DNA of 64,000 nucleotides from Clostridia bacterium. GTDB lineage: Bacteria > Bacillota > Clostridia > RGIG6154. The translations under genes and the position numbers were made by a program. The notes below the pieces were generated by a model. It saw only the letters and a program-made list of their open reading frames with translations, had not been told where the DNA came from and made no database searches. The stretch spans positions 9,192-73,191 of the forward strand of contig JAFQQW010000058.1 of NCBI GenBank assembly GCA_017410375.1, read 5' to 3'. Each line of letters starts with the position of its first letter. Position 1 is the stretch's first letter. This document shows, one piece after another, positions 1 through 64,000 of this stretch.

Positions 1-53
1 ACATAAACCTCGTCCAACATTGCCGCATATTTCTTAAATCTTTCAATTGCCAT
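1..53 (-). CDS. 5' end of a minus-strand gene running off the left edge (MAIERFKKYAAMLDEVY...), probably a phage head-morphogenesis gene
   Basis: ATG at 51-53 (minus) with GGAGG 7 nt upstream; only 17 codons visible. Confidence 0.25.
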   Translation of the reverse strand, partial: MAIERFKKYAAMLDEVY

Positions 54-120
54 ATTCATTTCCTCCATTTTCGTATTTTAATTTTTTCTTTACTTTTTGG
101 CTGATGCGCACGCCGTTCGC

Positions 121-426
121 TTACAGCCCCAATGCCCGTCTTAATCGCTCTGCCTCGGGATCGTCGCTTTCACCGCCTGCAGGACCCGTAAACTGTACCG
201 CCTGCCCCTCAAACAAATAAGGGTGCTCGGAAAACAACTTCTCCACCGATGCCTCGGGGGTCAGATCGGACATATCCTGCTCGGCTAAAATGCCCTCTGC
301 CGCCGATACCGAACGCACTGAACGGGCGCTTAAATGTGCTCTTGTCACCTCTTTGCGCACCTCGCTTAAAATCTCAGCAATCTGCGCATCCTCTAAGGCA
401 TAGCCCTCCAAAAACTGTCTGTCCAT
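121..426 (-). CDS. hypothetical small phage-associated protein (101 aa)
   Basis: ORF immediately downstream of and overlapping (ATGA) the portal-like gene; no recognisable motif. Confidence 0.4.
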   Translation of the reverse strand: MDRQFLEGYALEDAQIAEILSEVRKEVTRAHLSARSVRSVSAAEGILAEQDMSDLTPEASVEKLFSEHPYLFEGQAVQFTGPAGGESDDPEAERLRRALGL

Positions 427-1541
427 TACAACACACCTCCCTTTTCACCGTACAAATAGCTTCGTACCTCCTGCGGTGTTAAAACGCCTTTGTCTAAAAG
501 CAACAGCAAATCCGAAATTTCGTCTGTCTTTCCGGTTAAAACCGAATCGTCAAAGTGGAACACCGCCTCTGCCTTACCTTCTTCGCAAAGCCCGTACACA
601 CTTAAAATATCCTTTGTTGCCTGCAACATATCATAAAGGGCTTTTTCCAATGCCCTTTGTAATGTTTTCACAGTCGCATAGGTGCGGTGTCGCATGATTT
701 TAAGCTCGGTCGCGGTGCGTGCCGAAAGATTTGCATCCGACAGCGTTCCGCGGGACAGCGCACAGCAGTCCTCAATCCTCTGCAGAATGCAGTTTAAGCC
801 CTCTATAATGTCTTTTTGACGAAAGGCAGGCGAATAATCGCAGAACAAATCGTCCTTGCCTGTGCAAAGCAGGCGATACAGCCGTTTATCGGGAAGCTTA
901 GGCTCACCCTTTTTGTCCCTGAAAAAGGCGGTATCTGCCACATACAGCGCACGGTTTCCGCTTTCAAACTCCCAGAGCAGGCGCGAAAACTGAGCCTCTG
1001 CCTCGGAAATCAATCGGTGCGCCTTTTCGCAAAAGGGCATCCCGTCGGTGGTGGAAAAATAGCCGTAAAGCGGTGTGGTGCGATTGGGAAAACGCACTTC
1101 CGCACGGTATTGCTTCCAGTTTTCGGGCATCGTTTCCAAAATTCTGCCCTTATACATGGCAAAATTCATAACTACATACTCATTTGGCAACTGGGTATGC
1201 CGTTCCACACGCACCGTATCTCCCTGCCGTTCGTAAAACTCAACTACGGTGGGCTTGCCTGTGCTCTCATCCCGCTCTAAAATTTTGTAATCCCCGTTTT
1301 TAACTGCCATTGCCTGCATTTTACCGCCTGCAAAATAAGGCTTTAAGATGACCGAGCCATGCAGCAGCCCCTCGGTCACATGGCTTGTGATGTTTTGCAA
1401 AATGGCATTTGCCGTATCCTGCAGAGCAGGTGCGACGGTTGTTTTAAGCTCCAGGGTCGTAAGCTCTGCCACCGTTCGGGAAATACTCTCTTCCAACCGA
1501 AGCGTATTTCCCTTTTCGGATATTTTATCTGAATCCAACAT
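426..1541 (-). CDS. phage portal-like protein (about 372 aa); start moved to the ATG at 1539-1541, which follows AAAGGAGG
   Basis: Position directly after the terminase large subunit. The ORF-track N-terminus (to 1640) is translated from a copy of repeat family A and lacks an RBS. Confidence 0.45.
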   Translation of the reverse strand: MLDSDKISEKGNTLRLEESISRTVAELTTLELKTTVAPALQDTANAILQNITSHVTEGLLHGSVILKPYFAGGKMQAMAVKNGDYKILERDESTGKPTVVEFYERQGDTVRVERHTQLPNEYVVMNFAMYKGRILETMPENWKQYRAEVRFPNRTTPLYGYFSTTDGMPFCEKAHRLISEAEAQFSRLLWEFESGNRALYVADTAFFRDKKGEPKLPDKRLYRLLCTGKDDLFCDYSPAFRQKDIIEGLNCILQRIEDCCALSRGTLSDANLSARTATELKIMRHRTYATVKTLQRALEKALYDMLQATKDILSVYGLCEEGKAEAVFHFDDSVLTGKTDEISDLLLLLDKGVLTPQEVRSYLYGEKGGVL

Positions 1542-1629
1542 CTGTTCCTCCTTTCTCGCTTTTTGATCGTACGCGTCGCAACAAGCCTTCCTTTTACGCA
1601 TATGCTTTTTTATCAGGCTGTTGCTCCTT

Positions 1630-2808
1630 TTAGCCACCATAACACAAAATTGTACTCACAAAATAGCGGATGTCATCCATCGCGTGGTCTGAAACCTGCA
1701 CCACCGTATCGGTTGTGGCATCGGTGTCCCAGGCATAGGTCTCAAACTCCTTTTTTGTCGCCCTGCAGGCAGGACTGAAGCTTAAATATCCCTGCTCCAA
1801 CAGCGAGGACACCCGCCGAATGCCGTCCAGCACGCGATTTTTGGCTTTGCGCACCGAAAACCTGCCCGAGCGGCGTATCAGTTCGATAAAGGATGCCGCG
1901 GAGGGGTCAACCACCACACACGAAATGGGTCGGTCGCCCGCCAATTCCTCTAACGCCTTGTAATACTCCGCATCGGTCTTTAAGCTTTCTGTGGCTTTGC
2001 CGTCATGATAATACTCCCTGATGCGGTGGGCGTGCTTTCCCACCACCTGCCAAAGCCCCATGGAACACGGGTTTAAAGTCCCGTAATCCACCGAAATGTA
2101 GTAAGGATAGCCTGCGCGCTCTTGGACTTCCCTCACATGCTTTTCGGGGTCGAACATGGGGTACACCAACCCGGATGCAACCACCCAGTCCCCTTCCACA
2201 AACCGTTTGTAAAAGAGTCCGGTATACTCTTTTTTTAAATCGCGAATGTAGTCGGCGGGTAAAAACGTGTTGTCATCTATGTGAAACCGGACAGAAAGCA
2301 AACTTAAATCAGCACGGTCTAAATATTTTTCTTTCAGCCAGTGCCGGGGACTGTCCGGGTTGGTGGTCGCAATCAGCTTTGCGCCTTCTAAGCTCAGGCG
2401 CGAGAGCAACATGGAAAAAAAGCTTTCGGGAAGCAGAGTCAGTTCGTCTAAATAGGCACCGTACAGCGTCATACCGCGGATTTTGCTTTCCGCACCGCTG
2501 TCGCCTGCGCCCTCAAAATATACTTTGCGGTCAAACAGATTTCCGCTCTTTTTGGCAAGGGAGTATGTAAAATGATTTGCCCCTACCATGTTTTGCAGAA
2601 GCTCCAAAGCGTTTCGCTCTAAGGTATTTAAGGTTCGGCCTGCCATTAGAAAGGTGCTCCCTTTGGGCGAGGCGGCAACAAAAAACGCAAACAGAATGAG
2701 CGAAATGTAGGTCTTACCGCTGCGCACCGCCCCCTGCAGGATGTTGATACGCTTCAAGCCCCCTTGTTTGAACAGCTTTAAAAGCTCTGCCTGTTTTTCG
2801 GTTACCAT
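1630..2808 (-). CDS. phage terminase large subunit, PBSX/XtmB-like
   Basis: Walker-A GAVRSGKT near the N-terminus, ATPase then nuclease-like C-terminal half, AGGAGG RBS, followed by the portal-like gene. Confidence 0.8.
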   Translation of the reverse strand: MVTEKQAELLKLFKQGGLKRINILQGAVRSGKTYISLILFAFFVAASPKGSTFLMAGRTLNTLERNALELLQNMVGANHFTYSLAKKSGNLFDRKVYFEGAGDSGAESKIRGMTLYGAYLDELTLLPESFFSMLLSRLSLEGAKLIATTNPDSPRHWLKEKYLDRADLSLLSVRFHIDDNTFLPADYIRDLKKEYTGLFYKRFVEGDWVVASGLVYPMFDPEKHVREVQERAGYPYYISVDYGTLNPCSMGLWQVVGKHAHRIREYYHDGKATESLKTDAEYYKALEELAGDRPISCVVVDPSAASFIELIRRSGRFSVRKAKNRVLDGIRRVSSLLEQGYLSFSPACRATKKEFETYAWDTDATTDTVVQVSDHAMDDIRYFVSTILCYGG

Positions 2809-2811
2809 AGT

Positions 2812-3078
2812 TCACGCCTCCTGCATTGCCTGAATCATCTGTTCAAGCACGGTATTTTCTTCGGACTGTTCTAAACCGCAAAGCCCTAAAATTTCTTTGG
2901 CGGCAGGCACAGACCCTTTCTTTACCGCCAGTTCAAACAGCGATGCTAAGAGCAGTACACCCTTGTCCGTGCGTCGCTTTGTAAGCCCGAAATTCCGCTT
3001 TAAAAACTTGGCTTCCTCCGCCGTCACGTCCTGCCTTAACAGCAGTTCGGTCTCCTTTTTAAAATCATAGCCCTTCAT
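2812..3078 (-). CDS. hypothetical small phage protein (88 aa)
   Basis: ORF between the DNA-binding protein and terL; position would fit a small terminase-associated protein but no motif supports that. Confidence 0.35.
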   Translation of the reverse strand: MKGYDFKKETELLLRQDVTAEEAKFLKRNFGLTKRRTDKGVLLLASLFELAVKKGSVPAAKEILGLCGLEQSEENTVLEQMIQAMQEA

Positions 3079-3653
3079 TTTTTATCAATCCTTTCCGCCA
3101 GAGCCTTCACTCTTTCCCGATGCAGGATTCTTTTGGCTTCGTAGTCATTGTCCCTGCCCGAAAAATTGTTAAATTTGCTTTTTTTAGTACGCGGCGCAAA
3201 GCCGCTTGTTTTGTTATTGTTTAAATTGTTATATTTGTTATTATTGTTATATATAATAGAAGAATTTTCCTCAACGGACCCTGAGCGGACCCTCAACGGT
3301 TCCTGAGGTGGTTTCACACAGGTGATTTTGCTGTAATTTAAAAGGGTTATGAGCAGTCTGCCATTGCCACATGACTGGACCCTCACGGGACTCTCAGGAA
3401 ACTCTGACTCTAAAAAATGCAGAACTTTTTTGAGTGCCGGCTGAGAAACGGTTTGCTTTGAACCGCCTTTGCCCGATTCGCAAATCTCGCAAAGCTCTTT
3501 TTTGGTGGTGTAAAACTGTCCGCGCTCCAAGCCTGAGCCGTCCCGATATGCCGCCTTCATCAGCATATATAGATAAATTTTTAAGTAATAGGGTGGCTTT
3601 TCCCAGATTGCCGACTCCATAATGCCTCTGTCTAAGGGGACAAAACCTTCCAT
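3075..3653 (-). CDS. phage-associated winged-helix DNA-binding protein (possible terminase small subunit or replisome-organiser N-domain-like); start uncertain, alternatives at 3845 and 3950
   Basis: W..PYYLKIYLYMLMKA...G.F..T..EL helix-rich N-terminus, Asn/Lys-rich linker, basic C-terminal helix; GAAAGGA RBS 8 nt before the ATG at 3651-3653. Confidence 0.4.
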   Translation of the reverse strand: MEGFVPLDRGIMESAIWEKPPYYLKIYLYMLMKAAYRDGSGLERGQFYTTKKELCEICESGKGGSKQTVSQPALKKVLHFLESEFPESPVRVQSCGNGRLLITLLNYSKITCVKPPQEPLRVRSGSVEENSSIIYNNNNKYNNLNNNKTSGFAPRTKKSKFNNFSGRDNDYEAKRILHRERVKALAERIDKK

Positions 3654-3667
3654 ATCCCACATCCTTT

Positions 3668-3889
3668 CTAGGGTCTTAAGTAATAGACCTCTTTTAAATA
3701 GAGCCTCTCTTCTGCTTCCAGAGAGTCCAATTTCCGAAGCAGTATTGTTTCGCACATTTTGCATAAAATGCCGTTTGAGGCCGTTTTTTCGCCGCATACG
3801 CAACGTTTCGGCATAGCCTGTCTGATGTTTTCGCCTCGCATACATGTTTCCTTTTTCCTTTCTGCCGAAATGGCAATGTTTTTCGCCAT
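3668..3889 (-). CDS. possible small zinc-ribbon protein (CxC-x11-CxxC); overlaps the alternative N-terminal extension of the previous gene in another frame
   Basis: Motif KRCVCGEKTASNGILCKMCE followed by an amphipathic helix; its ATG is the terminal ATG of a family-A 28-mer repeat. Confidence 0.3.
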   Translation of the reverse strand: MAKNIAISAERKKETCMRGENIRQAMPKRCVCGEKTASNGILCKMCETILLRKLDSLEAEERLYLKEVYYLRP

Positions 3890-3934
3890 ATGCTTTTTTA
3901 TCAGGCTGTTGCTCCTCTTTCGCTCTGCGCCTCC

Positions 3935-3992
3935 AGCTACTCGCTTCCACCTCATCAGTCTCGCTTTGCTCGACAGCTTCTCCTCAAGGGGA
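3935..3992. repeat. degenerate copy of twin-palindrome repeat family B (CTTCTCCTCAAGGGGAAG)
   Basis: Same cacctcatc-[palindrome]-[CTTCCCCTCAAGGGGAAG] order as the copies at 5352, 5697 and 28855. Confidence 0.5.
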
Positions 3993-4194
3993 AGCCTTTT
4001 TTGTCATTCTGAACGAGCAACGCGAAGTGAAGAATCTCCCGTGCAGATGATTTTATACCAAAACAACCTTCGTTCGTTTCTCAGTTGCACTACGCAACAC
4101 GATCTCAAAAAAATAAGTTTCCTAGCGTACCCTTCTACCCTCTCTACAAGTTTCCTCAGTACTTTTGCTTGTTGCGTTACGCAACGAACACTTC

Positions 4195-4340
4195 AAAAAA
4201 TAAGCAAGCGGAGCTTGCGTATCGCAAAAAGTATTTCGCAGAAAACTTTTTGCGGAAACGGAGTACCAGACCGAAAAACGAAGTTGTGTTTTTCAAAACG
4301 CAACGAGTAAAAAGGTCTCGGTACGACGTGCTTAAGGTTG
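4195..4340 (+). repeat. repeat family A copy: hairpin GCAAAAAGT-ATTTCGCAGAAA-ACTTTTTGC plus a conserved 3' tail
   Basis: Homologous to 5120-5240, 5450-5560 and 16265-16395. Confidence 0.6.
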
Positions 4341-4392
4341 CTTTCGCAACCGATGCCATTATTATACCACAAAATCCCTAATTTGTCAATAG

Positions 4393-4430
4393 TTTTTGGC
4401 AAAAAAGTTGCGTTATGCAACTTTTTCTTG
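4393..4430 (+). terminator. hairpin AAAAAGTTGCGTTATGCAACTTTTT followed by a T-run
   Basis: 10-bp stem, loop GTTAT, then CTTGTTTTTT. Confidence 0.45.
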
Positions 4431-4486
4431 TTTTTTACACACTTTTTGCCTTTCGCAAAACACTCGCTTGCTTCACAATCCCTTTT

Positions 4487-4735
4487 TTAATAGAGTTTAA
4501 TTTCATATTTTTGAATCAACCGCAAAAGTTTTTCTACTTTTTCGGTGTCGTCCAGTTTTTCACTACGCACAATTTTTTCCACCTTTTCAAAAAACATATT
4601 ATACGCCTCGTTGTATATCTGCTCAAAATCCATGTTCTGCATGGTTCTCCACACCGCATCGCTGATATACGTTTTAATCATACGGTTTGTGATACTTTTC
4701 CGAAAATCTTCTTTATTAAAATACATTTCAGACAT
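4487..4735 (-). CDS. small conserved hypothetical protein (82 aa), paralog of 18609-18857
   Basis: MSEMYFNKEDFRKS...EKLDDTEKVEKLLRLIQKYEIKLY, about 50% identical to the 18609 ORF; AAGGAGG RBS 8 nt before the ATG. Confidence 0.55.
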   Translation of the reverse strand: MSEMYFNKEDFRKSITNRMIKTYISDAVWRTMQNMDFEQIYNEAYNMFFEKVEKIVRSEKLDDTEKVEKLLRLIQKYEIKLY

Positions 4736-4944
4736 TTGTTTGTCCTCCTTAAATAAAAAAAGTGCGCAGCCCGAGAGCCACGCACCAAAAAGACGCAGTG
4801 ACTCCATTCCTACGGTTGCAACACCACATAAACATCATCCCACATAACAGAGGTATGACAAGAATAGAGTGTACGCTTTTTACAAAGATAGCGTACCCTC
4901 TGTTTATGTGGTTTATGTAATTGTTTATGTAATGTTGCATGTTC
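4736..4944 (-). promoter_or_regulatory. structured 5' leader (riboswitch- or attenuator-like) of the small gene, ending in a terminator that abuts the RBS
   Basis: Long-range helix CCACATAAACAGAGG / CCTCTGTTATGTGG; conserved core GCTATCTTTGTAAAAAGCGTAC; block CTGCGTCTTTTTGGTGCG; hairpin GTGCG...CGCAC plus T7; homologous to 18414-18608. Confidence 0.35.
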
Positions 4945-4973
4945 AGTATATCATACTTTTTTTAATTTATCAA
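4945..4973 (-). promoter_or_regulatory. sigma-A-like promoter TTGATA-17-TATACT for the leader and small gene
   Basis: -35 at 4968-4973 and -10 at 4945-4950 on the minus strand with a 17-nt spacer. Confidence 0.4.
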
Positions 4974-5119
4974 CCTTTTTTAACAGGAAATTCATTTCTC
5001 TCCCTCCGTCACCGCTCTGCGGTGCCACCTCCCTCGTCAGAGGGAGGCAAAAAAGGCTCCCTTGTGTAAAGGGCGCTGTCGAACAAAGTGAGACTTAAGG
5101 GAGAGAAAATGCGAACGGA

Positions 5120-5240
5120 GTGAGCACCAGCCAAAAAGTATTACTTGTAAACTTTTTGGCTAAAAGGAGCAACAGCCTGATAAAAAAGCATATGCCGACA
5201 AGGCGTATGTGTAAAAGGAAGGCTTGTTGCGACGAGATTC
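5120..5240 (+). repeat. repeat family A copy, including the invariant 28-mer GAGCAACAGCCTGATAAAAAAGCATATG (5167-5194)
   Basis: Hairpin GCCAAAAAGT...ACTTTTTGGC; the 28-mer is identical to the copies at 1599-1626 and 3887-3914 (both in minus orientation). Confidence 0.65.
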
Positions 5241-5351
5241 TTTAGGGGTGCTGTCCAAATCTTTGATTTGGCTAACAGTCCCCTATGCAACAGCGCTCCA
5301 AATCTTTGATTTGGTTAAGCGCCACTGTCGCTATCGCTCAGATTGACACCT

Positions 5352-5440
5352 CATCCGTCAACTTACAGTTGACACCTTCCCCTCAAGGGGAAGGCTATGG
5401 ATGGTGCTGTGTTCAGGGCTGGCTTCGCATTCAGAATGCG
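5352..5440 (+). repeat. repeat family B: GTCAACTTACAGTTGAC + CCTTCCCCTCAAGGGGAAGG twin palindromes with a conserved flank
   Basis: Near-identical copy at 5697-5790; inverted copy at 28855-28910. Confidence 0.65.
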
Positions 5441-5449
5441 CGAGCGGTT

Positions 5450-5560
5450 AAGCAAAATACTTTTTGCAGGCAAGCCGAAAAGTATTTCAAAGAAAACTTT
5501 TCGGCTAAAAGGAAGAGCAACAACGAAAAGGAGCACTTTGTCGTAAGGCAAAGTGTGATA
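5450..5560 (+). repeat. repeat family A copy (hairpin CCGAAAAGT-ATTTCAAAGAAA-ACTTTTCGG)
   Basis: Same loop consensus ATTTCNNAGAAA and AAAAGGA(A)GAGCAAC tail as the other copies. Confidence 0.55.
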
Positions 5561-5696
5561 ATACCGTTGTTTGCTCTGACGCGGGGGCGCCGCGGTCGAA
5601 ACGCAGGAGCGTAAGTTCCTGTCGTTTCGGGTTACCGCAAGAGAGCTTGGTATGGCAGAAATGCTATGTGTATGCGCTTTTTCAGGCTTCGCATTC

Positions 5697-5790
5697 AGAA
5701 TGACACCTCATCCGTCAACTTACAGTTGACACCTTCCCCTCAAGGGGAAGGCTATGGATGGTGCTGTGTTCAGAGCTGGCTTTGCCTTTA
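5697..5790 (+). repeat. repeat family B, second direct copy
   Basis: About 95% identical to 5352-5440, including the GCTTCGCATTCAGAATG flank. Confidence 0.65.
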
Positions 5791-5855
5791 GAATGACAAA
5801 AAACGAAGACCTCTTTAAAAGAGGTCTTCGAAAAGCAAAATATCAAATTTAAATA

Positions 5856-7538
5856 TTATTCGCCTTCAACAGCGGCTTTCTGTGCATCGTAAGCTGCAGT
5901 CCATTCGGAGGGCTGGAGCGGAACTTCGGGAGCCGGAGCTGCACCGGATGCCTGGTTTTCGGTGATGTAAGCATTCATCTGCTCAACATATTCCTTACCA
6001 CCCTGTGCATACCATTTTTCCAATGCTGCATCGTATTCAGAAACTTCCATCTGACCTGCGCAGATCTTGGTTACAACCTGAACCAATTCGTCCTGAGCGG
6101 TGATGAACTGAGTGCTGGATGCGATTGCGGGAACGAAGCCGTTATCCAAAGAGTCAATCTGGGTAACCTGGCCAATGTGGAAGTTGTTTAAGGTAATATC
6201 TTCCATATGAGCGGTCTTTGCGGGGTCGATACCACGCAGTGCGAAGAATTCAGGGTCACCTGCTTTTCTTACGATACCGGCCGGGAATGAAGCACCTCTG
6301 CCCTGTTCGCCGGGTTCAACCTGGATGCTGGTCTTAACGCCGCCGATCATTTCATAGGTAATACCTTCAACACCGTTTGCTACCATATCCCAAACTTCGT
6401 CAGAAAGGATGTAGTCGCAAAGCTGGATGAAGTTGTTCGGTTCAGCACATGCGGTGAATACGCAGAACTGACCCCACATGGGTTTGTAGTAACCGTTACC
6501 TGCTACAATGCCGTTATCATCCTTTGCAAAGAGGTATTCAACGTAAGAACCTTCGGGGCTCTGTAAATTGTTGTTTGCTTCCATCAAAGATTTTTCATGG
6601 CTAGCGATATCGCCTACGAAACCGATACCGAGACCATATCTCTGCTGTTTGAAGTTATCGTTAACAGCGGTCTTGGTGAGGGTCGGGCCGTCCTTATCGA
6701 GATAGCCTGCCTTCTGGATTTCCTGGGTGTAAGCGAGCTGCTTCTTGAAGATGTCAGACTTCTGAGAATACTGCGGGAACATGTAATCATAGTCTTCGCC
6801 TTCGTAAGCGTACCAGCCATAGTCACCATAGAAACCACGGGTGAATTCAAAAGGACCAAACTGCTTTGTGGTATCGTCAGTCCAGCAAGAGGTAGCCAAA
6901 GTATCGTTCTTACCGTTGTTATCCGGATCGTCTTCGGTCATTCTCTTTAAGAGTTCTTTGAATTCGTCTGCAGAAACTTCATGGAATTCACGGTCGAGGT
7001 ATTCGCCAAGGCCGATGTTCTTGAGCCAGTCAGCACGAACGATGATACCTTCGTTACGGGTCAGAGATGTTCTCGGAACCGCATAGATTTTGCCGTCATC
7101 GAGGGGTTTAACGCCTTCCCAAGCGGTGGGATAGGTGTAAGCCATCAGGTTGGGGCAGTTTTCTTCGGTTAAGTATTCGTCCAGTGCTACAACCTTACCA
7201 GCTTCGCATACGTCGATGTAAGCCTGTACGGTTGTGGTCGGGAACAATGCTGCGTCCGGATATTCACCGGAAGCAATCATGAGCTGTAACTGTTCCAGAT
7301 AACCGGAACCGGATGCTGTCTGAATTTCAACTGTAACGCCGGTCTTTTCTTTAAAGCCTTCGATGATCATTTCATCGATAACGGTAGGACCTTCAGCGCT
7401 ACCAATGTTACCGAACACGGTTAAAGTGTCGGCTGCATTTTTCTTGCCGCCGTCTTTGCCGGAGCCGTCACATGCTACCAAAGAAAGTACCAGAGTAAGC
7501 GCCAGCATCAGAGCCAAGATTTTGCTTAACTTTTTCAT
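5856..7538 (-). CDS. ABC transporter extracellular solute-binding lipoprotein (family-1 sugar SBP, LplA/YtcQ-like)
   Basis: Signal peptide plus lipobox LVACDGSG; about 560-aa SBP architecture; last gene of a three-gene importer operon. Confidence 0.8.
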   Translation of the reverse strand: MKKLSKILALMLALTLVLSLVACDGSGKDGGKKNAADTLTVFGNIGSAEGPTVIDEMIIEGFKEKTGVTVEIQTASGSGYLEQLQLMIASGEYPDAALFPTTTVQAYIDVCEAGKVVALDEYLTEENCPNLMAYTYPTAWEGVKPLDDGKIYAVPRTSLTRNEGIIVRADWLKNIGLGEYLDREFHEVSADEFKELLKRMTEDDPDNNGKNDTLATSCWTDDTTKQFGPFEFTRGFYGDYGWYAYEGEDYDYMFPQYSQKSDIFKKQLAYTQEIQKAGYLDKDGPTLTKTAVNDNFKQQRYGLGIGFVGDIASHEKSLMEANNNLQSPEGSYVEYLFAKDDNGIVAGNGYYKPMWGQFCVFTACAEPNNFIQLCDYILSDEVWDMVANGVEGITYEMIGGVKTSIQVEPGEQGRGASFPAGIVRKAGDPEFFALRGIDPAKTAHMEDITLNNFHIGQVTQIDSLDNGFVPAIASSTQFITAQDELVQVVTKICAGQMEVSEYDAALEKWYAQGGKEYVEQMNAYITENQASGAAPAPEVPLQPSEWTAAYDAQKAAVEGE

Positions 7539-7645
7539 CTTTTCTTCTCTCCTTTTTAATTTTGCTTTTATAAGAACACTTTCCTTTAAAGTGTACCTAT
7601 TCTTTTTTATATCTTTTTTATCATCCTATTATATTTTTTGACCTA

Positions 7646-8518
7646 TTATTCTTTTACAGAACCTACCATCATACCCTTAACGAAGTATTTCTGAATGAAG
7701 GGGTATACGATAAGAATCGGGGCAACGGTAATGATAAGCGCCGCATACTGGAAGTTAATCGGGTCGATAACTTCATCTACGATATCTTCTTCCGCACCTG
7801 TCATCTGCTGCTGGATGGAAGAACCGATAATAACTTCACGCAGGAACAGCGCCAGGGTCCATTTTTCGGTGCTTCTGATGTAGTAAACAGCTGCTGCATA
7901 AGAGTTCCACTGACCGATTGCCACGAACATTGCAAGGGTTGCAATGATTGCTTTGGAAAGCGGAGCCATAATCTTAAACAGAATAAAGAATTCGGACGCA
8001 CCGTCGATTCTTGCTGCTTCTACCAGCGAATCCGGAATACCTTCCATAAAGTTCTTCATCAGGGTCATGTTGTTTGTGGAGAACAAAGCAACAAAAATCA
8101 GCGCCCAGATGGTATCTAACATACCCAAGCCACGGATTAAGTAGAAAGTAGGAATCAAGCCGCCGCTAAACATCATAACGATGATGAAGTAGGTCATGAT
8201 ACCGCCCTTACCTCTCAAATCCTTTCTGGAAAGCGGATAAGCGGTTAAGAGGTACATGCAAACGGCAATAACGGTTGTAACGATGGTTACGAAAATGGTG
8301 TTACCGTATGCACGCCACAGGCTTACCTTTGCTAAGGTTTCGGTGTAAGCACCGGTGTTCCAGCTTGTAGGCCAAACCATCAGGGGGTTGTTGATAATGT
8401 CATTGTATGAGCTGAAGGATACTGCAAATACGTTTAAGAACGGATATAAAGTAACCAACGCTACCAAACCAACGAGGCAGAAATTAATATAGTCAAAAAA
8501 GTAAATCTTATTTTTCAT
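7646..8518 (-). CDS. carbohydrate ABC transporter permease (LplC/YtcP-like)
   Basis: Six-TM MalG-like permease with an EAA-loop region; adjacent to the partner permease. Confidence 0.85.
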   Translation of the reverse strand: MKNKIYFFDYINFCLVGLVALVTLYPFLNVFAVSFSSYNDIINNPLMVWPTSWNTGAYTETLAKVSLWRAYGNTIFVTIVTTVIAVCMYLLTAYPLSRKDLRGKGGIMTYFIIVMMFSGGLIPTFYLIRGLGMLDTIWALIFVALFSTNNMTLMKNFMEGIPDSLVEAARIDGASEFFILFKIMAPLSKAIIATLAMFVAIGQWNSYAAAVYYIRSTEKWTLALFLREVIIGSSIQQQMTGAEEDIVDEVIDPINFQYAALIITVAPILIVYPFIQKYFVKGMMVGSVKE

Positions 8519-8521
8519 TGA

Positions 8522-9484
8522 TTACCACAATCCTTTCTGTCCGATTTTACGCGAGATGAAGTTTGTTGTCATAACTAAGAAGAAGCTTACTACAGACTTA
8601 AACAAACCAACCGCGGTAGAGAAACCGAAGTCGCCCTTAACGATACCGATTTTGTATGTATAGGTTTCGAATACTTCCGATACCTCAGCATTCAAGCTGT
8701 TGGACAACAGATAAATCTGTTCGAAACCGTTGTTCATAACGGTACCCATGTTCAGGATCAATACGGTTACGATGGTGGACATAATGCCCGGCAGGGTGAT
8801 GTGCAGAATTCTCTGGAAACGGTTTGCACCGTCGATAAGAGCTGCTTCGTAAACCTGCTGGTCTAAGTTAGAAAGTGCTGCAAGGTAGATAATAGAAGAC
8901 CAACCGCAGCCCTTCCAGATGTTGGCGATAACGATAACGCCACGGAAGTATTTCGGATCCTGCAGGAACAGAATCGGGTCGCCGCCCAGTTTTTGTATAA
9001 TGAAGTTGATAGGACCTTGCGAATCCAGGTAGTTAATCAACATACCTGCGATAACAACCCAAGAGATAAAGTGCGGGAGGTAAGATACCGTCTGCACAAA
9101 ACGTTTGAACAGGTCTTGTTTTACTTCATTTAAGAGAATTGCGAGAATAATCGGGAACGGAAAACCGAAAATCAGATTGTAGAATGAAAGTACAACTGAG
9201 TTAAAGAATACGTGGTAGAATTCATCCGAACCAAAGAGGATTCTGAAGTTTTCAAAACCGATAAACTCACTGTCTGCAATGCTGTCAACCGCTTTAAAGT
9301 CCTGGAACGCAATCACGATACCGAACATAGGCAGGTAGTTGTAAATCAATACATACAGCATTGCCGGCACAAGCAAAATATAAAGCCATTTGTTTGTAAT
9401 GATGTACTTAAACAATGACTTCTTGGGGGCAACATAAACGCCCTCCGGGTAAACCGCTTGTAATTTTTTACCCAACTTTGTCAC
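8522..9484 (-). CDS. carbohydrate ABC transporter permease (LplB/YteP-like)
   Basis: Polytopic permease of about 320 aa with the N-terminal extension typical of LplB. Confidence 0.85.
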   Translation of the reverse strand: MTKLGKKLQAVYPEGVYVAPKKSLFKYIITNKWLYILLVPAMLYVLIYNYLPMFGIVIAFQDFKAVDSIADSEFIGFENFRILFGSDEFYHVFFNSVVLSFYNLIFGFPFPIILAILLNEVKQDLFKRFVQTVSYLPHFISWVVIAGMLINYLDSQGPINFIIQKLGGDPILFLQDPKYFRGVIVIANIWKGCGWSSIIYLAALSNLDQQVYEAALIDGANRFQRILHITLPGIMSTIVTVLILNMGTVMNNGFEQIYLLSNSLNAEVSEVFETYTYKIGIVKGDFGFSTAVGLFKSVVSFFLVMTTNFISRKIGQKGLW

Positions 9485-9627
9485 TCCCTTTCAAAAGATT
9501 ATACTTTTACAGTACTTATATCATACCACTTTCCACCAAAAAAGGAAATGTGTTTAAATTGGTTTTTTTTCTAAAAATATGTGTTTATATTAGATTTCAA
9601 CAAAAACCGATTGTTTTTTTTATAAAA

Positions 9628-9666
9628 AATGTACAAAAAAAGGAACTCCGCGGTTGGAGTTCCTTT
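9628..9666. terminator. bidirectional rho-independent terminator AAAGGAACTCCGCGGTTGGAGTTCCTTT
   Basis: GC-rich 11-bp stem flanked by A/T runs on both sides; lies just 3' of nhaC. Confidence 0.6.
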
Positions 9667-9682
9667 GGATGTACTTTTTTAA

Positions 9683-11311
9683 TTATGCCTCTTTTTTGCC
9701 AAGAGTTGCTTTGAGCACCAGAGTGGTTGCAACCATCAATACGATTGCTACGGGCAGAGCGATGAATACGTTCTGAACATAGCCTGCGATGATGAAGGAA
9801 ACAAACGATACAGCCGCAACGGTCAGCGCATAAGGCAACTGTGTGGAAACGTGGCTCACATGGTCACACTGTGCACCGGCAGAAGCCATGATGGTGGTAT
9901 CCGAAATAGGCGAGCAGTGGTCACCGCAAACCGCACCTGCGAGACATGCGGACATACCGATAATCTGCATTTCAGAGCCGTTGGGGAATACACTTACCAC
10001 AATCGGGATTAAGATACCGAAAGTACCCCAGGATGTACCTGTGGAGAATGCCAGGAAGATTGCTACCACAAAGATAACTGCGGGCAGGAGTGCCTGCAGA
10101 CCGCCTGCAACGCCACTCATAATGTCTGCTACATAGATGTCAGCACCCAAGAGAAGTGTCATGTTCTTCAAGGTGGTTGCCATGGTCAAGATAACCAGAG
10201 CAGGAACCATGGTCTTAAAGCCTGCAGTTACGCAGTCCATGCTTTCTTTGAAGTTGATGGAGCGACGGATCAGGAAATAGATTTCAATAATAACCAGCGC
10301 GATGATTGCACCTAAGGGCAAAGCAAAGGTTGCATCGGTGTTTGCAAATGCACCCGCAAAGGTTTCGCCTGCCCAGAAACCGCCGTTATACAGCATGCCC
10401 CAGATACAAGCTACAATTAAAACCACGATGGGGAAAATCAGGTCAAACATGTTGCTCTTTTTGTTCTGTGCCACCTGTTCAGCCTGTTCAGCCTTATCTG
10501 CAACAACGGTGAACAAATCGCCCTTTTCTGCGTTTGCTTCAAAGCGCTTCATAGGACCGAAGTCAAACTTGAGGCAGACAATCATAACCACGAACAAAAT
10601 GGTTAAGAGAGAATAGAAGTTGTAAGGGATTGCCTGAATGAACAGAGAAATACCGCTCACGCCATCGGGCGCAAATTCAGAAACCGCTGCTGCCCAGGAA
10701 GAAATGGGGGCAATCATACAAATCGGTGCTGCGGTTGCGTCGATTAAGAACGCAAGCTTTGCACGGGAGATTTTGTGGGTGTCGGTTACAGGTGTCATAA
10801 CAGAGCCTACGGTTAAGCAGTTAAAGTAGTCGTCTACGAAAATCAGAACACCCAAAACGAAGGTTGCAAGACCTGCACCAACCTTGGTTTTGATGTTTTT
10901 CTTTGCCCAACGACCGAATGCTGCGGAACCGCCGGATTTGTTAATCATCGCAACGATAACGCCCAGCAATACCAGGAACAGGAAGATACCTGCAGTACCG
11001 CCGATGGAATCAATCAAGCCTGCGGTCTGTGCTTCGCCGTCTACTAAAATTTCAGCGGAAAGAACCGACTGAATCGCATTAATGATGTTGAAATCTGCAT
11101 GGAACAAAGCACCAAGCACGATACCAACGAACAAAGAAGAATAAACTTCTTTTGTAATAAGTGCCAAAACAATGGCAACTACGGGCGGCACAAGAGCCCA
11201 GAAAGAATTGTAGAACTGTGCCGACTGACCTTCCACTGCCGCAAATGCAACCACGGGCATCATAATTGCAAGCAATGCAACAATCAGTGTTTTCAAACTG
11301 AATCTTTTCAT
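9683..11311 (-). CDS. nhaC: Na+/H+ antiporter NhaC family
   Basis: About 12 TM helices; NhaC-type sequence with N-terminal signal-like segment. Confidence 0.75.
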   Translation of the reverse strand: MKRFSLKTLIVALLAIMMPVVAFAAVEGQSAQFYNSFWALVPPVVAIVLALITKEVYSSLFVGIVLGALFHADFNIINAIQSVLSAEILVDGEAQTAGLIDSIGGTAGIFLFLVLLGVIVAMINKSGGSAAFGRWAKKNIKTKVGAGLATFVLGVLIFVDDYFNCLTVGSVMTPVTDTHKISRAKLAFLIDATAAPICMIAPISSWAAAVSEFAPDGVSGISLFIQAIPYNFYSLLTILFVVMIVCLKFDFGPMKRFEANAEKGDLFTVVADKAEQAEQVAQNKKSNMFDLIFPIVVLIVACIWGMLYNGGFWAGETFAGAFANTDATFALPLGAIIALVIIEIYFLIRRSINFKESMDCVTAGFKTMVPALVILTMATTLKNMTLLLGADIYVADIMSGVAGGLQALLPAVIFVVAIFLAFSTGTSWGTFGILIPIVVSVFPNGSEMQIIGMSACLAGAVCGDHCSPISDTTIMASAGAQCDHVSHVSTQLPYALTVAAVSFVSFIIAGYVQNVFIALPVAIVLMVATTLVLKATLGKKEA

Positions 11312-11332
11312 TTGTGATACTCCTCACTTATT

Positions 11333-11755
11333 TTATTCTGTAATGATGACCGTTGATGTCTCATCATTCCATTCAACATTAAGTCCGAAGCTTTCGGACA
11401 CGGCGCGCAAAGGCACCATGGTGCGTTCACCGATTAACTGCGGTGCCACATCCAACTGAATCGGTTTGTCATTAACAAACAGAGTCGGTAAATCAATCTG
11501 CATAATCACGTTTACGTCCCCTGCAAAGGCAAACACGGTCTGCGTTGCATCTTCCCAGTAAATGTTTGCACCTAAGGCTTCAAAAATAAAGCGCATGGGA
11601 ACCATTGTTCTGTCGTTTACCAACTGCGGCTGTGTGTCGGGGAACACCAGCTCCTGTCCTTTTAACACCACATGGATGGTGTCCTCTGCAAAAACGGGCA
11701 ACGCCGTTGCAAAAATCAGACTTAAGCTGAGTAACAGACAAAGCCATTTTTTCAT
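11333..11755 (-). CDS. secreted copper-amine-oxidase N-terminal-like (stalk) domain protein
   Basis: Signal peptide; two DRTMVP(M/L)R...E(A/S)(L/F)G motifs characteristic of the Cu_amine_oxidN1 domain. Confidence 0.7.
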   Translation of the reverse strand: MKKWLCLLLSLSLIFATALPVFAEDTIHVVLKGQELVFPDTQPQLVNDRTMVPMRFIFEALGANIYWEDATQTVFAFAGDVNVIMQIDLPTLFVNDKPIQLDVAPQLIGERTMVPLRAVSESFGLNVEWNDETSTVIITE

Positions 11756-11858
11756 CCTCTTTCCTCCCTCTTCCTTTTTTCCTTACTATTGTACACGAAT
11801 TTTTGTGCGTTGTCAATATATTTTAACGAAAAGAAACCGCCAAAGCGGTTTCTTTTTA

Positions 11859-12464
11859 TTACATTCTTTCGAAGTCGGATGCCGGATGCTTGCACAGCGG
11901 ACAAATGAAATCCGAAGGCAAAGGTCCCTCATGCACATATCCGCAAATTTTACATACCCACTTTTCCCCCTCGTCTGCTTTCACCTGGGGCTTGGGCTTG
12001 ATGTTTGCGTGATAGTACGCATAGGTCACCGACGGCTCGTTGTTTAACACCTCCGCCTCGGTAAGCTCTGCCACAAAAAGCGTGTGCGAGCCTAAATCGG
12101 TCATGGAAAGCACTTTGCCTGCCATGTAAGCATTTGCAAAGGTATTTAAGCGCAAAACACCGTTTTCGCAACGGGTATACGCCGCCTCGGACACAAATTT
12201 GTTTACCGCTCTTCCGCTCTGGAAGCCGTACCATTTAAACATTTCAAAGGGCGTGCTTTCTGTCAGGCAGGACACCGCAAAAAGTCCCGTATTTACAATC
12301 ATATCATGGGTTTTGTTCTGCTTGTTCACCGAAAAAACCAGACGGAGCGGATTGTCCGCCGCCTGCATCACCGTGTTTACAATACAACCGTTGTCAAACC
12401 CGTTTTCGTGCGCAGATAGCACATACAAGCCGTACCCAATCTTAAACAATGCCGTTTTATCCAT
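11859..12464 (-). CDS. flavin reductase-like domain fused to a C-terminal rubredoxin
   Basis: C-terminal CKICGYVHEG...CPLCKHPASDFE rubredoxin CxxC pair; N-terminal FMN-binding split-barrel-like region. Confidence 0.75.
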   Translation of the reverse strand: MDKTALFKIGYGLYVLSAHENGFDNGCIVNTVMQAADNPLRLVFSVNKQNKTHDMIVNTGLFAVSCLTESTPFEMFKWYGFQSGRAVNKFVSEAAYTRCENGVLRLNTFANAYMAGKVLSMTDLGSHTLFVAELTEAEVLNNEPSVTYAYYHANIKPKPQVKADEGEKWVCKICGYVHEGPLPSDFICPLCKHPASDFERM

Positions 12465-12527
12465 ATTATCCCATCCTCTCTATTCTGCTATCCTTAATAT
12501 ACCACATTTTCAGCAGTTTTACAAGTT

Positions 12528-13319
12528 TTATTTATACATGTGCTCTAAATTGAGCCGTTTATAGCTTGCAGGGGTTTGTCCGAAGTGTTGCTTGAAAAGG
12601 CGCTGGAAATATTTTACATCCGCAAACCCCGCCTTTTCAGCGGTTTCGGTCACGTTGTAAAACCCGCTCTGCAACAGTCCCGAGGCATACTCAAGCTTTA
12701 AATTGATAATATACCGCGCAGGCGATATCCCGTAAATGCTTTTGAAAACCCGTCTGAAATACGCCTCCGAAACAGATGCCATCTCCGCAAGATACGCCAC
12801 CGAAATTTTCTCTTTACGGTAATTCTTATGCATATAGTCTATGATGCTGTCGGGAATTTTATCCGTCCCCACCGCAGAAACACTCTCCTTTTCGGTCTGC
12901 AGCCGCAAAAGGTACAAAAGCTGATACAAAAGCGCCATGCACGCCTGCTTATATCCCGTTTTTTTCTCGGTCCAGAGCTTGTACATGGATTGGGTAAGCG
13001 CCATCGCTTCTTCGCGGTTTTCGGGCGAAACGGTTTCCACCTCCGACCTTTTTTCCGAGCTGTACCGTATAAAATGAATGGCAATAATGCTCTCCCCTGC
13101 GGTTTCCTGACTGTATTTTTTTGTTTGGGGCAGATAAATAAAATCTCCGGTCTGCACCGTATACTGTCTGCCGTCGCAGGTAAAGCTTCCGCTTCCTGCG
13201 GTACGCACACTTAAGCTGTCATAATGTCTGTCATGGGCAATCCGCAAAACCGACGCAGACCGCCTGATTTTAAACACCCCGATTAAATCCACCAGAACGC
13301 TGTCATTTCCAAAAAACAT
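12528..13319 (-). CDS. AraC-family transcriptional regulator (cupin sensor + AraC HTH)
   Basis: C-terminal dual HTH (SVSEAYFRRVFK...KYFQRLFK); divergent from the hydrolase genes. Confidence 0.85.
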   Translation of the reverse strand: MFFGNDSVLVDLIGVFKIRRSASVLRIAHDRHYDSLSVRTAGSGSFTCDGRQYTVQTGDFIYLPQTKKYSQETAGESIIAIHFIRYSSEKRSEVETVSPENREEAMALTQSMYKLWTEKKTGYKQACMALLYQLLYLLRLQTEKESVSAVGTDKIPDSIIDYMHKNYRKEKISVAYLAEMASVSEAYFRRVFKSIYGISPARYIINLKLEYASGLLQSGFYNVTETAEKAGFADVKYFQRLFKQHFGQTPASYKRLNLEHMYK

Positions 13320-13460
13320 CTTTTGTTCACCTCTTTAATCAGTATATCTTGTTTTTCTTCGAAAGTCAAGTATCGTTTTGTCCACCTTTTAGTGCGATTT
13401 GTGCGTTTACAATCCACTTTAACCGTGTTACTCTATAGATAGAAAGTGAGGTTTAAAAAA

Positions 13461-14810
13461 ATGACTAAAAAAGAAATTTTAAGCAAAATGCTGATTCAGC
13501 CTAAGAAAATCGCCCTTGGCGAAGGCACAATGCAGCTTGACGCAAGCGCAACCGTTAAAACCAACTGCACCAAAGACATTTCGTATCTTTTACAGCTGGC
13601 AAGCCTTAAAAATGCTCAAGTGGTGGATGCAGACACCAAAATCTTCTTCCTTACCGCAGGCGAGGCAACTTTTACAGAACAAGCCGAATTCGATAACGAC
13701 GAAGCCTTCTATTTAAATATAGAAGAAAAGGGCTTTGCAATTGTGGCAAAAACCGAAGACGGTCTGCTTTTAGGCTTAAAGGCGATAATCCGCATGACAG
13801 AAGAATTGTCCGATTGCCTTCCCGTTATGGACATTTACGATTACCCCAACATTCCGTTCCGTGCGGTACACACCTGCATTTTCCGTCCCGATGACGGCAG
13901 TGACAAGGAAGAAAGCCATCCCGATTACATCAAAAAGATGATTAAAACCGCGGCTCTTGCAGGCTACAATCACATTTTCATTGAATTCTGGGGCATGTTC
14001 CCGTACAGCTTAGACTACGCACACTGGCCGAACGCCTATACAAAGGAAGAAATTGCAGATTTGATTGCCTTTGCCATGGATAAAATGCACATCCGTCCGC
14101 TCCCTGCACAGAATTTGACCACCCATGCAGGCTGGAGCCGAATTGTAACCCGTCAGCACACCGTTTTGGACCAGAGACCCGACATGGCAGACATGTACAT
14201 CCCGGGCGGTTGGTGCTTTGCCACCGAAAACCCCAAAACAAAAGAATTTATCAAGCTTTTGATTGACGAGCTGGTGGAAATGTTCCGCAATCCGCCTTAC
14301 TTACATTGCTGCTGTGACAAGGCATTTGGCTTTGGCTCTACAGAAGAGGACAGAACCATGAGCGCAGACATTTTGTTTGCAAAGCATATTTCGTTCTTAA
14401 ACACCTACTTGCGCGAAAAGGATGTCAGAATGGTGATGTGGGGCGATATGCTCTACTCCTCTATGGATGCTCTGTACTGGAAGTGTGACGAAAAAACCTC
14501 TGATTTCATTCCCAAGAATGTTTTGATTAACATCTGGACCCACAACGACCCGGGCAGAAAATGGCAGGATGCGGCATTCTTTGAAAACAAAGGTTTTGAG
14601 ACCGTTTATTCCCCGTTCATGGGCGAAAAGAGCATCGAGAGCATGGTTGCCCTCTGCCACGAAAGAGGAAGCCACGGTATCGTGCAGACCACCTGGCACA
14701 GACCCCAGAGTGCAACACCCTTTGTGATTCTGTCGGGTGCATTGCAGTGGTGCGGTGAAAAGCCGAGCAAAGAGCTGATTGAAACCCATAAGGAAAAGTG
14801 GTACAGATAA
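13461..14810 (+). CDS. putative glycoside hydrolase-like TIM-barrel protein (GH20-like/DUF4838-like)
   Basis: AraC-divergent position; TIM-barrel-like alternation; AAGTGAGG RBS 8 nt before the ATG at 13461; family assignment uncertain. Confidence 0.45.
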   Translation: MTKKEILSKMLIQPKKIALGEGTMQLDASATVKTNCTKDISYLLQLASLKNAQVVDADTKIFFLTAGEATFTEQAEFDNDEAFYLNIEEKGFAIVAKTEDGLLLGLKAIIRMTEELSDCLPVMDIYDYPNIPFRAVHTCIFRPDDGSDKEESHPDYIKKMIKTAALAGYNHIFIEFWGMFPYSLDYAHWPNAYTKEEIADLIAFAMDKMHIRPLPAQNLTTHAGWSRIVTRQHTVLDQRPDMADMYIPGGWCFATENPKTKEFIKLLIDELVEMFRNPPYLHCCCDKAFGFGSTEEDRTMSADILFAKHISFLNTYLREKDVRMVMWGDMLYSSMDALYWKCDEKTSDFIPKNVLINIWTHNDPGRKWQDAAFFENKGFETVYSPFMGEKSIESMVALCHERGSHGIVQTTWHRPQSATPFVILSGALQWCGEKPSKELIETHKEKWYR

Positions 14811-14825
14811 GAAAGGAAATATGTT

Positions 14826-15911
14826 ATGGTAAGCATTCCCGAAAAATTTAAAGACCATCCGATTTTTAACGAGCGGATTTGCGGTACAAATTTCGGTTTT
14901 TTAAACACGAGAGGCTACTACCGCACCGAAAATGCCAAAAAACAGCCCGAGCTGATGCAAAAAATGGGCATCAACTGGACTACACTTAACATCAACCTCT
15001 GTCAGGAAAAGGTGTTTTCCACCAAGCTGTTTATTGATTTCAAGTACACGGTTGGCGAAGACGAAATCATTGAAATGACCCGTCTTTTGCATGAAAAGAA
15101 TGTTAAGGTGCTGTTAAAGCCGTGCTTTACCTCTTTAGACGGTGCGCCCATGTGCTGTGTAGACTTCCCCACCAAGGAAGCCTGCCGTCAGATTGAGGGG
15201 GTTGTAACCGACTACTGGAAAGAATGGTTTGCTTCCTACACCGAAAGCATGCGCTATTTTGCAGACCTGGCTCAAAGGGCAGGGGTAGACAGTATGATGA
15301 TTGGTGCAGAATTAGAAGGTACTGCAGGACAGGACGAATACTGGCTGGATATCATCAAAACGGTAAGAAGTATTTATGATGGACCGATTACCTATGAATT
15401 CACCTTCGCATCCCGCAAAAAACATGCGCTTGAATGGATGAAGGAATTGGACTATTTAAGCTACAGCTACTATCCGCCTGCACAAAAACAGCTTCCCGAC
15501 ACGTACAACGCAAAGGCAGAAGAAATTAACGCACTCCCCACCCCCACAGTGGAGGAAATGGTGGAATTCTTAAAGCCCAGAAGAGACAGAATCAAGTCTA
15601 TCATAGAGCAGTTTGGCAACAAGCCCATTGTGTTTACCGAAGCAGGCGTGCGTTCGTCGCATGGGTGCAGTATGCTTCCCTATAACTTCAACTGGGAAAC
15701 CCGCTATGACGGTGAAGAACAGGCAAATTACATGGAAGCACTGTTCCGGACCTTCCATGACATCCCGGGCTGGATGGGACTGTTTTGGTGGAAATGGGAC
15801 GAAACCCAGCACCGTCCGCACTATCACACAGAGCCGGGGGTAGACAAGGGCTTTACCATTCAGGGCAAGCCTGCAGAAGCGGTCTTAAAGAAATGGTTTT
15901 TAAAGAAATAA
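14826..15911 (+). CDS. putative clan GH-A glycoside hydrolase (GH113/GH5-like)
   Basis: MIGAELEG-type catalytic Glu context and aromatic-rich TIM barrel; co-operonic with the other hydrolase-like genes. Confidence 0.45.
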   Translation: MVSIPEKFKDHPIFNERICGTNFGFLNTRGYYRTENAKKQPELMQKMGINWTTLNINLCQEKVFSTKLFIDFKYTVGEDEIIEMTRLLHEKNVKVLLKPCFTSLDGAPMCCVDFPTKEACRQIEGVVTDYWKEWFASYTESMRYFADLAQRAGVDSMMIGAELEGTAGQDEYWLDIIKTVRSIYDGPITYEFTFASRKKHALEWMKELDYLSYSYYPPAQKQLPDTYNAKAEEINALPTPTVEEMVEFLKPRRDRIKSIIEQFGNKPIVFTEAGVRSSHGCSMLPYNFNWETRYDGEEQANYMEALFRTFHDIPGWMGLFWWKWDETQHRPHYHTEPGVDKGFTIQGKPAEAVLKKWFLKK

Positions 15912-15957
15912 GTTTTGAAAATTATAAATTGCTTTTTAGTATTTGTATGGGCTTACC

Positions 15958-16208
15958 CATTGCATTATAGTATAATAATTGCGACTACAGAAAAAACACT
16001 TCGTGTTTTACATTTATGCAATTATTGTACCACGGAGTGATGAAGCAAGCCGACTACGGCTTGCACTTATGGTATAATAATTGCGACCAAAGAAAAAACA
16101 CTTCGTGTTTTACATTTATGCAATTATTGTACCACGGAGTGATGAAGCAAGCCGACTACGGCTTGCACTTATGGTATAATAATTGCGACCACGGAGTGAT
16201 GACAAAAA
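15958..16208 (+). repeat. tandem direct repeat (about 2.3 x 118 bp), each unit carrying TGGTATAAT and two hairpins
   Basis: The unit TATAATAATTGCGACC...CAAGCCGACTACGGCTTGCACTTATGG recurs at about 15965, 16075 and 16183. Confidence 0.7.
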
Positions 16209-16264
16209 GGCTCCCTCTGACGAGGGAGCTGGCAAACCGCAGGTTTGTCTGAGGGAGAGATAAA

Positions 16265-16395
16265 GCGAGCTTCGCTCGCCCCTCGTGAAAAGTATTTCGA
16301 AGAAAACTTTTCACGAAAAAGGAGCAACCGACCGAAAAACGAAGTTGGGTTTGCCAAAACACAACGAGACAAACGGTCGTGTTGCGACACAAAAA
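16265..16395 (+). repeat. repeat family A copy
   Basis: Hairpin GAAAAGT-ATTTCGAAGAAA-ACTTTTC; tail AAAAGGAGCAACCGACCGAAAAACGAAGTTG...GTTGCGAC matches 4258-4340. Confidence 0.55.
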
Positions 16396-16412
16396 TAAAG
16401 GAGAGTTTTAAG

Positions 16413-17453
16413 ATGGCAATCAAACACACAGGTATCAGCTATTACGGCATCAATTACGTAGAGCATGCCGAAGCAGATTTTAAAGAAATGCTTGAACACG
16501 GTGTGGACACCGTTATCCTGGCAATCACCGAATTTGACATGGATTTCTGGTTTCCCAACATCAATAACATTGTAAAAAAAGCACATGAATTAGGACTTCG
16601 AGTTATCGCAGACCCCTGGGGTATCGGCAAATATTTCGGCGGTGAGCAGGTAAGCTTGTTCTTACAGAACAACATTCATCACCGTCAGGTTTCGGCATAC
16701 ACAGGCGAAGTGTTAAACGCCGCTTGCTTTAATACCAATTCGTTCCGGGACTATTTCAAAGGCATTTGCTTAAAGCTTGCCAAAAACACCGAAGTGGACG
16801 GCTTTTTCTGGGACGAACCCCACTACGCATATCCTAAGGCTTACGCTTCCATCACAGGCGGTGCCGGAGATGACTGGGCTTGCAGATGTCCCGAATGTAT
16901 GAAAAAGTTTGAGGACTACTACGGCTATGAAATGCCCAAATTCATGAACGATGACGTAAAGCAGTTCAGATGGAGAGAAGCGCTTTACACCTTAACAGAT
17001 GTTTCCAAGGCTTTAAAGGAATACAATCCGAATTTGGAAATCACCTGCTGTGTACACGCAACCCTGAACTCGTATTATGTAACCGAGCTTCGGGGCTATG
17101 ACAACTGGGATATGGTGGCAAGCTGTCCGTATTTTGACGTATTCTCCACCACCATCATCAACTGGACCCTGCCCGAAAGCTTTTTCCGTGAAATCACCGA
17201 GCGCACCGTTGCCATGGCGAAAAAGTACGGCAAGCAGTCCGAGCGCTGGCTGATGGGCTACAACAACCGCCCTGCCGATTTTAGTCAGATTGACAAAGTG
17301 GTTGATATGTACGAAGAATTAGGCGTTGACCGCCTGGCAACCTGGACATACAGAGGCGGCTACGGCACATCGGTTGCCGCAAAGGATGCTTTAGAGCTTT
17401 GGGACAACATCGGCAGAAACTATAAGCGCGTTTTGAAAAAGGAGGACAAATAA
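16413..17453 (+). CDS. hypothetical TIM-barrel sugar-processing enzyme (GH42/clan-A-like)
   Basis: GAGAG RBS before the ATG at 16413; hydrolase-like beta/alpha periodicity; the ORF-track start at 16245 lies inside a repeat. Confidence 0.4.
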   Translation: MAIKHTGISYYGINYVEHAEADFKEMLEHGVDTVILAITEFDMDFWFPNINNIVKKAHELGLRVIADPWGIGKYFGGEQVSLFLQNNIHHRQVSAYTGEVLNAACFNTNSFRDYFKGICLKLAKNTEVDGFFWDEPHYAYPKAYASITGGAGDDWACRCPECMKKFEDYYGYEMPKFMNDDVKQFRWREALYTLTDVSKALKEYNPNLEITCCVHATLNSYYVTELRGYDNWDMVASCPYFDVFSTTIINWTLPESFFREITERTVAMAKKYGKQSERWLMGYNNRPADFSQIDKVVDMYEELGVDRLATWTYRGGYGTSVAAKDALELWDNIGRNYKRVLKKEDK

Positions 17454-18203
17454 ATGCAGGATTTTGGTTATTATGAATCTATACTTAAAAATTTAGAACA
17501 GGTCAATGCCACCCAGGAAGAAACTATCAAGGCGGCAGGCAAGCTGATGGCAGATGCCATTGCAGAGGACCGTTTAATTCATGTGTACGGCGGTGGCGGT
17601 CACACCACATTGCCGGTGGGTGAAATGTTTTTCCGTGCAGGTGGGCTTTCTTGCATCAACCCCGTTATGGAAACAGGCCTTTCGGTATTCAATCAGGCTT
17701 TAAAATACTTAGAATTAGAGCGCACCGTAAACTACGGCAGCTCTATCATGAAGTATTATGACTTAAAAAAAGACGATGTCTTAATTATTTTCCACAACAT
17801 CGGCATCAACCCTGCCACCATTGATGCGGCTATGGAAGCCAAAAAGCAGGGTGCAAAAATCATTGCGGTTTCATCCTCTTACTGGCAGGACGAAATGCCG
17901 GCTGACCATTTTATCCGTCATCCCAATAAGACAAACCTCTTTGATTATGCAGACGTTTGCATTGACGATTTCAATCCCGTAGGCGATGCGGTGGTTAACG
18001 TGCCGGGTCTTGATACCCCCATCGCGCCCATTTCCAACATTGTGGATTTTTATATCGCACATTTATTGGAAATCGAAACAGTACGCCAGTGCGTAGAACG
18101 TGGCATCACACCGCCCGTGTGGAACAGCGCCAACACCCCCGGCGGTGACGAAAAGAACGCAGGCTATCTTGAAAAATATAAACCCAGAATCAAAATGTTA
18201 TAA
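17454..18203 (+). CDS. SIS (sugar isomerase) domain protein
   Basis: Rossmann-like SIS fold segments (IHVYGGGGH...); translationally coupled to the upstream gene (TAAATG). Confidence 0.65.
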   Translation: MQDFGYYESILKNLEQVNATQEETIKAAGKLMADAIAEDRLIHVYGGGGHTTLPVGEMFFRAGGLSCINPVMETGLSVFNQALKYLELERTVNYGSSIMKYYDLKKDDVLIIFHNIGINPATIDAAMEAKKQGAKIIAVSSSYWQDEMPADHFIRHPNKTNLFDYADVCIDDFNPVGDAVVNVPGLDTPIAPISNIVDFYIAHLLEIETVRQCVERGITPPVWNSANTPGGDEKNAGYLEKYKPRIKML

Positions 18204-18384
18204 TCAAAAAGGAACTCTGTGTTAAACAGAGTTCCTTTTTTTACTTTAATAAAAAATTCCGTAAAATCTTGTGTTACAAAGCAAAAGTATATTAAAAAAT
18301 AGTATTTTGTGCACTTTTTTTAATTTAAGAAGGGGTAAGCAACAGATTCAAAATAGCACTTTAAATAAATTTTAAAGATAAAGG

Positions 18385-18413
18385 TTGCTATTTGCAAAAA
18401 GATATGGTAAAAT
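18385..18413 (+). promoter_or_regulatory. sigma-A-like promoter TTGCTA-17-TAAAAT
   Basis: Hexamers at 18385-18390 and 18408-18413 with a 17-nt spacer, upstream of the structured leader. Confidence 0.4.
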
Positions 18414-18608
18414 AAATACGACCAAACACAAATGAATATTTACTTCCAAGAGAGATATGCTATCTGTAAAAAGCGTACCTCTGCTTCTGTTGTATCTCTC
18501 ATATGGAAGGATATTTTGTGTTTGGTCGCACGTAACGAAGTTGGAGCTCTGCGTTTTTTGGGTGCACACTTCGTTGTGCACTTTTTTTAATTCAAGGAGG
18601 AAAATGAT
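18414..18608 (+). promoter_or_regulatory. structured 5' leader (riboswitch- or attenuator-like) with a terminator/antiterminator, homologous to 4736-4944
   Basis: 14-bp long-range helix CGACCAAACACAAA (18417-18430) / TTTGTGTTTGGTCG (18512-18525); core GCTATCTGTAAAAAGCGTAC; ACGAAGT / ACTTCGT alternative pairing; hairpin GTGCACACTTCGTTGTGCAC plus T7 abutting AAGGAGG. Confidence 0.4.
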
Positions 18609-18857
18609 ATGTCCGGGCAATTCACTGACAGAGAGGATTTTTTCAAAGATGTACGAATGCGCATGATTAAATACTATATAGAAGACTATGTGCAGAACAC
18701 TATGATGCGTATGGATTTCGAGGAAGTTCTGAACAACTCCTTTGATAAATTTTTTAAGACATTGGAAAAAATCATACATAGCGAAAAGTTAGATGACAGC
18801 ACAAAGGTGGAAAAAATCTTAAAGCTAATCCAAAAATATCAGTTAACATTAGATTAA
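18609..18857 (+). CDS. small conserved hypothetical protein (82 aa), paralog of 4487-4735
   Basis: Shares the EKLDD(S/T)xKVEK(I/L)LKLIQKY C-terminus and MDFEE core with its paralog. Confidence 0.55.
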   Translation: MSGQFTDREDFFKDVRMRMIKYYIEDYVQNTMMRMDFEEVLNNSFDKFFKTLEKIIHSEKLDDSTKVEKILKLIQKYQLTLD

Positions 18858-18870
18858 AGCAGATGCTTCT

Positions 18871-18912
18871 GCCGTTAAAAAGGGCTGTAAATTTATTACA
18901 GCCCTTTTTTGG
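18871..18912. terminator. bidirectional terminator AAAGGGCTGTAAATTTATTACAGCCCTTT
   Basis: 10-bp stem with a T-run 3' on plus and an A-run 5'. Confidence 0.6.
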
Positions 18913-19029
18913 GGAATAGGAAAAAATGTTTGGAATGAACGAATCGAACCCCAAAGGGGTATGCCCGCAATTATACAAAGGTATATTGCGGGTTTGATTC
19001 GTTTATAGCAAAAACGCATCAATCAAAAG

Positions 19030-19064
19030 AAAACACGCAAAAAATTTGCGTGTTTTCTTCATTT
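19030..19064. terminator. hairpin GAAAACACGCAAAAAATTTGCGTGTTTTC, candidate terminator for the giant minus-strand gene
   Basis: 12-bp stem followed by U-rich tracts on both strands. Confidence 0.45.
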
Positions 19065-19153
19065 TGTGCCTTTCTTGTAAGCTTGTAGGAACTTCGTTTG
19101 TCTTTATACTCGCGTTTTTGCGATCCGGACTTTTTTTACATTCCCTTTTATGT

Positions 19154-22100
19154 TTATTTGCCTTTAATGGTTATTGTAGGCTTAAATTTCGACCAGTCTG
19201 CATCGGAGTTATAGGCTTCGGTGATTGTTTTGCAATCTACCAGCAACAGCAACTGTTCCGAATTGCTTCTGTCCTCATTGTTGTCGATTTTTGCGGTAAT
19301 TTTCTGTTCATCACCGTTTAAATCCTTGTAAGCAATTTCAATCTCCAGACCTTTGAGCATGCCGGGTGCCACCTCAAAGGGGAAATCCTTTCTGTTGCAA
19401 ACCAGGCGTAAGCCTGTACCCTCACCTGCGTTGGTGGGCTTAACCGTAAAGGTCTTAAAGTCAGCAGGAAGTGTTGCATCAGAGGTTGCAGGCGGCAAAG
19501 TAACTTCGGGTGCTTCTACCGCACCTGCATCCTCACCGGGCGCAATAATGGTTAAGGTAAACTTGTGCGTCTTTGCCTTGTCATTATCGTAGTCAATTGC
19601 CTTTAAGCCGTTAACGGGGTCAAGCTGCAGAACGGTTGCGGTTTCACGCATTTCGTTCTTCATGATGGTGCCCACAAATTCCTGTTCGTCACCATTGTCT
19701 ACGCTCTTCATTTTAATTTTAATCTTAAGACCCTTTAACATATCCTCAGCCAGTGCAAAGGGATATTTGTCAAGCGGTGTTACAAAACGGAGGCTTTCAC
19801 TGCTTACGCCCTGGGTGCTGTAAGGAATGCTGAAGCTCTTGAATTCGGGAAGCTTGCTGCCGGGTGCTGCGCCCTGCTGGGCAGCATCGCTGTCAAACTT
19901 ACCGCTTGCGTTTAATTTCACATCTTCAAAATCCTTGTCGGGCGAGAGAATCACCATGTCACAAGGAAGTGTTGCAATCAGTCTGTAATCCTGATACGGA
20001 ACAGCCTCGGTGGGTTCAACGCAAAGCACAAACGTACCGTCATCACGCACTTCGTTAGCCGTAATAACACTCTCTAAAAGCACCTTTTGTCCGGTCGCCT
20101 TATCGGTCATAATGCCTTTAATCTGCAAGCCTGCAAGCATGTTCGGGGTAATCTTTTCCCAGGGAGCGCCCTCAAGTCTTGTTACAAAGCGCAAAAGGTT
20201 GTTGCCGCAGCCCATACCGTGAATGGAAGCGGTAAAGTTTTCAAAGGGCTTTAAGCCGGACTTTAATGCCTCAACCTTATCGCCTTTTTTATATGCCTTC
20301 TGCTCGCTTGCCTTGATGGGGCTTAAAGTACCTTCGCCCAAATCAATTTCTTTGCCGGAATGGTCGGTTGCCTTAACGCTGAAATTAAAGTCAGCCTTGG
20401 GATTATCCACCTTAACGATGGTTTCGAAGGGATATACATCAATCTTTCTGCTTTCGGTCTTACCGTCAACCGTATAGGTAAAGGTCACATCCTTTACATC
20501 CTTTGCCATCTTGGTCGAATAGATGTATGCATAGTAGTTATTGTCGTTAAACTGCATGAGATATGCCTTACCGCCGTCAAACTGTGCAACGGTGTTGCCG
20601 ATAGACTGGGAAGGTGTATATTCTCTTACATAAGACGGCACCTTTACATCCGGGTGCAATACCACAGACTGAATGCCCTTTGCAGGAATGGTTAAGGTAA
20701 ACTTACCGTCAACGATTTCAACGGTGGACTTGTTGCCTTCCTTATCGTAAAGGGTTGCGGTTTCGCTATACGAAGAAGCGTTCGGAATCTTGTCACCCAA
20801 AGTAATGGTGGTGGTTAAGGTATCTGCGCCTTCGTTTACAAATGCAACGCCTAAAACGCCGTCCTTTTTCGCAGGTAAGTAGTCAACGTCCGGAGAATCG
20901 GGCTCTACAATACCGCGGTCTAACCACATCCACATACCGTCTTCATCATAGAATTTACCCGAATCAAAACCGTACTGGTTGGTTACAAAGTATGCATAAC
21001 CTTGGTTTACAGCGGTGGGGAATTCTACCTTTCCGCCGGATTTCTGCCAGATGTCATTGATTAAGAAGTCTTCCATGAGCCCCAAGAATACCGGAATATG
21101 ATGCCAGTAAATCAGGTTGGAGTCAGGACCGTCGATGGGATAGTTTGCCTTCTTGTCATGGAACGAATATCTTTCGTAATAGTAACCCGAATAGTTTCCG
21201 AATCGACCAATCATGGCATTTCTTGCCTGGGTGATGAAGAAATCATCGCCTGTATATTCACCAAGTCTTAAACCGGTACCTGCCCACATGTTCATGATGA
21301 TGGCATTACCGTTTGAAGGTGTCATGGTGTGCTCGGTGGACATACCTGCTCTTGCAGGTACCCAACCGGGGCCTGTTTCGGTTTCAATCAGCTTTTCACT
21401 CGGATTTTCGGCATCAAATACCGGCTTATTTACGCCAACCGGGTTACCGATACGCCACTGGGTACCGTCCTTATGGAAGAACCAGGTTGCTTTATCGTTT
21501 GCCATGGGTCTGGAATAGAATTTTTCGGGGGTTACGGTGTAGTCGGTGGTCGCATAATCATTCTGATAGCCTGTGGTCCAGAGCGCCATCATAATCAGCT
21601 GACCCACTTCTTCTGCCGCATCTAAGTATTTCTGTTCGCCTGTTGCTTCGTACGCAGAAATGAACGACTGCAGCATCGGCACATCATTGGAGTAGATAAA
21701 TCCGCCGTAGGGCTTGGTATAGAAGGTTGTGCCTTCTTTCAAGGTGCTGTCAATATATTTGTCGGTTGCTGCCTTGATTTCTTCTTCATACTGACCGGGG
21801 AACATATCGTTCATTGCGGTGTAGCCGGTAACCGCAGAAAGGTTATTGCCTGCGCCAAGCTTAGATACCGCATGGTTCATCAGGAACGGCGTTCTGCCCT
21901 GGGACATACGGTAAAGCGCAAGGTAGGAGGAAGGTCCGAAACCGCCGTTAAAGCCATTCAGGGGCACGGGGGTAACAGAAGTGTAGGAGTTAGAGCCTTC
22001 CACACGCTTAAAGTGCATACCGCCTCTGGAAATCATGTAAGCGATGGACGGAATACCGCGTTCTTCCAAAATTTCTTCGTTGTCGGTGAGCATGTATCTC

Positions 22101-24136
22101 TGCATCAATTCCACAACGTTGGACTGGGTGGTAACCATTTTCGCTTCCATGTTATAAAATGCCATATCCTTGTCATCCCAACCGCCGTAGGTATCGTCCA
22201 TAATCAGGTCGGTACAGTTGTAGATGGCTTCGTTCAAGGAATGATATACATTATGACGCAGGTCAACGCAGTTAAAGATGTCCTGTGCCACATGCTTGTA
22301 GTTGTCATACCAGTCATCGCCGTTGTAAATCAAGCGGTAACCGAAGGTATGTACATCGCCTGCTTCGAAAACAGAGCCTTCAGAGCCCTGAAGCGGCGCA
22401 ATAATCTGACCTCTTACATTGCCGTTGGGGGCACGGAACAAGATACCGTAATCGGATCTGCCGGGGGTTGCAATGTCCTGACGGACAAACAGCGGGTCAA
22501 CTGCAATACCCTTGGTGATTGCGTTCTCGCCTTCACCGAAGGTAAAGGTTACCATAGGTGTAAACATCATGTATTCTGCCAGTACCGCATCGTCTTCGGG
22601 CACAAAATCCTTGGTGTACATCAAGGGTGCGGTTACACGGTCATAGGTACCGTCTTTAAAATCAGAACCGGTAAAGTGTGCAAACGAATACGAGCCGGGA
22701 GTCTTGATGGTTGCATTAAAGGTAACTTTGGGTTCATAGGTTACATCGTTATAAGTATATGTAAGGGTTGCATCTACATTTGCGTTAGACAGACCCAAAA
22801 CAACGGTCTGGTCATCCAGCTTCTGCATGGTGGTGGGAATTAACCACTCAGAGGTACCTGATTTGTAGAAATTCTTGTGACCGCTTAAGGTCAGTTCACC
22901 GTCATGGGTATCAAAGGTAGAGGTAAATCTGTGCCAGGGTGTTTCGGAAAGGGATGCAACGGGCGGTCTGGTAGTGGAAAGCGGTGCGTCGTTTGCACGA
23001 ACTGCCAGTACACCCAAATCCTCGTTTCTGCCCTTTACTTCAATCCAATTGCCGTTTTTGTTGATTAAAATACGGTTCTGGATAACAGAGCCACGGTTTG
23101 TGGTACCCTGATAGAATTCAATTTTAATCTTGTCGTTGCCGATGGTTTCGGAAGCAACGTCTTCGATTTCGCCCTTTGCCCACTGGGGATAGTTACCGGG
23201 AATAATCGCACCGACTTTAGAGCTTTCCTGATAATAATCCATATATCCTGTATCGGAAGGCACAAAGTTTAAGTCAGGACTCACCATAACACCTGCCGCA
23301 CGGGCAAAGAATCTTGAAGTATCCTGGAAGGAAATCTTGTGTGCGCCTTTGGTCAGCTCATACACGCCAACCTCGTCAAAGGAAAAGCCTTCCTTACCGT
23401 GTGCACCAAACTTTGTGGGCGAACGCTGACCGTCTACCGCAATGTGGAAAAAGCGGGTACCGGGCTGGTTGGTCTTATAGTCCTTGGAAAGACCCCAGAT
23501 TTTGTATTTGCCGTCAAAGGGAATGTCAATCAAAAGCTCTGCATCTCCGTCGGTTGCACCGATTTCTAAGGTTTCACCGTCTTTTGTGGTGGTTCTGCCC
23601 TTAATGATGCCGTCGCCGTCTACAGACCAAACACCCAAATCATAGCAGTCGGATACCGAATAGTAACGGGTAAAGGATTCGGCGGATTCCTGATCTAAAA
23701 CGCGGTCAATGGTAACGGTCTGGGTCTTGTCATCCCAGCCTACCTTCGCACCTAAGGATTCGGATACAAAGCGAATGGGAACCAAAGTTCTGCCGTCTTT
23801 TAATACAGCAGGCTGGTCTAATTCATACGCTTCACCGTTTACGGTTGCGGTGGTGTCACCAATGGGCAATACCATCGAGCCGGAGGTATTGCTGTATGCC
23901 GTAACGGTTTCGTTCAATTCGCTCCAGTACACGGTTGTGTCCAGTGCTTCAAAAATGGCACGCATAGGTACCATGGTACGGTCATTCATTAAGATGGGCT
24001 GTACATCAAATTCCAGCTTTTCACCGTTTAAAATAACCGTGATGTTGTCTGCCGCGCTAACGGTTGCAGGCACGAATGCAAGCATGGATGCCAGCATGCA
24101 AAGCACAACAAACAACGAAGTCAGTTTTTTACTCAT
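19154..24136 (-). CDS. giant secreted multidomain protein (1660 aa): signal peptide, two Cu-amine-oxidase-N-like domains, a large probable carbohydrate-active central region, three C-terminal repeats of about 110 aa
   Basis: Uninterrupted 4983-nt ORF; N-terminal hydrophobic signal; DRTMVPMR / GRTLVPIR stalk motifs; C-terminal repeats share LRFV...ML.GL.I.I...G.EQ. Confidence 0.7.
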   Translation of the reverse strand: MSKKLTSLFVVLCMLASMLAFVPATVSAADNITVILNGEKLEFDVQPILMNDRTMVPMRAIFEALDTTVYWSELNETVTAYSNTSGSMVLPIGDTTATVNGEAYELDQPAVLKDGRTLVPIRFVSESLGAKVGWDDKTQTVTIDRVLDQESAESFTRYYSVSDCYDLGVWSVDGDGIIKGRTTTKDGETLEIGATDGDAELLIDIPFDGKYKIWGLSKDYKTNQPGTRFFHIAVDGQRSPTKFGAHGKEGFSFDEVGVYELTKGAHKISFQDTSRFFARAAGVMVSPDLNFVPSDTGYMDYYQESSKVGAIIPGNYPQWAKGEIEDVASETIGNDKIKIEFYQGTTNRGSVIQNRILINKNGNWIEVKGRNEDLGVLAVRANDAPLSTTRPPVASLSETPWHRFTSTFDTHDGELTLSGHKNFYKSGTSEWLIPTTMQKLDDQTVVLGLSNANVDATLTYTYNDVTYEPKVTFNATIKTPGSYSFAHFTGSDFKDGTYDRVTAPLMYTKDFVPEDDAVLAEYMMFTPMVTFTFGEGENAITKGIAVDPLFVRQDIATPGRSDYGILFRAPNGNVRGQIIAPLQGSEGSVFEAGDVHTFGYRLIYNGDDWYDNYKHVAQDIFNCVDLRHNVYHSLNEAIYNCTDLIMDDTYGGWDDKDMAFYNMEAKMVTTQSNVVELMQRYMLTDNEEILEERGIPSIAYMISRGGMHFKRVEGSNSYTSVTPVPLNGFNGGFGPSSYLALYRMSQGRTPFLMNHAVSKLGAGNNLSAVTGYTAMNDMFPGQYEEEIKAATDKYIDSTLKEGTTFYTKPYGGFIYSNDVPMLQSFISAYEATGEQKYLDAAEEVGQLIMMALWTTGYQNDYATTDYTVTPEKFYSRPMANDKATWFFHKDGTQWRIGNPVGVNKPVFDAENPSEKLIETETGPGWVPARAGMSTEHTMTPSNGNAIIMNMWAGTGLRLGEYTGDDFFITQARNAMIGRFGNYSGYYYERYSFHDKKANYPIDGPDSNLIYWHHIPVFLGLMEDFLINDIWQKSGGKVEFPTAVNQGYAYFVTNQYGFDSGKFYDEDGMWMWLDRGIVEPDSPDVDYLPAKKDGVLGVAFVNEGADTLTTTITLGDKIPNASSYSETATLYDKEGNKSTVEIVDGKFTLTIPAKGIQSVVLHPDVKVPSYVREYTPSQSIGNTVAQFDGGKAYLMQFNDNNYYAYIYSTKMAKDVKDVTFTYTVDGKTESRKIDVYPFETIVKVDNPKADFNFSVKATDHSGKEIDLGEGTLSPIKASEQKAYKKGDKVEALKSGLKPFENFTASIHGMGCGNNLLRFVTRLEGAPWEKITPNMLAGLQIKGIMTDKATGQKVLLESVITANEVRDDGTFVLCVEPTEAVPYQDYRLIATLPCDMVILSPDKDFEDVKLNASGKFDSDAAQQGAAPGSKLPEFKSFSIPYSTQGVSSESLRFVTPLDKYPFALAEDMLKGLKIKIKMKSVDNGDEQEFVGTIMKNEMRETATVLQLDPVNGLKAIDYDNDKAKTHKFTLTIIAPGEDAGAVEAPEVTLPPATSDATLPADFKTFTVKPTNAGEGTGLRLVCNRKDFPFEVAPGMLKGLEIEIAYKDLNGDEQKITAKIDNNEDRSNSEQLLLLVDCKTITEAYNSDADWSKFKPTITIKGK

Positions 24137-24198
24137 ACTTCTTCATCCTTTCTTACTTTTTACAGGTGATGTAAAAACTACACCTATTGTATAAAACT

Positions 24199-24228
24199 AT
24201 TATACACTACCCTTTAAATTGCTGTCAA
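24199..24228 (-). promoter_or_regulatory. consensus sigma-A promoter TTGACA-18-TATAAT for the giant gene
   Basis: -35 at 24223-24228 and -10 at 24199-24204 on the minus strand. Confidence 0.5.
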
Positions 24229-24270
24229 TAGCAATATGTTGCGCAAAAATAGCAAAATGTTGTTTTTTCA

Positions 24271-24300
24271 AAAAAGAAGCACCCGCAGAGGGGTGCAAAA
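24271..24300 (-). terminator. hairpin GCACCCCTCTGCGGGTGC plus T-run after the methyltransferase gene
   Basis: GC-rich 6-bp stem followed by CTTCTTTTTTG on the minus strand. Confidence 0.55.
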
Positions 24301-24362
24301 CAAAGATATGTGTTTTTGTGTGAGGTACTTAAAGTTTGCCCCGATTTTTTTTAGACTATACC

Positions 24363-25475
24363 TCATTTTTTAAAATATTGATACAAATCGCATTTAATCA
24401 TGCCGTTATACAGCTTTCGCTTTTTGTCGGCAGGCGTGCCGAAGCATTTTTCAAAATCCTCTAAGGGGGTTAAAACAAACATTTTCCAGTCATTCAGCCG
24501 CTCGTATACCGCGCCCATATTCCGGGCAATTTCCCGGCAGGTTTCCTTGTCCGAAAGACGCTCGCCATAGGGTGGATTGCAAACGATATAACCGCCTGCC
24601 TCTGCATGATTGAAGTTTTTTACGTCCCGTCTGGTTACGGTCACCAAATCCGAAACATGCGCTTTTGCGCAGTTGCCTGCGGTAAGCTCTACCGCAGAAT
24701 CCAAAATATCGCTCGCCACAATTTTAAGCTTGGACGGGCGCATCAAATCCTTTGCCTCTCCCCTTGCAGTTTTAAACATGTCTTCCCCGAAAAAGGGCAT
24801 ATGCTCCGCCCCGAATCGTCTGAAAAGACCCGGTGCAATGTTTTTGGCAATCAGTCCTGCCTCAATGGGAATTGTCCCCGACCCGCAAAACGGGTCTGCA
24901 AACACACCGTCATATTTAAAACGGCTTAAAATCACCATTGCCGCCGCCATAGTCTCTCTTAAGGGTGCCTCGTTGTGCAAAAGGCGATAGCCTCTTTTAT
25001 GTAAGCCCGGTCCCGAGGTGTCCAGCATCAGGTCTACCTCATCTTTAAAAATGCGGAACACAATCTGATGCACCGTGCCCGTTTCGGACAAATCCTCGGT
25101 GCGGTGTCCCTTTTTTAACCGTTCCACCACACTTTTTTTGATGATTTTCTGACAATCGGGCACAGAATGCAGTTGTGATTTTAACGAAGAGCCTTTTACG
25201 GGGAATTTTGCATCCTTCGGGATAAAATCTTCCCAGTTGATGGCATGACACTTGTCAAAAAGCTCGGTAAAGGACAGCGCCTTAAAGGTTTTTAATTTCA
25301 AAAGCACCCGCTCGCCCGTCCGAAGTCCGATGTTGACCCGTGCCGCCGCATTTTTGTCGCCCCGAAACACCACCCTGCCGTCTTCCACAGCGGTGGTTTC
25401 GTATCCTAAATTGCGAATCTCCTTCGCACAAATCGCCTCCATGCCAAACAGCACCGGCACAACATATTCAAACAT
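24363..25475 (-). CDS. THUMP-domain class I SAM-dependent RNA methyltransferase (RlmL/YpsC-like m2G methyltransferase family)
   Basis: NPPYG motif, FADPFCGSGT SAM-binding motif I, N-terminal THUMP-like region; AGGAGGGGG RBS before the ATG at 25475. Confidence 0.8.
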   Translation of the reverse strand: MFEYVVPVLFGMEAICAKEIRNLGYETTAVEDGRVVFRGDKNAAARVNIGLRTGERVLLKLKTFKALSFTELFDKCHAINWEDFIPKDAKFPVKGSSLKSQLHSVPDCQKIIKKSVVERLKKGHRTEDLSETGTVHQIVFRIFKDEVDLMLDTSGPGLHKRGYRLLHNEAPLRETMAAAMVILSRFKYDGVFADPFCGSGTIPIEAGLIAKNIAPGLFRRFGAEHMPFFGEDMFKTARGEAKDLMRPSKLKIVASDILDSAVELTAGNCAKAHVSDLVTVTRRDVKNFNHAEAGGYIVCNPPYGERLSDKETCREIARNMGAVYERLNDWKMFVLTPLEDFEKCFGTPADKKRKLYNGMIKCDLYQYFKK

Positions 25476-25492
25476 CTGTTCCCCCTCCTGTC

Positions 25493-26794
25493 TTACACTT
25501 CCTTTATCAGAATGCTGCTGCACACATCCATTTTAAAGGTAAGGTTATCGGTAATCTCTGCAAAGGTGCCGTCGTGTTCGGCATCAAGCAGATATATTTC
25601 ATACTTTCCTTCTTTTCCAAAGTCAATGTTAACCTCTTTTGATGGTGCATTTTCGTCGTGGTCATCATAATAGGTTACGATACACATCACTTTGCCCTGT
25701 TCATCTTTTCCGCACAAGGTATATATTTTTTCAGGCTGATTTTCGCATCTGATTTCGACAGTTAAATCATAAAACATACCATACCAGTAAAGAGGATAAT
25801 ACCCTTTCAACGGAAGTGTGGTGTAAAAATCAAAAGCACCGCAAAACACGCTTGGTCTTGTGTCATAATACATCAACATATCAATGCCGTCATTTTTTTG
25901 CGCCTCCGAAATACAAGCCATGGTAAAGGTTGCGCCTTTAATACCGTGCATAGTCTGAATGGAATAAATATATTCGTCGGTCCAACCCTTAACATAATTC
26001 CATTCATTTAAAATGCTTTCAGCATTGCCGTAACCGTAGTGATTCATCATTTCACGCACTTGCGTTGCCCTTGCCATCATTTTATTTGGTTCGGTGCAAT
26101 AACAATGCCACGAGAAGAAATCCAATTCAACCCCTCTTGCCTGCATTTCTTTTAAAAATCTTTCGCCCCATTCCACATCAAACGCAATGGCAGGTCCACC
26201 GATTTTAATGTTGGGAAAACATTTTTTCAAATGTTTCGCCGCCGTTTCAAACAGGTCGAAAAACTGTTCATCCGTGCCTGTCCAGCAACCGCCACCTTTT
26301 ACATCAGGCTCGTTCCAGATTTCCCAATACTCCATCCCAAGTTCAAAGCCGTTTGCCCATCCTTGGTTGTAATGGCGAATGATATGTTCACATATTTCCG
26401 CCCATTTCTGAAAATCTTTTGGCGGATTTGCACCGTGTTTTACCACGTGATGCTCAATGGTCTGCCCAAGACGGAAAAAGGTTTGCGTACCTGCATCCAA
26501 AGTTACAAGAACGGATTCATCGGTACACGGAAAATCATAAGATTCGGGTGTGTGCACATCTGCATCAAAAAAAGGAAATATTTTTGTGATATCGTGACTG
26601 TACGGTCCGCCGTATACACTCACAACCCCCGAATCGTGATTACGAGAATAAGGAATTCTTGCCGCTTTATACGCTTCAAAATTACTCTGATTCTGTCCGT
26701 CGGTATGTCGTTTGTGCCAGGGACCACCGTTTGTGGCATTCAAAATTTTAAACTTCTGCCCCGCTTTGTTTAAATCAAATTTCAACATTTCCAT
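25493..26794 (-). CDS. glycoside hydrolase, GH39-like (clan GH-A)
   Basis: WEIWNEPD catalytic acid/base motif typical of GH39/GH5. Confidence 0.55.
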   Translation of the reverse strand: MEMLKFDLNKAGQKFKILNATNGGPWHKRHTDGQNQSNFEAYKAARIPYSRNHDSGVVSVYGGPYSHDITKIFPFFDADVHTPESYDFPCTDESVLVTLDAGTQTFFRLGQTIEHHVVKHGANPPKDFQKWAEICEHIIRHYNQGWANGFELGMEYWEIWNEPDVKGGGCWTGTDEQFFDLFETAAKHLKKCFPNIKIGGPAIAFDVEWGERFLKEMQARGVELDFFSWHCYCTEPNKMMARATQVREMMNHYGYGNAESILNEWNYVKGWTDEYIYSIQTMHGIKGATFTMACISEAQKNDGIDMLMYYDTRPSVFCGAFDFYTTLPLKGYYPLYWYGMFYDLTVEIRCENQPEKIYTLCGKDEQGKVMCIVTYYDDHDENAPSKEVNIDFGKEGKYEIYLLDAEHDGTFAEITDNLTFKMDVCSSILIKEV

Positions 26795-26850
26795 TGCTTT
26801 TCACCCTTTTCATGGATAAAAAACTGCACCAAGGTGCAGTTTTTATCCAA

Positions 26851-28359
26851 TTATAAAGTTGCCATAAACTTATCAAAGTCAGCCTTACCCTTTTCGTCGC
26901 GCTTATACACACCTGCGTGCTCTAAAACAGTTACGAATACCTTGCCCACCTCTTCTTTTAAGATGGCATCCACATTGTCGGCATTCAATTCGGGATGCTT
27001 TTTCAGCACCACGTCCTTTGCCCAGTCTGCATGGGAAGCGGTTTTTTCATCTTTGGTTAAATCCTTGCCGTTGATCAGGGCATCTGCCACTGCGTCTAAT
27101 TCTTCCACCAGACGGGACGGAAGCACCGCAAGACCCATAACCTCAATCAAGCCGATATTTTCCTTTTTGATGTGGTGCAGTTCATCGTGGGGATGATAGA
27201 CACCCAAAGGATACTGCTCGGTTGTGATGTTGTTGCGAAGCACCAAATCCATGGTATACTTGCCGTCACGCATAGAAGCGATAGGTGTAATGGTGTTGTG
27301 GGGTGTGCCGTCGGTTTCTGCAAAGATAAAGGCATCCTCGTCTGTGTACCCTCTCCAGGCACAAAGAATTTTGTCGGACAATTCAATGATTTTTTCCTTG
27401 TCTGTACCCACCAGACGGATAACCGACATGGGCCAGTCCAGACGGCTTACTTCGATGTCCTCAAAGCCTTTTACGGTATAGAACTTTTCGCTCTTGGCTC
27501 TGTGCATGGCAAACACATGGTTACCGCCCTGGAAATGCTCGTGGGTAAGAATGGAGCCACCCACAATGGGCAAATCCGCATTAGAGCCGATGATGTAGTG
27601 ATTAAAGCGGGTCACAAAATCCAAAAGCTTTCCGAACACGCTTTTGTCAATCACCATGGGGATGTGCTTGGAATTAAACACAATGCAATGCTCGTTATAG
27701 TATACATAGGGCGAATACTGGAAGCACCAGTCCTGCCCCTGAATCTCAATGGGAATAATTCTGTGGTTCTGTCTTGCAGGATGATTCACTCTTCCGCCGT
27801 AGCCCTCGTTTTCCACACAAAGCTGGCACTTGGGATAAGAAGCCTGTGCCATATTCTTTGCCGCAGCGATGGCTTTGGGGTCTTTTTCAGGCTTGGAGCG
27901 GTTGATGGTAATTTCAATCTCACCGTAGGAAGAATCCACCGTCCATTTTACGTCCTTTTTGATTCTGCCGCGACGGATGTAGTTGTTGTCGCAGGACAGT
28001 TTATAAAAATAGTCGGTCGCATCCTTAGAGGATTTCTCGTAAAGGCTGTTAAAGGTATGGATAACCGTAGACGGATACGGAGTTAAAGTATCCATAATTT
28101 CGGTATCAAAAATATCTCTGTATACCACGCTGTTGTTTTCAAGCAAGCCCGATTCTGCCGCATAATCCAAAATGCCGTCTAAAATTTCGTCCAGCTCCGA
28201 AACATCGGTGCAAACCGCACCCGTTTCTTCGTATTCGTCTAATTTCAGCTTGGTCAAAAGACGGTTTCTTACATACATTTTATCGTACTCGCCAATCAAA
28301 CCCGTCAGCAAACCGTACGAAATCAGTCTGTCAATATTCTGATAAATCATTTCTTTCAC
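26851..28359 (-). CDS. galT: UDP-glucose--hexose-1-phosphate uridylyltransferase (Gram-positive type II GalT)
   Basis: About 500-aa type-II GalT architecture; conserved N-terminal IxxLIxYGL and internal His-rich motifs. Confidence 0.8.
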   Translation of the reverse strand: MKEMIYQNIDRLISYGLLTGLIGEYDKMYVRNRLLTKLKLDEYEETGAVCTDVSELDEILDGILDYAAESGLLENNSVVYRDIFDTEIMDTLTPYPSTVIHTFNSLYEKSSKDATDYFYKLSCDNNYIRRGRIKKDVKWTVDSSYGEIEITINRSKPEKDPKAIAAAKNMAQASYPKCQLCVENEGYGGRVNHPARQNHRIIPIEIQGQDWCFQYSPYVYYNEHCIVFNSKHIPMVIDKSVFGKLLDFVTRFNHYIIGSNADLPIVGGSILTHEHFQGGNHVFAMHRAKSEKFYTVKGFEDIEVSRLDWPMSVIRLVGTDKEKIIELSDKILCAWRGYTDEDAFIFAETDGTPHNTITPIASMRDGKYTMDLVLRNNITTEQYPLGVYHPHDELHHIKKENIGLIEVMGLAVLPSRLVEELDAVADALINGKDLTKDEKTASHADWAKDVVLKKHPELNADNVDAILKEEVGKVFVTVLEHAGVYKRDEKGKADFDKFMATL

Positions 28360-28427
28360 CCTTCATACATTCATAATAGAATTAGTATATCACATTTTTC
28401 TCCGTATTGCAAGCAAAAAAGCAAGTC

Positions 28428-28787
28428 TCACGACTTGCTTTTTTCTAAGTTGTTTAAAATTTCTTCGCAAACGCCTTCAAAATTTTGGTTTAATTCCAAA
28501 TTGGAATATCTGAAAACCTGAATCCCCAGCCCGCTTAAATACGCATCTCTTTCCGCATCCCGCTTTTCGCCCGCCTGCTCAAAATGCTGAGAGCCGTCAA
28601 GCTCTATCACAAGCTTTGCAGAAGCGATGTAAAAATCAACAATATATGAACCGATAACCTTTTGGCGGTTTACGGTAACGGGCAAATTTTTCAGAAAATC
28701 ATACCAAAGATGCTTTTCTTCTTTGGTCATGTTCTTACGCAAGGCTTTCGCGTTGCCGGTCAGATTTTTATTATTTGTTTTGTTCAT
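28428..28787 (-). CDS. DUF559 endonuclease-domain protein (Vsr-like fold)
   Basis: Standalone 119-aa ORF; the ORF-track TTG start at 28832 lies inside a repeat hairpin, ATG at 28787 preferred. Confidence 0.6.
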   Translation of the reverse strand: MNKTNNKNLTGNAKALRKNMTKEEKHLWYDFLKNLPVTVNRQKVIGSYIVDFYIASAKLVIELDGSQHFEQAGEKRDAERDAYLSGLGIQVFRYSNLELNQNFEGVCEEILNNLEKSKS

Positions 28788-28814
28788 TTCCACCTCATCC
28801 GAGTTGCGTTCCGC

Positions 28815-28910
28815 AACCCACCTTCCCCTCAAGGGGAAGGCTTTTAAGTTCCATCTACCTCAAAAGGCTTCCCCTTTGAGGGGAAGCTGTCAACGAAGTT
28901 GACTGATGAG
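28815..28910. repeat. repeat family B: one CCTTCCCCTCAAGGGGAAGG hairpin plus an inverted full copy (CTTCCCCTTTGAGGGGAAG-GTCAACGAAGTTGAC-TGATGAGGTG)
   Basis: Reverse-complement arrangement of the 5352 and 5697 elements, between the GH78 stop and the DUF559 start. Confidence 0.6.
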
Positions 28911-28935
28911 GTGTAGCTTGCAAAGCAAGCGTCCC

Positions 28936-31062
28936 TCAAAATCTATATTTCCCTGCCTTTTTCCATTCGGTTTTGCCATCTATTGTCACATAGCAGTCAA
29001 TGGGAATCTCGATTTCGTAATGTACCCTTTCTCCCTCATACTGCCATGCCGATTTTATCAAGCCATACATCGAATGGAATTCTGCATTTAAATCGCCTAA
29101 CTGCTTATCAGGCTTGGGTGCAATTTCGATGCCCTTTTCCGAAACGCGAATGCCTGCAGAGACCGCATACACCCACTCTAAAACCGAGCCGTAGGCATAA
29201 TGATTAAAGGAATTCATATCCTTGCTCCAGAATGTGCCGTCCTCTTTTTTGCTGTCCCAATGCTCCCAGATGGTGGTTGCCCCCTGGTTTACCGAAAACA
29301 GCCAGGACGGGAATTTTTCCTGCAGCAACAGCGTGTACGCAAGCTCTGTATAGCCGTTTTCGCTTAACGCAAACAGTAGATAGGGCGTACCCACAAACCC
29401 TGTGGTTAAGCGGTTGCCGTTTTGCTTTATCATTTCCGCCAATTGGTCTGCAATCTGCTTTTTATGGTCGGTCAAATCAAAATGCAGTGCCAACACACAT
29501 TCGGTCTGGGTTTTAAAGACAGGAAACCGTTTGATAAACGCCTTTCGTACATTCTCTGCTTTTTGGGCATAAAAATCATATTTGCCGTTTTGCAAAACCT
29601 TTGCGGATTTTGCCACTAAATCGGCACAGTATTTTAAGTAAGCCGAAGCAATCAAGTCCTCATCCGTTGCGCCTTTGTAAGAGCCTTCTTCATTATCCAG
29701 ACCCAGCCAGTCCCCGTGACCGCTGTGTCCGACCCATAAATTCTGCTCCCTCGAAGTGGATTCCATGTACGAAATCCATTTCTCCATCATGGGAAAATGC
29801 TTTTGCAAAAGGTCTTTGTCGCCGTACATCTCATACAAAACCCAGGGACAAATGACCGCCGCATCGCCCCAGGCAGGGGACAGAAAATCGGCATTGATTT
29901 TGTTCTGCACCACAAAATTCGGCACGGTATCGGGAACGGCACCGTCATTTCGTTGCTCAGCCTGCATATCGTTTAACCATTTGGTAAAGAATTTCTTTAC
30001 ATCATACTGATACGACGCGGTCTTGATAAATACCTGCGCATCTCCCGTCCAGCCCAATCGCTCGTTGCGTTGCGGACAGTCGGTGGGAATGTCCAAAAAG
30101 TTCCCTTTTTGTCCCCACAAAATATTTGAGAACAGTTGATTTACCTTTTCGTGGCTTGTTGCTATATACCCCGTGCGTTTTAATTCGGAATGCACCACAA
30201 TGGCAGTAAATTTCGTTTGCTCGGGCGCGCTGTCCACACGGACATACCGAAAGCCATAAAACACCGTTTTAGGCTTATAGCTTTGCTTTCCGTCTTTACA
30301 AATATATTTATAAATACATTTTGCATCGCGGTAATTTTCGGTATAGAAATTGCCGTCTTTATCCAAAACCTCCGCAAAGGAAAGAGAAATTTCTTCGCCA
30401 TTTTTTGCATTGGTTTCAAGCCCGATATAGCCCGTAATTTCCTGCCCGAAATCCAAAACCCTTTCGCCTTTCGGGGTCACAAAGGTTGCAATCGGCTTAA
30501 AACGTTCCTGCTCCTTGATTTCTTCCCCCTCTTGCGGAATTAAAATCGCCTTGTTGTAGCAGGCATGCTGTACTGCTTCCGGCTCACTTTCAAAGTTGGC
30601 GTCAAAAATTTCACCGTCATATATATCAGAAAAAAGCACCTTGCTCTTTTTGACCTGCCAGCTTAAATCGGTGCCGATGCGCTCGGTTTCCGTTTCATAC
30701 TCTAAAATAAGCTCTGCAATAAGAGACGGCTGACTTTGAATCTGACTTTGATAGCTTCTGGTAATGCCGCCTCTGAACCAGCCGTTGCCCACAAGTACCG
30801 AAAGGGTGTTTTCTCCCGCTTTTAAAAGATGGGTTACATCATAGGTCTGGTACTGCAAGCGTGTAATAAAATCGGTACAGCCCGGTGCCAGTACATACTC
30901 CGACACACGCGCATCATTTATTTTTGCTTCATATACCCCAAGACATGTCAAGGTAAGGCTTGCAGATTGCAAACCTTTTTTGACCGTTATGCTTTTTAAA
31001 TACTCAGGACAAATCCCCTCAAAATTGCTTTGGGGAACAATCCATAAACTGTCCTTTAACAT
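28936..31062 (-). CDS. alpha-L-rhamnosidase (GH78)
   Basis: GH78 N-terminal bacterial rhamnosidase region (GNGWFRG..) and length; AAGAGGTG RBS before the ATG at 31062. Confidence 0.7.
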   Translation of the reverse strand: MLKDSLWIVPQSNFEGICPEYLKSITVKKGLQSASLTLTCLGVYEAKINDARVSEYVLAPGCTDFITRLQYQTYDVTHLLKAGENTLSVLVGNGWFRGGITRSYQSQIQSQPSLIAELILEYETETERIGTDLSWQVKKSKVLFSDIYDGEIFDANFESEPEAVQHACYNKAILIPQEGEEIKEQERFKPIATFVTPKGERVLDFGQEITGYIGLETNAKNGEEISLSFAEVLDKDGNFYTENYRDAKCIYKYICKDGKQSYKPKTVFYGFRYVRVDSAPEQTKFTAIVVHSELKRTGYIATSHEKVNQLFSNILWGQKGNFLDIPTDCPQRNERLGWTGDAQVFIKTASYQYDVKKFFTKWLNDMQAEQRNDGAVPDTVPNFVVQNKINADFLSPAWGDAAVICPWVLYEMYGDKDLLQKHFPMMEKWISYMESTSREQNLWVGHSGHGDWLGLDNEEGSYKGATDEDLIASAYLKYCADLVAKSAKVLQNGKYDFYAQKAENVRKAFIKRFPVFKTQTECVLALHFDLTDHKKQIADQLAEMIKQNGNRLTTGFVGTPYLLFALSENGYTELAYTLLLQEKFPSWLFSVNQGATTIWEHWDSKKEDGTFWSKDMNSFNHYAYGSVLEWVYAVSAGIRVSEKGIEIAPKPDKQLGDLNAEFHSMYGLIKSAWQYEGERVHYEIEIPIDCYVTIDGKTEWKKAGKYRF

Positions 31063-31072
31063 AAGACACCTC

Positions 31073-31954
31073 TTATTTTGCAATCAAAGTATCGTTTTTC
31101 TCTTCCACATCTGCAAAATGCGGACGTTCTGCACCTTTGGGATTGTTGGGCTGATGGTATGCAAATTTCATGTCGCCTGCTTTGTCATAAAACAGCATAC
31201 CGTGTCCGCCGTCTTTGGAGAAAAGCAACTTTTCTTCGTGTGCCCAGTTGCCAAGTACAGAGCCGTTATCCGAATAAGAAATGGCTTCGCAGTAGCCCTC
31301 TTTGGTAAAACTCGACCAAATCATAAGCAAACGACCGCTTTTTGTTCTGTACATAAACGGACCGTCTGTAACAAAGTTGCCTTTACTGTCACAATTCTGC
31401 CCCGGCGCATACCCCACTTCACACACCCCGGGAAGGGAGGATGCCGTAAACAACACCTTGGGCTCGCCTACCGCTTTTGTCAAATCCTTTGACAATTCAA
31501 TGACGCACATTTCTCCGTCGTGCACCTGCACCCACTCGTGGCAGAACACCATATAAGGCGTGCCGTTTTCAATGTGGAGCGTACCGTCTAAGCACATCCA
31601 GTCAGCAGGTGTTACGGGACCTTCGCTATGTAATTTAAAGGGACCCAAAGGACTTTCTGCCTTTAAAATCTGCGTACCGCGCATTTTGTCTTTGGCATAA
31701 AAGGTAGCCAACATATAATATGCACCCTCATATTTATGCACCTCGGGCGCCCAGAAATTTCTGTCCGACCAAAAATCCGCAGGGGGTGTAAACACCTCAA
31801 TGGGGTCGGAAAAGGTCTCTAAATCGTCGCTTACATACACATCAAGCCCTGTGCATAAGCCCCAGGTTTCGCTGCCCCGGCTTCCGTACATATAATATTT
31901 TCCGTCCTCATAAAGCACAAAGGGATCTCTGATGTTAATATCTGTATTTTTCAT
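31073..31954 (-). CDS. GH43-family glycoside hydrolase (five-bladed beta-propeller; arabinanase/xylosidase-like)
   Basis: N-terminal IRDPFVL catalytic-Asp motif; recurring WAPE / W..E blade motifs. Confidence 0.8.
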   Translation of the reverse strand: MKNTDINIRDPFVLYEDGKYYMYGSRGSETWGLCTGLDVYVSDDLETFSDPIEVFTPPADFWSDRNFWAPEVHKYEGAYYMLATFYAKDKMRGTQILKAESPLGPFKLHSEGPVTPADWMCLDGTLHIENGTPYMVFCHEWVQVHDGEMCVIELSKDLTKAVGEPKVLFTASSLPGVCEVGYAPGQNCDSKGNFVTDGPFMYRTKSGRLLMIWSSFTKEGYCEAISYSDNGSVLGNWAHEEKLLFSKDGGHGMLFYDKAGDMKFAYHQPNNPKGAERPHFADVEEKNDTLIAK

Positions 31955-31969
31955 GTTATTTTCTCCTTT

Positions 31970-32746
31970 TTATAAACAAATGTCCGCAAAAACGGGAGAA
32001 TGGTCTGTGGCATCCAATATGGCTTTATCGCAAACCACCCGATACTGCTCTGTTTTAAATGTGCCCATGCCGATAATATAATCCAGCGACATACTGTACG
32101 GATTTTGGGTGGTCTTGCCATGGTAAAAGCCCTTTTCATCCGCCACCGGGTCCCCGTGCATGGTGGACACATCATCTTTATTTTCGGTCAGGTCAAAAAG
32201 CACCTCTGCCTTTTCGCCCTGAAACACCTTAAATACCGGATGGTCTCTTTTACTGTTCAAATCGCCAAACCCGAACACGGGACAATCAAAACGCTCTTTC
32301 ACAAAACGCATCAATCCAACAAGCTGTTTGGCATTTCGCACACGGATTTCATCATCCTTTGGACAATCATATTTCCACCAGAAATGGGTGTTGAAAACAC
32401 CAAGCCGTTTTCCGTCTTTTTCAATAACCGCCCAGGTAACGGCTTTGGATTGGTCGGGCGTTTCGGTTAAATATTCATATCCCTTTGCCAAAATATCCCA
32501 TGTCTTTGAAATTGCCATAGGCACATAATTGTTGTTATAAAAAAGCTCTGTACCCAAAATACGGTAGTTTTCCGAAAGGCGTTTGAACAGCTTTGCATTG
32601 TACCATCCTTGGGTAATTTCCTGCAAGCCGATTACATCGGGTGCATATTTCCGGAAGGTTTCAAAAATGCCGTCCTCACGCACCTCTACCGGGTTCCCGA
32701 AATAGTCGCCCCAGATATTGCTTGTCATAATTCTCATAACAGACAC
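31970..32746 (-). CDS. endonuclease/exonuclease/phosphatase (EEP) family hydrolase
   Basis: N-terminal TSNIW...GLQE and C-terminal SDHSPV motifs of the EEP fold. Confidence 0.7.
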   Translation of the reverse strand: MSVMRIMTSNIWGDYFGNPVEVREDGIFETFRKYAPDVIGLQEITQGWYNAKLFKRLSENYRILGTELFYNNNYVPMAISKTWDILAKGYEYLTETPDQSKAVTWAVIEKDGKRLGVFNTHFWWKYDCPKDDEIRVRNAKQLVGLMRFVKERFDCPVFGFGDLNSKRDHPVFKVFQGEKAEVLFDLTENKDDVSTMHGDPVADEKGFYHGKTTQNPYSMSLDYIIGMGTFKTEQYRVVCDKAILDATDHSPVFADICL

Positions 32747-32749
32747 CTC

Positions 32750-33562
32750 TTAAAATTCCACCACGCAACCGTCGTAAGACACTTCCAGTCCCATGGGATT
32801 TACCTGTGCCTCCAGCTCATGGTGAATGGGCGCGCCGTTGTGAGAAAAATGGTTGATGTAAAGCTTTGTATCGGGCTTGATTGCATCGCCTAACCGTTCG
32901 CGCACACGCTGAATGTTTGCAATACCCATGTGTCCGCCCTCATCCGATGCAGGTATATTCACATTGGTGCAGTCAAAGGAAATCATGTCAAACCGAATGT
33001 TATTCTCGGCAATATACGCAAATACCTCATCGTAGAGGTAGCCCGTGTCATGGGCATAGAAAAGGGTTTTGTCACCCTGACGGATGATATAAATCAGCGC
33101 ACCGCTTCCCTCCGCATGACGGGCAGGCAGGGCGGTAATCTGATAGTCCCCTGCTTCAACCGTCTCAAAAGGCTCTATTTTAATAACCTCTGTCTGCTTG
33201 GATGCACCATTTTCTTCAAAGTAGCGGTACACATCCCCTCCGCAAATCACTTTCAGATTGTTCTCGCGCATGTTGTGTGCAAAGGGCGGATGCTTGTAGT
33301 GCAGCTCGTTGGGATAAAAATGGTCGCTGTGGCTGTGTGTCACCAACAAAAACTTGATTTTATCTCCTTCAATATCATTTTCCAGAAAATGATGAAACGT
33401 ATCTGCAGGCAAGTCAATCAGCAAATCGTCGTTTATAATAGACTGAGAACGGGTACGGATGTTTTTACCCTTTAACCGTCTGGATACAAGACATTTTTCG
33501 CATCTGCAAAAAACACCCGGAAAGCCCTCTGCCGCCGCAGTTCCTAAAAATGTAAGTTTCAT
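32750..33562 (-). CDS. MBL-fold metallo-hydrolase (PhnP-like phosphodiesterase fold)
   Basis: THSHSDH metal-binding motif; N-terminal LGT...G beta-lactamase fold. Confidence 0.75.
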   Translation of the reverse strand: MKLTFLGTAAAEGFPGVFCRCEKCLVSRRLKGKNIRTRSQSIINDDLLIDLPADTFHHFLENDIEGDKIKFLLVTHSHSDHFYPNELHYKHPPFAHNMRENNLKVICGGDVYRYFEENGASKQTEVIKIEPFETVEAGDYQITALPARHAEGSGALIYIIRQGDKTLFYAHDTGYLYDEVFAYIAENNIRFDMISFDCTNVNIPASDEGGHMGIANIQRVRERLGDAIKPDTKLYINHFSHNGAPIHHELEAQVNPMGLEVSYDGCVVEF

Positions 33563-33734
33563 ATTTTATTCCTCCCCTAAAAATTGGTCTGTCCACTACC
33601 CATTTTGCAAAGTTCCCCATAGAATTTGCGAACGTATTCCGGACAGATTGAAATTAAGTTAGTTCTATTCTATCACAAACAAATTTCGATTTCAATAACC
33701 TCTGCACAAAAATCCCCATTTTCTGCACAAAAAC

Positions 33735-33762
33735 AAGCGTCCCCATTACGAGGACGCTTACT
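33735..33762 (-). terminator. hairpin AAGCGTCCTCGTAATGGGGACGCTT plus T-run after the sugar ABC operon
   Basis: 8-bp GC stem followed by GTTTTTGTG on the minus strand. Confidence 0.55.
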
Positions 33763-33794
33763 CAAAATCTAAAACGCTGCGCACTTATTCATTT

Positions 33795-34832
33795 TTATCC
33801 CTGATACACCAGATTCTTTTCAATCATTTCGTCAACGTTTGTTGCATCCCACCATGCACCGGAGATATCAACCTTCTTCTGAACCTCCTTGCCTTCCAGA
33901 GCAAATACCGCCTGTTCAACTGCCTGATAACCAATCTGGAACGAATCCTGTGCAACAGAACCTATAAGCTTAGGACCTGTTGTTTTCTTCATCCATTCAA
34001 TCTGTTTTGTACCGGCATCATATCCTGCAAACTTGATTGCATCATACTTTGCACCGGCAGCACCGATAGCATCATAAACCTGTTTAACAACGCCTTCGTT
34101 TGACATAAAGATGGCATCTGCACCCTTTTCGGCAAGTGCTTCGAGAGCTGCTTTATAAGCATTATCTGCATCACCGGGCTTAACTTCCTTTTCAATTGTG
34201 TATTTACCCTTTGTTGCTTCGTCAGCATCTGCAAGCTCTTTGAACTTATCAATAAAGCCTGCCGCTCTGTCAATACCGGTCTGCGTTTCATCGTGCTGAA
34301 TCACACCGATGATATAGCCGTCAGAAGCTGCAATATCGTCCTTGAGCACTGCATAGAAATTTTCAGCAACTGTGCCTGCTGCAAGATAGTTACTTGTTGA
34401 AACATGTGCAACCAACGGGTTTTTGCCTGCTGCATCCAATGCTGCAATATCGTTTGCCCAGATACCGCTGTCGAACTGAACTACGGGAATATCATTATCC
34501 TTAGCCTGTGTCAGGAGATCAACAAAGCCTTCACCAATAGTCGCTAATACGATAGCCGATGCATTGTTGGAAAGCGCTGTCTGAACCATTTCCATCTGCG
34601 AGGGAAGGTCTTTTGCCGATTCACTCGCAGGCCCTCTGAATGTGATTTCGTAACCATATTTAGCACCCGCTGCTTCCGCACCTGCTTTTACAGACTGCCA
34701 GAATGCGTGTGATTCGCCTTTTGCAACTACAGCAATGGTCTTACCTCCTGTTGCTTCGCCGGTACCACCGCAACCTGTAAGAGTAGCCACAAGAATTGTT
34801 GCCAGCAAAATAAGTGATAATACTTTTTTCAT
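33795..34832 (-). CDS. sugar ABC transporter substrate-binding lipoprotein (RbsB-like periplasmic binding protein fold)
   Basis: Lipobox LTGCGG; type I PBP fold of about 345 aa; operon with the RbsC- and RbsA-like genes. Confidence 0.8.
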   Translation of the reverse strand: MKKVLSLILLATILVATLTGCGGTGEATGGKTIAVVAKGESHAFWQSVKAGAEAAGAKYGYEITFRGPASESAKDLPSQMEMVQTALSNNASAIVLATIGEGFVDLLTQAKDNDIPVVQFDSGIWANDIAALDAAGKNPLVAHVSTSNYLAAGTVAENFYAVLKDDIAASDGYIIGVIQHDETQTGIDRAAGFIDKFKELADADEATKGKYTIEKEVKPGDADNAYKAALEALAEKGADAIFMSNEGVVKQVYDAIGAAGAKYDAIKFAGYDAGTKQIEWMKKTTGPKLIGSVAQDSFQIGYQAVEQAVFALEGKEVQKKVDISGAWWDATNVDEMIEKNLVYQG

Positions 34833-34902
34833 AAAACATCCTCCTTTTTTTTATTTTTTGCTTTTCTTTTGTTTTGCGCGCGCTTTATTTTTTTGCTTAA
34901 TA

Positions 34903-35922
34903 TTAAGCTTTCACTTTTTCTTTTTTAGGCTTCTTTTCTATTTTAACTTTGCTCGCATTTTTGTTTTTAATAACGTCCATAAGTACTGCTACGACGACAA
35001 TGATACCTGTTAAAACATATGTAACATACGTTGAATTTACATTTAAATTGAATCGTGCAAGTACAAAGTTAAGTCCACTTCTGATTACAACAAGCATAAT
35101 CGCACCGATTACAGAGCCGGCAATTGAAGCAGTACCGCCAGCAGCGGATGTACCGCCGATGTATACGCCTGCAATGGCATCAAGCTCCATACCATTGCCT
35201 GTTGCGGATGCTACTGTTGTAAAGGATGCTGCCCAGAAAATCGCTGCAATACCTGTTGCAATTCCTGCGATTGTATAAGCAATAATTTTGTATTTGTCTG
35301 TGTTTATACCCGAAAGCCTTGTCGCTTCTTCATTACTGCCGATTGAAAGTATGTATCTTCCAATTTTGCATTTGTACATAAGATACATACAAATCAGTGC
35401 AAACAGCAACACCCACAGCAAGCCCACAGGTACGCCGTTAAAGTTTGAAAACACTTTATTAAACCATGTTCCACCCGGGAAAAAGATATTGGGAATCGAA
35501 ACTATAATTGCACTGAGCCCTCTTCCAAACATCATTGTTCCGAGCGTAGCTATAAATGCCGGAATTTTAAGCTTAGCAACCAAAAGTCCATTTACAAAGC
35601 CAACTACGGCACCAATTGCTATCATAACAGGAATTGTAAACCCAAGAGGCATGCCGTTCATATACAGCTTACCTGCAACAACTGCTGCCGCAATGCAAGT
35701 TGTACCGATCGAAAGGTCGATACCGCCTGTTGCAATGACAAATGTAACACCAAGTCCCATAATAGCATATGGAGCCAATGACTGTGCCATACTGACTATA
35801 TTATATTTCCCTAAAAAATTTGGATTCAATATCCAGAATACAAGCACCAGAACTGCAAGCGCAGCGATGATAATCATGTTCTGCATGCTTTTCCTTACTA
35901 AAGCTGCAAATGAATTTTTCAT
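34903..35922 (-). CDS. sugar ABC transporter permease (RbsC-like)
   Basis: About 10 TM helices; GAAGGGAGAG RBS before the ATG at 35922. Confidence 0.8.
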   Translation of the reverse strand: MKNSFAALVRKSMQNMIIIAALAVLVLVFWILNPNFLGKYNIVSMAQSLAPYAIMGLGVTFVIATGGIDLSIGTTCIAAAVVAGKLYMNGMPLGFTIPVMIAIGAVVGFVNGLLVAKLKIPAFIATLGTMMFGRGLSAIIVSIPNIFFPGGTWFNKVFSNFNGVPVGLLWVLLFALICMYLMYKCKIGRYILSIGSNEEATRLSGINTDKYKIIAYTIAGIATGIAAIFWAASFTTVASATGNGMELDAIAGVYIGGTSAAGGTASIAGSVIGAIMLVVIRSGLNFVLARFNLNVNSTYVTYVLTGIIVVVAVLMDVIKNKNASKVKIEKKPKKEKVKA

Positions 35923-35953
35923 ACTATATTCTCTCCCTTCATCAAACAACTGC

Positions 35954-37453
35954 TTATTGTTCTCTCATTGTAGCATAAGCCATTATTTTTTCCTGTGTTG
36001 CATCCTTTATGTCAATCTCACCGGTTATACGACCTTCACACATTACCACAACCCTGTCACTAAGTCTCTGGATTTCTGTCAGTTCAGATGAAATCATAAT
36101 AACTGACTTGCCTTGAGATGTAAGTTCTTCCATCAAAGTATACATCTCGCTCTTTGCTCCAATATCAATACCTCTTGTGGGTTCGTCAAATATAAAAATA
36201 TCTGAATTTTCGAGAAGCCATCTTGCAATAATAACCTTCTGCTGATTTCCGCCCGAGAGATTTTTAAGCAATTGCTTCATGGAAGGAGTTTTGGTCTTAA
36301 GCTTCTCATTTTCCTTTGCCGTTTCCGCTTCGACCATTCTATCGTTAATCCATCCGAATTGAATGAATTTTTCAAGGGATGCCAGCGCTGAATTTTCCGC
36401 AACAGATTTATCAAGCATTAGCCCGTATCTTTTTCTGTCCTCCGAAAGATAACAAATGCCTCTCTTTACTGCATCCTCCGGTGTCTTGATTTTAACTTTT
36501 TCTCCATTCACGAAAATTTCACCGCTGTCAATAGGGTCTGCACCATAGATTGCACGTGCAACCTCCGTTCTTCCGGCGCCCATAAGCCCCGAAAAGCCTA
36601 ATATTTCGCCTTTTCTTAATTTGAAGCTTACATTCTTTATTTCCTTGCCTCTGGTTAAGTTTCTAACCTCAAGTACAACTTCTGCATCCTCCGGAACACT
36701 ACTTTGTTCCTTTTTATCGCCATAAATGACTCTTCCGACCATCATTTTAACGATTTCATCTTTGGTTGTATCTTTTGTCAGGGCAGTTCCTACATACTCA
36801 CCGTCGCGCATTACGGTAATCCGGTCAGAAATCCGATTGATTTCATCCATACGGTGCGAAATATATATCATGCCTATACCTTTAGCCTTAAGGTCATTCA
36901 TAATTTTAAAAAGTTCTTCAACTTCAACCTGCGTTAAGGCAGCAGTAGGTTCATCAAGAATCAGTATTTTGCAATCTCTTGAAACCGCCTTGGCAATTTC
37001 AACCATTTGCTGTTTTCCCACAGTAAGCGTACCGAGCACCGCAGAGGGGTCTATTTTAACACCGATTCTGTCAAACAACTCCTTCGCGTCCTGCTCCATC
37101 TTTTTATCGTCTATGTATATCCCCTTCACCATAGGCTCTCTGCCTATATAAATGTTTTGTGCAACCGTTAAATGATTCATCATATTGAGTTCCTGGTGAA
37201 TAATGCTTATGCCGGCGTCCTGAGACTCTTTAATGGTGCCAAATTCCACTTCCTGTCCAAAAAGACGGATTTCACCGCCGTCGCGCTTATGAATTCCGCA
37301 CAAAACCTTCATAAGAGTTGATTTTCCTGCTCCGTTCTCACCCATAAGAGCATGCACTTCGCCCTCTTCCAGCTCCAGGTTTACATTTTTCAAAGCATGG
37401 ACTCCCGAAAATCTCTTGTCTATGTCTTTCATTTCAAGAATAATCTGACCCAT
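35954..37453 (-). CDS. sugar ABC transporter ATP-binding protein with two ATPase cassettes (RbsA-like)
   Basis: Two Walker A motifs (GENGAGKS, GLMGAGRT), two LSGG signature motifs, length 499 aa. Confidence 0.9.
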   Translation of the reverse strand: MGQIILEMKDIDKRFSGVHALKNVNLELEEGEVHALMGENGAGKSTLMKVLCGIHKRDGGEIRLFGQEVEFGTIKESQDAGISIIHQELNMMNHLTVAQNIYIGREPMVKGIYIDDKKMEQDAKELFDRIGVKIDPSAVLGTLTVGKQQMVEIAKAVSRDCKILILDEPTAALTQVEVEELFKIMNDLKAKGIGMIYISHRMDEINRISDRITVMRDGEYVGTALTKDTTKDEIVKMMVGRVIYGDKKEQSSVPEDAEVVLEVRNLTRGKEIKNVSFKLRKGEILGFSGLMGAGRTEVARAIYGADPIDSGEIFVNGEKVKIKTPEDAVKRGICYLSEDRKRYGLMLDKSVAENSALASLEKFIQFGWINDRMVEAETAKENEKLKTKTPSMKQLLKNLSGGNQQKVIIARWLLENSDIFIFDEPTRGIDIGAKSEMYTLMEELTSQGKSVIMISSELTEIQRLSDRVVVMCEGRITGEIDIKDATQEKIMAYATMREQ

Positions 37454-37526
37454 ATTTTCTCTCCTTTCTCCCTAAAACCATCATACCATATTGCCATTTC
37501 CTCGTCAATATCTTTTTTATTTACGT

Positions 37527-38051
37527 TCAGACCTTATTTTTAAACCTTACCAGCGAAGCAACCGCTGAAATCATATTGAAAACCTCTGCCACTATTCCGC
37601 CCAGTGTAAAATTGAAAATATTATGAATCAGCCAAGCAGGAGAAAGTGCTGCAACCTGAAAATATCTTATCTTCTTTCCGGCCTCATACCACATCAATAC
37701 ACTCACCACCAAAAGCGAAACATACGGAAGTGTCGTTAATATAATTTGAAGGATATCCCCTTCAAGCAAGGTCAGTGAATAGATATACGCAACCGTAAAC
37801 AGTGCCTCTACAAGTAGCATCTTCCATATTTTATTGTTCTTCTTCATATACAGCACGCCTCTTACCAGAATTGTAAGATTAAAAAGTGCACCGCCATATG
37901 CGCCTATAAGCAAGAAGTTTATAAAAAACATCAGTCCGCCTATCCCCTGCACAAAAACCAGTTTTTTACTGTTTTTGCACTGAAAAGACAACACAAACAA
38001 CAAAAGTCCGAATATACCGAAAACTTGTCCAGTAATCTCTCTGACGCCCAT
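37527..38051 (-). CDS. YgjV-family small inner-membrane protein
   Basis: 174 aa with about 5 TM helices and a YgjV-like hydrophobic pattern; own strong promoter. Confidence 0.5.
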   Translation of the reverse strand: MGVREITGQVFGIFGLLLFVLSFQCKNSKKLVFVQGIGGLMFFINFLLIGAYGGALFNLTILVRGVLYMKKNNKIWKMLLVEALFTVAYIYSLTLLEGDILQIILTTLPYVSLLVVSVLMWYEAGKKIRYFQVAALSPAWLIHNIFNFTLGGIVAEVFNMISAVASLVRFKNKV

Positions 38052-38160
38052 TTTTCACCCCGTTTTAATGTATCCCTATAATTTTATGAAAATCCGAAAC
38101 AATATATTATTTATATTAATTATATAATTAGGTTACAGGAAAGATGCACCTTGTTTTTAA

Positions 38161-38340
38161 TGAATTGACAACTTCGTTGTCATGAATTGGCTAAAGCCAT
38201 GAATTGTTGCTATCGCAACATGAATTGAATTGCCTATATAATGCACGAAGTGTAATTCATGAGCCGCAAGGCTCAATTCATGAAATCACAGATTTCAATT
38301 CACGACGAAGGCAATTCATTGAGTTTGCTTTGCAAACTCA
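38161..38340 (-). promoter_or_regulatory. 5'-UTR array: four AUGAAUUG-type and four CAAUUCAU-type 8-mers interleaved with tetraloop hairpins
   Basis: Hairpins GACAAC-TTCG-GTTGTC, GGC-TAAA-GCC, GTTGC-TATC-GCAAC, GAGCC-GCAA-GGCTC, GAGTTTGC-TT-GCAAACTC, each flanked by the 8-mer; lies between the promoter and the YgjV start. Confidence 0.5.
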
Positions 38341-38368
38341 TTATATCATAAAAAATATTAACTTTCAA
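38340..38368 (-). promoter_or_regulatory. strong sigma-A promoter TTGAAA-17-TGaTATAAT (extended -10)
   Basis: -35 at 38363-38368, -10 at 38340-38345, TG at -15 on the minus strand. Confidence 0.55.
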
Positions 38369-38377
38369 TACTTTCCG

Positions 38378-38406
38378 CAAAAAAAACGGAGCTTTCGCTC
38401 CGCTTC
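38378..38406 (-). terminator. rho-independent terminator GCGGAGCGAAAGCTCCGC + T8 ending the polysaccharide operon
   Basis: Perfect 7-bp GC stem with GAAA loop and a U8 tract, directly after the ugd stop. Confidence 0.75.
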
Positions 38407-39591
38407 TTAATCTCTGAAATATAAGTCTCTGGTATACACCTTATCTAAAACATCCGCAATGTCCTCCGAATAGCGGTTTGCCAGAATTACGTCGCTGATT
38501 TCCTTAAACTCTGCCAAATCACGGATTACACGGCTGTTAAAGAATTTGTCATCATGCATGGTCGGCTCATAAATAACCACCTCAATGCCCTTTGCCTTGA
38601 TACGCTTCATAACCCCCTGAATAGAGCTTTGACGGAAATTGTCCGACCCCGCCTTCATGGTCAGACGGTAAATGCCAACCGTCTTGGGTTGCTTTGCGAT
38701 AATCTGGTCTGCAATAAAATCTTTTCGGGTGCCGTTTGCCGCCACAATTGCCGAAATGATGTTTTGGGGCACATCATTGTAGTTTGCAAGCAACTGCTTT
38801 GTGTCTTTGGGCAGACAGTAGCCGCCGTACCCGAAAGAGGGATTGTTATAGTGATTGCCGATTCTGGGGTCTAAGCCAACCCCCTCGATGATGGATTTTG
38901 TGTCTAAATTCCGCACCTGTGCATAGGTATCCAACTCATTAAAGAAAGATACGCGAAGGGCTAAGTAAGTGTTTGCAAAAAGCTTTACCGCTTCTGCCTC
39001 TGTAGGGTTCATGTAGCGGATTTCAATATCCTCTTTTAAAGCCCCGTCTTTTAAAAGACCTGCAAAGGTTTCTGCCGCTTTTCTAAGGCGTGCATTCTTT
39101 ACCGGCACACCCACAATGATACGGCTGGGATACAAATTGTCATAAAGTGCTCTGCCCTCACGCAAAAATTCGGGGCTGAACAAAATGTTGTCACAGCAAA
39201 ATCTTTCCCGCACCGATTCGGTGTAGCCTACCGGCACGGTGGATTTGATAATCATCACCGCATCGGGGTTTACTGCAATCACCTGCTCGATCACACTTTC
39301 TACCGAGGACGTATCAAAATAATTTTTGTTCGGGTCATAATTTGTGGGGGTGGAGATGACAACCATATCCGCATCCTTGTACGCAGACGCCCCGTCTGTG
39401 GTTGCGGTTAAATTCAGTTCTTTTTTGCTTAAATATTCTGCAATTTCCTTGTCCTGAATGGGTGAAATGCGATTGTGAATCATATTCACCTTTTCTTCAA
39501 TAATGTCTACCGCCGTAACGGTATTTTTCTGTGCCAGAAGAACGGCAACCGAAAGTCCTACATACCCGGTGCCTGCAACTGCAATTTTCAT
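38407..39591 (-). CDS. ugd: UDP-glucose 6-dehydrogenase
   Basis: N-terminal [15 protein letters not shown]-binding motif; UDPGDH central and C-terminal regions with the catalytic-Cys context GGYCLPKD. Confidence 0.9.
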
Positions 39592-39733
39592 AAAAACATA
39601 CCTCTTTCTTAAGTTTTCTGCTCTCCCCGCCCGACATCTCTGTGGCGGTTTCAAACAGCCGGTAGGTTTTATGCACTACTCGTCCCTGTGGTGTCTCCTA
39701 TGGCAACGAAAATGCAATGTGCTGTATTAAAAT

Positions 39734-40468
39734 TTATTTTATACCTTTATAATCCTTCTGTACCTGTTCGTAGCTTTCTAAATTGCCGATGTCATAGCGC
39801 TTGCCGGGCATTTCCATGGCATGCACCTTAGTCTGCTGACAAAGCCATGCAATGTAGCTTCCGGGCGCGTCCACACCGCAGCCGTCGTTGATGCCCTTTT
39901 CCACAAGGCGCGCATCGTCCCTGGTATAGAAATAAAAGGGCGGGGTTGCCCAATGGGTTTCGGGATTGGGCGATTTTTCGGTCATTTTCAAAACCAAATC
40001 ATTTTCATCAACGGTTACCACACCGCATTTTAAAAGCTTCTGATCGCTTTCTTCATAGTAACGCATAATGCAGGAGGTCTGCTTTGCTTTTGCGTACTTA
40101 ATAAACTCGGTAAGCGAAAAATCCAACAGATTATCCCCTGCGATAACCAACATATCGTCATCAAGCCCTAATTGATCAATGGTAAACTGAATGTCCTTTA
40201 CCGCCCCTAAGCGGGTTTCATTGGATTCGGTGCCGTCATCCACAACTGTGATTTTCTGGCTCTTTTCAGCCGCCCAGGCATCAAAATGATGGGCAAACTT
40301 GTGGTTGGAAATCACCACATATTCGTCAATCTCACCCAAAGTGTCAATATCGTCAATCAGCCAGTCCAAAATGGTCTTGTCCTGAACCTTTAAAAGAGGC
40401 TTGGGGAAATTTTCGGTTAAAGGATACAGTCTTGTGGCATAGCCTGCCGCTAAAATCAAACATTTCAT
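39734..40468 (-). CDS. sugar-1-phosphate nucleotidyltransferase (NTP_transferase fold)
   Basis: LILAAGYATRLYPLT...PKPLL signature of sugar nucleotidyltransferases; AGGAGTG RBS before the ATG at 40468. Confidence 0.75.
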   Translation of the reverse strand: MKCLILAAGYATRLYPLTENFPKPLLKVQDKTILDWLIDDIDTLGEIDEYVVISNHKFAHHFDAWAAEKSQKITVVDDGTESNETRLGAVKDIQFTIDQLGLDDDMLVIAGDNLLDFSLTEFIKYAKAKQTSCIMRYYEESDQKLLKCGVVTVDENDLVLKMTEKSPNPETHWATPPFYFYTRDDARLVEKGINDGCGVDAPGSYIAWLCQQTKVHAMEMPGKRYDIGNLESYEQVQKDYKGIK

Positions 40469-40473
40469 ATTGT

Positions 40474-41655
40474 TCACACTCCTAATTCTGCACCGTCGGC
40501 ACTGTCACAAAAATGTACCGAGTACTTGCCCTTAAGTTCCGGGAACGCCTTTAAATATTCTTCGCTTACCTGTTGCTCAATTTTTTCTGCAAAGGCAGGG
40601 TCGATAAGCGCCATACAGCACCCCTTAAAGCCTGCACCCGAGAATCTTCCGCCGTAAATACCGTCAGTTTTGGTCATAATTTCATAAAGGGTTTTAAGCT
40701 CGGGCGAGCCGGTTTCCCAATTATAAATGGAAGAATGACCGCTTTCAAAAGAAAGCTTGCCGTAGGTTTCAATATCGCCCTTTCTCCAGGCCTCTGCACC
40801 CCTTTGCACCCGGTCAAATTCGGTGTACCAGTGCTCGGCACGCTTTGCCCAGTTTTCAGGCAGTTTTTCTTTGTATTTCAAATACACTTCATACGGAACG
40901 TGTCTTAAATTCGCTTCTTCAAATTTGCCGTACTCCATACCTGCATACGCCTGCAACGCATACGCCGCCGAACGGCATTCGTCCACTCGCATGTTAAATT
41001 TGGAGCCTGCAAGGGTTCTTTCCACGCCTGAAAACAGCACCATAAGCTTATAGGGCTTCATGTTGGGATTTGTGTCAATCAACTCAAAGCTGTCGTCCAT
41101 TGTATCTAAGTACAAAAGCTTATCCTTTTTGGAAAACACTTCGCAAGACTGGTCCAGCTTACCACAAGAAACACCCACATATTTATTTTCCGCTTCCTTT
41201 GCAGTGAGTATCATTTCAATCGGAGAAAGGGTTACATTGTTCACCTTACAAAGTGCGGACAAAAACGCAATGATAACCGCCGCCGAGGAAGATAAGCCCC
41301 CGATAGGCAAGCTACCCTCAATCACACCGCAAAGCCCGATTTCTAAGTTTCTTCTTTTGGCAAGGGCCAGTGCCGCACCGCGCAGATAATCTGCCCAGTC
41401 GTTCTGCTTTTCCTTTGGAATGGACGATACATGGAACTGCGCACGCTTGTCAAATTGCAGGGAATTTAATTCAATGACCCCGTTCTGTTTGGGACGGTAG
41501 GCGATATGAATGCCCTTGTCAATGGCAAAGCCCGTAATTTTGCCCAACTGATGGTCGCTGTGGGCACCAATGGGGCAAATGCGGTAAGGACAAAAGGCAA
41601 GCGCCTCCGCTTCTCTGTGATAAATTTCAAAAAACTTCTCCTGACATCTCATCAT
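40474..41655 (-). CDS. GHMP-family sugar-1-kinase, galactokinase-like
   Basis: Galactokinase signature R.CPIGAHSDHQLG and GHMP ATP-binding motif PIGGLSSSAAV. Confidence 0.8.
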   Translation of the reverse strand: MMRCQEKFFEIYHREAEALAFCPYRICPIGAHSDHQLGKITGFAIDKGIHIAYRPKQNGVIELNSLQFDKRAQFHVSSIPKEKQNDWADYLRGAALALAKRRNLEIGLCGVIEGSLPIGGLSSSAAVIIAFLSALCKVNNVTLSPIEMILTAKEAENKYVGVSCGKLDQSCEVFSKKDKLLYLDTMDDSFELIDTNPNMKPYKLMVLFSGVERTLAGSKFNMRVDECRSAAYALQAYAGMEYGKFEEANLRHVPYEVYLKYKEKLPENWAKRAEHWYTEFDRVQRGAEAWRKGDIETYGKLSFESGHSSIYNWETGSPELKTLYEIMTKTDGIYGGRFSGAGFKGCCMALIDPAFAEKIEQQVSEEYLKAFPELKGKYSVHFCDSADGAELGV

Positions 41656-41673
41656 AACTTATATTAACTCCAA

Positions 41674-42741
41674 TTATAAATAGAATTCTTTATACCATTT
41701 TGCAAATTTTCTTAATCCCTCTCGAAGTGACGTGGACGGCTTAAAGCCAAAGTCCGCTTCCAAAGCAGAGGTGTCTGCATAGGTTACCGGCACGTCACCC
41801 GGTTGCATGGGTACTAACTTTTTGTGTGCATCAAAATCAAAATCCTTCGGAAGCACGCCGGCACCTACTAATTCCTGCTGCAGAATATCCACAAAATCCA
41901 GTAAATTTTCGGGTGAGTTGTTGCCGATGTTATATACCGCATAGGGCGGAAGCGGTAAGCCGTCCTCCCCTGCTTTTTTCTCGGGTGCACACGCCATAAC
42001 ACGCATCACACCCTCTACAATATCGTCCACAAAGGTAAAATCACGCTTGCAGTTGCCGAAATTGAAAATTTCAATGGTGTCGCCTTTAATCAGCTTATTG
42101 GTAAAGCCGAAATATGCCATATCGGGACGTCCTGCAGGGCCGTAAACGGTAAAGAACCGAAGCCCCGTGGAAGGAATGTTATAAAGCTTTGAATAGGAGT
42201 GTGCCAGAAGCTCATTGGACTTCTTGGTTGCCGCATACAGCGACACGGGATTGTCCACCTTATCGTCTGTGGAATAGGGAATTTTTTTGTTCGAACCGTA
42301 AACCGAGGAACTGGAGGCATACACCAAATGCTCTACAGGATGGTTTCTGCACGCCTCTAAAATGTTGTAAAACCCGATTAAATTGGACTCAATATACACA
42401 TCGGGATTGGTAATGGAATACCGCACCCCTGCCTGTGCCGCAAGGTTTACCACCACATCAAATTTGTGTTCTTCAAATAAGCCCTCCAGCATCACTTTAT
42501 CTGCAATATTGCCCTTTACAAAGGTCCATTTTGCGTTATGCTTTGCCTGCTCCTTTTCAATTTCGGTTAAACGGTACTCTTTGATAGACACATCATAGTA
42601 ATCGTTCATGTTATCCAACCCCACAATATGCATGGGCGTATCGGTTTTCATGAGCGATAACACCAAATTTGCACCAATAAAGCCTGCCGCACCGGTTACC
42701 AGTATGGTTTTGTTTTCAAAGCTTACATTCTTTTCTCTCAT
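41674..42741 (-). CDS. NAD-dependent epimerase, UDP-glucuronate 4-epimerase-like (Cap1J/GlaE type)
   Basis: TGAAGFIG Rossmann motif, LDNMNDYYD, YxxxK context; next to ugd; TAAGGAGT RBS before the ATG at 42741. Confidence 0.8.
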   Translation of the reverse strand: MREKNVSFENKTILVTGAAGFIGANLVLSLMKTDTPMHIVGLDNMNDYYDVSIKEYRLTEIEKEQAKHNAKWTFVKGNIADKVMLEGLFEEHKFDVVVNLAAQAGVRYSITNPDVYIESNLIGFYNILEACRNHPVEHLVYASSSSVYGSNKKIPYSTDDKVDNPVSLYAATKKSNELLAHSYSKLYNIPSTGLRFFTVYGPAGRPDMAYFGFTNKLIKGDTIEIFNFGNCKRDFTFVDDIVEGVMRVMACAPEKKAGEDGLPLPPYAVYNIGNNSPENLLDFVDILQQELVGAGVLPKDFDFDAHKKLVPMQPGDVPVTYADTSALEADFGFKPSTSLREGLRKFAKWYKEFYL

Positions 42742-42755
42742 TATATACTCCTTAC

Positions 42756-45725
42756 TCAAAATTCCAACGAACAACCCCACACATCAATGCTGTTGTCCTG
42801 GAACACTTCTTTTAATCGTTTGTGTACGGCTTCCTTGGTCACGCCTTTTTTTAAGATAACCTGTAAGAATCCGCCACCGCCTGCACCGCAGATGAGCTTA
42901 CCGCAAATTAAATCCTCTATGGATGCAAAAATCTGGTCAATCAGGGTATTTGTAGAGCCTGCATCTACCATTTGAGAAAGCTCCCAATGGCGGTTTAACA
43001 GCTTTGCAAACTCGTCCACATTGCCACGTTCTAATTCAAATCGCATGAGCACTGCCACACGCTGAATTTCGTTTAAGGCATACAGCGAATCGGGCTGATT
43101 GCCCACATATCTGCCGACCACATCCCGAAGCAGGTTTCTGGCAAGTCGTCTTTGTCCCGTATAGATTAACGCAAACCGTTCGTTTAATTCCTTTTTGGTT
43201 TGTTCATCAATTTCCACATGCTCTACCTTTAATTGCTGATTAAGTGCAGGACGGGAAGTGATGTATTTAATGCCGCTTGTGACACCGCCCACCTGATCCT
43301 GCCAGCCACCGCCTGTGGACATAATCTGTTCCATGCAAAGCACATGGCTGTAGAGCATATCCTCGGTAAACGCAATGCCCATAAACTCAAACACAGCTTT
43401 CACGCATGCAGCAGACAGAATAGAGGACGTACCAAGTCCCGAGCCTTTGGGTACATTGGTTACCTCGGAATGCATTTCAAACCCACCACCGAGACGGGTT
43501 AAAATCTCCTCTAAATTGTGTCCCTCTTTGGGAATGATACCGCATGCCAGAAGTGCCGCCTTTTGCAACGCAAAGGGGTCATAAGGGTCACCTGTTTGCT
43601 GTAAAGGCTCAATGGTATCAAATTCTCCGTGCACATCCATGTCCCGGCTGTCAAACACAATTTTCTTTTCGGGAATCTTGATTAAAGTCACTTCCACAGG
43701 CTTTTCGCCGTTTAAGAAGATTGCCGCATTTAATACTGTACCGCCGTTTTCCATGCAGTAAGGCGGCGTATCGCTCCAGCCACCGCCCCAGTTGACTCTT
43801 AAGGGCAGTTTTACGGTGTGCTTATCCTTTGCAATTTTACAGGTTTCATTAAATTTAAGATTATTCAGGGTTCCTTTTAAAATGCCCTCCTGAATGGTTT
43901 TAAAGCATTTGGCAATGAATTTTTCACCCTCGGCACCGCCTAAAGCTACACCGATGTAATAGTAAAGACGCATCGCCATAGAGAAATCCGCCTGCGCCAG
44001 TCTGCGCTCTAACCATTCCTGCTGAATGCAGGTTAATTTGTCTGCCTGAAGCAGTTTTTTCGCGTCCTCCGCAGGCACTTTTGCTTTGATAAGCTTGACC
44101 AAACCGTCCATGCAAACCAACTCATGCATGCGCTGATTCCAGTCAATAATGGCTTTGGGGTCTGCATGGTTAAAGCCTGACGATAAGCTTTGTCTTTCCG
44201 CCTTGCGCCATGCCTCTTTATCCCCCTTACCCTGCGCCATAGCATACACGTTAAGTGCTGCTGCAACCGCATCTTTAATGTTGTCGCAAGCAGGATATAA
44301 ATTCGCCATCCATAGGGTATGATTGTCTGACCCCCAGATATCGGTTTCTTTTAAACCGTTTTTCTCTAAAAACACCTCTAAACTCTGTCCAAAGAACATA
44401 TTTTCTTTGGGATTATCGGTCACGCCGTAAATGCGTGCCACAAATTTCCCATCCTTTTGCTTTAAGCCGTGCAGAACCACATTATCAGGCACCGTTTCGT
44501 CATGAATGTCAATGTAAGACAGCACCACATTGTTGCCCACCTTCGCATCATGATGCACATACGAAACCTCTAAATAGCAGTTTTCGCCAATTTCCGCTTC
44601 ATCCGAAAGTACGCTGTTGTAGCCACCTGCATTTTTGGTGATACTGCTATTGACCTGTCTGCTCCAGCCCAAATCCTTGTAATTTTCAACGCCCTCTGCC
44701 ATAAGCTCCATAATTTCACGGGTAGTACCGAAATGAATAAACTTGGCAGGTGCTAAACGCAAAAGCTTCATGCGGAAAGGTCTTAAAGCTTCCCACACCT
44801 TTTGTCTTGCTTCTTTTAATTCTGCACAAAACTCACCTTCGGGTGCTTCATTATAAAACTGTTCCAAAGTAGAGTCGCTCGCCAAAGGATATAAGAAATC
44901 ACCATACAAAGAAAGACGAACCGTTTCGTTTACAAAAGCATCAAATTTACCTTCTTCGGCAATAAGTCCGAAAAGGGCTTTTAACATATCGGCAGAGAAA
45001 ACAACTGCACCGGTATCAATATCTACCGCACCGCGTTCATTCACCGCGCCTTGTTCGGTTAAAGTTTCCACCGTTTGCTTGTGCAGGAATTTACGCACAT
45101 TGCCGTCCTCACCATTTAAAAATACGCCGTGGTTTTTGCCGGTTTGAACATCTTCTTTAAAGGAAATTGCCGCAGCACCTACTCCGGAATAGTCAATCTG
45201 CAGGGGATTAAACAATAGCAAAACATCGCCCGACAAAAGCAACATCCCTTCACGGATGCGCGAAGGCACAGAAGACATACAAATCATAAATTCATCAAAC
45301 AAAGTAGATGCTCTGCCGTCGGGCAAAGTATGAGGTACAGGCGAAAACAGTTTTCCAAGCGCAGAATACTGTGGTACTCGCTTACTGTCACCGCCACTAT
45401 GAATAACCAGAATTTTCAGATTTTTAAAATCAGTTGTTTTTGCGTGTTCCGAAATATATTTCAACACGCCCAAAGTTGCACCGCCCGAGCCGACACGTTT
45501 ACCTTCGGGGTCGGGAATGACCGCAAAATGAGTTTCAGACGGAAGCATACCATTTTTCTGTCTGTCTTCAATTTGCATCATAAACCCCTCTGCCTGCTTT
45601 TGGTTGGATGCAGTAAGCACCACATAATCCCACCCGGCAAATCCGGCTTTGGTCAAAGAGCGGTTATAGTCATCCCAGGTATCTTTATAGGATTGTGATA
45701 AGAAAAGTGATGTCATATTTTTCAT
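42756..45725 (-). CDS. fkp: bifunctional L-fucokinase / fucose-1-phosphate guanylyltransferase, Fkp-like (989 aa)
   Basis: N-terminal FPGT-like domain (GWDYVVLTASNQKQAEGF), C-terminal GHMP kinase (PKGSGLGTSSILSAACV); the length matches the 949-aa Bacteroides Fkp. Confidence 0.75.
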   Translation of the reverse strand: MKNMTSLFLSQSYKDTWDDYNRSLTKAGFAGWDYVVLTASNQKQAEGFMMQIEDRQKNGMLPSETHFAVIPDPEGKRVGSGGATLGVLKYISEHAKTTDFKNLKILVIHSGGDSKRVPQYSALGKLFSPVPHTLPDGRASTLFDEFMICMSSVPSRIREGMLLLSGDVLLLFNPLQIDYSGVGAAAISFKEDVQTGKNHGVFLNGEDGNVRKFLHKQTVETLTEQGAVNERGAVDIDTGAVVFSADMLKALFGLIAEEGKFDAFVNETVRLSLYGDFLYPLASDSTLEQFYNEAPEGEFCAELKEARQKVWEALRPFRMKLLRLAPAKFIHFGTTREIMELMAEGVENYKDLGWSRQVNSSITKNAGGYNSVLSDEAEIGENCYLEVSYVHHDAKVGNNVVLSYIDIHDETVPDNVVLHGLKQKDGKFVARIYGVTDNPKENMFFGQSLEVFLEKNGLKETDIWGSDNHTLWMANLYPACDNIKDAVAAALNVYAMAQGKGDKEAWRKAERQSLSSGFNHADPKAIIDWNQRMHELVCMDGLVKLIKAKVPAEDAKKLLQADKLTCIQQEWLERRLAQADFSMAMRLYYYIGVALGGAEGEKFIAKCFKTIQEGILKGTLNNLKFNETCKIAKDKHTVKLPLRVNWGGGWSDTPPYCMENGGTVLNAAIFLNGEKPVEVTLIKIPEKKIVFDSRDMDVHGEFDTIEPLQQTGDPYDPFALQKAALLACGIIPKEGHNLEEILTRLGGGFEMHSEVTNVPKGSGLGTSSILSAACVKAVFEFMGIAFTEDMLYSHVLCMEQIMSTGGGWQDQVGGVTSGIKYITSRPALNQQLKVEHVEIDEQTKKELNERFALIYTGQRRLARNLLRDVVGRYVGNQPDSLYALNEIQRVAVLMRFELERGNVDEFAKLLNRHWELSQMVDAGSTNTLIDQIFASIEDLICGKLICGAGGGGFLQVILKKGVTKEAVHKRLKEVFQDNSIDVWGCSLEF

Positions 45726-45758
45726 CGTTTTCTCCTCATTTCAATTTATATATTGAGC

Positions 45759-47318
45759 TTATTTTGCGTGTTTAAGAAAGCGGGAAAATAAAAGTGTTTT
45801 CGCCATTTTAACAGTTTCTTTCAAATAATTGTTTCGCGCAAACACCAAAAGCAGGAATGCTGCGGTCAAAACGGCAGTAAACCCTGCGCGCAACACAAAT
45901 GCGACCAAACTCGTTTTCATACCGAATACCAAGAAATTCAGTTTGTACATCAAGAATGCCCCTGCCGCCGCAATCAGCAGATACGCCGCATTTTTGGAAT
46001 AATAAAGCCACACATTGCGTTGCAAAGCGTGTTTATACACAATCAAAGGCTCCACCCAAAAGGTAACCAGAATGTTACTGATTAACGTACCTGCCAAAAC
46101 GCCGAACACACCGTAATGGCGTACCAATATCAGCGAAACAATCAGATTCATAATAGATTCAATAAACACTCTGTATCTGTCCTGCCAGAACAGACCACAG
46201 GCAGATTTAAATTGTTCAGCTGTCTTCTGCACACCCAGGAAATAAAAGTTTGCCGTAACAATCAGCACAACCTCAATACCCATACAGTAAGTTTTACCCA
46301 ACCAAAGTGCTATAAAGGGTTCAAACAGGCAAATCATACAAATACTACAGAAAGCATGAATGAAATAATTAACAAAATATGTATGGCAGAATACATCATA
46401 CAACCTCTGTTTGTCGGCACTTTTTTCAGATGCATTCAGATTACCGATGCTTGCCGTCAAAGAAGAGGTAAACATCATGGTGAAATTGTTTAACGCATTT
46501 TTAATAACAAGATAGTTAGAATAAAAACCTGCCGAAGCAACATTTACACAAGAAGCAATAATAAAGCTGTCGGTGCAGTTAATAATCAGACTCCCCGCGC
46601 GATTGAACACCAACGCAGTGGTATTTTTGACAATATTCTTTTTGTCTTCGGGGTCAACAGGATTCACCTTACCACCAAAAAATTGCGGATACAGCTTTTT
46701 GGCTTTATATGAAACAAATCCGTATATAACGGTATTCTGTAAGGACTGCAGTGCGAGATATACCATATATTTCTTTGTCAGGAACAAGAAGAAAATCTCC
46801 AGAATATTAATTGCCGCAACACTGACTATTTTGACTTTTGAAACAATGTACGATTTTTGGTGTGCAACAATCACACATTGCTTGTCTGCAAAAAAATAGA
46901 AAGAAACCGTGCTGAGCAACATAAAAAGATAAATTACGTAAAGATTTTCAGGGATATCCGGCGTTTCTTTCAGCAAAGAATCCAAAAACGGCATCAAAGC
47001 CAGCCCGATACACAGCACCACAACGCCTATTATATAATAACACGTTCTGTACAAGCGGAACAATGTACGGCATTTTTCGGTATCCCCATCCGCAATAGGC
47101 TTGTACACACTGTATGTAATGGCAGTCCCGATACCCACATTTACGATTTCAATCATATTGATGATGTTTAAGAAAACCGCATCAATCCCCAAATAATTCT
47201 GCCCCAAAAATTTGATAAAAAATGTTCTGGTAACAAATGGCAAAATTGTAATCAAGAGTGTATTCAACATGCCGTATTTTAAATTTTGAAACGAACTATG
47301 CGTTCTGCTTTCCGCCAT
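45759..47318 (-). CDS. wzx: polysaccharide flippase Wzx (MOP/MATE-like polysaccharide biosynthesis protein)
   Basis: About 14 TM helices; N-terminal loop pattern of Wzx/RfbX. Confidence 0.75.
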   Translation of the reverse strand: MAESRTHSSFQNLKYGMLNTLLITILPFVTRTFFIKFLGQNYLGIDAVFLNIINMIEIVNVGIGTAITYSVYKPIADGDTEKCRTLFRLYRTCYYIIGVVVLCIGLALMPFLDSLLKETPDIPENLYVIYLFMLLSTVSFYFFADKQCVIVAHQKSYIVSKVKIVSVAAINILEIFFLFLTKKYMVYLALQSLQNTVIYGFVSYKAKKLYPQFFGGKVNPVDPEDKKNIVKNTTALVFNRAGSLIINCTDSFIIASCVNVASAGFYSNYLVIKNALNNFTMMFTSSLTASIGNLNASEKSADKQRLYDVFCHTYFVNYFIHAFCSICMICLFEPFIALWLGKTYCMGIEVVLIVTANFYFLGVQKTAEQFKSACGLFWQDRYRVFIESIMNLIVSLILVRHYGVFGVLAGTLISNILVTFWVEPLIVYKHALQRNVWLYYSKNAAYLLIAAAGAFLMYKLNFLVFGMKTSLVAFVLRAGFTAVLTAAFLLLVFARNNYLKETVKMAKTLLFSRFLKHAK

Positions 47319-47320
47319 GT

Positions 47321-48619
47321 TTACCTCCTTTTCAATTTCCGCGTGGTTTTTTGATTAACATAATCTATGATGTAGGGCGAAGCCGGCACCATAAAAAGAA
47401 TACATGTAGGAATGATAAAATTTAACATAACGGGCTGTGCAACATACATAATAAAGAAGATAATATACAAAGCCGTATATTTGCAGTTTAAATTTAATTT
47501 TTCAAACCCCTTTTTGATAGTTTCAGCCATTTTGTAGTAAAAAACACCCATAGCCGCAGTGAACCAAAATCCATATCTTGCCATATCCGAGAACAACTGC
47601 GAATGTTCGTGCACAACATATGTACCGTTGCCCGCCCCCTGATAGTAAGAGCCAACCCCGAGACCATAGGTGTTGAAGAAAGTCTCCAAGTCCCACAGCC
47701 AACGGTCGCTTCGTGCCGCCATATCACCGGTCGCCTCACCGCCAATCAGCGAGCTGCCCATATCATAAACCTTCCAGGATATATAGTGATTTTCAATGTG
47801 TGTTGCCGCTTCCTGTAACCACGCACCAACAACACTTTTAAAAAACAGCAAGAAAGCAAGCGAAAAAATAGTCACCACAAATTTGGTTGCAGGCGTTCTG
47901 TTTTGCAAAATAACCAAAACAGGCGCAAGAAAAGCGCAAACAAAAACAGTACCGGTTGAGCAAATAAGTGCAAGACAAAAACAAATGATAACAATAATCC
48001 AAGCCGCCACTCTCACCCAGCATTTTTTTAAGCATTTGCCTTGTAACATACACAAAAGCATTGTACCGATCAGAATAGAGCAGTAAATATGATGCACATT
48101 ACCGATATTTTTGAAATAGTTTTCCGCTATCATGTCGGTTTGACTTGAAAATTCACGATAGGATGCCGGATTTTCAATAAGACCGAGCAATGTTGTAAAA
48201 AGCGTAAACGCAAATGCAAGAAAAACAACGCACCCCAAAGAACCGAGCGCTTGCTTTTTATCGGTATAATAATAGTAATAGTATACAAGAAATACATACC
48301 ACGGTCCTGCAATCATAATAAACATTTCTGCCGCGTTACCGATACCAAGCAAGGCAAAATATACATATATCCCGATAAAAAGGAATGCCAGCACACCACA
48401 TATTGTTCCGTTAAAAAACCAGTTTGGTCTTAAAAAGTAACTTGTGCAAAACCATCCGCCCATAACGGTTGCCATGATAAGCGTATACAAACCACCCAAA
48501 AGGGGCGCTTGTACAATAGGCACAATCATCAAAAAGATGGATACCATTGCAAAAAAGTAATTGGAAAACAGCCAGAATTTTTCACTGAAATCTGCTTTTC
48601 TTTCCAAATTGTACATCAT
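47321..48619 (-). CDS. wzy: oligosaccharide repeat-unit polymerase, Wzy-like
   Basis: Polytopic membrane protein with one large extracytoplasmic loop, in a wzx-wzy context. Confidence 0.5.
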   Translation of the reverse strand: MMYNLERKADFSEKFWLFSNYFFAMVSIFLMIVPIVQAPLLGGLYTLIMATVMGGWFCTSYFLRPNWFFNGTICGVLAFLFIGIYVYFALLGIGNAAEMFIMIAGPWYVFLVYYYYYYTDKKQALGSLGCVVFLAFAFTLFTTLLGLIENPASYREFSSQTDMIAENYFKNIGNVHHIYCSILIGTMLLCMLQGKCLKKCWVRVAAWIIVIICFCLALICSTGTVFVCAFLAPVLVILQNRTPATKFVVTIFSLAFLLFFKSVVGAWLQEAATHIENHYISWKVYDMGSSLIGGEATGDMAARSDRWLWDLETFFNTYGLGVGSYYQGAGNGTYVVHEHSQLFSDMARYGFWFTAAMGVFYYKMAETIKKGFEKLNLNCKYTALYIIFFIMYVAQPVMLNFIIPTCILFMVPASPYIIDYVNQKTTRKLKRR

Positions 48620-48628
48620 TTCACTTCC

Positions 48629-49741
48629 TCATTTACATCTATACTTAATTTTTCGGTATAACCACACTTTAAAGGGCGGCGACACCGTATATTTTTTCAA
48701 TTTCTTCAAAATATTTTCCGCACTTAATCCTTCAAAAAAGGCGTCTCTCTCTTTGTGCATTGCTATATTCTGATGTTGTTCCATGGCGGTATGTTCTATT
48801 TTTTTCACACGACAATCTTCTTTTGCCGCTTGCAGCAATGCCTCACCTTTCGAGGTGTGCACAATGGCTTTTCCTGTGCCTCTCTCATCCGCGAAAGTCG
48901 CATCATATTTGGCAATATCAAAGAAATCACCTATCGTTATATCCGATGCGTGCATTTTATCCTGCGCACTGCAGGTATAACAACTTTTACGCAAAAACAG
49001 ATTCTGCAGATACCCGCGCATATACAAATCGTCCTGATGATATTTGCAATATCTGACTTTTGCCGACTGAATGCGTACACTGTACGCCCGCCAGGAAATA
49101 CGCTTATCCCGAAACGCGATTTTTTCAGGTCTCCCTTTGGCAATTTTCCGACTGTAAAAATCAAAAACTTTCGGACTGCCTACACCGTGGCATAAAAAAT
49201 CCACAAGGTACACATTGTCACGCGCACCCAAAAACGCTTTAACTGCACCAATCTGGCAAGGTGTTCCGCAAATCAGAACTTTCTCGCCTGCATCCGCCTT
49301 TTCTTTCAGAAGCGGTAATGCATCGTAAAGATTGCTTTGTACATATTTGGAACCAAGCAGTTTTGCGAGCTCGTTTTGGTTATTTGCCGCCTGATGGGAA
49401 AGCATACCTTTCTCATCAAATGCCGCACCGAACACGGTGCCGCCCTGCCCGATGATCCACATCGCCAAAGCAGAAAACATCCCGCCCGAAGAAGATTTTT
49501 GCAATACTTCAGGGGATTTATGTACCGTTGCGTACACACTTTCCCGAATGTCCGTCTGTACCGTCTTTTGCAAGGCAACGCAGTTGCGCATACATTTACC
49601 GCATTGTGTACATCGCGTACCGACTATCTCCGGATATAAAAATCCCTCTGTATTTTCTCGCATGATTATCGCCTGTGCGGGACAACCTTCGGCACATACA
49701 CCGCAACCGACACATTCATTTTCGGGCAAACGGATATTCAT
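48629..49741 (-). CDS. coenzyme F420 hydrogenase/dehydrogenase beta-subunit-like Fe-S protein (polysaccharide pyruvylation-associated)
   Basis: N-terminal 2x[4Fe-4S] ferredoxin motifs CVGCGVCAEGCP / CTQCGKCMRNC; partner of the pyruvyl transferase. Confidence 0.7.
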   Translation of the reverse strand: MNIRLPENECVGCGVCAEGCPAQAIIMRENTEGFLYPEIVGTRCTQCGKCMRNCVALQKTVQTDIRESVYATVHKSPEVLQKSSSGGMFSALAMWIIGQGGTVFGAAFDEKGMLSHQAANNQNELAKLLGSKYVQSNLYDALPLLKEKADAGEKVLICGTPCQIGAVKAFLGARDNVYLVDFLCHGVGSPKVFDFYSRKIAKGRPEKIAFRDKRISWRAYSVRIQSAKVRYCKYHQDDLYMRGYLQNLFLRKSCYTCSAQDKMHASDITIGDFFDIAKYDATFADERGTGKAIVHTSKGEALLQAAKEDCRVKKIEHTAMEQHQNIAMHKERDAFFEGLSAENILKKLKKYTVSPPFKVWLYRKIKYRCK

Positions 49742-49752
49742 TGTACTCTCCT

Positions 49753-50922
49753 TTATAATAATTCCTTCAACGCCTTTGCGGCGGTATATGCATTTTCAAC
49801 ATATTCGGGCATAATTTCCTGCAAATGTGCACGAACTTCCTCTTTTTTGTCATCCAACGCACGGTATGCCTGTGTAAGTTCATCCTTGCCGTGCATATCT
49901 TTCATGGAAATGACATATCCTTGCTCGGTGCCAAACAAATCCCGTGCAATGCCGACAGATTTTATGCTGTACCCGATAACCAATGTAGGCACACACATCG
50001 CGTATGCCGAAATGGAAGAATGGGTTCTTGCACAAATTAACATTTCACATTTGGAAATGATATCCCGAAGCTGTGCATATTTATAATCAGTACCGATTAT
50101 TTTCACACGTCCGGTATGTACATATTGGTCAAACAGTGGTTTCATACAAGCATAGTCGCTGTTTCCGTCAAAATTTACATGTGGAATAAACAAAATATTT
50201 TTTTCGGTATCATTTAAAATGTATTCAATCAGATTCTGCACCGATTTAAGTACATCTGCATTTTTGCCGCCCTGCGTAACAATGGGACTGAAATTGATGC
50301 CCACCGTATTGGGTTCCACCTCAAATTTACTGTCTTCCTTCTGAATGGTAAAAGCGGGATCGGACACCCGTACCACCTTTGCATTTTTCAATTTTCCGGA
50401 CAACGCATTAAAGGTTTCTTCTTCGCGTGCGGTAATCAGTGCATAGCCGTCCAAATCAGCAATCATGGCATCATTTAAAAATGCCGCATCCACACTGCAC
50501 CCCCACAAGACACGTTTAAAACCGGCCTTGTCAATCAAACGGTTACTGTAATACAACCATGCAGGCGTTTCGCAACAATAGTTGTCCCCGCCAATGGACA
50601 TGAACACTGTATCCTTCGGTTGTTTTTGGATACTCTTTTTAAAATTCGGATATGTTTTTCTTGCCACAATTTCTTCATCTTTAAAGAATTTACGCCAAGC
50701 ACCGTAAATTTTACGCAAAAACTTGTTTTTTGTATAACTGTCGGGATAAATTTCTTTTATTGTTCCCTTTGGAAGAAAACGATCATCCGCCGCCTTTTCC
50801 AGACTGGAAAGCACAAATTCGTTATCCTCTTTGCCAATCATATTTACGCTGGACACCACAATGGCTTCACAACCATGGTTATTACATCCGCCATGTCCGT
50901 ACATATAATATCTTTTTTTCAC
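49753..50922 (-). CDS. polysaccharide pyruvyl transferase (WcaK/CsaB family)
   Basis: N-terminal YGHGGCNNHGCEAIV (GxxNxGDxAI-like) motif of PS_pyruv_trans. Confidence 0.75.
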   Translation of the reverse strand: MKKRYYMYGHGGCNNHGCEAIVVSSVNMIGKEDNEFVLSSLEKAADDRFLPKGTIKEIYPDSYTKNKFLRKIYGAWRKFFKDEEIVARKTYPNFKKSIQKQPKDTVFMSIGGDNYCCETPAWLYYSNRLIDKAGFKRVLWGCSVDAAFLNDAMIADLDGYALITAREEETFNALSGKLKNAKVVRVSDPAFTIQKEDSKFEVEPNTVGINFSPIVTQGGKNADVLKSVQNLIEYILNDTEKNILFIPHVNFDGNSDYACMKPLFDQYVHTGRVKIIGTDYKYAQLRDIISKCEMLICARTHSSISAYAMCVPTLVIGYSIKSVGIARDLFGTEQGYVISMKDMHGKDELTQAYRALDDKKEEVRAHLQEIMPEYVENAYTAAKALKELL

Positions 50923-52037
50923 AGCTTATTCACCTCATCAAAAATTGCTTGCATTTCCGCTTCCAGATCGGTTGCGTTGTGCTTGGCTTTGCACGCCGCA
51001 TACGCTTTGTCGAAATCGATTTCCCCGGCCATAGCGTTACGTAATGCATCGGCACAGCTTTTCGGGTCGTCTTTGCGATACGCAAATACATGCCCATACA
51101 TAAATTCTTTTAAATTGTCATAATCTGGCACAACAATCGGCTTTCTTGCCGCACACGCCTCATATATCAATCGCGTCTGATGCGCCTTAGTCGGCGAAAA
51201 CAGTACCGTATCACAAGCTGCATACAATTGTTCCACCTGTTGTGTAGGCGGAACAATTTCAATTTTGTCTGCAAGACCATGCTTTCGTATATACATAAGA
51301 CAAGTTTTGGCATAACTTTGTGCCTGTGCTTCTTCAAAGGTTTTGGAAGAAACAATTAACAATTTACAGTTTTCTGTTTCTTTCAATGCTTTTAATGCCG
51401 TCAATGTTCCCTTCAATCGATTGATACCACCCAGAAACAGTATCTTTTTGGGGTTGTCGGAATTTAAAAAGCCTTCCTGCTTGTCATACAAATCAAAATC
51501 CACTTTATCATATAAAACAGTTTTAAAAATATCTGACTTGTCGAAAAAGTGCATATCATATGCCGAAATGAACACCAACCCATCAAAATGTGCTGCCATT
51601 TGTTTACGGATATGTGATGCATACAGAGTGTCCGGCAAAGTTTCCCTTTGCAGACAAATGGCTTTCTTGCCATATTTCTTTGCAATCGCCCCTGTATAAA
51701 ATAAGGTAAGTGAATTGGCAATCACCAAATCACAATCACTATTTTTAATACAATTTTCTATGATTTTTTTCGTTTTGCACACATGGCGCATGGAACTCCA
51801 GAATGAGGGCGACAACAGATTGGTCACACCACCGTTATAGTAAGGATTTGACATAACCCACGGCACACGTTGCACCGAAAAACCATCCTTTTCCAAACGT
51901 TTGCATGTATCTTCAGGCTTGGTTGTGTTTAAAAAGGAAACGGAATCTCCACGATTTTTAAGTGCATTTGCCAACTGCATCATGCTGACTGAAGAACCGC
52001 CCCACACACCTGCGTGATTGATAAAAAGAATCTTCAT
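50919..52037 (-). CDS. glycosyltransferase family 4 (GT-B)
   Basis: N-terminal MKILFINHAGVWGG and a C-terminal E-x7-E-type region. Confidence 0.75.
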   Translation of the reverse strand: MKILFINHAGVWGGSSVSMMQLANALKNRGDSVSFLNTTKPEDTCKRLEKDGFSVQRVPWVMSNPYYNGGVTNLLSPSFWSSMRHVCKTKKIIENCIKNSDCDLVIANSLTLFYTGAIAKKYGKKAICLQRETLPDTLYASHIRKQMAAHFDGLVFISAYDMHFFDKSDIFKTVLYDKVDFDLYDKQEGFLNSDNPKKILFLGGINRLKGTLTALKALKETENCKLLIVSSKTFEEAQAQSYAKTCLMYIRKHGLADKIEIVPPTQQVEQLYAACDTVLFSPTKAHQTRLIYEACAARKPIVVPDYDNLKEFMYGHVFAYRKDDPKSCADALRNAMAGEIDFDKAYAACKAKHNATDLEAEMQAIFDEVNKL

Positions 52038-52951
52038 TATTTTTTGCCCCGTTTCAGTAATTTCCTTATTTTTTTCTTCCAGCGGAGCATAAGGGGTCGA
52101 CGGAATATTTGTGCAACCGCCTTTTCAATGCGCGCGTCTAATTCTACATTTTCAAAACGCACTTTTCCCTTATTTTCGTTAATTTCCGTATCAAAACGGG
52201 TATCTGCGCTGCTTACATGTACGCCCGACCCGTCGTTTCCGCCGTTGGAAACCAATGTTTCTTTCGGCAAAACAAAAAGCATATCATTTTTAAAGGCGTT
52301 ATATGTAAAACGAATTGCCCAGGAATCAATTCTGCCTTCCATTTGCGACATCAGCATCTCGGTTCTGTCGCAACCGGTTTTATTAAAAGCTTTAACTTGC
52401 TTTTTATCTTTTATAAATGTTTTATAGTCACGGATTTCCCAGTCGATTTTTTCCCAACGGTCTTTCCAGGTCGCCCAGGCATAACTGGAACCCCTGCCCA
52501 TCACAAAAACATCATGTTTATAATCAGCAGGGAAGGTTATGGGCAATGTGTATCCGCCCAACGCCCAGATTTTTTGATTGTCACGATAAAATTCCAAACC
52601 TCTGTTCATATAATCCAGAAAATCTTCCGAAACCACGTTATCATCTTCCACAACAATCACATTGCCGTGCTTGCCGATAACATTGTTTACACCCGAAATA
52701 ACCGAGTTTGCCAGCCCCTGGTTTTGGGGAGCTTCCACAACCTCTACTTCGCCAAACCATTCTTTGATCGCATCGGAACGGATATATTCCCGCACCTGCT
52801 CCACTTTTTCGGCAACCTTTTCATTTTTAGGACCATCCGAAAAAATATACAACTTGCTTTCCTTTGCTTCAGGACATTTTGAAAGAGAGGTCAGCAATCT
52901 TTTTGCGTGGTCCGCTCTGTTATAAACAAAAACAACAATTGGTGCTTTCAT
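52037..52951 (-). CDS. putative GT-A-fold glycosyltransferase
   Basis: VVEDD DxD-like motif after a Rossmann-like N-terminus; TAGGAGC RBS before the ATG at 52951; family unclear. Confidence 0.45.
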   Translation of the reverse strand: MKAPIVVFVYNRADHAKRLLTSLSKCPEAKESKLYIFSDGPKNEKVAEKVEQVREYIRSDAIKEWFGEVEVVEAPQNQGLANSVISGVNNVIGKHGNVIVVEDDNVVSEDFLDYMNRGLEFYRDNQKIWALGGYTLPITFPADYKHDVFVMGRGSSYAWATWKDRWEKIDWEIRDYKTFIKDKKQVKAFNKTGCDRTEMLMSQMEGRIDSWAIRFTYNAFKNDMLFVLPKETLVSNGGNDGSGVHVSSADTRFDTEINENKGKVRFENVELDARIEKAVAQIFRRPLMLRWKKKIRKLLKRGKK

Positions 52952-53074
52952 AATTTTGCTCCTATCTGTCGCCGAACAAACTATATGCTTTGGACGACAA
53001 TTTCTTAATCCGCATAAAGCGGGCAATATGTCACGCACCGTCTTCCGACACAGCGGCTGACATATTCACTTAAA

Positions 53075-53973
53075 TTACCAATAGCAAGCGCCTTCCACCT
53101 GCTGTGCTTTTTCCGGCGTTTCCGTTTTGGAAGGACGAACCCAATGTTCGTTGTACAATTTGGAAACAATGGGATGATTATCCCAACGGTTACCCTTGAT
53201 ACCAAATAAAATTTGTGTAGCGCCACCCATATGTATTGCGGTTTTACCTGCTTTTTTCAACATGCAAGCGAGAGAAAACCCATACGCACCGCAACCGAGA
53301 ATCGCAACATCAAAATCTATTTTCATTGCCTCGTCATACATATAGTTCAGTGCATCAAACCAAGTTTCGAAGGAAGTTTCAAAAAAAGCTGAAGACTGTA
53401 CCGCTTTTATTGTTTTCAATTCAAATTCGGGCAGTACATCCGGATTTTCAAACAACAGCTCTCTTTTTTCATACTGACTGCGAATGGTTTCCTCAAACGG
53501 ATGGATAACCAAAACTTTTTTGCCTTTCAATGCAGCTGACCAGGGTTCATTCCAGTAATAAGGCTCCAGTCCGCGGGGAACGCAAACTTTTGCCTGTGGT
53601 GAATACAATTGAAGCAAAAAATCTTCCATGGGCCAAGCATAAACACCATACAAATCCGCTTCGCGGGATAAATCACCCTGCATTTTGCCGAAACGGTATC
53701 CCAGATCGGCATCATTCGGGAAAAATCCTGCATTCCGACACAAACTCAACATACAGTCGTCGCTGATTTTTTCTCTTTTCCCCATGTCCATTTCCAAAGC
53801 CTGCACCAATGTGCATCTTTAATTACATGATTCGCCTGCTCGGCAGACATCAACGGTCGTCCTGCGTATTTCTTCTCTTTAGACAACGTAAAACATTTTA
53901 ATTTTTTACGGACTAATCGCCATAAACCGGCAACCCTACATTTATTATACAGTGCTTTCATCCTGTTCACCAT
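53075..53973 (-). pseudogene. polysaccharide-locus gene of unknown family split across two frames (53746-53973 and 53075-53809); possible frameshift at an A6 run, or two genes
   Basis: Two same-strand ORFs overlap by 64 nt in different frames; T6/A6 homopolymer at about 53766-53771; the C-terminal part has a GCGAYGFSLA nucleotide-binding-like motif. Confidence 0.3.
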
Positions 53974-53985
53974 ATCCTTTCCGTT

Positions 53986-54900
53986 TCAACGTTTCAACAA
54001 AGCAGACATTTTCCGTTTTAAAATCTGATACAAAAATCTGTATCTCGCTTTCCAGACAGACATAACCTTTTTGGGATCGCCTGCGTAATACCTGTATGCT
54101 ATATTTTTATGAAAGCCTTGAATATGCAAAAGCATCATCATAACCGGTTGCCCTGTTTTTGTGTCTGTACAGTATGCCTTTTTATCTTCAAAAGAAACAT
54201 CCTTATATATTCCTTTCATCGCAAATCGGGTATCACTTTTTTTGGCAATATGGCTATCGAACGAAATGTTATCCCGAATCTGCAACAAGTCATAACGGGT
54301 AACACCGCAGTCTTTTACAAACATTTCAATCATGTACATATCGGTAATGTTTCTGCTGCCACCGTTGGCGTTTTTTTCGTTGGCACGAACATCTTTCAAA
54401 TGCTGTAAACATTCCGCGTCGGTGTAATATCTGAAGGTGTTGTCCACAAGCTTTGTAAGCACATCCACATTCTTAAAAACGTTACATCCGGGACCATATT
54501 CCCCATGCAAAGTCACATCGGCATCGCCACAATATTTATCGTGATATTCTGTTATGTCTCCATATACCAAAACATCCGAATCCAGGCAACAAAATCTGCC
54601 CGTAATACCTGCCTGCAACACAAAATCACGCATATACATCCACCGCTGGAAACAAATTCGTTCCACGAATCCGTTCATACTGCTTAAATGCACATAAATT
54701 TTTTCGAACTCTTTTGCTGTTTTTTCGCAGGTAGTCATATCTACATGCTGAATGCCGAACTTTTCATAATGCTTGTTTTTTTCGTCACCGATTAAATAAA
54801 TATCCGAATTGGGGTTGGACTGTATAATCTGATTAAATGTATATTGTAAATAGAAAGAGTCGCCTTTATGAAAAAAGATTAACGGTATTCCTGCTTTCAT
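53986..54900 (-). CDS. putative glycosyltransferase with DxD motif (GT32-like / capsule-biosynthesis-like)
   Basis: CLDSDVLV DxD motif; location inside the GT cluster; family uncertain. Confidence 0.4.
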   Translation of the reverse strand: MKAGIPLIFFHKGDSFYLQYTFNQIIQSNPNSDIYLIGDEKNKHYEKFGIQHVDMTTCEKTAKEFEKIYVHLSSMNGFVERICFQRWMYMRDFVLQAGITGRFCCLDSDVLVYGDITEYHDKYCGDADVTLHGEYGPGCNVFKNVDVLTKLVDNTFRYYTDAECLQHLKDVRANEKNANGGSRNITDMYMIEMFVKDCGVTRYDLLQIRDNISFDSHIAKKSDTRFAMKGIYKDVSFEDKKAYCTDTKTGQPVMMMLLHIQGFHKNIAYRYYAGDPKKVMSVWKARYRFLYQILKRKMSALLKR

Positions 54901-56111
54901 TTTAAAATACCTCCCAAAAAGTCTACAATTCGCTTACCCTGCACCTTATAATTCTTTTCATCCAATGCATACCGCTTAGACGCTTCGCCTTTTTCGGCAA
55001 GCACTTGCGCATCCTGCGTCAGAACTGTTTCAATACAGTTCCGGATTGCTTCCGCCGAGTCATTTTCGATTGGATAAATGTAGTCAAAATATGCTTTCGG
55101 GATACCGCCGACTGTTGTAGATGCCACCGTAGTTCCCGAAGTCATGTATTCTAAAATTTTGGACGGGAATGCATAATTGGCGTGGTCTTCATCAGGCGAT
55201 TTTACACTAATCAAAAGGTGTGCCGCCTTTTGATGTTCCAACAAATCCTTTCGGTCAACCTTGCCGAAATAGTGAATGCGACTGTCTTTTGCTTCGCATT
55301 CTTTTATGTAGTCAATCAAATCTCCATAACCAAACAACCATAGATTATAGTCGCCCTCTACCTGCATAAATCCGTCTAAAAGCTTGTCAATATTAAAGCT
55401 TTTGGAAAGGGCACCGGCATACATAACAGTTTTTTTGTCATTCTTAGGTACATCGTCCGTAATATCGAAAATGCTTGCATCGGAAAATCCTTCCACCAAA
55501 ACCGCAGGTTTTTCTTCAATTTTCATTTTCTTTGCCATATGTTCGGTAAGCAGAATATATGAATCAAATCCCGTCTGCAGCTTTACCATTTTGTTGCTGT
55601 AATGGTCAGTCATCAAGGTTTTCAAGCCTTTTGTTTCGTGCATTTTATAAAGGTAAGCCGGCAAATCAGAAATCAGACCGCATGTCTTTGTACCGTATTT
55701 CTTGCCCAACTTCTGTGTTGGCGCGGAATAAGGCGGATACACGCTGTAATTCAAAATCACCTTATCCTTGACATCCTTGTTTTCTTTCAACCATTTTTTC
55801 AATGCTCTGCGTGTACCGATTGCAGCACACATCTGCTTTAAAAACATCAGATTAATGCAGGGAATCCAGGTAACTTCTTTACCGAAATTAAGCTTTTCTT
55901 TACGTTTACCCCAGGCAAACAAGTTGCCACCCGGATATACACTTACGGTAGGCAAAGACACAACCGTAACATCGGCACCTGCTTCTTCCAAGCCTTTAAC
56001 AAGCATATTTTCAAAATTAACCGGTGCGTTGGAAGGTTTTACCTTGCTTTTGACCGCAATATCATCTAATGTCTTGTCGTTAATTAACGAACCCAAGAAA
56101 AATATTTTCAT
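54897..56111 (-). CDS. glycosyltransferase family 4 (GT-B)
   Basis: FPSKILEYMTSG E-x7-E motif region. Confidence 0.75.
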   Translation of the reverse strand: MKIFFLGSLINDKTLDDIAVKSKVKPSNAPVNFENMLVKGLEEAGADVTVVSLPTVSVYPGGNLFAWGKRKEKLNFGKEVTWIPCINLMFLKQMCAAIGTRRALKKWLKENKDVKDKVILNYSVYPPYSAPTQKLGKKYGTKTCGLISDLPAYLYKMHETKGLKTLMTDHYSNKMVKLQTGFDSYILLTEHMAKKMKIEEKPAVLVEGFSDASIFDITDDVPKNDKKTVMYAGALSKSFNIDKLLDGFMQVEGDYNLWLFGYGDLIDYIKECEAKDSRIHYFGKVDRKDLLEHQKAAHLLISVKSPDEDHANYAFPSKILEYMTSGTTVASTTVGGIPKAYFDYIYPIENDSAEAIRNCIETVLTQDAQVLAEKGEASKRYALDEKNYKVQGKRIVDFLGGILK

Positions 56112-56983
56112 ACGTTCTCCTCTTCAAAAAACTGACCGAATTTTTCGTCATATTCAGGCGGATTAAAGGGCACAAGCCCACCACCCGAGTGGAATGTCAA
56201 TTCACTAAACAGAATTTTACCGTTATTTTCATACAAATCCACACGAACAAAACGAAACGGCTTTGCAAGCTTTTCTGCAATTTCCACAAGCTCCGCTTTC
56301 TTTTCGGTAAGCGGATATTCAATATTCGGATACCCGAATTTTACGGGGATTTTTTCAAACTTTTCACTTAAAACATTGGTATACCGTTTGCCGTCTTTAT
56401 TCACATTCTGACAAATCAGCTTCACTTTTCCGTTAAAGCAATACAGCTTGTATTCCGCCAAGCAATCGGAAAAATCAATGTATTTGTCGCACAAAATGCG
56501 CGGCTTGATGTTTTTATAATTCTTTTCTCTGTCTTTGTAATAGAAATTGGTTTTCAGCCACTTATCAAACTTTTGCTTGGCATCCGCCTTATCAAGCTTT
56601 TCCTTATCGGTAACGATAATGTTAAAGCCCGAGGCATGGGTTGCCTTTAATGCAAAGCTTTTAGGCAATTTATCAAAATCAATTTCATCAAAAGAATTGT
56701 AAACGCCCAAAACTTCATTCAAAACCTCTTCGCCGACACATTCTTTCACATAGTTATGTACTTCGTACTTGTCGGTATATTTATCATATCCGTACTTTTC
56801 ATCCTTTAATTTTTCCGCAATGATATGCTGATTAAAGGTTTTTGGATTTTTAATGTCCATCCGCTTACCGAACACAATAAAGTACAAAAGCTTTGAATAA
56901 CTTTCATCGCTCATCAGCTTGGGAAACCGCTGACTGAACTTTATGGTAAGCACTTTAAGTACCATTTTAATTTTCCACAGCAT
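56108..56983 (-). CDS. TupA-like ATP-grasp fold amidoligase (teichuronopeptide-type)
   Basis: About 290 aa; KATHASG...FRFVRVDLY motifs of the ATPgrasp_TupA family. Confidence 0.6.
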   Translation of the reverse strand: MLWKIKMVLKVLTIKFSQRFPKLMSDESYSKLLYFIVFGKRMDIKNPKTFNQHIIAEKLKDEKYGYDKYTDKYEVHNYVKECVGEEVLNEVLGVYNSFDEIDFDKLPKSFALKATHASGFNIIVTDKEKLDKADAKQKFDKWLKTNFYYKDREKNYKNIKPRILCDKYIDFSDCLAEYKLYCFNGKVKLICQNVNKDGKRYTNVLSEKFEKIPVKFGYPNIEYPLTEKKAELVEIAEKLAKPFRFVRVDLYENNGKILFSELTFHSGGGLVPFNPPEYDEKFGQFFEEENV

Positions 56984-56988
56984 ATGTA

Positions 56989-58119
56989 TTAAACCTCGTT
57001 AAAGCAATCCACATATTGCTTGATAATCTCATCAATTTTGAGCTTGGAATCAATAAATGCCTTTGCATTGTTGCAAATTTCGTCATATTCTGCTTGTTCC
57101 ATATCGCAAAAGGCTTCAATCGCCTGCTCAAATTTTTCAGGGGCAGAAAGAGGCAACGCACAACCGCCGTTTGCCTGATTGATTCCGTTCCAGGGTGTGG
57201 TATCGCTGATGATAATGGGACGCTTGTGAATCATACCCTCCACAATGGAGTGTCCGTAATTTTCACCGATGGTAGGCATGTAGTAGGCATGGTACTTTGA
57301 TACCGTTTTGCCCACATCCTCATGGTCTACCGAACCGCAATAGTTCAGCTTCACATTTTCGGGCAGCTGAACTGCAAAGCACTTGTCATAGTATTCTCTG
57401 TTTTCGATGGGCCCGTAAATATCATAGGTTACATTGCCCTTGATATTTTTAAGACGTTCCACACCGTAAAGCAAATTTTTGGTATCCTGAATACGCGCAA
57501 TATAACAAAGTTTTAAATCGCCTTTTTCCTTTGTAATGGGCTTAATCTGGCTGTTATCCGCATAAGAAAAATTGTTGATATTGTAAATATCTTTGGCAGA
57601 AATGCCCATATATTTTACCATATCGTTAAGCTCTTCGTTGCCTGTTGCCTGATATTTTACACCTTTTAAGTACCCAAGCCATTTCAAAGCTTTGGTGTAC
57701 ACCGACTTTTTCAGATAGCCCTGCTTAAAGCGGTTTTCGCAGATTTCACCCCGAGGCGCAATCACAACACCCACATTTTTATGCTTTTTCTTGTATTTCA
57801 AAACGGGAATCACATGATTGTGGCTGAAAAAGCTGTTCTGGTAAATCACATCAGGCTGAACTTCCTCAATAATGGGATAAATATCTTTTCCGGAGGTTTT
57901 GCCGTATGGGCAATAAAATACCTTCCCGAAATCAAAAGTATTCCATCCGTTTTCAATGCCCGGAAGCGGTTTGGAATCCCCTACCTCAAAATTCTGAGAA
58001 ATGATATAAACTTCAAAATCATTTTTGATTGCCTGCACCACATTCATAATGCTCACCGGAGGTCCGCCACCGTTCTTCTGGGGCGGAAACAGCGATGCCA
58101 TAATCAGTAATTTTCTCAT
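56989..58119 (-). CDS. glycosyltransferase family 4 (GT-B)
   Basis: GT-B two-Rossmann layout with a C-terminal EGMIHKRPII-type donor-binding region. Confidence 0.75.
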   Translation of the reverse strand: MRKLLIMASLFPPQKNGGGPPVSIMNVVQAIKNDFEVYIISQNFEVGDSKPLPGIENGWNTFDFGKVFYCPYGKTSGKDIYPIIEEVQPDVIYQNSFFSHNHVIPVLKYKKKHKNVGVVIAPRGEICENRFKQGYLKKSVYTKALKWLGYLKGVKYQATGNEELNDMVKYMGISAKDIYNINNFSYADNSQIKPITKEKGDLKLCYIARIQDTKNLLYGVERLKNIKGNVTYDIYGPIENREYYDKCFAVQLPENVKLNYCGSVDHEDVGKTVSKYHAYYMPTIGENYGHSIVEGMIHKRPIIISDTTPWNGINQANGGCALPLSAPEKFEQAIEAFCDMEQAEYDEICNNAKAFIDSKLKIDEIIKQYVDCFNEV

Positions 58120-58120
58120 T

Positions 58121-59278
58121 TTACTTTCCCTCTTTTACATCTTTAAACAGTTGTTTAAACTGCTCTGCTACTCTTTCTTTTGAATATATTTCTTCTGTCG
58201 CTTTTCTTGCATTTTTGCCCATCTCAAGGCGTTTTTCCTTGTTTTCATACAAATCCAGCACACAGGATGCAATGTCCTTTGCGGTTAAGCTTTCGGGACA
58301 AACCCCTGCATTGTTGTTTATCACGGTATTGTAAAGGTCATTGTCTTTGTTACAAACCGCAAGTATCGGCATACCGCAAGCCATCATGTTGAACGTTTTG
58401 CTGGGCATAAAAAGTTCCGACATTTTATCTTCCTGGGAAACCAAGCCCACATCCCCCGACGCCATAGACATCTGAAAAACATCTTCAGGCTGGTGCGGTA
58501 ACAGTTTTACATTTTCAGCACCATTATCTATTGCCGCCTGCACAAAATCGCAACCGGGACCTTTGCCGATAAACAAAAACAGAATATCTTTTTTATCTTC
58601 CAACGCATTAGCCGATTCCAAAAGAAGCGGAATGTTGTGTCCTAAGCCCAGCTTCCCCGAATACAGCACAACGAATTTTCCCTCTAATCCCTGCTCTTTG
58701 ATGAAGCGGTTTTCTTCTTTTGGGATAGGCTTCATAAAATCAGGGTCGCAAGGATACGGAATCACTGCAATATCCTGCTTTTTCTTTAGTGGCTTGTTGA
58801 TGCTTTTGGCCATTACTTCACCTAATGTCACAATTTTATCAATTTTCGGGAAAGTGCGATTGTTTAAAAAATGCCACCCTTTACAAATCAAATGCACAAC
58901 GGGATTGCCTGTGCTTTTTTCCACCACATGCGGATAAATATCCCAGTTCATAAAAACAAATTTAGATTTGGTCTTTTTCTTACACCACACACCAAGCAAA
59001 CTGTTAATGGGCGGATTGGAAGTAGCATACACCAAATCAAATTGCATATTTTTATTCTGCTTCATAAATTTACGCACATCTTTGCGGTACTTTATCCAGC
59101 AAATAAAACGACTTTTTAACGAGCGAGGGTCATGGGGTGCTGTTTTATGAATTGTAATATTCGGCTGTTCTTTCGGTTCGCTGCCGGTTAAAAGATGCAC
59201 TTCGTCGCCCTCAAAAATTTTAGATAGTTGTTCTACCTCATCAGAACCTAGGTTCTGATTCAACACAAGAACTCTCAT
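58121..59278 (-). CDS. glycosyltransferase family 4 (GT-B)
   Basis: GT4-like C-terminal domain (FMPSKTFNMMACGMPIL). Confidence 0.75.
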   Translation of the reverse strand: MRVLVLNQNLGSDEVEQLSKIFEGDEVHLLTGSEPKEQPNITIHKTAPHDPRSLKSRFICWIKYRKDVRKFMKQNKNMQFDLVYATSNPPINSLLGVWCKKKTKSKFVFMNWDIYPHVVEKSTGNPVVHLICKGWHFLNNRTFPKIDKIVTLGEVMAKSINKPLKKKQDIAVIPYPCDPDFMKPIPKEENRFIKEQGLEGKFVVLYSGKLGLGHNIPLLLESANALEDKKDILFLFIGKGPGCDFVQAAIDNGAENVKLLPHQPEDVFQMSMASGDVGLVSQEDKMSELFMPSKTFNMMACGMPILAVCNKDNDLYNTVINNNAGVCPESLTAKDIASCVLDLYENKEKRLEMGKNARKATEEIYSKERVAEQFKQLFKDVKEGK

Positions 59279-59299
59279 AATTTATCCCACTTTTCTTTT

Positions 59300-60571
59300 T
59301 TATACTTTATCCTCGTTAATTGCCGTCTGATATTTTCCGTTTTTTCCGAGTGCTATATCTTCAACTTGTTCCAGAACAAATTCACCTGCACCAAAGCAAT
59401 CTCTTAAACGATCTAAAAGCTGTTCCCGGTCTGATTCCTCAATTCTGCCAACATATTTTAAAATATAAACATAATTTTTCTTTTGTACCATCTGATACTT
59501 TACGATGCCGGTAAACGGTTCTGTAACCGCCGCCATCATCACATTGCTTACAGCTCTGCCATCTGTTGCAGTTAACTGTCCTGCAACACGCCCGTGCAGT
59601 TGTTCCAATGTTGTAATGGCTCCGCGTTCCTCCAAAGAAACACCCAAGTCGCCCGTGTCGTACCGAATCAACGGCATTGCGCGATTATATAAATCCGTAA
59701 GAACAATTCGTCCGATTTCGCCCGACTCTACAGGTTCATCCGAATCAAGCTTCAGAATTTCAAAATAAATACTTGCCGTATTCAAATATAGCTTCTCTTC
59801 ATACGCCTTTGTAATGCCAAACAAACCGTTCTCTTCGTTGTCATAGCGATTAAAAACAGGACATTCAAAGGCCTGCTCCAGATTCCTTTTAAGCTGTATG
59901 GACAGCATATCCGAATCACATACAATCAATTTAACTTTAAATGCTTTACAATCTATCTTTTCACGTTGTATAAACAGCAGAAACTCTTTCATCGCAGACG
60001 CATAGCCAAACAAAACGCATTTTTTGTGTTTTTTCAGATACAACGCAAGCTCTTTTTTCTTTGCATCATCAAAAGTGGCGATGTTTACATTATAAACATT
60101 CTGCATAAAAGACTTTAGTTTAGACTGCTTATAATTGCTCACCCAGTTCCGGATAAATATGTATTTTGTGCCTAGTTTCCAGCCTATCCGGTTATGACAA
60201 TATACTAAATCACAAACTGTTCGGTTTCGTTTTTCAGCGTTCTGCACCACTTTAAAGGGTGTGCCGGTTGAACCACTGGTATACACCGTGTGTAAGTTTT
60301 GTCCTTCAAATTCATCCGAAAGAAACTCTGTTTCTGCTTTTTCACGGAATTTTAATTTTGTCATAACAGGAAATTCGGACAACTCCGGTGATTTTATATT
60401 CTTATAATAGGGAACATGTGCTATTGTATACTGTAATATTGCTTTTAGTCTGTCCTGTCTTACTAACCCCTGATGTATTGCAATATCTTTATAGCATTTT
60501 CGCTTTTTCCCTTTTCCTAATACAAAATCAGACACCCAGAAACCTGCGTTTCTGAACCATGCACCGAACAT
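59300..60571 (-). CDS. phenylacetate-CoA ligase / F390 synthetase family adenylate-forming enzyme (CapK-like)
   Basis: YTSGSTGTPFKV AMP-binding motif; length and layout of PaaK/CapK. Confidence 0.75.
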   Translation of the reverse strand: MFGAWFRNAGFWVSDFVLGKGKKRKCYKDIAIHQGLVRQDRLKAILQYTIAHVPYYKNIKSPELSEFPVMTKLKFREKAETEFLSDEFEGQNLHTVYTSGSTGTPFKVVQNAEKRNRTVCDLVYCHNRIGWKLGTKYIFIRNWVSNYKQSKLKSFMQNVYNVNIATFDDAKKKELALYLKKHKKCVLFGYASAMKEFLLFIQREKIDCKAFKVKLIVCDSDMLSIQLKRNLEQAFECPVFNRYDNEENGLFGITKAYEEKLYLNTASIYFEILKLDSDEPVESGEIGRIVLTDLYNRAMPLIRYDTGDLGVSLEERGAITTLEQLHGRVAGQLTATDGRAVSNVMMAAVTEPFTGIVKYQMVQKKNYVYILKYVGRIEESDREQLLDRLRDCFGAGEFVLEQVEDIALGKNGKYQTAINEDKV

Positions 60572-60572
60572 A

Positions 60573-61535
60573 TTATAACCTCCGAATCATCACTTCGTTA
60601 TATTTCATCATATAGATGCCTTCATCATAGGCACCGATATTTTTCTTGTTTTGGATGCCGTGGATGTTGTTCTGAATGAGCGTCATGTGGTCGCATCCGC
60701 TTTCATAAGCGTGGGGATAACCGCCGCCGAAACGGGGATTGACCTCTGAAATGTAATACGCACCGTCCACATCAAAAACGTCAATATCAATCTGTCCGCT
60801 GTAGCCTGCTTTTTTCACGAAATCCTCAATGAGTGCAAACAGCTTTTCATCCTTGAAGGATACCGCCTTATCGGTCTCCCCTGCACGCATGAGTAACTTT
60901 TTCTTGGTGAAAATGGACACAATCTCGCCCGACAGCATATCAATATACACATCCGCGCCGATTTCCTGTCCGTCCATAAATTCCTGAATCATCAGTCCCT
61001 CGTGATGTGCAAAGAGATTCTCTACCGTCTCCTTGTCATACACCTTGGAAATGGTTATACTGGCAGAACCGCAAATGGGCTTTACAAACACGGGATACTT
61101 TGCTTTTCCCGCTTCCACTTCCTTAAAGAACTCTTCTTTGTCAATATAGCTTTTGGCACAGTTATAGCCGTTATCCCGAAGCCATACATACATATCCCAT
61201 TTGTTTAAAGACATTTCGCAAAGCTCGTAAGAAGAACCTACCACCGTAACACCCAATTCTTTAAACTTGTCCTTATGCTGAGCAAGCAAAGAAAGCTCGG
61301 GGTCAATAAGGGTTAAAACCGCGTCAATCTCTTCTTTTTTGCAGATATCAAAAATAATGTCTATGTAGCCATCTTCTGTCATACGGGGCACCTGATAGAA
61401 CTTGTCCGCCTCATGCACCGCAGGCGCTAAATTGGTCATATCGGTCGCAACAACTTTGCCGTTGTTGCCTACCGTCCGTTTAAAATACTGCACCACTTTA
61501 TCCCGGGTGCCTGCACTTAAAATCAAAATATTCAT
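60573..61535 (-). CDS. ATP-grasp domain protein (amino-acid/carboxylate ligase, CPSase-like)
   Basis: ATP-grasp B/C-domain pattern (YPVFVKP...GSAS...EVNPRFGGG). Confidence 0.75.
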   Translation of the reverse strand: MNILILSAGTRDKVVQYFKRTVGNNGKVVATDMTNLAPAVHEADKFYQVPRMTEDGYIDIIFDICKKEEIDAVLTLIDPELSLLAQHKDKFKELGVTVVGSSYELCEMSLNKWDMYVWLRDNGYNCAKSYIDKEEFFKEVEAGKAKYPVFVKPICGSASITISKVYDKETVENLFAHHEGLMIQEFMDGQEIGADVYIDMLSGEIVSIFTKKKLLMRAGETDKAVSFKDEKLFALIEDFVKKAGYSGQIDIDVFDVDGAYYISEVNPRFGGGYPHAYESGCDHMTLIQNNIHGIQNKKNIGAYDEGIYMMKYNEVMIRRL

Positions 61536-61538
61536 ACC

Positions 61539-62198
61539 TTACACCTTTTCCTTTTCCAGCTCAGCTTTTCGGATTTGTGCAAAATTGCCTTCGGTGGCAT
61601 TGGTGTTTTCCGAAATGTCACTGCGCTTTAACACCTTCATTGCGGTCATAAAGATAATTTTGATGTCCATCCACATGCTGATGTTTTGCACATATTCCAC
61701 GTCCAGCTTAAAACGATCCTCCCAGTTCACGCTGTTTCTGCCGTTCACCTGCGCCCATCCGGTAAGACCGGGACGCACATCGTGCCGATGGCGTTCGGTT
61801 TCGTTGTACCAGGGCAGGTATTCCACCAACAAAGGTCTCGGACCTACAATGGAGATATCGCCTTTTAAGATGTTAATTAAAGAGGGCAACTCATCGCATG
61901 AAGTCGAACGTAAAAATTTGCCATACTTATTCAGGCGCACCTCGTCGGGCAGGAGATTGCCGTCTTTATCTTTGGCATTGGACATGGTGCGGAATTTTAA
62001 AAGCTTAAAAATCTTTTCCTCACCGGTCTTTTTATCAATTTTACCGGGTCGCATTTGGGTAAAGAACGGATTTCCGCGCATAGCAATGGCACCGACAATC
62101 GTAAAAATCAACAGAAACGGCGACAAACACACCAGTGCGATAAAAGAAAGCAAAATATCCAAAAATCGTTTAAAAAACTTTGCGTACAAACTGAACAC
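61539..62198 (-). CDS. undecaprenyl-phosphate sugar phosphotransferase, small PglC/WecP-like initiating transferase
   Basis: Single N-terminal TM then the Bac_transf core (DELPSLINILKGDISIVGPRP). Confidence 0.85.
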   Translation of the reverse strand: MFSLYAKFFKRFLDILLSFIALVCLSPFLLIFTIVGAIAMRGNPFFTQMRPGKIDKKTGEEKIFKLLKFRTMSNAKDKDGNLLPDEVRLNKYGKFLRSTSCDELPSLINILKGDISIVGPRPLLVEYLPWYNETERHRHDVRPGLTGWAQVNGRNSVNWEDRFKLDVEYVQNISMWMDIKIIFMTAMKVLKRSDISENTNATEGNFAQIRKAELEKEKV

Positions 62199-62203
62199 TC
62201 CTC

Positions 62204-63451
62204 TTATTCAAAACAGCTTCTGATGATTTCAATCACAACATCCTGCTCCTGCTCTGTCATACGGATATCGCTGGGCAAGCACAGACCACGATGGAAAATA
62301 TCCTCGCCCACTTCAGAATAGTCGCCCGATGCAATGTAGGCATTGGTACGGCATCTGCCGTCGCCCGTCGCGGTTACATAGGGATTCATGCGGAAGATGG
62401 GTTGCATATGCATGGGCTTCCAGATGGGTCTGCCCTCTGCATTGTATTTGGCAAGTGCCTCTAAAATTTCTGTGGGACAGCTTTTTCCGCTTTCGGGAAT
62501 GAAAAGTGCCTCGCTGTCACTTCTGACCTGCTTGCACATAGCATCTTCGTCAATCAAAAGGCAGGACAGCCAGAAGTTCGGTTCGCATTCTTCGGGATTA
62601 TAGGGATTCATCGAAACGGGCAAATCCTTTAATCCCTCTTTGTAGCGCATATAAATTGCCTTTTTCTTGGCAATATGTTCTTCCAAGTACGGAAGCTGAC
62701 CGCGTACAACCCCCGCAATCACGTTGGACATGCGGTAATTGTAGCCGATTTCCTCATGCTGATACCAGGGTGCATTCTCACGGCTCTGGGTAGACCATTT
62801 GCGCGCACGGTTTGCCGCTTCCAAATCGTCGGTTAAGAGCATACCGCCCGAAGAGCCGGTTATAATTTTGTTGCCGTTAAAGCTGATGGCATTATATGTA
62901 CCGAATGTACCTGTCTGCACACCCTTATAAGAAGCACCAAAGGATTCTGCCGCGTCCTCAATTAAAATTGCACCGTGCTTTTCACAGACTGCCTTGATTT
63001 CATCCATTTTGGCAGGTGTGCCATATAGGTTTACGCTCACAACCACCTTTACATCCGGATACATCTCAAAGGCTTTTTCCAACGCCACCGGGTCCATGTT
63101 CCAGGTATCCCGTTCCGAATCAATAAATATCGGGATGCCCCCCTCATACACAACCGGGTTTACGGTTGCACTGAAAGTCATGTCCGAGCAGAACACATAA
63201 TCGCCTTTTTTAATGCCTGCAAGCTTCATGCAAAGGTGCAGTGCCGCAGTTCCGGCAGACAAAGCCACTGCATACTTGCAACCGATTTTTTCTGCCGCAA
63301 GGCGTTCCACCTCATTGATATTCTTGCCAACCGTAGACATCCAGTTGGTTTCGTACGCCTCTGTCACATATTGAATCTCTTCGCCGTGCATGCATGGCGA
63401 AGCAAGCCAGATTCGATTTTCGAACGGCTTGAACGCTTTTGTATGTGCCAT
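62204..63451 (-). CDS. DegT/DnrJ/EryC1/StrS-family PLP-dependent sugar aminotransferase
   Basis: Fold-type I aminotransferase with SxNGNK(I/L) lysine region (ISFNGNKIIT); first gene of the operon, GGGGG RBS. Confidence 0.9.
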   Translation of the reverse strand: MAHTKAFKPFENRIWLASPCMHGEEIQYVTEAYETNWMSTVGKNINEVERLAAEKIGCKYAVALSAGTAALHLCMKLAGIKKGDYVFCSDMTFSATVNPVVYEGGIPIFIDSERDTWNMDPVALEKAFEMYPDVKVVVSVNLYGTPAKMDEIKAVCEKHGAILIEDAAESFGASYKGVQTGTFGTYNAISFNGNKIITGSSGGMLLTDDLEAANRARKWSTQSRENAPWYQHEEIGYNYRMSNVIAGVVRGQLPYLEEHIAKKKAIYMRYKEGLKDLPVSMNPYNPEECEPNFWLSCLLIDEDAMCKQVRSDSEALFIPESGKSCPTEILEALAKYNAEGRPIWKPMHMQPIFRMNPYVTATGDGRCRTNAYIASGDYSEVGEDIFHRGLCLPSDIRMTEQEQDVVIEIIRSCFE

Positions 63452-63523
63452 ACTTTACCCCCCATATGGTCAATTTTTAAATTTCGCACTTATATATGTA
63501 AAAACACATGATTATTCTTTATA

Positions 63524-63552
63524 ATTATATCACGAAGCAGTATCTTTGTCAA
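63524..63552 (-). promoter_or_regulatory. perfect consensus sigma-A promoter TTGACA-17-TATAAT driving the polysaccharide operon
   Basis: -35 at 63547-63552 and -10 at 63524-63529 on the minus strand; leader of about 65 nt to the DegT start. Confidence 0.6.
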
Positions 63553-63596
63553 CGTATTTTCTATCCCTCTTTTCGGTCAAAAAGCCTCTTTTTTTG

Positions 63597-64000
63597 ACAT
63601 CTGAAGCGTTCCGCCCATTCATACAATGTAGGGCAGGGGCTTGCTCCTGCCGAAAAAGGCGAAATGATACGCAGGTACTTCCCTACAAGACGTTAATTTG
63701 ACATCTGAAGCGTTCTGCCCATTCATACAATGTAGGGCAGGGGCTTGCTCCTGCCGAAAAAGGCGGAACGAGCAAGCCCGTTCCCTACAAGATTGTAATA
63801 AAACAACTTTGTGCTTGCAAATTTTGTTAAATTGCAGCAAAATTCAATTGCAGAGAAGCAGCTGTGCGAAATGATACGTAGGTGCTTCCCTGCAAGACGT
63901 TAATTTGACATCTGAAGCGTTCTGCCCATTCATACAATGTAGGGCAGGGGCTTGCTCCTGCCGAAAAAGGCGGAACGAGCAAGCCCGTTCTCTACAAGAT
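63597..64000. repeat. tandem long-palindrome repeats of about 100 bp (three or more copies, one with an internal deletion of about 120 bp), running off the window edge
   Basis: Unit GACATCTGAAGCGTTCTGCCCATTCATACAATGTAGGGCAGGGGCTTGCTC...GAGCAAGCCCGTTCCCTACAAG at 63597, 63700 and 63907. Confidence 0.7.

Follow-up and report, generated by a model that had tools for sequence, protein, structure and literature searches.

Within the window, by which we mean the whole 64,000-nucleotide stretch of clostridial DNA analyzed here, two genes encoding paralogous 82-aa proteins are each preceded by a promoter, a structured leader, an intrinsic terminator, and a ribosome-binding site (RBS). Copy 1 of this leader and its surroundings consist of the following elements.

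18307–18335, plus strand: remnant of a second leader copy upstream of copy 1 (TTGTGCAC, T7, and a degenerate RBS, AAGAAGGGG), aligned with locus L001
18385–18413, plus strand: sigma-A-type promoter, with −35 TTGCTA (18385–18390), 17-nt spacer, −10 TAAAAT (18408–18413), and an extended −10 TG at 18405–18406 (TGgTAAAAT)
18419–18528, plus strand: 5′-terminal hairpin domain, folding at −42.2 kcal/mol
18419–18432 with 18515–18528, plus strand: outer P1, 14 bp, CGACCAAACACAAA with TTTGTGTTTGGTCG
18443–18458 with 18494–18509, plus strand: inner helix, CTTCCAAGAGAGATAT with ATCTCTCATATGGAAG, broken by an internal loop
18443–18448 with 18504–18509, plus strand: upper P1
18450–18456 with 18494–18500, plus strand: P2 (a:c), GAGAGAT with ATCTCTC
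18455–18478, plus strand: P3 apical stem-loop, arms (A)UAUGCU and AGCGUA(C), loop AUCUGUAAAA
18459–18478, plus strand: core motif, GCTATCTGTAAAAAGCGTAC, contained in P3
18468–18477, plus strand: X2, the 3′ half of P3, a strand of the alternative helix X:Y
18479–18486, plus strand: segment b, CUCUGCUU, the first part of the 3′ bulge that separates P3 from P2; pairs with d in conformer 2
18535–18559, plus strand: segment Y, able to bind either X (the 3′ half of P3 together with b) or the loop and 5′ arm of the terminator
18535–18541, plus strand: antiterminator 5′ strand, ACGAAGU, part of Y
18541–18546, plus strand: segment d, UUGGAG, part of Y, followed by a 3-nt internal loop
18550–18559, plus strand: Y2, UGCGUUUUUU, part of Y
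18562–18588, plus strand: leader terminator, GUGCACA / CUUCGU / UGUGCAC (18562–18581) then U7 (18582–18588), −10.1 kcal/mol
18594–18600, plus strand: RBS, AAGGAGG
18609–18857, plus strand: 82-aa ORF including its stop, ATG at 18609
18877–18910, plus strand: terminator of the small ORF, GGGCTGTAA...TTACAGCCC then T6

Copy 2, also referred to as the 4-kb copy, occupies 4401–4973 on the opposite strand.

4945–4973, minus strand: promoter, TTGATA (4973–4968), 17-nt spacer, TGaTATACT up to 4945
4818–4938, minus strand: hairpin domain, 41 bp, −47.4 kcal/mol
4938 with 4818, minus strand: ends of P1, which begins GCAACAUU at 4938 and closes with GGUGUUGC at 4818
4853–4848, minus strand: P2 3′ strand, CCUCUG, paired with CAGAGG
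4896–4871, minus strand: P3
4870–4862, minus strand: segment b
4787–4809, minus strand: segment Y, consisting of d (GAAUGGAGU), internal loop CAC, and UGCGUCUUUUU
4755–4785, minus strand: leader terminator, GUGCGUGGC / UCUCGG / GCUGCGCAC then U7, −15.7 kcal/mol
4750–4744, minus strand: RBS, AAGGAGG
4735–4487, minus strand: paralogous 82-aa ORF, 52% identical to the first
about 4426–4401, minus strand: terminator of the copy 2 ORF

A first-pass annotation made from the sequence had described copy 1 as a new riboswitch- or attenuator-like leader. Every element it named is present, most of them 2–3 nt downstream of where it placed them: the 14-bp outer helix, given as 18417–18430/18512–18525, is the P1 listed above. 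The promoter (TTGCTA-17-TAAAAT, to which we add the extended −10 TG), the inner helix with its interruption, and the succession of terminator hairpin, U7, AAGGAGG, and ATG (18562–18609) were read correctly, and the core motif lies at exactly 18459–18478, its sole match in the window at up to three mismatches, where none is expected by chance. A third core-like site, at 48194, falls inside coding sequence and was rejected as a chance match. The 201-nt leader of copy 1 folds at −60.1 kcal/mol (z = −4.24), a stability reached by none of 200 dinucleotide-shuffled sequences, and the second leader, which had been proposed at 4736–4944, is real and more stable (minus strand, −76.5 kcal/mol, z = −6.39). 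Since promoter, structured leader, intrinsic terminator, RBS, and small ORF follow one another in order, the description as a new attenuator-like cis-regulatory leader stands; its riboswitch half found no specific support. The ORF's own terminator makes the copy 1 unit monocistronic. One copy adjoins phage-like genes (DnaD-like, and TerL at 1630–2808), and it too has its own terminator. The annotation had recognized no known riboswitch signature, and the leader matched no catalogued RNA family: Rfam 15 (4227 models, among them T-box, PyrR, the L20 leader, and all riboswitch classes) gave no match at gathering threshold across the whole window, and at E values up to 10 both leaders returned only chance matches far below threshold (e.g., 23.7 bits against a 140-bit threshold).

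We identified 12 copies of the leader, an element of roughly 190 nt, drawn from the window, two GTDB genomes, and ENA, Logan, and NCBI contigs (related MAGs and assemblies). The hosts are a few uncultured gut-type Clostridia. A promoter of the layout TTGnnA, 17 nt, TGnTATACT/TAAAAT/TATAAT precedes each of the 11 copies for which the contig includes the 5′ region; L001up starts at a contig edge and was left out of this count. A strong RBS and an ORF follow 10 of the 12 at a fixed distance, with orientation and promoter-to-RBS distance also constant. Two loci carry tandem copies that lack an ORF (L001:1–175; L018:1–28 plus the following promoter), and that of L001 is intact and directly upstream of a unit. 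Some units are flanked by REP-like GC-rich repeats. Searching the window with a covariance model gave two full copies and no more, at 138.8 bits (4944–4736) and 114.6 bits; both are training sequences of the model, so the 138.8-bit score is expected from the presence of that sequence in the training alignment. The remaining training copies score 95–143 bits, and the only copies outside training are L012, a near-identical duplicate (117 bits), and L016, which is 5′-truncated (60.6 bits). The model also matches weakly at 18200–18320, a further indication of the upstream remnant. Searches with the core motif yielded two true matches and one chance match in GTDB genomes, a single chance match within a coding region in JGI metagenomes, and, for the strict pattern, none in IMG/VR; a relaxed pattern gave 23 matches in IMG/VR, of which none passed the covariance model at E < 0.1. 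BLASTN against phage and plasmid collections returned no real match.

The leader had been tied to the 82-aa family, an association that the additional copies do not bear out: it precedes three unrelated small ORFs, namely the 82-aa family, a Cys-rich 61-aa ORF (L005), and a third, truncated ORF (L006), as well as the ORF-less tandems at L001 and L018. Elsewhere, the Cys-rich family occurs without the leader, with only some 115 nt upstream and a divergent HTH_26 gene. The leader is thus modular. None of the three ORF types received a Pfam, NCBIfam, or PHROG assignment, and no metabolic or transport theme common to them was found. AlphaFold models the 82-aa protein as three helices (pLDDT 79.5), for which a PDB fold search gave no match with E below 1; a Spo0E-like identity, considered on the basis of an SEKLD motif, was dropped, as Pfam gives it no support. 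Locus scans by protein detected no member of the 82-aa family in GTDB genomes or IMG/VR, and only two turned up when 1.84 billion representatives were searched exhaustively with HMMER.

Because MAFFT alignments of the full leaders misaligned P1, we counted pairs in a hand-made structural alignment padded with N (A6). In this alignment, which was built to fit the structures, pairing across hairpin (P1/P2/P3) and terminator holds in 97.7% of cells, and compensatory double changes occur at 17 of the 30 pairs; because the copies derive from a small number of related organisms, however, the cells overstate the number of independent events. The first-pass annotation had named an absence of homologous leaders with compensatory changes as the evidence that would count against it; such leaders exist. 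No shuffle of 500 matched this pairing, and slid controls paired at 20–56%. The outer part of P1 is 98.9% paired (5/8 pairs doubly changed), P2 97.2% (5/6), and the terminator 100% across copies (6/9); these helices also emerge from RNAalifold, with compensation at 23 of 37 pairs. P1 is very stable and variable in length (28–50 bp), and its arms differ among copies yet keep their pairing, G.U pairs included. In the 11 complete copies the hairpin spans 35–53 bp at −40 to −53 kcal/mol, and the linkers measure 4–9 nt, uncorrelated with hairpin length. For all but one of the 12 copies, the sense strand gives a better fold than the antisense strand. At the apex, the P3 motif UA(C/U)GCU...AAAAAGCGUA is invariant in all 12, and the outermost P3 pair is G-C in five copies, A-U in two, and A.C in five; invariant positions comprise the P3 stem, the A-run, and CUCU, with variation in the loop's 5′ half and over most of the bulge. 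The −10 box ends 5–6 nt ahead of the first P1 pair, and the 5′ end of the transcript probably lies at the base of the P1 hairpin. One feature expected of an intrinsic-terminator attenuator, a promoter and a GC-rich hairpin with U-tract before an RBS and ORF, kept in homologues, was found here.

The switch originally proposed for copy 1 pairs ACGAAGT (18535–18541) with ACTTCGT (18568–18574) inside the terminator. The two are complementary, but taken by itself their pairing is no better than chance (z = −0.9; 52/300 shuffles), and the best-supported alternative is a helix that had been overlooked, X:Y, in which the 3′ half of P3 and the adjacent bulge pair with the segment immediately preceding the terminator. 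Across the alignment 96% of X:Y cells are paired (slid controls, 42–56%). The duplexes have energies of −17 to −22 kcal/mol and z scores of −2.7 to −6.1 in 12/12 copies, including −17.5 kcal/mol, z = −2.7, and 3/300 shuffles for copy 1 and −20.2 kcal/mol with z = −5.7 for copy 2. Its b:d portion is 93% paired with four pairs doubly changed, as seen in ACUUCGAU/AUCGAAGU of L005 vs. ACUCUAUUC/GAAUGGAGU of the 4-kb copy; in L005, 8–10 bp of b:d are rewritten on both sides. One-sided changes in X:Y, G.U to G-C and U.G to U-A, agree with pairing. The X2:Y2 half is invariant, so covariation provides no test of it. Pairing of c with d in place of b:d proved worse in most copies on inspection of the alignment. 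For subtype-A copies, b:d duplexes are strongest when both strands come from the same locus (−12.0 vs. −7.6 or weaker for the 4-kb copy), and b:d of subtype-B copies is not locus-specific.

Y can alternatively pair with the terminator 5′ arm. This antiterminator can form in all 12 copies (−8.6 to −19.8 kcal/mol, against terminators of −10 to −23.5 kcal/mol) and is modestly supported by statistics: its z score is at or below −2.3 in eight copies (copy 2, −16.0 kcal/mol, z = −2.3) and weak in the other four (copy 1, −0.9; L005, 0.1; L014, −1.2; L010, −1.3). X:Y and the antiterminator compete for Y, and X:Y excludes P3 because the two have a strand in common. We rejected a b:d pseudoknot formed with P1 closed, given linkers of 4–9 nt next to hairpins of 35–53 bp.

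From these sequence comparisons we propose, with a probability of about 0.58, that the leader is a lineage-restricted, multi-copy transcription-attenuation element that works by a relay of overlapping helices. Each unit would be transcribed from its own constitutive-looking sigma-A promoter, and its leader may be parsed 5′ to 3′ into five segments: S0 (the 5′ strands of P2 and P3), X (the A-run of the P3 loop, the P3 3′ arm, and bulge segment b), Y (segment d, the 3-nt loop, and UGCGUUUUUU), and the terminator arms T5′ and T3′. Neighboring segments could pair in turn, giving the hairpin, X:Y, the antiterminator, and the terminator. All helices of this relay occur in 12/12 copies, and P1, P2, the terminator, and b:d are maintained through compensatory changes. 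In state 1, the hairpin would hold X, leaving Y free to pair with T5′ as antiterminator, and RNA polymerase would read into the small ORF; in state 2, X:Y would act as an anti-antiterminator, allowing T5′:T3′ to form and transcription to end at U7. We infer this ON/OFF logic, and likewise that X:Y is incompatible with a closed P1, as the linker appears too short. Nested folding places state 2 15–27 kcal/mol above the minimum free energy structure; the hairpin always wins at equilibrium, and under the model X:Y would consequently have to be reached kinetically or through some factor. A trans-acting factor may set the switch, either at the invariant P3/bulge region or at the 5′ strand of the hairpin, and we consider a protein or RNA a more likely trigger than a small metabolite. 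The units would then constitute a small regulon of unrelated small proteins answering the same signal.

Several other readings of the leader deserve weighing against this one. Were the junction of P2, P3, and the bulge an aptamer, with a metabolite or ion setting the availability of b and X to Y, the leader would represent a new riboswitch class, which would fit a conserved core beside a variable stem, a terminator serving as expression platform, mutually exclusive folds, the absence of an Rfam match, and a tandem arrangement of the kind known for riboswitches and T-boxes (PMC9481103). We judge this unlikely: a closing stem of 28–50 bp (−40 to −53 kcal/mol) lacks the marginal stability of riboswitch aptamers, sequence varies in the 5′ part of the loop and over most of the bulge, three unrelated hypothetical small proteins without a metabolic theme lie downstream, and the distribution is very narrow. 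Invariant nucleotides, moreover, fall mostly in the P3 stem and A-run rather than in a junction pocket, and having two pairing partners explains their invariance with no need for a pocket. A quite unlikely possibility is that the terminated leader, of some 170 nt, is itself the product, a small RNA whose b or Y pairs in trans with sister leaders or other targets, the ORFs being secondary; pairing with nascent leaders would give self-titrating feedback. The steric obstacle that b:d faces in cis when P1 is closed disappears in trans, own-locus b:d is the most stable for subtype-A copies, and ORF-less copies exist. Those copies, however, lie directly upstream of a complete unit and can equally be read as tandem cis elements, 10 of 12 copies do have an RBS and ORF at fixed distance, b:d of subtype B is not locus-specific, and the small RNA would lack a known independent target.

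The leader might also not switch at all, with the hairpin stabilizing the transcript against 5′-end-dependent decay, the terminator acting as a constitutive partial attenuator, and X:Y arising as a by-product of shared motifs. Thermodynamic dominance of the hairpin and the probable position of P1 at the transcript 5′ end are in keeping with this. It is nonetheless improbable in our estimation, as the compensatory changes in b:d indicate selection on a pairing that would be useless in a static structure, and X:Y reaches its low z scores in every copy. That the repeats act as DNA, as a MITE- or REP-like inverted repeat or a prophage regulatory site, we hold to be highly implausible. Several copies per genome, the flanking REP-like repeats, and the phage-like genes beside one copy would suit it, but P1 arms diverge while their pairing persists, the sense strand is the better folder in 11/12 copies, orientation and spacing between promoter and RBS are fixed, searches of IMG/VR, phages, and plasmids gave no match, and the copy beside phage genes carries a terminator of its own. 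MITE/REP-type repeats would be expected as near-identical copies, bounded by terminal inverted repeats, at unrelated sites; the copies here differ throughout P1 and always occupy the interval from promoter to RBS. Leader-peptide attenuation was rejected, since 7 of 12 leaders lack an SD-preceded ORF of at least five codons and none is conserved; the 5′ NUG is accounted for by a U-A pair extending P1, and a leaderless start was likewise rejected. In a scan for antisense promoters we saw only weak 9-of-12 minus-strand matches, none of them in conserved blocks, and inspection revealed no antisense terminator opposite the leader. A bolder version of the relay, in which the five segments form a new riboregulator set by a signal new to attenuators, either a new small-molecule ligand or trans self-titration (exposed b with nascent d), controlling a regulon of orphan small proteins in uncultured Oscillospiraceae-like Clostridia, is one we put forward as speculative and unlikely.

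That the leader is a previously undescribed cis-regulatory RNA family is well supported, and in its architecture it is of a known kind, that of regulated transcription attenuators. Its presence before unrelated small ORFs, sometimes in tandem, suggests that a common signal governs a set of orphan small proteins, and knowing the trigger would reveal the function of these proteins and might bring to light a new RNA-binding regulator or ligand. A relay of four helices with so long a clamp helix would be an unusual attenuator layout, and the conserved double conformation offers precise, testable mutations, with b broken and d compensating.

Among known systems, the infC-rpmI-rplT (L20) leader of B. 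subtilis, a protein-dependent transcription attenuator, resembles the new leader in being some 200 nt long and served by one promoter, and in having a conserved 5′ domain, an intrinsic terminator kept in structure and not in sequence, alternative folds with long-distance pairing backed by covariation, and a trigger that is a macromolecule rather than a metabolite, as we propose here (PMC1865079). The two share no sequence or structure similarity, and Rfam finds none; the L20 5′ domain pairs with the terminator 5′ arm directly, whereas the new leader would insert the X:Y layer before the antiterminator, and the genes downstream encode ribosomal proteins for L20 and other proteins here. PyrR-controlled pyr and trp-type attenuators use chains of anti-antiterminator, antiterminator, and terminator, and the likeness lies in overlapping helices that relay the fate of the most 5′ helix to the terminator. 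Differences are that the new leader has no PyrR binding-loop consensus, Rfam PyrR match, or leader peptide, and that it has five segments, not four, with the first helix clamped by a stem of 28–50 bp. With metabolite riboswitches it shares position, expression platform, conserved core, occasional tandems, and a multi-copy regulon (PMC9481103). Its P1, however, is far too long and stable, evidence of a pocket is absent, and its genes have no common metabolic role. In plasmids of the pT181/pIP501 type, antisense RNA attenuates rep mRNAs, and occupancy of the 5′ region shifts a pre-emptor/antiterminator fold to the terminator. The new leader differs in being chromosomal, without plasmid matches and with no conserved antisense promoter or terminator seen, but the pT181/pIP501 logic is what its gap of 15–27 kcal/mol would require.

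The region at about 18385–18857 reads as the first-pass annotation described it (promoter, fold, core, terminator, ribosome-binding site and open reading frame), with most elements sitting 2–3 nt higher than it had placed them.

Leader units and neighboring genes (window positions)
18385–18390 (TTGCTA), 17-nt spacer, TGgTAAAAT ending at 18413, + strand: sigma-70-type promoter (promoter scan)
18459–18478, + strand: core, GCTATCTGTAAAAAGCGTAC
18562–18581, + strand: leader terminator, with U7 after it
18594–18600, + strand: ribosome-binding site
18609–18857, + strand: 82-aa ORF
4944–4736, − strand: second leader, also named in the first-pass annotation, 5′ of an 82-aa paralogue (52% identical)
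3950–3075, − strand: DnaD-like helicase loader, with an 88-aa ORF next in the run
2808–1630, − strand: terminase large subunit

Folding of the RNA at 18412–18612 yielded −60.1 kcal/mol (z = −4.24), equaled by none of 200 shuffles, as a 110-nt hairpin (18419–18528) followed by more structure. Directly 5′ of this leader lie the last 29 nt of another copy (18307–18335; terminator 3′ arm, U7 and degenerate ribosome-binding site), which are all of it left in the window; its intact, ORF-less counterpart occupies L001:1–175, in a related assembly, directly 5′ of an 18-kb-type leader. A second outside contig begins with a leader-type terminator (L018:1–28) and the next promoter directly after, resembling the L001 tandem. 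Tandem arrangements are known for riboswitches (PMC9481103).

An exact-core scan of GTDB genomes returned two true leaders, in an Oscillospiraceae MAG (L005) and a Eubacteriales MAG (L006), and one chance match. Further copies came from contigs encoding relatives of the 82-aa protein (L009, L010, L011, L014, L015, L016 and L018), and a regular-expression scan added a second copy on L006 and the ORF-less L001 copy, bringing the total to 12, of which 11 are complete or almost complete. With a covariance model trained on these copies, the 64-kb window contained two full leaders and no more, both from the training set, and phage-derived contigs matching a relaxed core pattern contained none; searches of JGI metagenome, phage and plasmid collections yielded no real match. 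As far as these searches show, the leader is restricted to a few related uncultured Clostridia. On L006, inverted copies with the same ORF start lie at both ends of the 5-kb contig (36–290, −; 4791–5045, +), with inner P1 sequences that differ in a compensated manner; the two ends are either paralogous units or the product of an assembly that broke at a repeat.

Folded individually, every copy takes one common shape. A long stem variable in length and sequence (P1) continues into a purine-rich/CUCU helix (P2, strands a:c) and is capped by an invariant stem-loop, (G/A)UA(C/U)GCU - A..GU(A/U)AAAA - AGCGUA(C/U) (P3), with a 3′ bulge (segment b) that starts (A)CUCU. Because MAFFT misaligned P1, we aligned the copies by hand with N padding, and MAFFT left this alignment essentially unchanged. 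Across the counted pairs (P1 outer 8 bp, P2 6, P3 7, terminator 9), hairpin and terminator are paired in 97.7% of cells and 17 of 30 pairs carry two-sided changes, a result reached by 0 of 500 shuffles. On this alignment RNAalifold recovered the same helices and extended P1 to 14 rungs, with 23 of 37 pairs compensated in its fold. These counts lean towards structure because the alignment was fitted by the analyst, and the independent checks on them are the individual folds and the slid controls, which pair 20–56%.

A second pairing is conserved alongside this shape. Segment X, the P3 3′ half plus b (AAAAAGCGUA-C-(A)CUCU...), is complementary to segment Y directly 5′ of the terminator (...GGAG(U)-3 nt-UGCG(U/C)UUUUU), and both sequence subtypes form the duplex with one layout, 10 bp followed by a 1x3 internal loop and another 5–10 bp. 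Pairing holds in 96% of cells (slid controls, 42–56%), and the duplex is worth −17 to −22 kcal/mol; relative to shuffled versions of Y, z ranges from −2.7 to −6.1 across all 12 copies. The half formed by b and d, a segment within Y, shows double changes at 4 pairs, as in ACUUCGAU/AUCGAAGU (L005), ACUCUAUUC/GAAUGGAGU (4-kb copy) and CUCUGA/UCAGAG (L015); the invariant half shows one-sided changes only, each keeping the pairing (G.U to G-C in 4 copies, U.G to U-A in 4). X:Y uses the 3′ arm of P3 and so excludes it. Between P1 and d the linker measures 4–9 nt, against a hairpin of 35–53 bp in complete copies (the two lengths are uncorrelated), and therefore neither X:Y nor b:d by itself should be able to form while P1 is closed. 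The X:Y conformer lies 15–27 kcal/mol above the minimum in nested folding, so that its conservation implies that something prevents or opens the hairpin.

The terminator 5′ arm and loop offer Y an alternative partner (for example GGAGUCAC/GUGGCUCU and CGGAGCU/AGCUUCG), at −8.6 to −19.8 kcal/mol, similar to the terminator itself (−10 to −23.5 kcal/mol). This antiterminator stands out clearly from shuffles in 8 of 12 copies and has weak support in 4, among them the 18-kb copy, in which the ACGAAGU/ACUUCGU pairing of the first-pass annotation is present at z = −0.9.

Both the structure and the potential for switching are solid. The segments would act as a relay, in which the hairpin sequesters X, pairing with X occupies Y, and Y in turn takes up the terminator 5′ arm. 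A formed hairpin would leave Y free for the antiterminator and permit read-through; formation of X:Y would let the terminator form and stop transcription. The invariant P3 and bulge are the obvious candidate site at which a protein or another factor would bind, and the leader anatomy does not favor a small-molecule ligand as the trigger. We retain as a rival an interaction in trans of terminated with nascent leaders, for which the steric conflict would not arise. P1 sequences differ between paralogues within one genome, which makes a shared trans-acting RNA directed at P1 unlikely. The copies share no conserved leader peptide, and the promoter scan revealed no conserved antisense promoter at the leader.

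The leader is modular. It precedes the 82-aa family, as the first-pass annotation held, and also a Cys-rich 61-aa ORF (L005:481–666) and, on L006, a third ORF (MTIENEKKSCCF...) cut off by the contig end. Units are monocistronic, each with its own terminator, and have no recurrent neighbors. The 82-aa protein matches no Pfam, NCBIfam or PHROG family and has few relatives (9 clusters in a 5.8-billion-protein index; 2 hits when 1.84 billion representatives were searched exhaustively); its three-helix model (pLDDT 79.5) matches no PDB fold below E = 1. The Cys-rich family comprises 34 clusters of 56–105 aa that conserve DITGIxLTPGNxGxxCxGNGEHxDxxGxLIECCCDECxY, and no annotation was found for it. 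Among its fetched loci, 7 of 9 include the upstream side; the four members examined outside L005 have an upstream region of only ~115 nt without a leader, and next to each lies a small gene in divergent orientation (HTH_26 in 2/4, an unannotated ORF in 2/4).

Other elements lie near these units. At 18936–19006 (+), between the small-ORF terminator and that of a convergent 1660-aa gene, sits a 70-nt Y-shaped inverted repeat (stem AACGAATCGAACC/GGTTTGATTCGTT around two hairpins; MFE −40.1 kcal/mol, z = −7.2) with no Rfam match and no second copy in the window; it looks like a strain-specific insertion, since the gap from ORF to 1660-aa gene is ~54 nt in L001 versus ~297 nt here. GC-rich REP-like intergenic repeats (CACCTCCCTCGTCAGAGGGAGGC with longer flanks) occur at 5026–5048 (+) and 16209–16231 (−), flank both sides of the L009 leader unit (L009:3500–3650 and 4280–4385) and give rise to spurious ORFs such as 16016–16252. 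The phage-like gene run at 1630–3950 (−), 3′ of the 4-kb unit, is probably not co-transcribed with it, because ~530 nt and a terminator intervene.

The first-pass annotation recognized no known riboswitch signature, and Rfam 15 likewise gave no match anywhere in the window at gathering thresholds and no family for either of the two leaders when E values up to 10 were allowed. Relays through an anti-antiterminator operate in PyrR and trp-type attenuators. Among described mechanisms, the B. subtilis L20 (infC) leader comes closest: it spans ~200 nt, combines a conserved 5′ domain with covariance-supported long-distance pairing, and terminates transcription in response to a protein (PMC1865079). 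The leader described here belongs to none of the L20, PyrR, trp-type or known riboswitch families; attenuator-type regulation itself is already known, and the leader is a new family.

Follow-up and report, generated by a model that had tools for sequence, protein, structure and literature searches.

Which function can be assigned to a giant protein of a Clostridia bacterium whose core matches no family in Pfam or NCBIfam, and on which substrate could it act? The question is raised by the only long open reading frame of the interval 19154-24136, located on the minus strand of the window, i.e., of the whole 64,000-nucleotide stretch of DNA analyzed here. An initial annotation, made by eye from the sequence, had reported this 1660-aa reading frame, which we confirm, and had proposed that its product could be a novel enzyme of carbohydrate metabolism. 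We consider in turn the gene, the domain architecture of its product, the distribution and conservation of the family, and the genomic context of its members, and then weigh the alternative explanations.

The gene is monocistronic, because it has its own promoter, is preceded by the terminator that closes the upstream RlmL-type methyltransferase gene, and carries a hairpin and a T-tract after its stop codon (Table 1). The terminator of the RlmL-type gene lies upstream of the promoter of the 1660-aa gene. Both the consensus promoter and the terminator ascribed to the gene initially are therefore present. The gene had also been described as sitting next to rhamnosidase, GH43, and GH39 genes. Such genes are indeed found upstream (GH78, GH43, and GH39), but they do not form one operon with the 1660-aa gene, since the RlmL-type methyltransferase gene (an rRNA methyltransferase), GalT, and a terminator intervene. 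The gene is only loosely tied to its own genomic neighbors.

Table 1. The 1660-aa gene, the domains of its product, and neighboring glycosidase genes (positions in the window)
Feature	Residues	Position	Strand	Basis or remark
Coding sequence	1-1660	19154..24136	minus	1660 aa + stop, ATG start, complete
Sigma-70-type promoter TTGACA-18 nt-TATAAT		24199..24228	minus	12/12 consensus matches
Shine-Dalgarno-like AAGGATG (AAGGA)		24144..24150	minus	~7 nt 5' of ATG, read from sequence
Intrinsic-terminator-like hairpin, palindrome AAGAAAACACGCAAA...TTTGCGTGTTTTCTT then TTTTGATT		19027..19059	minus	T-tract, ~95 nt past the stop codon
Sec-type signal peptide	1-28	24053..24136	minus	predicted cleavage after VSA, judged by eye
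Cu_amine_oxidN1 domain	36-143	23708..24031	minus	Pfam E 4e-37; two ~50-aa half-repeats, internal alignment
CBM35/malectin-like beta-sandwich	150-295	23252..23689	minus	AlphaFold2 model
Galactose-mutarotase-like beta-supersandwich	325-605	22322..23164	minus	AlphaFold2 model
(alpha/alpha)6 six-hairpin toroid, presumed catalytic domain	609-1034	21035..22312	minus	AlphaFold2 model
Beta-sandwich domain 1	1042-1160	20657..21013	minus	most conserved segment among Clostridial homologs
Beta-sandwich domain 2	1183-1271	20324..20590	minus	AlphaFold2 model
Beta-barrel module copy 1	1293-1407	19916..20260	minus	segment-wise BLASTP, HMM
Beta-barrel module copy 2	1427-1542	19511..19858	minus	modelled copy, pLDDT 95.3
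Beta-barrel module copy 3	1554-1660	19157..19477	minus	segment-wise BLASTP, HMM
GH39 gene		25493-26794		neighbor upstream of the 1660-aa gene
GH78 gene		28936-31083		neighbor upstream of the 1660-aa gene
GH43 gene		31073-31954		neighbor upstream of the 1660-aa gene

The N-terminus contains the single hydrophobic segment of the protein (residues 3-30, ending VSA|AD), and a Sec-type signal peptide is predicted to export it. A scan of all 1660 residues revealed neither an additional transmembrane segment nor an LPXTG motif, and Pfam found no SLH domains. Thus nothing points to covalent or S-layer anchoring, be it by LPXTG, by SLH domains, or by a transmembrane segment at the C-terminus, and the prediction agrees with the secreted protein proposed initially.

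The signal peptide is followed by a Cu_amine_oxidN1 (PF07833) domain, which scores 126.8 bits (cut-off 24.2) over profile positions 2-108 of 108. The stalk assignment of the initial annotation is thus correct, whereas its count of two modules is not: there is one domain, whose halves align to each other, which accounts for the earlier count. By sequence this segment is a clear member of the family of the stalk domain D1 of the E. coli copper amine oxidase, and the A2 profile of the family matches D1 at residues 7-78 of the E. coli enzyme. However, no amine oxidase catalytic domains follow the stalk in the 1660-aa protein, where it is an accessory of a secreted Firmicutes protein. The window also encodes the smaller stalk-type protein noted initially (11333..11755), which indeed consists of a signal peptide and one Cu_amine_oxidN1 domain and is 47% identical to residues 26-143 of the 1660-aa protein.

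For the remainder of the protein (residues 150-1660), Pfam, NCBIfam, and PDB sequence searches gave nothing significant, only a sub-threshold C5-epim_C trace, and a single-sequence search of PDB with the protein returned only noise. The initial remark that the core has no recognizable family signature therefore holds in these databases. The AlphaFold2 model of residues 150-1300 (1151 residues), built from a 45-sequence alignment, has a mean pLDDT of 90.6 and a pTM of 0.88 and is divided into five domains. The first one resembles CBM35 in fold, with no significant Pfam match in this segment. The second resembles aldose-1-epimerases as well as the corresponding domains of GH38, GH94, and PL26. 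In the third, which has long insertions at residues ~850-950, six helical hairpins close into a toroid with an inner and an outer layer of helices, which places this domain at the level of fold in the six-hairpin (alpha/alpha)6 glycosidase-like superfamily. Two beta-sandwich domains complete the core.

Family profiles compared with PDB sequences matched six-hairpin enzymes, namely GH76 (1.6e-7), GH146 (6ex6), GH88/GH105, a PL15/17-type alginate lyase, and PL35. These matches come solely via one helical hairpin with the motif Y..TGD..YLD.A, and this hairpin aligns to three different hairpins of GH76. Together, the model and the profile matches confirm, at the fold level, the alpha/alpha-toroid that had been guessed initially. 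Comparison of the whole 1151-residue model with PDB by Foldseek produced low-TM alignments, with TMt values of 0.38 for PL27 (5no8), 0.24 for the GH127 enzyme HypBA1, and 0.67 for CBM35 (2w47). GH101 EngBF was on top with a TM-score of 0.15, and such multi-domain alignments are uninformative for the toroid. The entire five-domain architecture was not found by Foldseek in any solved structure of PDB.

Besides GH127/GH146, considered below, two groups of known enzymes come closest to the core. One comprises the six-hairpin GH76 alpha-1,6-mannanases, GH88/GH105 unsaturated uronyl hydrolases, and AGE-type epimerases, with only 8-14% identity. These are single-domain proteins, whereas here the toroid, with its insertions, is embedded in a ~1100-aa five-domain unit. 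The other group shares the combination of supersandwich and toroid and includes GH95 fucosidase, GH94/GH149 phosphorylases, GH15/GH65, and PL27 rhamnose-glucuronate lyase (5no8), but the TM-scores are only 0.11-0.38 and there is no sequence similarity.

A word-indexed search detected 387 relatives of the protein, essentially all unnamed and from uncultured Clostridia, with at least eight paralogs in one MAG (locus tags IJE10_*). An exhaustive phmmer search with residues 300-1290 against 1.84 billion cluster representatives yielded 551 representatives at E up to 1e-3, 463 of them at E up to 1e-10, and none of the 551 bears a name. Since there are just 551 matches among so many representatives, the family is rare. 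Distant relatives, identified by a genome scan and BLAST, come from Thermoguttaceae, Opitutales/Opitutaceae, Capsulimonadaceae, and Chitinophagaceae (Longitalea, Niabella). They are 24-27% identical over residues ~190-1270 and for the most part are ~1140-aa proteins devoid of accessories. The ~1100-aa core is kept from Clostridia to Bacteroidota, Verrucomicrobiota, Planctomycetota, and Armatimonadota. The parts around it vary: a Paenibacillaceae member (36-41% identical) is without Cu_amine_oxidN1 and keeps four copies of the C-terminal module, and in one distant member the core is accompanied by CBM32, NPCBM_assoc, Big_4, and laminin-G modules. The public names of 10 distant members are all "hypothetical protein" or missing, and no characterized member was found in the literature on Cu_amine_oxidN1, golvesin, new six-hairpin families, or copper amine oxidase domains in Clostridial glycoside hydrolases.

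Conserved positions were derived from an alignment of 18 sequences across phyla, including relatives of 24-27% identity. The residues kept in 17-18 of the 18 sequences are (i) in the toroid, D625, R627, N640, W653, E664, R693, R704, Y829, T832, E935, T939, R978, Y982, Y985, H1013, and D1023, and (ii) in the CBM35-like domain, W170, Y211, W214, D219, R228, and R279. On the secondary structure of the model, most of the conserved toroid residues map to long loops entering the inner helices, which are those with tight turns after them, e.g., the TGD turn. In six-hairpin enzymes, the active site is found on the face where long loops enter the inner helices. From this topology, rather than from measured distances, we infer that the conserved polar residues share one pocket. 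Catalysis would then occur in a pocket at one face of the toroid, lined by E664, E935, D625, D1023, R627, R693, R704, R978, H1013, and Y829/Y982/Y985. A set so rich in Arg, His, and Tyr suggests an anionic or heavily decorated glycan and is compatible with acid/base hydrolysis as well as with beta-elimination by a lyase. Any choice of catalytic residues among these candidates is guesswork, because acidic residues are not conserved at the position aligned to the GH76 Asp-Asp pair and no Cys/Zn site of the GH127 type.

In Longitalea luteola, the family gene is part of a SusC/SusD locus that also encodes DUF5017, an SSF transporter, GH97, a beta-helix protein, and two further six-hairpin proteins. 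Around the Paenibacillaceae member there are genes for AraC, for a two-component system of the YesM/YesN type (a His_kinase/AraC-response-regulator pair), and for ABC sugar permeases. In Clostridial contigs, AraC regulators adjoin the family genes (L015, L017 with two, L019, and L020), and tandem paralogs are observed in L015, L018, L019 (three), and L020. Such a context is characteristic of inducible enzymes that are secreted and break down glycans, and the tandem arrays, usually beside AraC-type regulators, suggest substrate-induced enzymes with diversified specificities. In gut Clostridia the arrays also adjoin exo-glycosidase genes, and the glycosidase partners vary from locus to locus. 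A GH20 gene is shared by the window and the loci L015 and L020, a GH78 gene by the window and L014, the latter also with GH38 and GH16. A GH95 gene is located 23 nt upstream of a family gene in L016. Rhamnose isomerase is encoded near homolog P0037 and RhaA in L018, and homolog P0006 has GH78 and a GDSL/CE2-like esterase nearby. Because these partners are mixed (rhamnose, fucose, hexosamine, mannose), no substrate can be called.

Both the toroid fold and the carbohydrate-active role suggested initially are thus supported. In our view, the 1660-aa protein is probably a secreted multi-modular carbohydrate-active enzyme that represents an uncharacterized family within the six-hairpin (alpha/alpha)6 superfamily; it could be either a hydrolase or a lyase. 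In such an enzyme, Cu_amine_oxidN1 and the three family-specific beta-barrel modules would be Firmicutes-only accessories, presumably holding it on the substrate or the cell surface. A more specific formulation, which we offer tentatively, is that of an undescribed GH or PL family, characterized by a five-domain core in at least five phyla, a dedicated and likewise undescribed ~105-aa beta-barrel module in Firmicutes, and an expansion in uncultured gut Clostridia to some ten or more AraC-paired paralogs in each genome. Sequence searches of Pfam, NCBIfam, and PDB gave no match of the core at the family level, and the family may already hold a CAZy number without a Pfam model or structure.

The main rival to the enzyme is a cell-surface protein that binds glycans and lacks catalytic activity, for example an adhesin or an S-layer-associated protein, with the toroid as a degenerate binding scaffold. 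Large paralog families with variable terminal modules would fit such a role, as would the occurrence of Cu_amine_oxidN1 in numerous surface proteins of Firmicutes that have no assigned function, the stand-alone copy in the window among them, and the fact that no known catalytic motif was recovered. Still, we consider a surface protein of this kind unlikely. The polar and charged residues of the toroid loops are strictly kept across phyla at ~25% overall identity, which is typical of an active site; one member resides among glycosidases in a SusC/SusD utilization locus; the pairing with AraC regulators is usual for inducible catabolic enzymes; and the protein lacks SLH, LPXTG, and any other domain for anchoring.

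The initial annotation had favored a pectin or rhamnogalacturonan-active enzyme, i.e., a partner of the nearby GH78 rhamnosidase, GH43, and GH39. These genes are located 1.4-8 kb upstream, the surroundings of P0006 and P0037 likewise contain genes that could belong to such a pathway, and a uronic-acid substrate would suit the four conserved arginines. Against this substrate, the gene has its own promoter and is separated from these glycosidase genes as described above. Other homolog loci show GH20, GH95, GH38, GH16, and AraC instead of pectinases, and no PL1, PL9, PL11, GH28, or GH105 genes were found near any family member examined. No rhamnogalacturonan lyase or hydrolase stands out among the structural matches, the PL26 match being limited to the beta domain. 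With AraC, paralogs, and GH20, GH78, GH95, GH38, and GH16 as neighbors, nothing is specific to pectin, which has no better support as a substrate than host or microbial glycans, and we regard this specificity as improbable.

A divergent GH127/GH146 beta-L-arabinofuranosidase is a far more doubtful solution. NCBI gives this name to homolog P0078, the general layout of these enzymes is alike, with a toroid followed by beta-sandwich domains, and GH127_cat (PF07944) is the Pfam family touched most often by the toroids of our family (8 of 12). However, these matches are weak (best E 1.3e-6; 20-29 bits against a cut-off of 24.9, thus around the gathering threshold) and cover only the ~100 residues of a generic helical hairpin (profile positions ~130-232 of 376), while the 1660-aa protein itself has no match at E up to 1. 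Enzymes of GH127/GH146 use a catalytic Cys nucleophile and a Cys3-Glu zinc site, as known for HypBA1. Among 98 family sequences, no toroid column is a conserved cysteine (at most 18% Cys in any column), and therefore the Cys/Zn chemistry is excluded. The low TM-score to HypBA1 and the extra N-terminal CBM35-like and supersandwich domains also argue against GH127/GH146, and we reject this membership on the absent cysteine and the partial Pfam matches.

Equally improbable is a GH76-like retaining endo-alpha-1,6-mannanase. The match to GH76 is the repeated Y-x-x-T-G-D-x-x-Y-L-x-x-A hairpin motif, a generic element that is structural and not catalytic; Pfam GH76 (PF03663) is found in 1 of 12 toroid sequences (E 0.0024) and not in the 1660-aa protein; and GH76 enzymes are ~350-aa single toroids without flanking domains. 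GH76 enzymes use two adjacent catalytic aspartates located where an inner helix begins, namely D124/D125 of Aman6 from Bacillus circulans. In a low-confidence HMM alignment to Aman6 chains, the NDD stands opposite variable, non-acidic positions of the family, just past the invariant F813. The D647/D648 pair seen in Clostridial members is not retained by the distant ones. Since neither GH127 nor GH76 fits, we assign the 1660-aa protein to no known family of GH or PL. Two further candidates were rejected. A GH94/GH149-type phosphorylase shares the supersandwich and toroid layout, yet these phosphorylases are cytoplasmic and the signal peptide makes such an assignment unlikely. A gellan-lyase-type system was considered in view of the GH78 neighbor, but the known gellan lyases constitute PL33 (PMC6442616), and we could establish no sequence link between them and the family.

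The family is thus a solid candidate for enzyme discovery, although of a familiar kind, i.e., a new family in a well-known fold class. It is not surprising in any fundamental way, since the six-hairpin clan regularly yields novel CAZyme families. Were its members catalytic, they would constitute one more family of glycoside hydrolases or lyases and provide a function for several hundred "hypothetical" giant proteins of gut Clostridia and of polysaccharide-utilization loci in Bacteroidota and Verrucomicrobiota. The strong expansion of paralogs, which have AraC regulators of their own, suggests a set of tools for a class of substrates with diverse structures, and identification of the substrate could explain the diet of uncultured gut Clostridia. 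Should the family indeed be an undescribed one, its expansion would imply a class of complex glycans or linkages to which no degrading enzyme family has been assigned.

The C-terminal triple repeat noticed initially is real and consists of independent modules. The three copies of ~110 aa each, recovered by segment-wise BLAST and HMM but not listed by self-BLAST of the full protein, show pairwise identities of 30-38% (BLASTP E 1e-9 to 1e-11). Fifty single copies were aligned to model one of them, which folds into a small closed barrel made up of about seven beta-strands in this model, and the conserved positions of the module are F, G, R (in LRFV), PF, E, and NE.R. The suggestion that the repeats are carbohydrate- or cell-wall-binding modules found no backing among the known ones, since neither sequence nor fold matches CBMs, SLH, SH3b, LysM, or CWB. 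The best structural match is to EF-Tu domain II and other "translation protein" beta-barrels, but the identity to these barrels is 4-14% and the context is unrelated, so that the likeness is probably just topological. Among 262 collected proteins, all ORFs of 20 loci, and the window, the module is confined to members of the family, and it is missing from the distant ~1140-aa forms. As far as sampled, it is a mobile accessory module specific to the Firmicutes branch of the family, which could be a new binding module; it occurs in one to five copies, placed either at the C-terminus or right behind the signal peptide.

The large gene, which encodes the 1660-aa secreted candidate six-hairpin enzyme, belongs to a family whose members are arranged in tandem on four related Clostridial contigs (L015, L018, L019, and L020). 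Each array contains two or three genes for proteins of 1600-2100 aa, and at least eight paralogs are found in total on four scaffolds of a single metagenome sample, ERZ28653904. An AraC regulator usually adjoins the arrays, and in L015 and L020 the combination of AraC and GH20 is observed again beside the paralogs. In the window, the operon facing the large gene, and converging with it, consists of a GH20-like gene, GH113, and genes for a 402-aa protein and a SIS-domain protein. The 402-aa protein has no match in Pfam; in L020, a homolog of it (25% identity, E 1e-19) is encoded immediately next to one of the large protein's paralogs.

The promoter of the large gene is the sole perfect sigma-70 site within the 6.3 kb scanned. 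This single perfect match suggests that expression of the large gene is strong and constitutive or activator-independent, though AraC regulators accompany its paralogs at other loci.

The stand-alone stalk protein shares 47% identity with the large protein's residues 26-143, and could be a partner or a competitor for the ligand of the stalk domain. A distant family member is located in a SusC/SusD locus of Longitalea luteola (L010), where two more large proteins have weak matches to GH127_cat, GH88, and C5-epim_C. The (alpha/alpha)6 toroid of our query is locally similar to one of these two proteins (E 1e-10). The weak matches and this similarity indicate that the locus contains three divergent six-hairpin proteins.

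Features of the window and of the Longitalea luteola locus
Feature	Sequence	Position	Strand	Description
Phage large terminase	window	426-2808	-	Terminase_6N/Terminase_3; this stretch also gives a weak SPP1-type portal match
Stand-alone stalk protein	window	11333-11755	-	secreted, 140 aa; signal peptide, one Cu_amine_oxidN1 domain
AraC regulator and divergent operon	window	12528-18203	AraC -, operon +	
402-aa protein	window	16245-17453	+	within the operon
Promoter of large gene	window	24199-24228	-	sigma-70; 12/12 vs E. coli-type consensus, 18-nt spacer
Long same-strand gene run	window	38407-63451	-	
Fkp-like protein	window	42756-45725	-	989 aa, within the run
Large protein	L010	6111-8741		same SusC/SusD locus as family member
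Large protein	L010	16553-19393		same SusC/SusD locus as family member

Elsewhere in the window, the terminase region at its start is probably a prophage edge or a phage remnant. The long gene run includes genes for UDP-glucose dehydrogenase, galactokinase, NAD-epimerase/dehydratase, an FrhB/FdhB-like Fe-S protein, and an Fkp-like bifunctional fucokinase/GDP-fucose pyrophosphorylase. Approximately 15 more ORFs come after these. Judging from the annotated genes, the run looks like a region of sugar-nucleotide and surface-polysaccharide biosynthesis.

Follow-up and report, generated by a model that had tools for sequence, protein, structure and literature searches.

A dispersed array of 9-mers and small hairpins in the probable 5' leader of a clostridial ygjV gene and its association with PF05635 (S23p) genes

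The window, by which we mean the whole 64-kb stretch of DNA that was analysed, carries on its minus strand a gene for a YgjV-family membrane protein, followed by a CUT2-type ABC transporter. Between the gene and its promoter lies an array (38159-38320) of 8-mer-type units separated by small perfect hairpins. The host features around the array are as follows.

37527..38051, minus strand: gene for the YgjV-family membrane protein (PF10688; ATG at 38051), a host gene outside the element
38340..38348, minus strand: extended -10 (TGaTATAAT) of the ygjV promoter, from the promoter scan, 17 nt from the -35
38363..38368, minus strand: -35 hexamer (TTGAAA) of the ygjV promoter, from the promoter scan; host sequence, kept in the array-less strain L121
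38379..38406, minus strand: terminator of the upstream UDP-glucose dehydrogenase gene; host sequence and upstream limit of the ygjV transcription unit

The promoter matched at 11 of 12 positions, with the TG, in the promoter scan, which agrees with the extended -10 promoter (TTGAAA-17-TGaTATAAT, 38340-38368, minus strand) of the original prediction. The array starts 1 nt past the extended -10, so that the expected transcription start (~7 nt downstream, as placed by the standard -10 to +1 spacing) falls within the 5' arm of the first hairpin, H0. With a good promoter on one side and the ygjV start on the other, the array should be transcribed as a 5' leader. The sequence and the promoter scan gave no terminator 3' of the array, and the ygjV ribosome-binding site, about 100 nt downstream of the last unit, is not sequestered by it. 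In the direction of transcription, the parts of the element are as follows.

38119..38339, minus strand: 221-bp segment absent from strain L121 and present in the window and in L122 (strain comparison)
38321..38339, minus strand: terminal hairpin H0, GAGTTTGC-AAA-GCAAACTC, conserved in all window-type (W-type) copies
38253..38320, minus strand: forward arm of four units with hairpins, from sequence and unit spacing
38312-38320, minus strand: forward unit AATGAATTG
38304-38311, minus strand: spacer CCTTCGTCG between units F1 and F2, a decayed hairpin that is intact in sister copies (GCC-NNN(N)-GGC)
38296-38303, minus strand: forward unit GTGAATTG
38283-38295, minus strand: forward-arm hairpin AAATC-TGT-GATTT
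38274-38282, minus strand: forward unit CATGAATTG
38261-38274, minus strand: forward-arm hairpin GAGCC-TTGC-GGCTC
38253-38261, minus strand: forward unit CATGAATTA
38233..38252, minus strand: turn, made of the centre hairpin CAC-TTC-GTG (38244-38252) and CATTATATAGG (38233-38243)
38159..38232, minus strand: reverse arm of four units with hairpins, from sequence and unit spacing
38219-38232, minus strand: reverse unit CAATTCAATTCATG
38206-38219, minus strand: reverse-arm hairpin GTTGC-GATA-GCAAC
38198-38206 and 38181-38189, minus strand: reverse unit CAATTCATG, two copies
38189-38198, minus strand: reverse-arm hairpin GGC-TTTA-GCC
38167-38181, minus strand: reverse-arm hairpin GACAAC-GAA-GTTGTC
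38159-38167, minus strand: reverse unit CAATTCATT
38126..38158, minus strand: tail AAAAACAAGGTGCATCTTTCCTGTAACCTAATT, the first part common to sister copies, with no ORF after it

The order and sequence of the four forward and four reverse 8-mers with interleaved hairpins, as originally described, were borne out. The loops given there (TTCG, GCAA, TAAA and TATC) are those of the plus, antisense strand, and the loops of the transcript are GAA, UUGC, UUUA and GAUA. The hairpin written as GACAAC-TTCG-GTTGTC is GACAAC-TTC-GTTGTC, with a 3-nt loop and no UUCG tetraloop, and the first hairpin has a 3-nt loop (TTT/AAA) instead of TT. An argument from UUCG/GNRA tetraloops was therefore rejected, being based on the antisense strand and on one mis-parsed loop. 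The stem of the centre hairpin shows a compensatory change (GTGC/GCAC) in the copy at locus L029. The heptamer TGAATTG occurs 16 times in the 64-kb window (19 expected); 8 of the 16 fall within ~160 bp of array, a clustering far beyond chance, and there is no second cluster elsewhere in the window. Readings of TGAATTG as an ArgR/AhrC half-site, a sigma-G promoter, an iteron or an attP arm were dropped, because the spacing is unphased and the intervening palindromes would lack a role.

Strain L121 encodes a 100% identical YgjV behind the same promoter and lacks exactly the 221 bp that hold the array. The segment is bounded by a 7-bp direct repeat, ATATAAT (38340-38346 and 38119-38125), and the array is polymorphic within the species. 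The empty site could equally well be a slippage deletion between the ATATAAT repeats as an unoccupied target. A second empty site was sought through the LOG-family gene beside L029, and gave no clean filled/empty pair because the LOG-family orthologues differ in synteny. Neither the array nor a match to the covariance model R1 described below was present upstream of five ygjV orthologues (84, 82, 81, 80 and 71% identity), and the promoter is alignable, with no array, in the orthologues L136 and L125. The array is thus missing at six other ygjV loci, which is one of the two observations that the original prediction had named together as refuting it, and the same element adjoins many unrelated genes. 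What survives of that interpretation is a structured element in the probable ygjV 5' leader; control specific to ygjV does not survive. The comparison of these sequences indicates that the ygjV 5' UTR carries the array as a passenger and that neither a riboswitch nor an operator specific to ygjV is involved; for ygjV the array would amount to an added structured leader of ~220 nt, dispensable in the sister strain.

To describe the family, we scanned for three spaced copies of TGAATTG, which returned 120 loci. At least two hairpin spacers were found at 56 of the 61 loci labelled Clostridia (204 of 235 spacers), versus 1 of the 59 loci from other taxa (3 of 135 spacers). Each building block consists of the 9-mer CATGAATTG and, after it, a short perfect hairpin, the sequence of which varies within each array. 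Blocks placed head to tail form an arm, and most copies have two inverted arms, usually of 3+3 or 4+4 units, although one-armed arrays of 3-10 units are common. Several arrays occur per contig or MAG, including a contig with a P22-like portal gene in which three consecutive intergenic regions carry arrays; the density in the window is one per 64 kb. All copies seen are intergenic, between protein-coding genes, in unrelated contexts that include positions between convergent genes, inside operons and after stop codons, and their orientation to the neighbouring genes is biased but not fixed (~14 sense versus 5 convergent). Arrays persist at orthologous sites (L072/L112/L115, L046/L070 and L104/L085), and contigs L123 and L124 end inside the repeat.

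Five further close copies (L029 and L129-L132) adjoin different genes; the four alignable ones (L029 and L129-L131) are 86-93% identical to the window copy over ~185 nt. The window copy and those at L029, L129, L131 and L132 all start 1 nt after TRTGnTATAAT, with TTGnnn 17 nt upstream, whereas their promoter spacers and the DNA further upstream are unrelated. At L131 there is a comparable TATAAT at the candidate far end. The extreme ends of the element are not inverted repeats, and neither a target duplication nor a shared end was seen at L029 or L106. Rfam scans gave only noise (37900-38600 with E-values up to 10, and the whole window at gathering thresholds). Neither PLSDB plasmids nor INPHARED phages contained a blastn match to the array, and CATGAATTG and CAATTCATG brought up nothing but primer and shRNA noise in full-text literature searches. 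The lack of an Rfam match is in line with the original remark that no element with such a layout has been described. We regard the family as real on these sequence comparisons, namely as a previously undescribed dispersed repeat of gut Clostridia (Oscillospirales and Christensenellales MAGs) and their phages.

RNA folding, which the original prediction had suggested as a check, showed a strongly structured array, far better than shuffles (38052-38340, minus strand; -75.1 kcal/mol, z -4.3). Single-stranded DNA folding of 38150-38345 gave z -6.2 on the plus strand and -6.1 on the minus strand. The nested pairing of forward with reverse units, also part of that prediction, is found in the MFE fold, and the inverted arms pair in MFE and alifold structures; however, a long segmented stem is not defining, one-armed arrays being common. 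In leaders of ORF-bearing copies, the conserved variant units GAAATCATG and CAAATCAT give A-A mismatches against the forward units, so that arm-arm pairing is not strictly maintained. Of 182 spacers, 62% contain a perfect stem of 3 bp or more when read inwards from their ends, compared with 1.9% for shuffled sequences, and G-T or A-C pairs number only 2 and 4 of 172. A C-G pair closes 137 of 168 hairpins, GGCGAAGCC recurs, and loops of the type C(GNA)G or C(GNNA)G occur on one strand only (74 versus 4). Such loops are a signature of DNA mini-hairpins (PMC13037366, PMC3201870), and together with the near-perfect stems they argue for structure at the DNA level rather than at the RNA level. Counting G-U against A-C pairs as a guide to the transcribed strand was uninformative, because the stems are almost always perfect. 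The unit spacing, 16-23 bp, is out of helical phase.

PF05635 (S23p/IVP) proteins have been known since the early 1990s from intervening sequences (IVSs) of 23S rRNA, and later as the DGR subunit Avd. To our knowledge, PF05635 has no known catalytic or mobility function, and its stand-alone members have no known function. Genes of this family, an assignment that was tested here, abut arrays at L032, L046, L070, L063 and L075, all of which were found through their arrays. The reverse test started from PF05635 homologues: in each of the three for which a contig was examined, a two-armed array directly precedes the gene. Two kinds of neighbourhood are represented among them, and one has a second, downstream array as well. 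Full members of the family with a PF05635 ORF are L032, L046, L070, L063, L075 and L141-L163, with neighbours that vary by locus (serine recombinase, U5-methyltransferase, ABC/PRK, M28 peptidase/lspA). In most of these cassettes both arms lie upstream of the ORF, and at L063 arms plus CGTAATGTTTTG / CAAAACATTACG flank it. A covariance model, R1, was built only from six leaders of PF05635 genes, and gave the following match in the window.

38150..38330, minus strand: full-length match to R1 (model positions 1-186), 87.5 bits, E 2.6e-20; 51.9 bits on the plus strand

The match indicates that the window copy is collinear with the PF05635 leaders, on the ygjV sense strand, and the window tail (38126-38158) falls, in alignment with full cassettes, on the ribosome-binding region ahead of their PF05635 ORF. 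The 64-kb window has no PF05635 ORF (hmmsearch, all six frames). Only ~8 of the ~75 arrays seen abut a PF05635 gene and most copies are solo, so that the link to the protein is by family and not by locus.

The association extends to variants of the array. L085 has a PF05635 gene of 48% identity in the same architecture with a different linker, TTGATGATATACAA, and in a Fibrobacterota MAG (L033) a PF05635 gene of 44% identity is flanked by eight tandem TGAATTG. Among the non-Clostridia pattern matches tested, only L033 and a weak case, L031, showed the link, and other small neighbouring ORFs were unrelated. At E <1e-20 the PF05635 subfamily runs to over 6,700 database clusters, and many of these share 85-95% identity among gut Clostridia; the nearest homologue of known structure, 2RLD, has five chains in its deposited entry. 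The arrays had no transposase, reverse transcriptase or recombinase as a consistent neighbour. Among ~35 genes abutting arrays there was no Y1_Tnp; these were PF05635, housekeeping genes or genes without a Pfam match. Called neighbours of PF05635 genes contained no RT domain. A composite transposon at L022, where two inverted arrays lie 5 kb apart, was considered and rejected, the genes between them being of housekeeping or restriction type, with no transposase.

Since the two-armed array leads, and sometimes flanks on both sides, a small, highly conserved PF05635 gene, the full form can be read as an IVS-like selfish cassette, and on balance we favour the window array being an ORF-less 'solo' copy of it. 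The full cassette appears, from the copies at hand, to live in intergenic DNA and not in 23S rRNA. The conserved 9-mers would be the recognition sequence of a trans-acting protein, with the PF05635 protein, the homologues of which are pentamers, as the prime candidate. In the Coxiella IVS, tandem heptamers precede the S23p ORF, and the 28-bp terminal inverted repeats of the element are cleaved by RNase III (PMC4990558). Both S23p and Avd form pentamers with a positive charge, and the DGR RNA contains an element dedicated to binding Avd (PMC4990558; bioRxiv 10.1101/2023.10.23.563531). These heptamers and basic pentamers, the arrays beside the PF05635 genes at L085 and L033, and 2RLD support the idea that a protein recognises the array. 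The hairpins would hold the 9-mers in a fixed geometry, and the two arms could pair into a long branched stem that, by analogy with 23S IVSs, may let the cassette sit in host transcripts and be excised or insulated by RNase III-type processing. ORF-less copies would spread or persist in trans. We infer this mechanism, whether it acts through PF05635 binding, RNase III-type processing or ssDNA hairpins; the multi-site target that the original prediction had considered now has a candidate binder in the PF05635 protein of the full copies.

A bolder form of the selfish-element reading, which we put forward as a doubtful possibility, is that arrays and PF05635 gene constitute a new class of selfish element, in which a pentameric protein of the S23p/Avd type would recognise mini-hairpins of DNA (or RNA) strung together by its cognate 7-13-nt linker and would copy ORF-less forms in trans, one subfamily landing precisely behind the -10 of strong promoters, where DNA is melted. 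If true, this bolder reading would assign a function to the 'IVS protein' family, an orphan for 30 years, and would suggest an origin for the DGR accessory protein Avd.

The start of all five copies with upstream sequence (window, L029, L129, L131 and L132) 1 nt after TRTGnTATAAT would also be expected of a promoter-proximal DNA operator, in which the 9-mers bind a protein, possibly PF05635, that co-regulates promoters, the ygjV-ABC unit being controlled by a roadblock or by hairpin extrusion near the start. H0 overlaps the expected start site and hence cannot fully form in the mRNA, and the perfect stems with C(GNA)G loops are compatible with hairpins of the type extruded from DNA in phage N4 promoters (PMC13037366). 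We nevertheless consider an operator unlikely, because in other subfamilies the arrays occupy sites that lack a nearby promoter (between convergent genes, within operons or following a stop codon), the 16-23 bp spacing is not in helical phase, and the element is dispensable in strain L121.

It is quite unlikely that the array is a REP/REPIN-like ssDNA element, with hairpin plus tag as the REP-type unit and arrays as BIME-like structures whose copying in trans would depend on a single-copy enzyme of the HUH/Y1 (RAYT-like) or IS200/IS605 type, PF05635 being merely a frequent neighbour. The tag GTAG or CGTC is absent, the flanks being TGAATTG ... CA(TG) throughout; the hairpins differ within an array, unlike those of REPs; density is low, at one array per 64 kb; none of the arrays tested adjoins a Y1 transposase; the PF05635 association, three of three in the reverse test, is too tight for chance; and L029 and L106 show no target duplication or shared end. 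The resemblance is nevertheless considerable, since singletons, head-to-tail arrays and head-head or tail-tail pairs mirror REP clusters (PMC3733652), the stems are perfect palindromes with strand-specific DNA mini-hairpin loops, classical terminal inverted repeats are lacking, ATATAAT occurs in the window both in the flank and at the end of the element, as happens with IS200/IS605 insertions, and arrays are kept at the three sets of orthologous sites given above.

Very unlikely is an independent small-RNA gene or a portable promoter-plus-leader module, for which the promoter would belong to the element. The perfect promoter geometry directly upstream of five close copies would suit it, as would the LOG-family gene downstream of L029, which in orthologues closely follows another gene without a promoter of its own; but the array-less strain L121 keeps the same promoter, the orthologues L136 and L125 have an alignable one, no terminator follows the array, other subfamilies and PF05635 leaders have no promoter at that position, and G-U pairing is all but absent from the stems. 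Finally, a ygjV-specific leader, that is, a riboswitch-like RNA or an operator dedicated to the transporter operon as in the original prediction, has the position between promoter and start codon and a strong predicted fold in its favour, yet is hardly credible and largely refuted by the comparative data, given its absence in a strain with an identical protein and in five orthologues, the same element beside unrelated genes, no Rfam match, and a ribosome-binding site left free.

The practical message for the window is that ygjV has no special riboswitch. More generally, the results tie a very large PF05635 subfamily to a distinctive nucleic-acid partner, with other subfamilies keeping the architecture and using a different linker, and this makes S23p binding and function testable with one protein and one 180-nt substrate. 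The repeat family breaks short-read assemblies and can put ~220 nt of strong structure between a promoter and its gene, and is relevant to annotation and expression studies of rumen and gut Clostridia and their phages.

We know of no earlier description of arrays of 3-10 mini-hairpins joined by a constant 9-mer. The DNA mini-hairpins d(GCGNAGC) and d(GCGNNAGC) at single-strand origins and phage N4 promoters have the same C(GNA)G and C(GNNA)G loops (PMC13037366, PMC3201870), but the known cases are single and are used by primases or the N4 polymerase. Avd-binding DGR RNA is similar in that a basic pentameric PF05635-like protein and a structured ncRNA are encoded adjacently (bioRxiv 10.1101/2023.10.23.563531, PMC10053308); however, no reverse transcriptase was seen near the arrays, and their sequence and architecture are unrelated to those of the DGR spacer RNA. 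Like MITEs and PATEs, the arrays include ORF-less copies of ~200 bp similar to the ends of a longer unit that bears an ORF, several copies 86-93% identical at unrelated sites, and a presence/absence polymorphism flanked by a short direct repeat. They differ in that the full unit encodes no known transposase, terminal inverted repeats are not clear, and the direct repeat was seen at one site only, where slippage deletion is an equally good reading.

With REP/BIME/REPIN elements and their RAYTs the arrays share short extragenic palindromes with a conserved flanking tag, the occurrence as single, head-to-tail or inverted pairs between genes and at operon ends, long persistence at orthologous sites, and one small gene proposed to act in trans (PMC3733652, PMC3116915). 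The tag is GTAG or CGTC in REPs and CATGAATTG in the arrays, the gene is a Y1 transposase in the former and PF05635 in the latter, and the arrangement is reversed, since in the arrays the palindromes vary from unit to unit and the linker is constant. Array density appears much lower (one in 64 kb, from the window only) than the more than 100 REPs per genome, and one survey of REPs reported no families in Firmicutes.

The 23S rRNA IVSs with an S23p/PF05635 ORF (Coxiella, Leptospira, Brucella and Xanthomonas relatives) sit in helix 25 or 45 of 23S rRNA, whereas the arrays are intergenic or in mRNA, and the Rfam gathering scan found no rRNA in the window. The IVS has a plain 28-bp stem where the arms of the arrays are strings of 9-mer beads and mini-hairpins, and the array family has many solo and one-armed copies. 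The two nevertheless share a small four-helix-bundle PF05635 ORF in a compact non-coding element, inverted arms that may pair into a long stem (although in most array cassettes both lie upstream of the ORF), short tandem repeats shortly before the ORF (three GACAGAT heptamers in Coxiella), and a sporadic distribution with ORF-less or decaying versions and the character of a 'selfish element' (PMC4990558, PMC11270868).

The array in the window (38159-38320) is a real, non-random feature. It is read on the minus strand, which is the sense strand of ygjV, in the following order.

Features of the ygjV leader
Minus strand, 5' of the ygjV promoter: terminator of the UDP-glucose dehydrogenase gene (reading of 37900-38700)
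Minus strand, between dehydrogenase terminator and array: ygjV promoter, TTGAAA-17-TGaTATAAT (promoter scan, 11/12 with TG)
Minus strand, directly after the promoter: first hairpin, GAGTTTGC-AAA-GCAAACTC (reading of sequence)
Minus strand, after the first hairpin: four forward units, AATGAATTG, GTGAATTG, CATGAATTG and CATGAATTA (reading of sequence)
Minus strand, between forward and reverse units: small centre hairpin (reading of sequence)
Minus strand, after the centre hairpin: four reverse units, CAATTCAATTCATG, CAATTCATG, CAATTCATG and CAATTCATT (reading of sequence)
Minus strand, between array units: small hairpins (reading of sequence)
Minus strand, ATG about 110 nt past the reverse units: YgjV-family gene (PF10688), followed by a CUT2 ABC transporter (Pfam)

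The promoter, the four forward and four reverse units and the interleaved hairpins of the original prediction are all present in this reading. Its tetraloops do not stand, since the loops had been taken from the strand antisense to the transcript, and the one given as UUCG has only three loop nucleotides, TTC/GAA. TGAATTG occurs 16 times in the 64-kb window (about 19 are expected by chance), and 8 of the 16 lie within the 160 bp of the array, with no second cluster elsewhere in the window. As RNA, the array region folds far better than shuffles (z -4.3); as single-stranded DNA it reaches z of about -6 on either strand. An Rfam search returned no family matching the window array. Around it, a promoter-like TTCACC-17-TATAAT (10/12) at 38054-38082 on the plus strand overlaps the ygjV ribosome-binding region and is directed antisense into the array. 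A long same-strand gene run (38407-63451, minus strand) lies upstream, the nearest checked genes being UDP-glucose dehydrogenase, a nucleotidyltransferase and a galactokinase-like kinase, and ygjV is followed at 33795-37453 (minus strand) by a two-domain ABC ATPase, a BPD_transp_2 permease and a periplasmic binding protein.

Comparison of ygjV loci showed that the array is dispensable and not conserved there. Identical YgjV protein was found on several public contigs, and in one MAG without the array (L121) the dehydrogenase-ygjV spacer is 134 bp, versus 355 bp with the array. The L121 promoter ...TATGATATAAT runs directly into TAATATAAATAAT, and in the window and in L122, which has the array, 221 bp are intercalated at this junction, with a 7-bp direct repeat, ATATAAT, at both bounds. 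Five ygjV orthologues (84, 82, 81, 80 and 71% identity) also have no array and carry their own promoters 50-150 nt 5' of the ATG. The original view of the array as ygjV's own device, kept upstream of its orthologues, is contradicted by L121 and by these five genes. Because the ygjV promoters of two of these orthologues (L136 and L125) can be aligned with that of L121 and the window, including the AT-rich bases after it, we take the arrangement lacking the array to be probably ancestral and the promoter to be ygjV's own, with the 221 bp inserted immediately past the -10 box. Taken by itself, the L121 allele may instead have arisen by slippage that deleted the segment between the two ATATAAT copies. 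Short-read assemblies are interrupted by the repeat, or by its being present in some strains and absent from others: Logan contigs L123 and L124, with identical ygjV, terminate at their position 1 within the reverse arm.

A scan for three spaced TGAATTG across 185,579 species genomes gave at least 120 loci and showed that the window array belongs to a taxon-restricted dispersed family. Among the matches listed, 56 of 61 loci with Clostridia-type labels (Clostridia, Oscillospiraceae, Acutalibacteraceae, Ruminococcaceae, Christensenellales, Eubacteriales and similar; mostly rumen/gut MAGs) had at least two hairpin-forming spacers (204/235 spacers); for other taxa the figure among the matches listed was 1 of 59 (3/135 spacers), the lone locus being a rumen MAG labelled Synergistes. 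Counted from the outside in, 62% of 182 spacers (35 arrays) form a perfect stem of 3 bp or longer, versus 1.9% in shuffles. Each basic module consists of CATGAATTG and a hairpin; modules are joined head-to-tail, and every stem is closed by the final G of a unit with the initial C of the unit after it. The two arms of the long segmented stem proposed originally recur in many copies, usually with 3+3 or 4+4 units around an asymmetric centre, TGAATTGAATTGC..., but the stem is not a defining feature, because one-armed arrays (3 to 10 units) and arms in the opposite relative order are common too. Arrays lie 5' of genes, within operons right after a stop codon, or between convergent genes, and at orthologous sites they are retained across species with individual hairpins swapped (L072/L112/L115, L046/L070, L104/L085).

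Several details of individual copies were also noted. The loop of a large terminal hairpin is inverted in L112 (about 950-1000) relative to the orthologous sites L072 and L115 (gcgtgtt-CTCCGTTAAGGAT-aacacgc versus gcgtgtt-ATCCTTAACGGAG-aacacgc), which looks like a DNA-level template switch or hairpin-loop inversion. Many two-armed arrays (for example L003, L018, L046, L072, L115, L129 and L141) conserve a module, GGAGCGnnGCGAGAAATCATG, that includes a GCGNAGC mini-hairpin and does not read as a plain palindrome. Variant units GAAATCATG and CAAATCAT, conserved in many two-armed arrays, place A-A mismatches opposite forward units; in the window copy the units are canonical. At L044:38-354 a one-armed array lies between unrelated microsatellites, ttgtcgc repeats on one side and ctcctaa repeats on the other.

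When small ORFs next to the arrays were scanned with Pfam, one match recurred, PF05635 (S23p). The two-armed array leads directly into the ribosome-binding site of this gene at L032, L046 and L070; the gene lies between reverse and forward arms at L075, and between forward and reverse arms at L063, where an inverted pair, CGTAATGTTTTG / CAAAACATTACG, lengthens both. Neighbours of such cassettes vary (large serine recombinase, TRAM/U5-methyltransferase, ABC ATPase and PRK). PF05635 homologues ('four helix bundle protein [Clostridia bacterium]') formed more than 6,794 clusters at E < 1e-20, the best 120 of which were 85-100% identical. In the reverse test, starting from the protein, a two-armed array was immediately 5' in all three homologues with fetched contigs, one between M28 peptidase and lspA and two after U5-methyltransferase genes in different species; one of the three has a second array right behind the stop codon. 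The closest solved relative is 2RLD (E 1.6e-29), uncharacterised, with five chains deposited. At L151-L160 a second full array past the PF05635 stop codon (1577-1730 and beyond) is followed by about 700 nt in which no gene was called; in L151 an N-run separates the repeated arrays, and spacer lengths vary among strains, which suggests copy-number variation or assembly trouble. The cassette's location downstream of this 23S-rRNA-type methyltransferase gene recurs in several species, and in L151 (about 1150-1200), L070 and L032 the first large hairpin of the array supplies codons of the TRAM/U5-methyltransferase C-terminus (HVESVVCLTR).

More distant relatives of the gene are also accompanied by repeats. 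At L085 a PF05635 gene (1458-1841), 48% identical to the TGAATTG-associated ones, has as leader (1841-2100, minus strand) a two-armed hairpin-bead array with another, longer linker, GTATATCATCA(A) three times and then TTGATGATATACAA three times; a solo TGAATTG array is also present on L085, at 350-513. The gene at L033, from a Chitinispirillaceae MAG, is 44% identical (4439-4801, minus strand) and has tandem heptamers on both sides (4240-5150: multiple ATAAATT, eight TGAATTG that lack hairpins, followed by CAGAGCGGAAATCT and repeats of CCATTCA type); the TGAATTG heptamer therefore accompanies the PF05635 family in another phylum too. Judged from their sequences, these two loci point to co-evolution of protein and repeat.

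A covariance model built solely from six PF05635-gene leaders showed that the window array is collinear with them: it was matched over its full length on the sense strand of ygjV (87.5 bits, E 2.6e-20; 51.9 bits on the other strand). The model matches most two-armed arrays in the survey and gave no match on array-less ygjV loci. We regard the window copy as an ORF-less 'solo' version, because its tail (AAAAACAAGGTG...) can be aligned with the part of the cassettes that holds the ribosome-binding site, but no ORF comes after it.

A metagenome scan with the last unit and terminal hairpin of the window array found four more copies, giving, with L029, five further close copies. Four of these were alignable and share 86-93% identity with the window copy across about 185 nt. 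The five lie beside unrelated genes (LOG-family protein, YbaK-like ORF, sfsA, peptidase, membrane proteins). One has shrunk to 2+1 units and one lacks an arm; differences are mostly in loops, and in the centre stem two bases have changed in a compensatory way. In all five copies with upstream sequence, the window copy among them, TRTGnTATAAT ends 1 nt before the array start, with TTGnnn 17 nt upstream; promoter spacers and DNA farther upstream are unrelated among them. This subfamily may either target -10 boxes or carry the promoter, and of the two, targeting fits the ygjV comparison better. Movement, or at least turnover, is suggested by the polymorphism between strains at ygjV, by solo copies that are nearly identical at unrelated sites, by the five or more kinds of neighbourhood in which cassettes occur and by the several array copies per contig. 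It is also suggested by an IMG/VR contig (L192, 5128 bp, P22-like portal protein) with arrays in three consecutive intergenic regions (237-400, 2871-3040 and 4512-4800), which shows that phage or prophage DNA can carry the repeat too. No transposase, reverse transcriptase or recombinase was consistently near the arrays.

Whether the arrays act as DNA or RNA was considered from their hairpins. Stems are perfectly Watson-Crick in 163 of 172 distinct hairpins, with internal G-T in only 2 and A-C in 4, which is very unlike functional RNAs. The loops (91 triloops, 63 tetraloops) are closed by C-G in 137/168, and on the CAATTCA strand 74 begin with G and end with A, versus 4 of the complementary type (p ~1e-17). 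The dominant loops, GAA, GCA, GTA, GTAA, GCAA and GTCA, with GGCGAAGCC recurrent, bear the signature of the DNA mini-hairpins d(GCGNAGC) and d(GCGNNAGC), which are extraordinarily stable, depend on the C-G closing pair and are known from single-strand replication origins and phage N4 promoters (PMC13037366, PMC3201870). The first hairpin of the window cannot form fully in the mRNA, because the expected start site is within its 5' arm. The mostly-sense orientations speak against a purely DNA-level view: relative to the next gene, two-armed arrays were oriented about 14 sense versus 5 by the covariance model, and one-armed arrays in co-directional gene pairs had TGAATTG on the sense strand in 10 versus 3 cases, both from crude gene calls spot-checked with Pfam.

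PF05635/S23p ORFs occur within 23S rRNA intervening sequences (IVSs) of Coxiella, Leptospira and others, which are regarded as selfish elements and whose terminal inverted repeats form a stem of about 28 bp cut by RNase III; the Coxiella IVS has tandem heptamers, GACAGAT x3 in variable number, just 5' of the ORF, and the Xanthomonas S23p is a homopentameric toroid (PMC4990558, PMC11270868). The accessory protein Avd of diversity-generating retroelements, a positively charged pentamer with the S23p fold, has its own binding element in the structured retroelement RNA (PMC10053308; bioRxiv 10.1101/2023.10.23.563531). The 9-mer may be a protein recognition sequence, with the PF05635 protein as best candidate binder; the arms would work like IVS terminal repeats, in insulation or processing within host transcripts, and solo copies would be non-autonomous derivatives. 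Because at least one defining feature of each class tested is absent, we class the array family with neither the IVS-type S23p elements nor the REP/MITE-like repeats as a member, but as akin to both.
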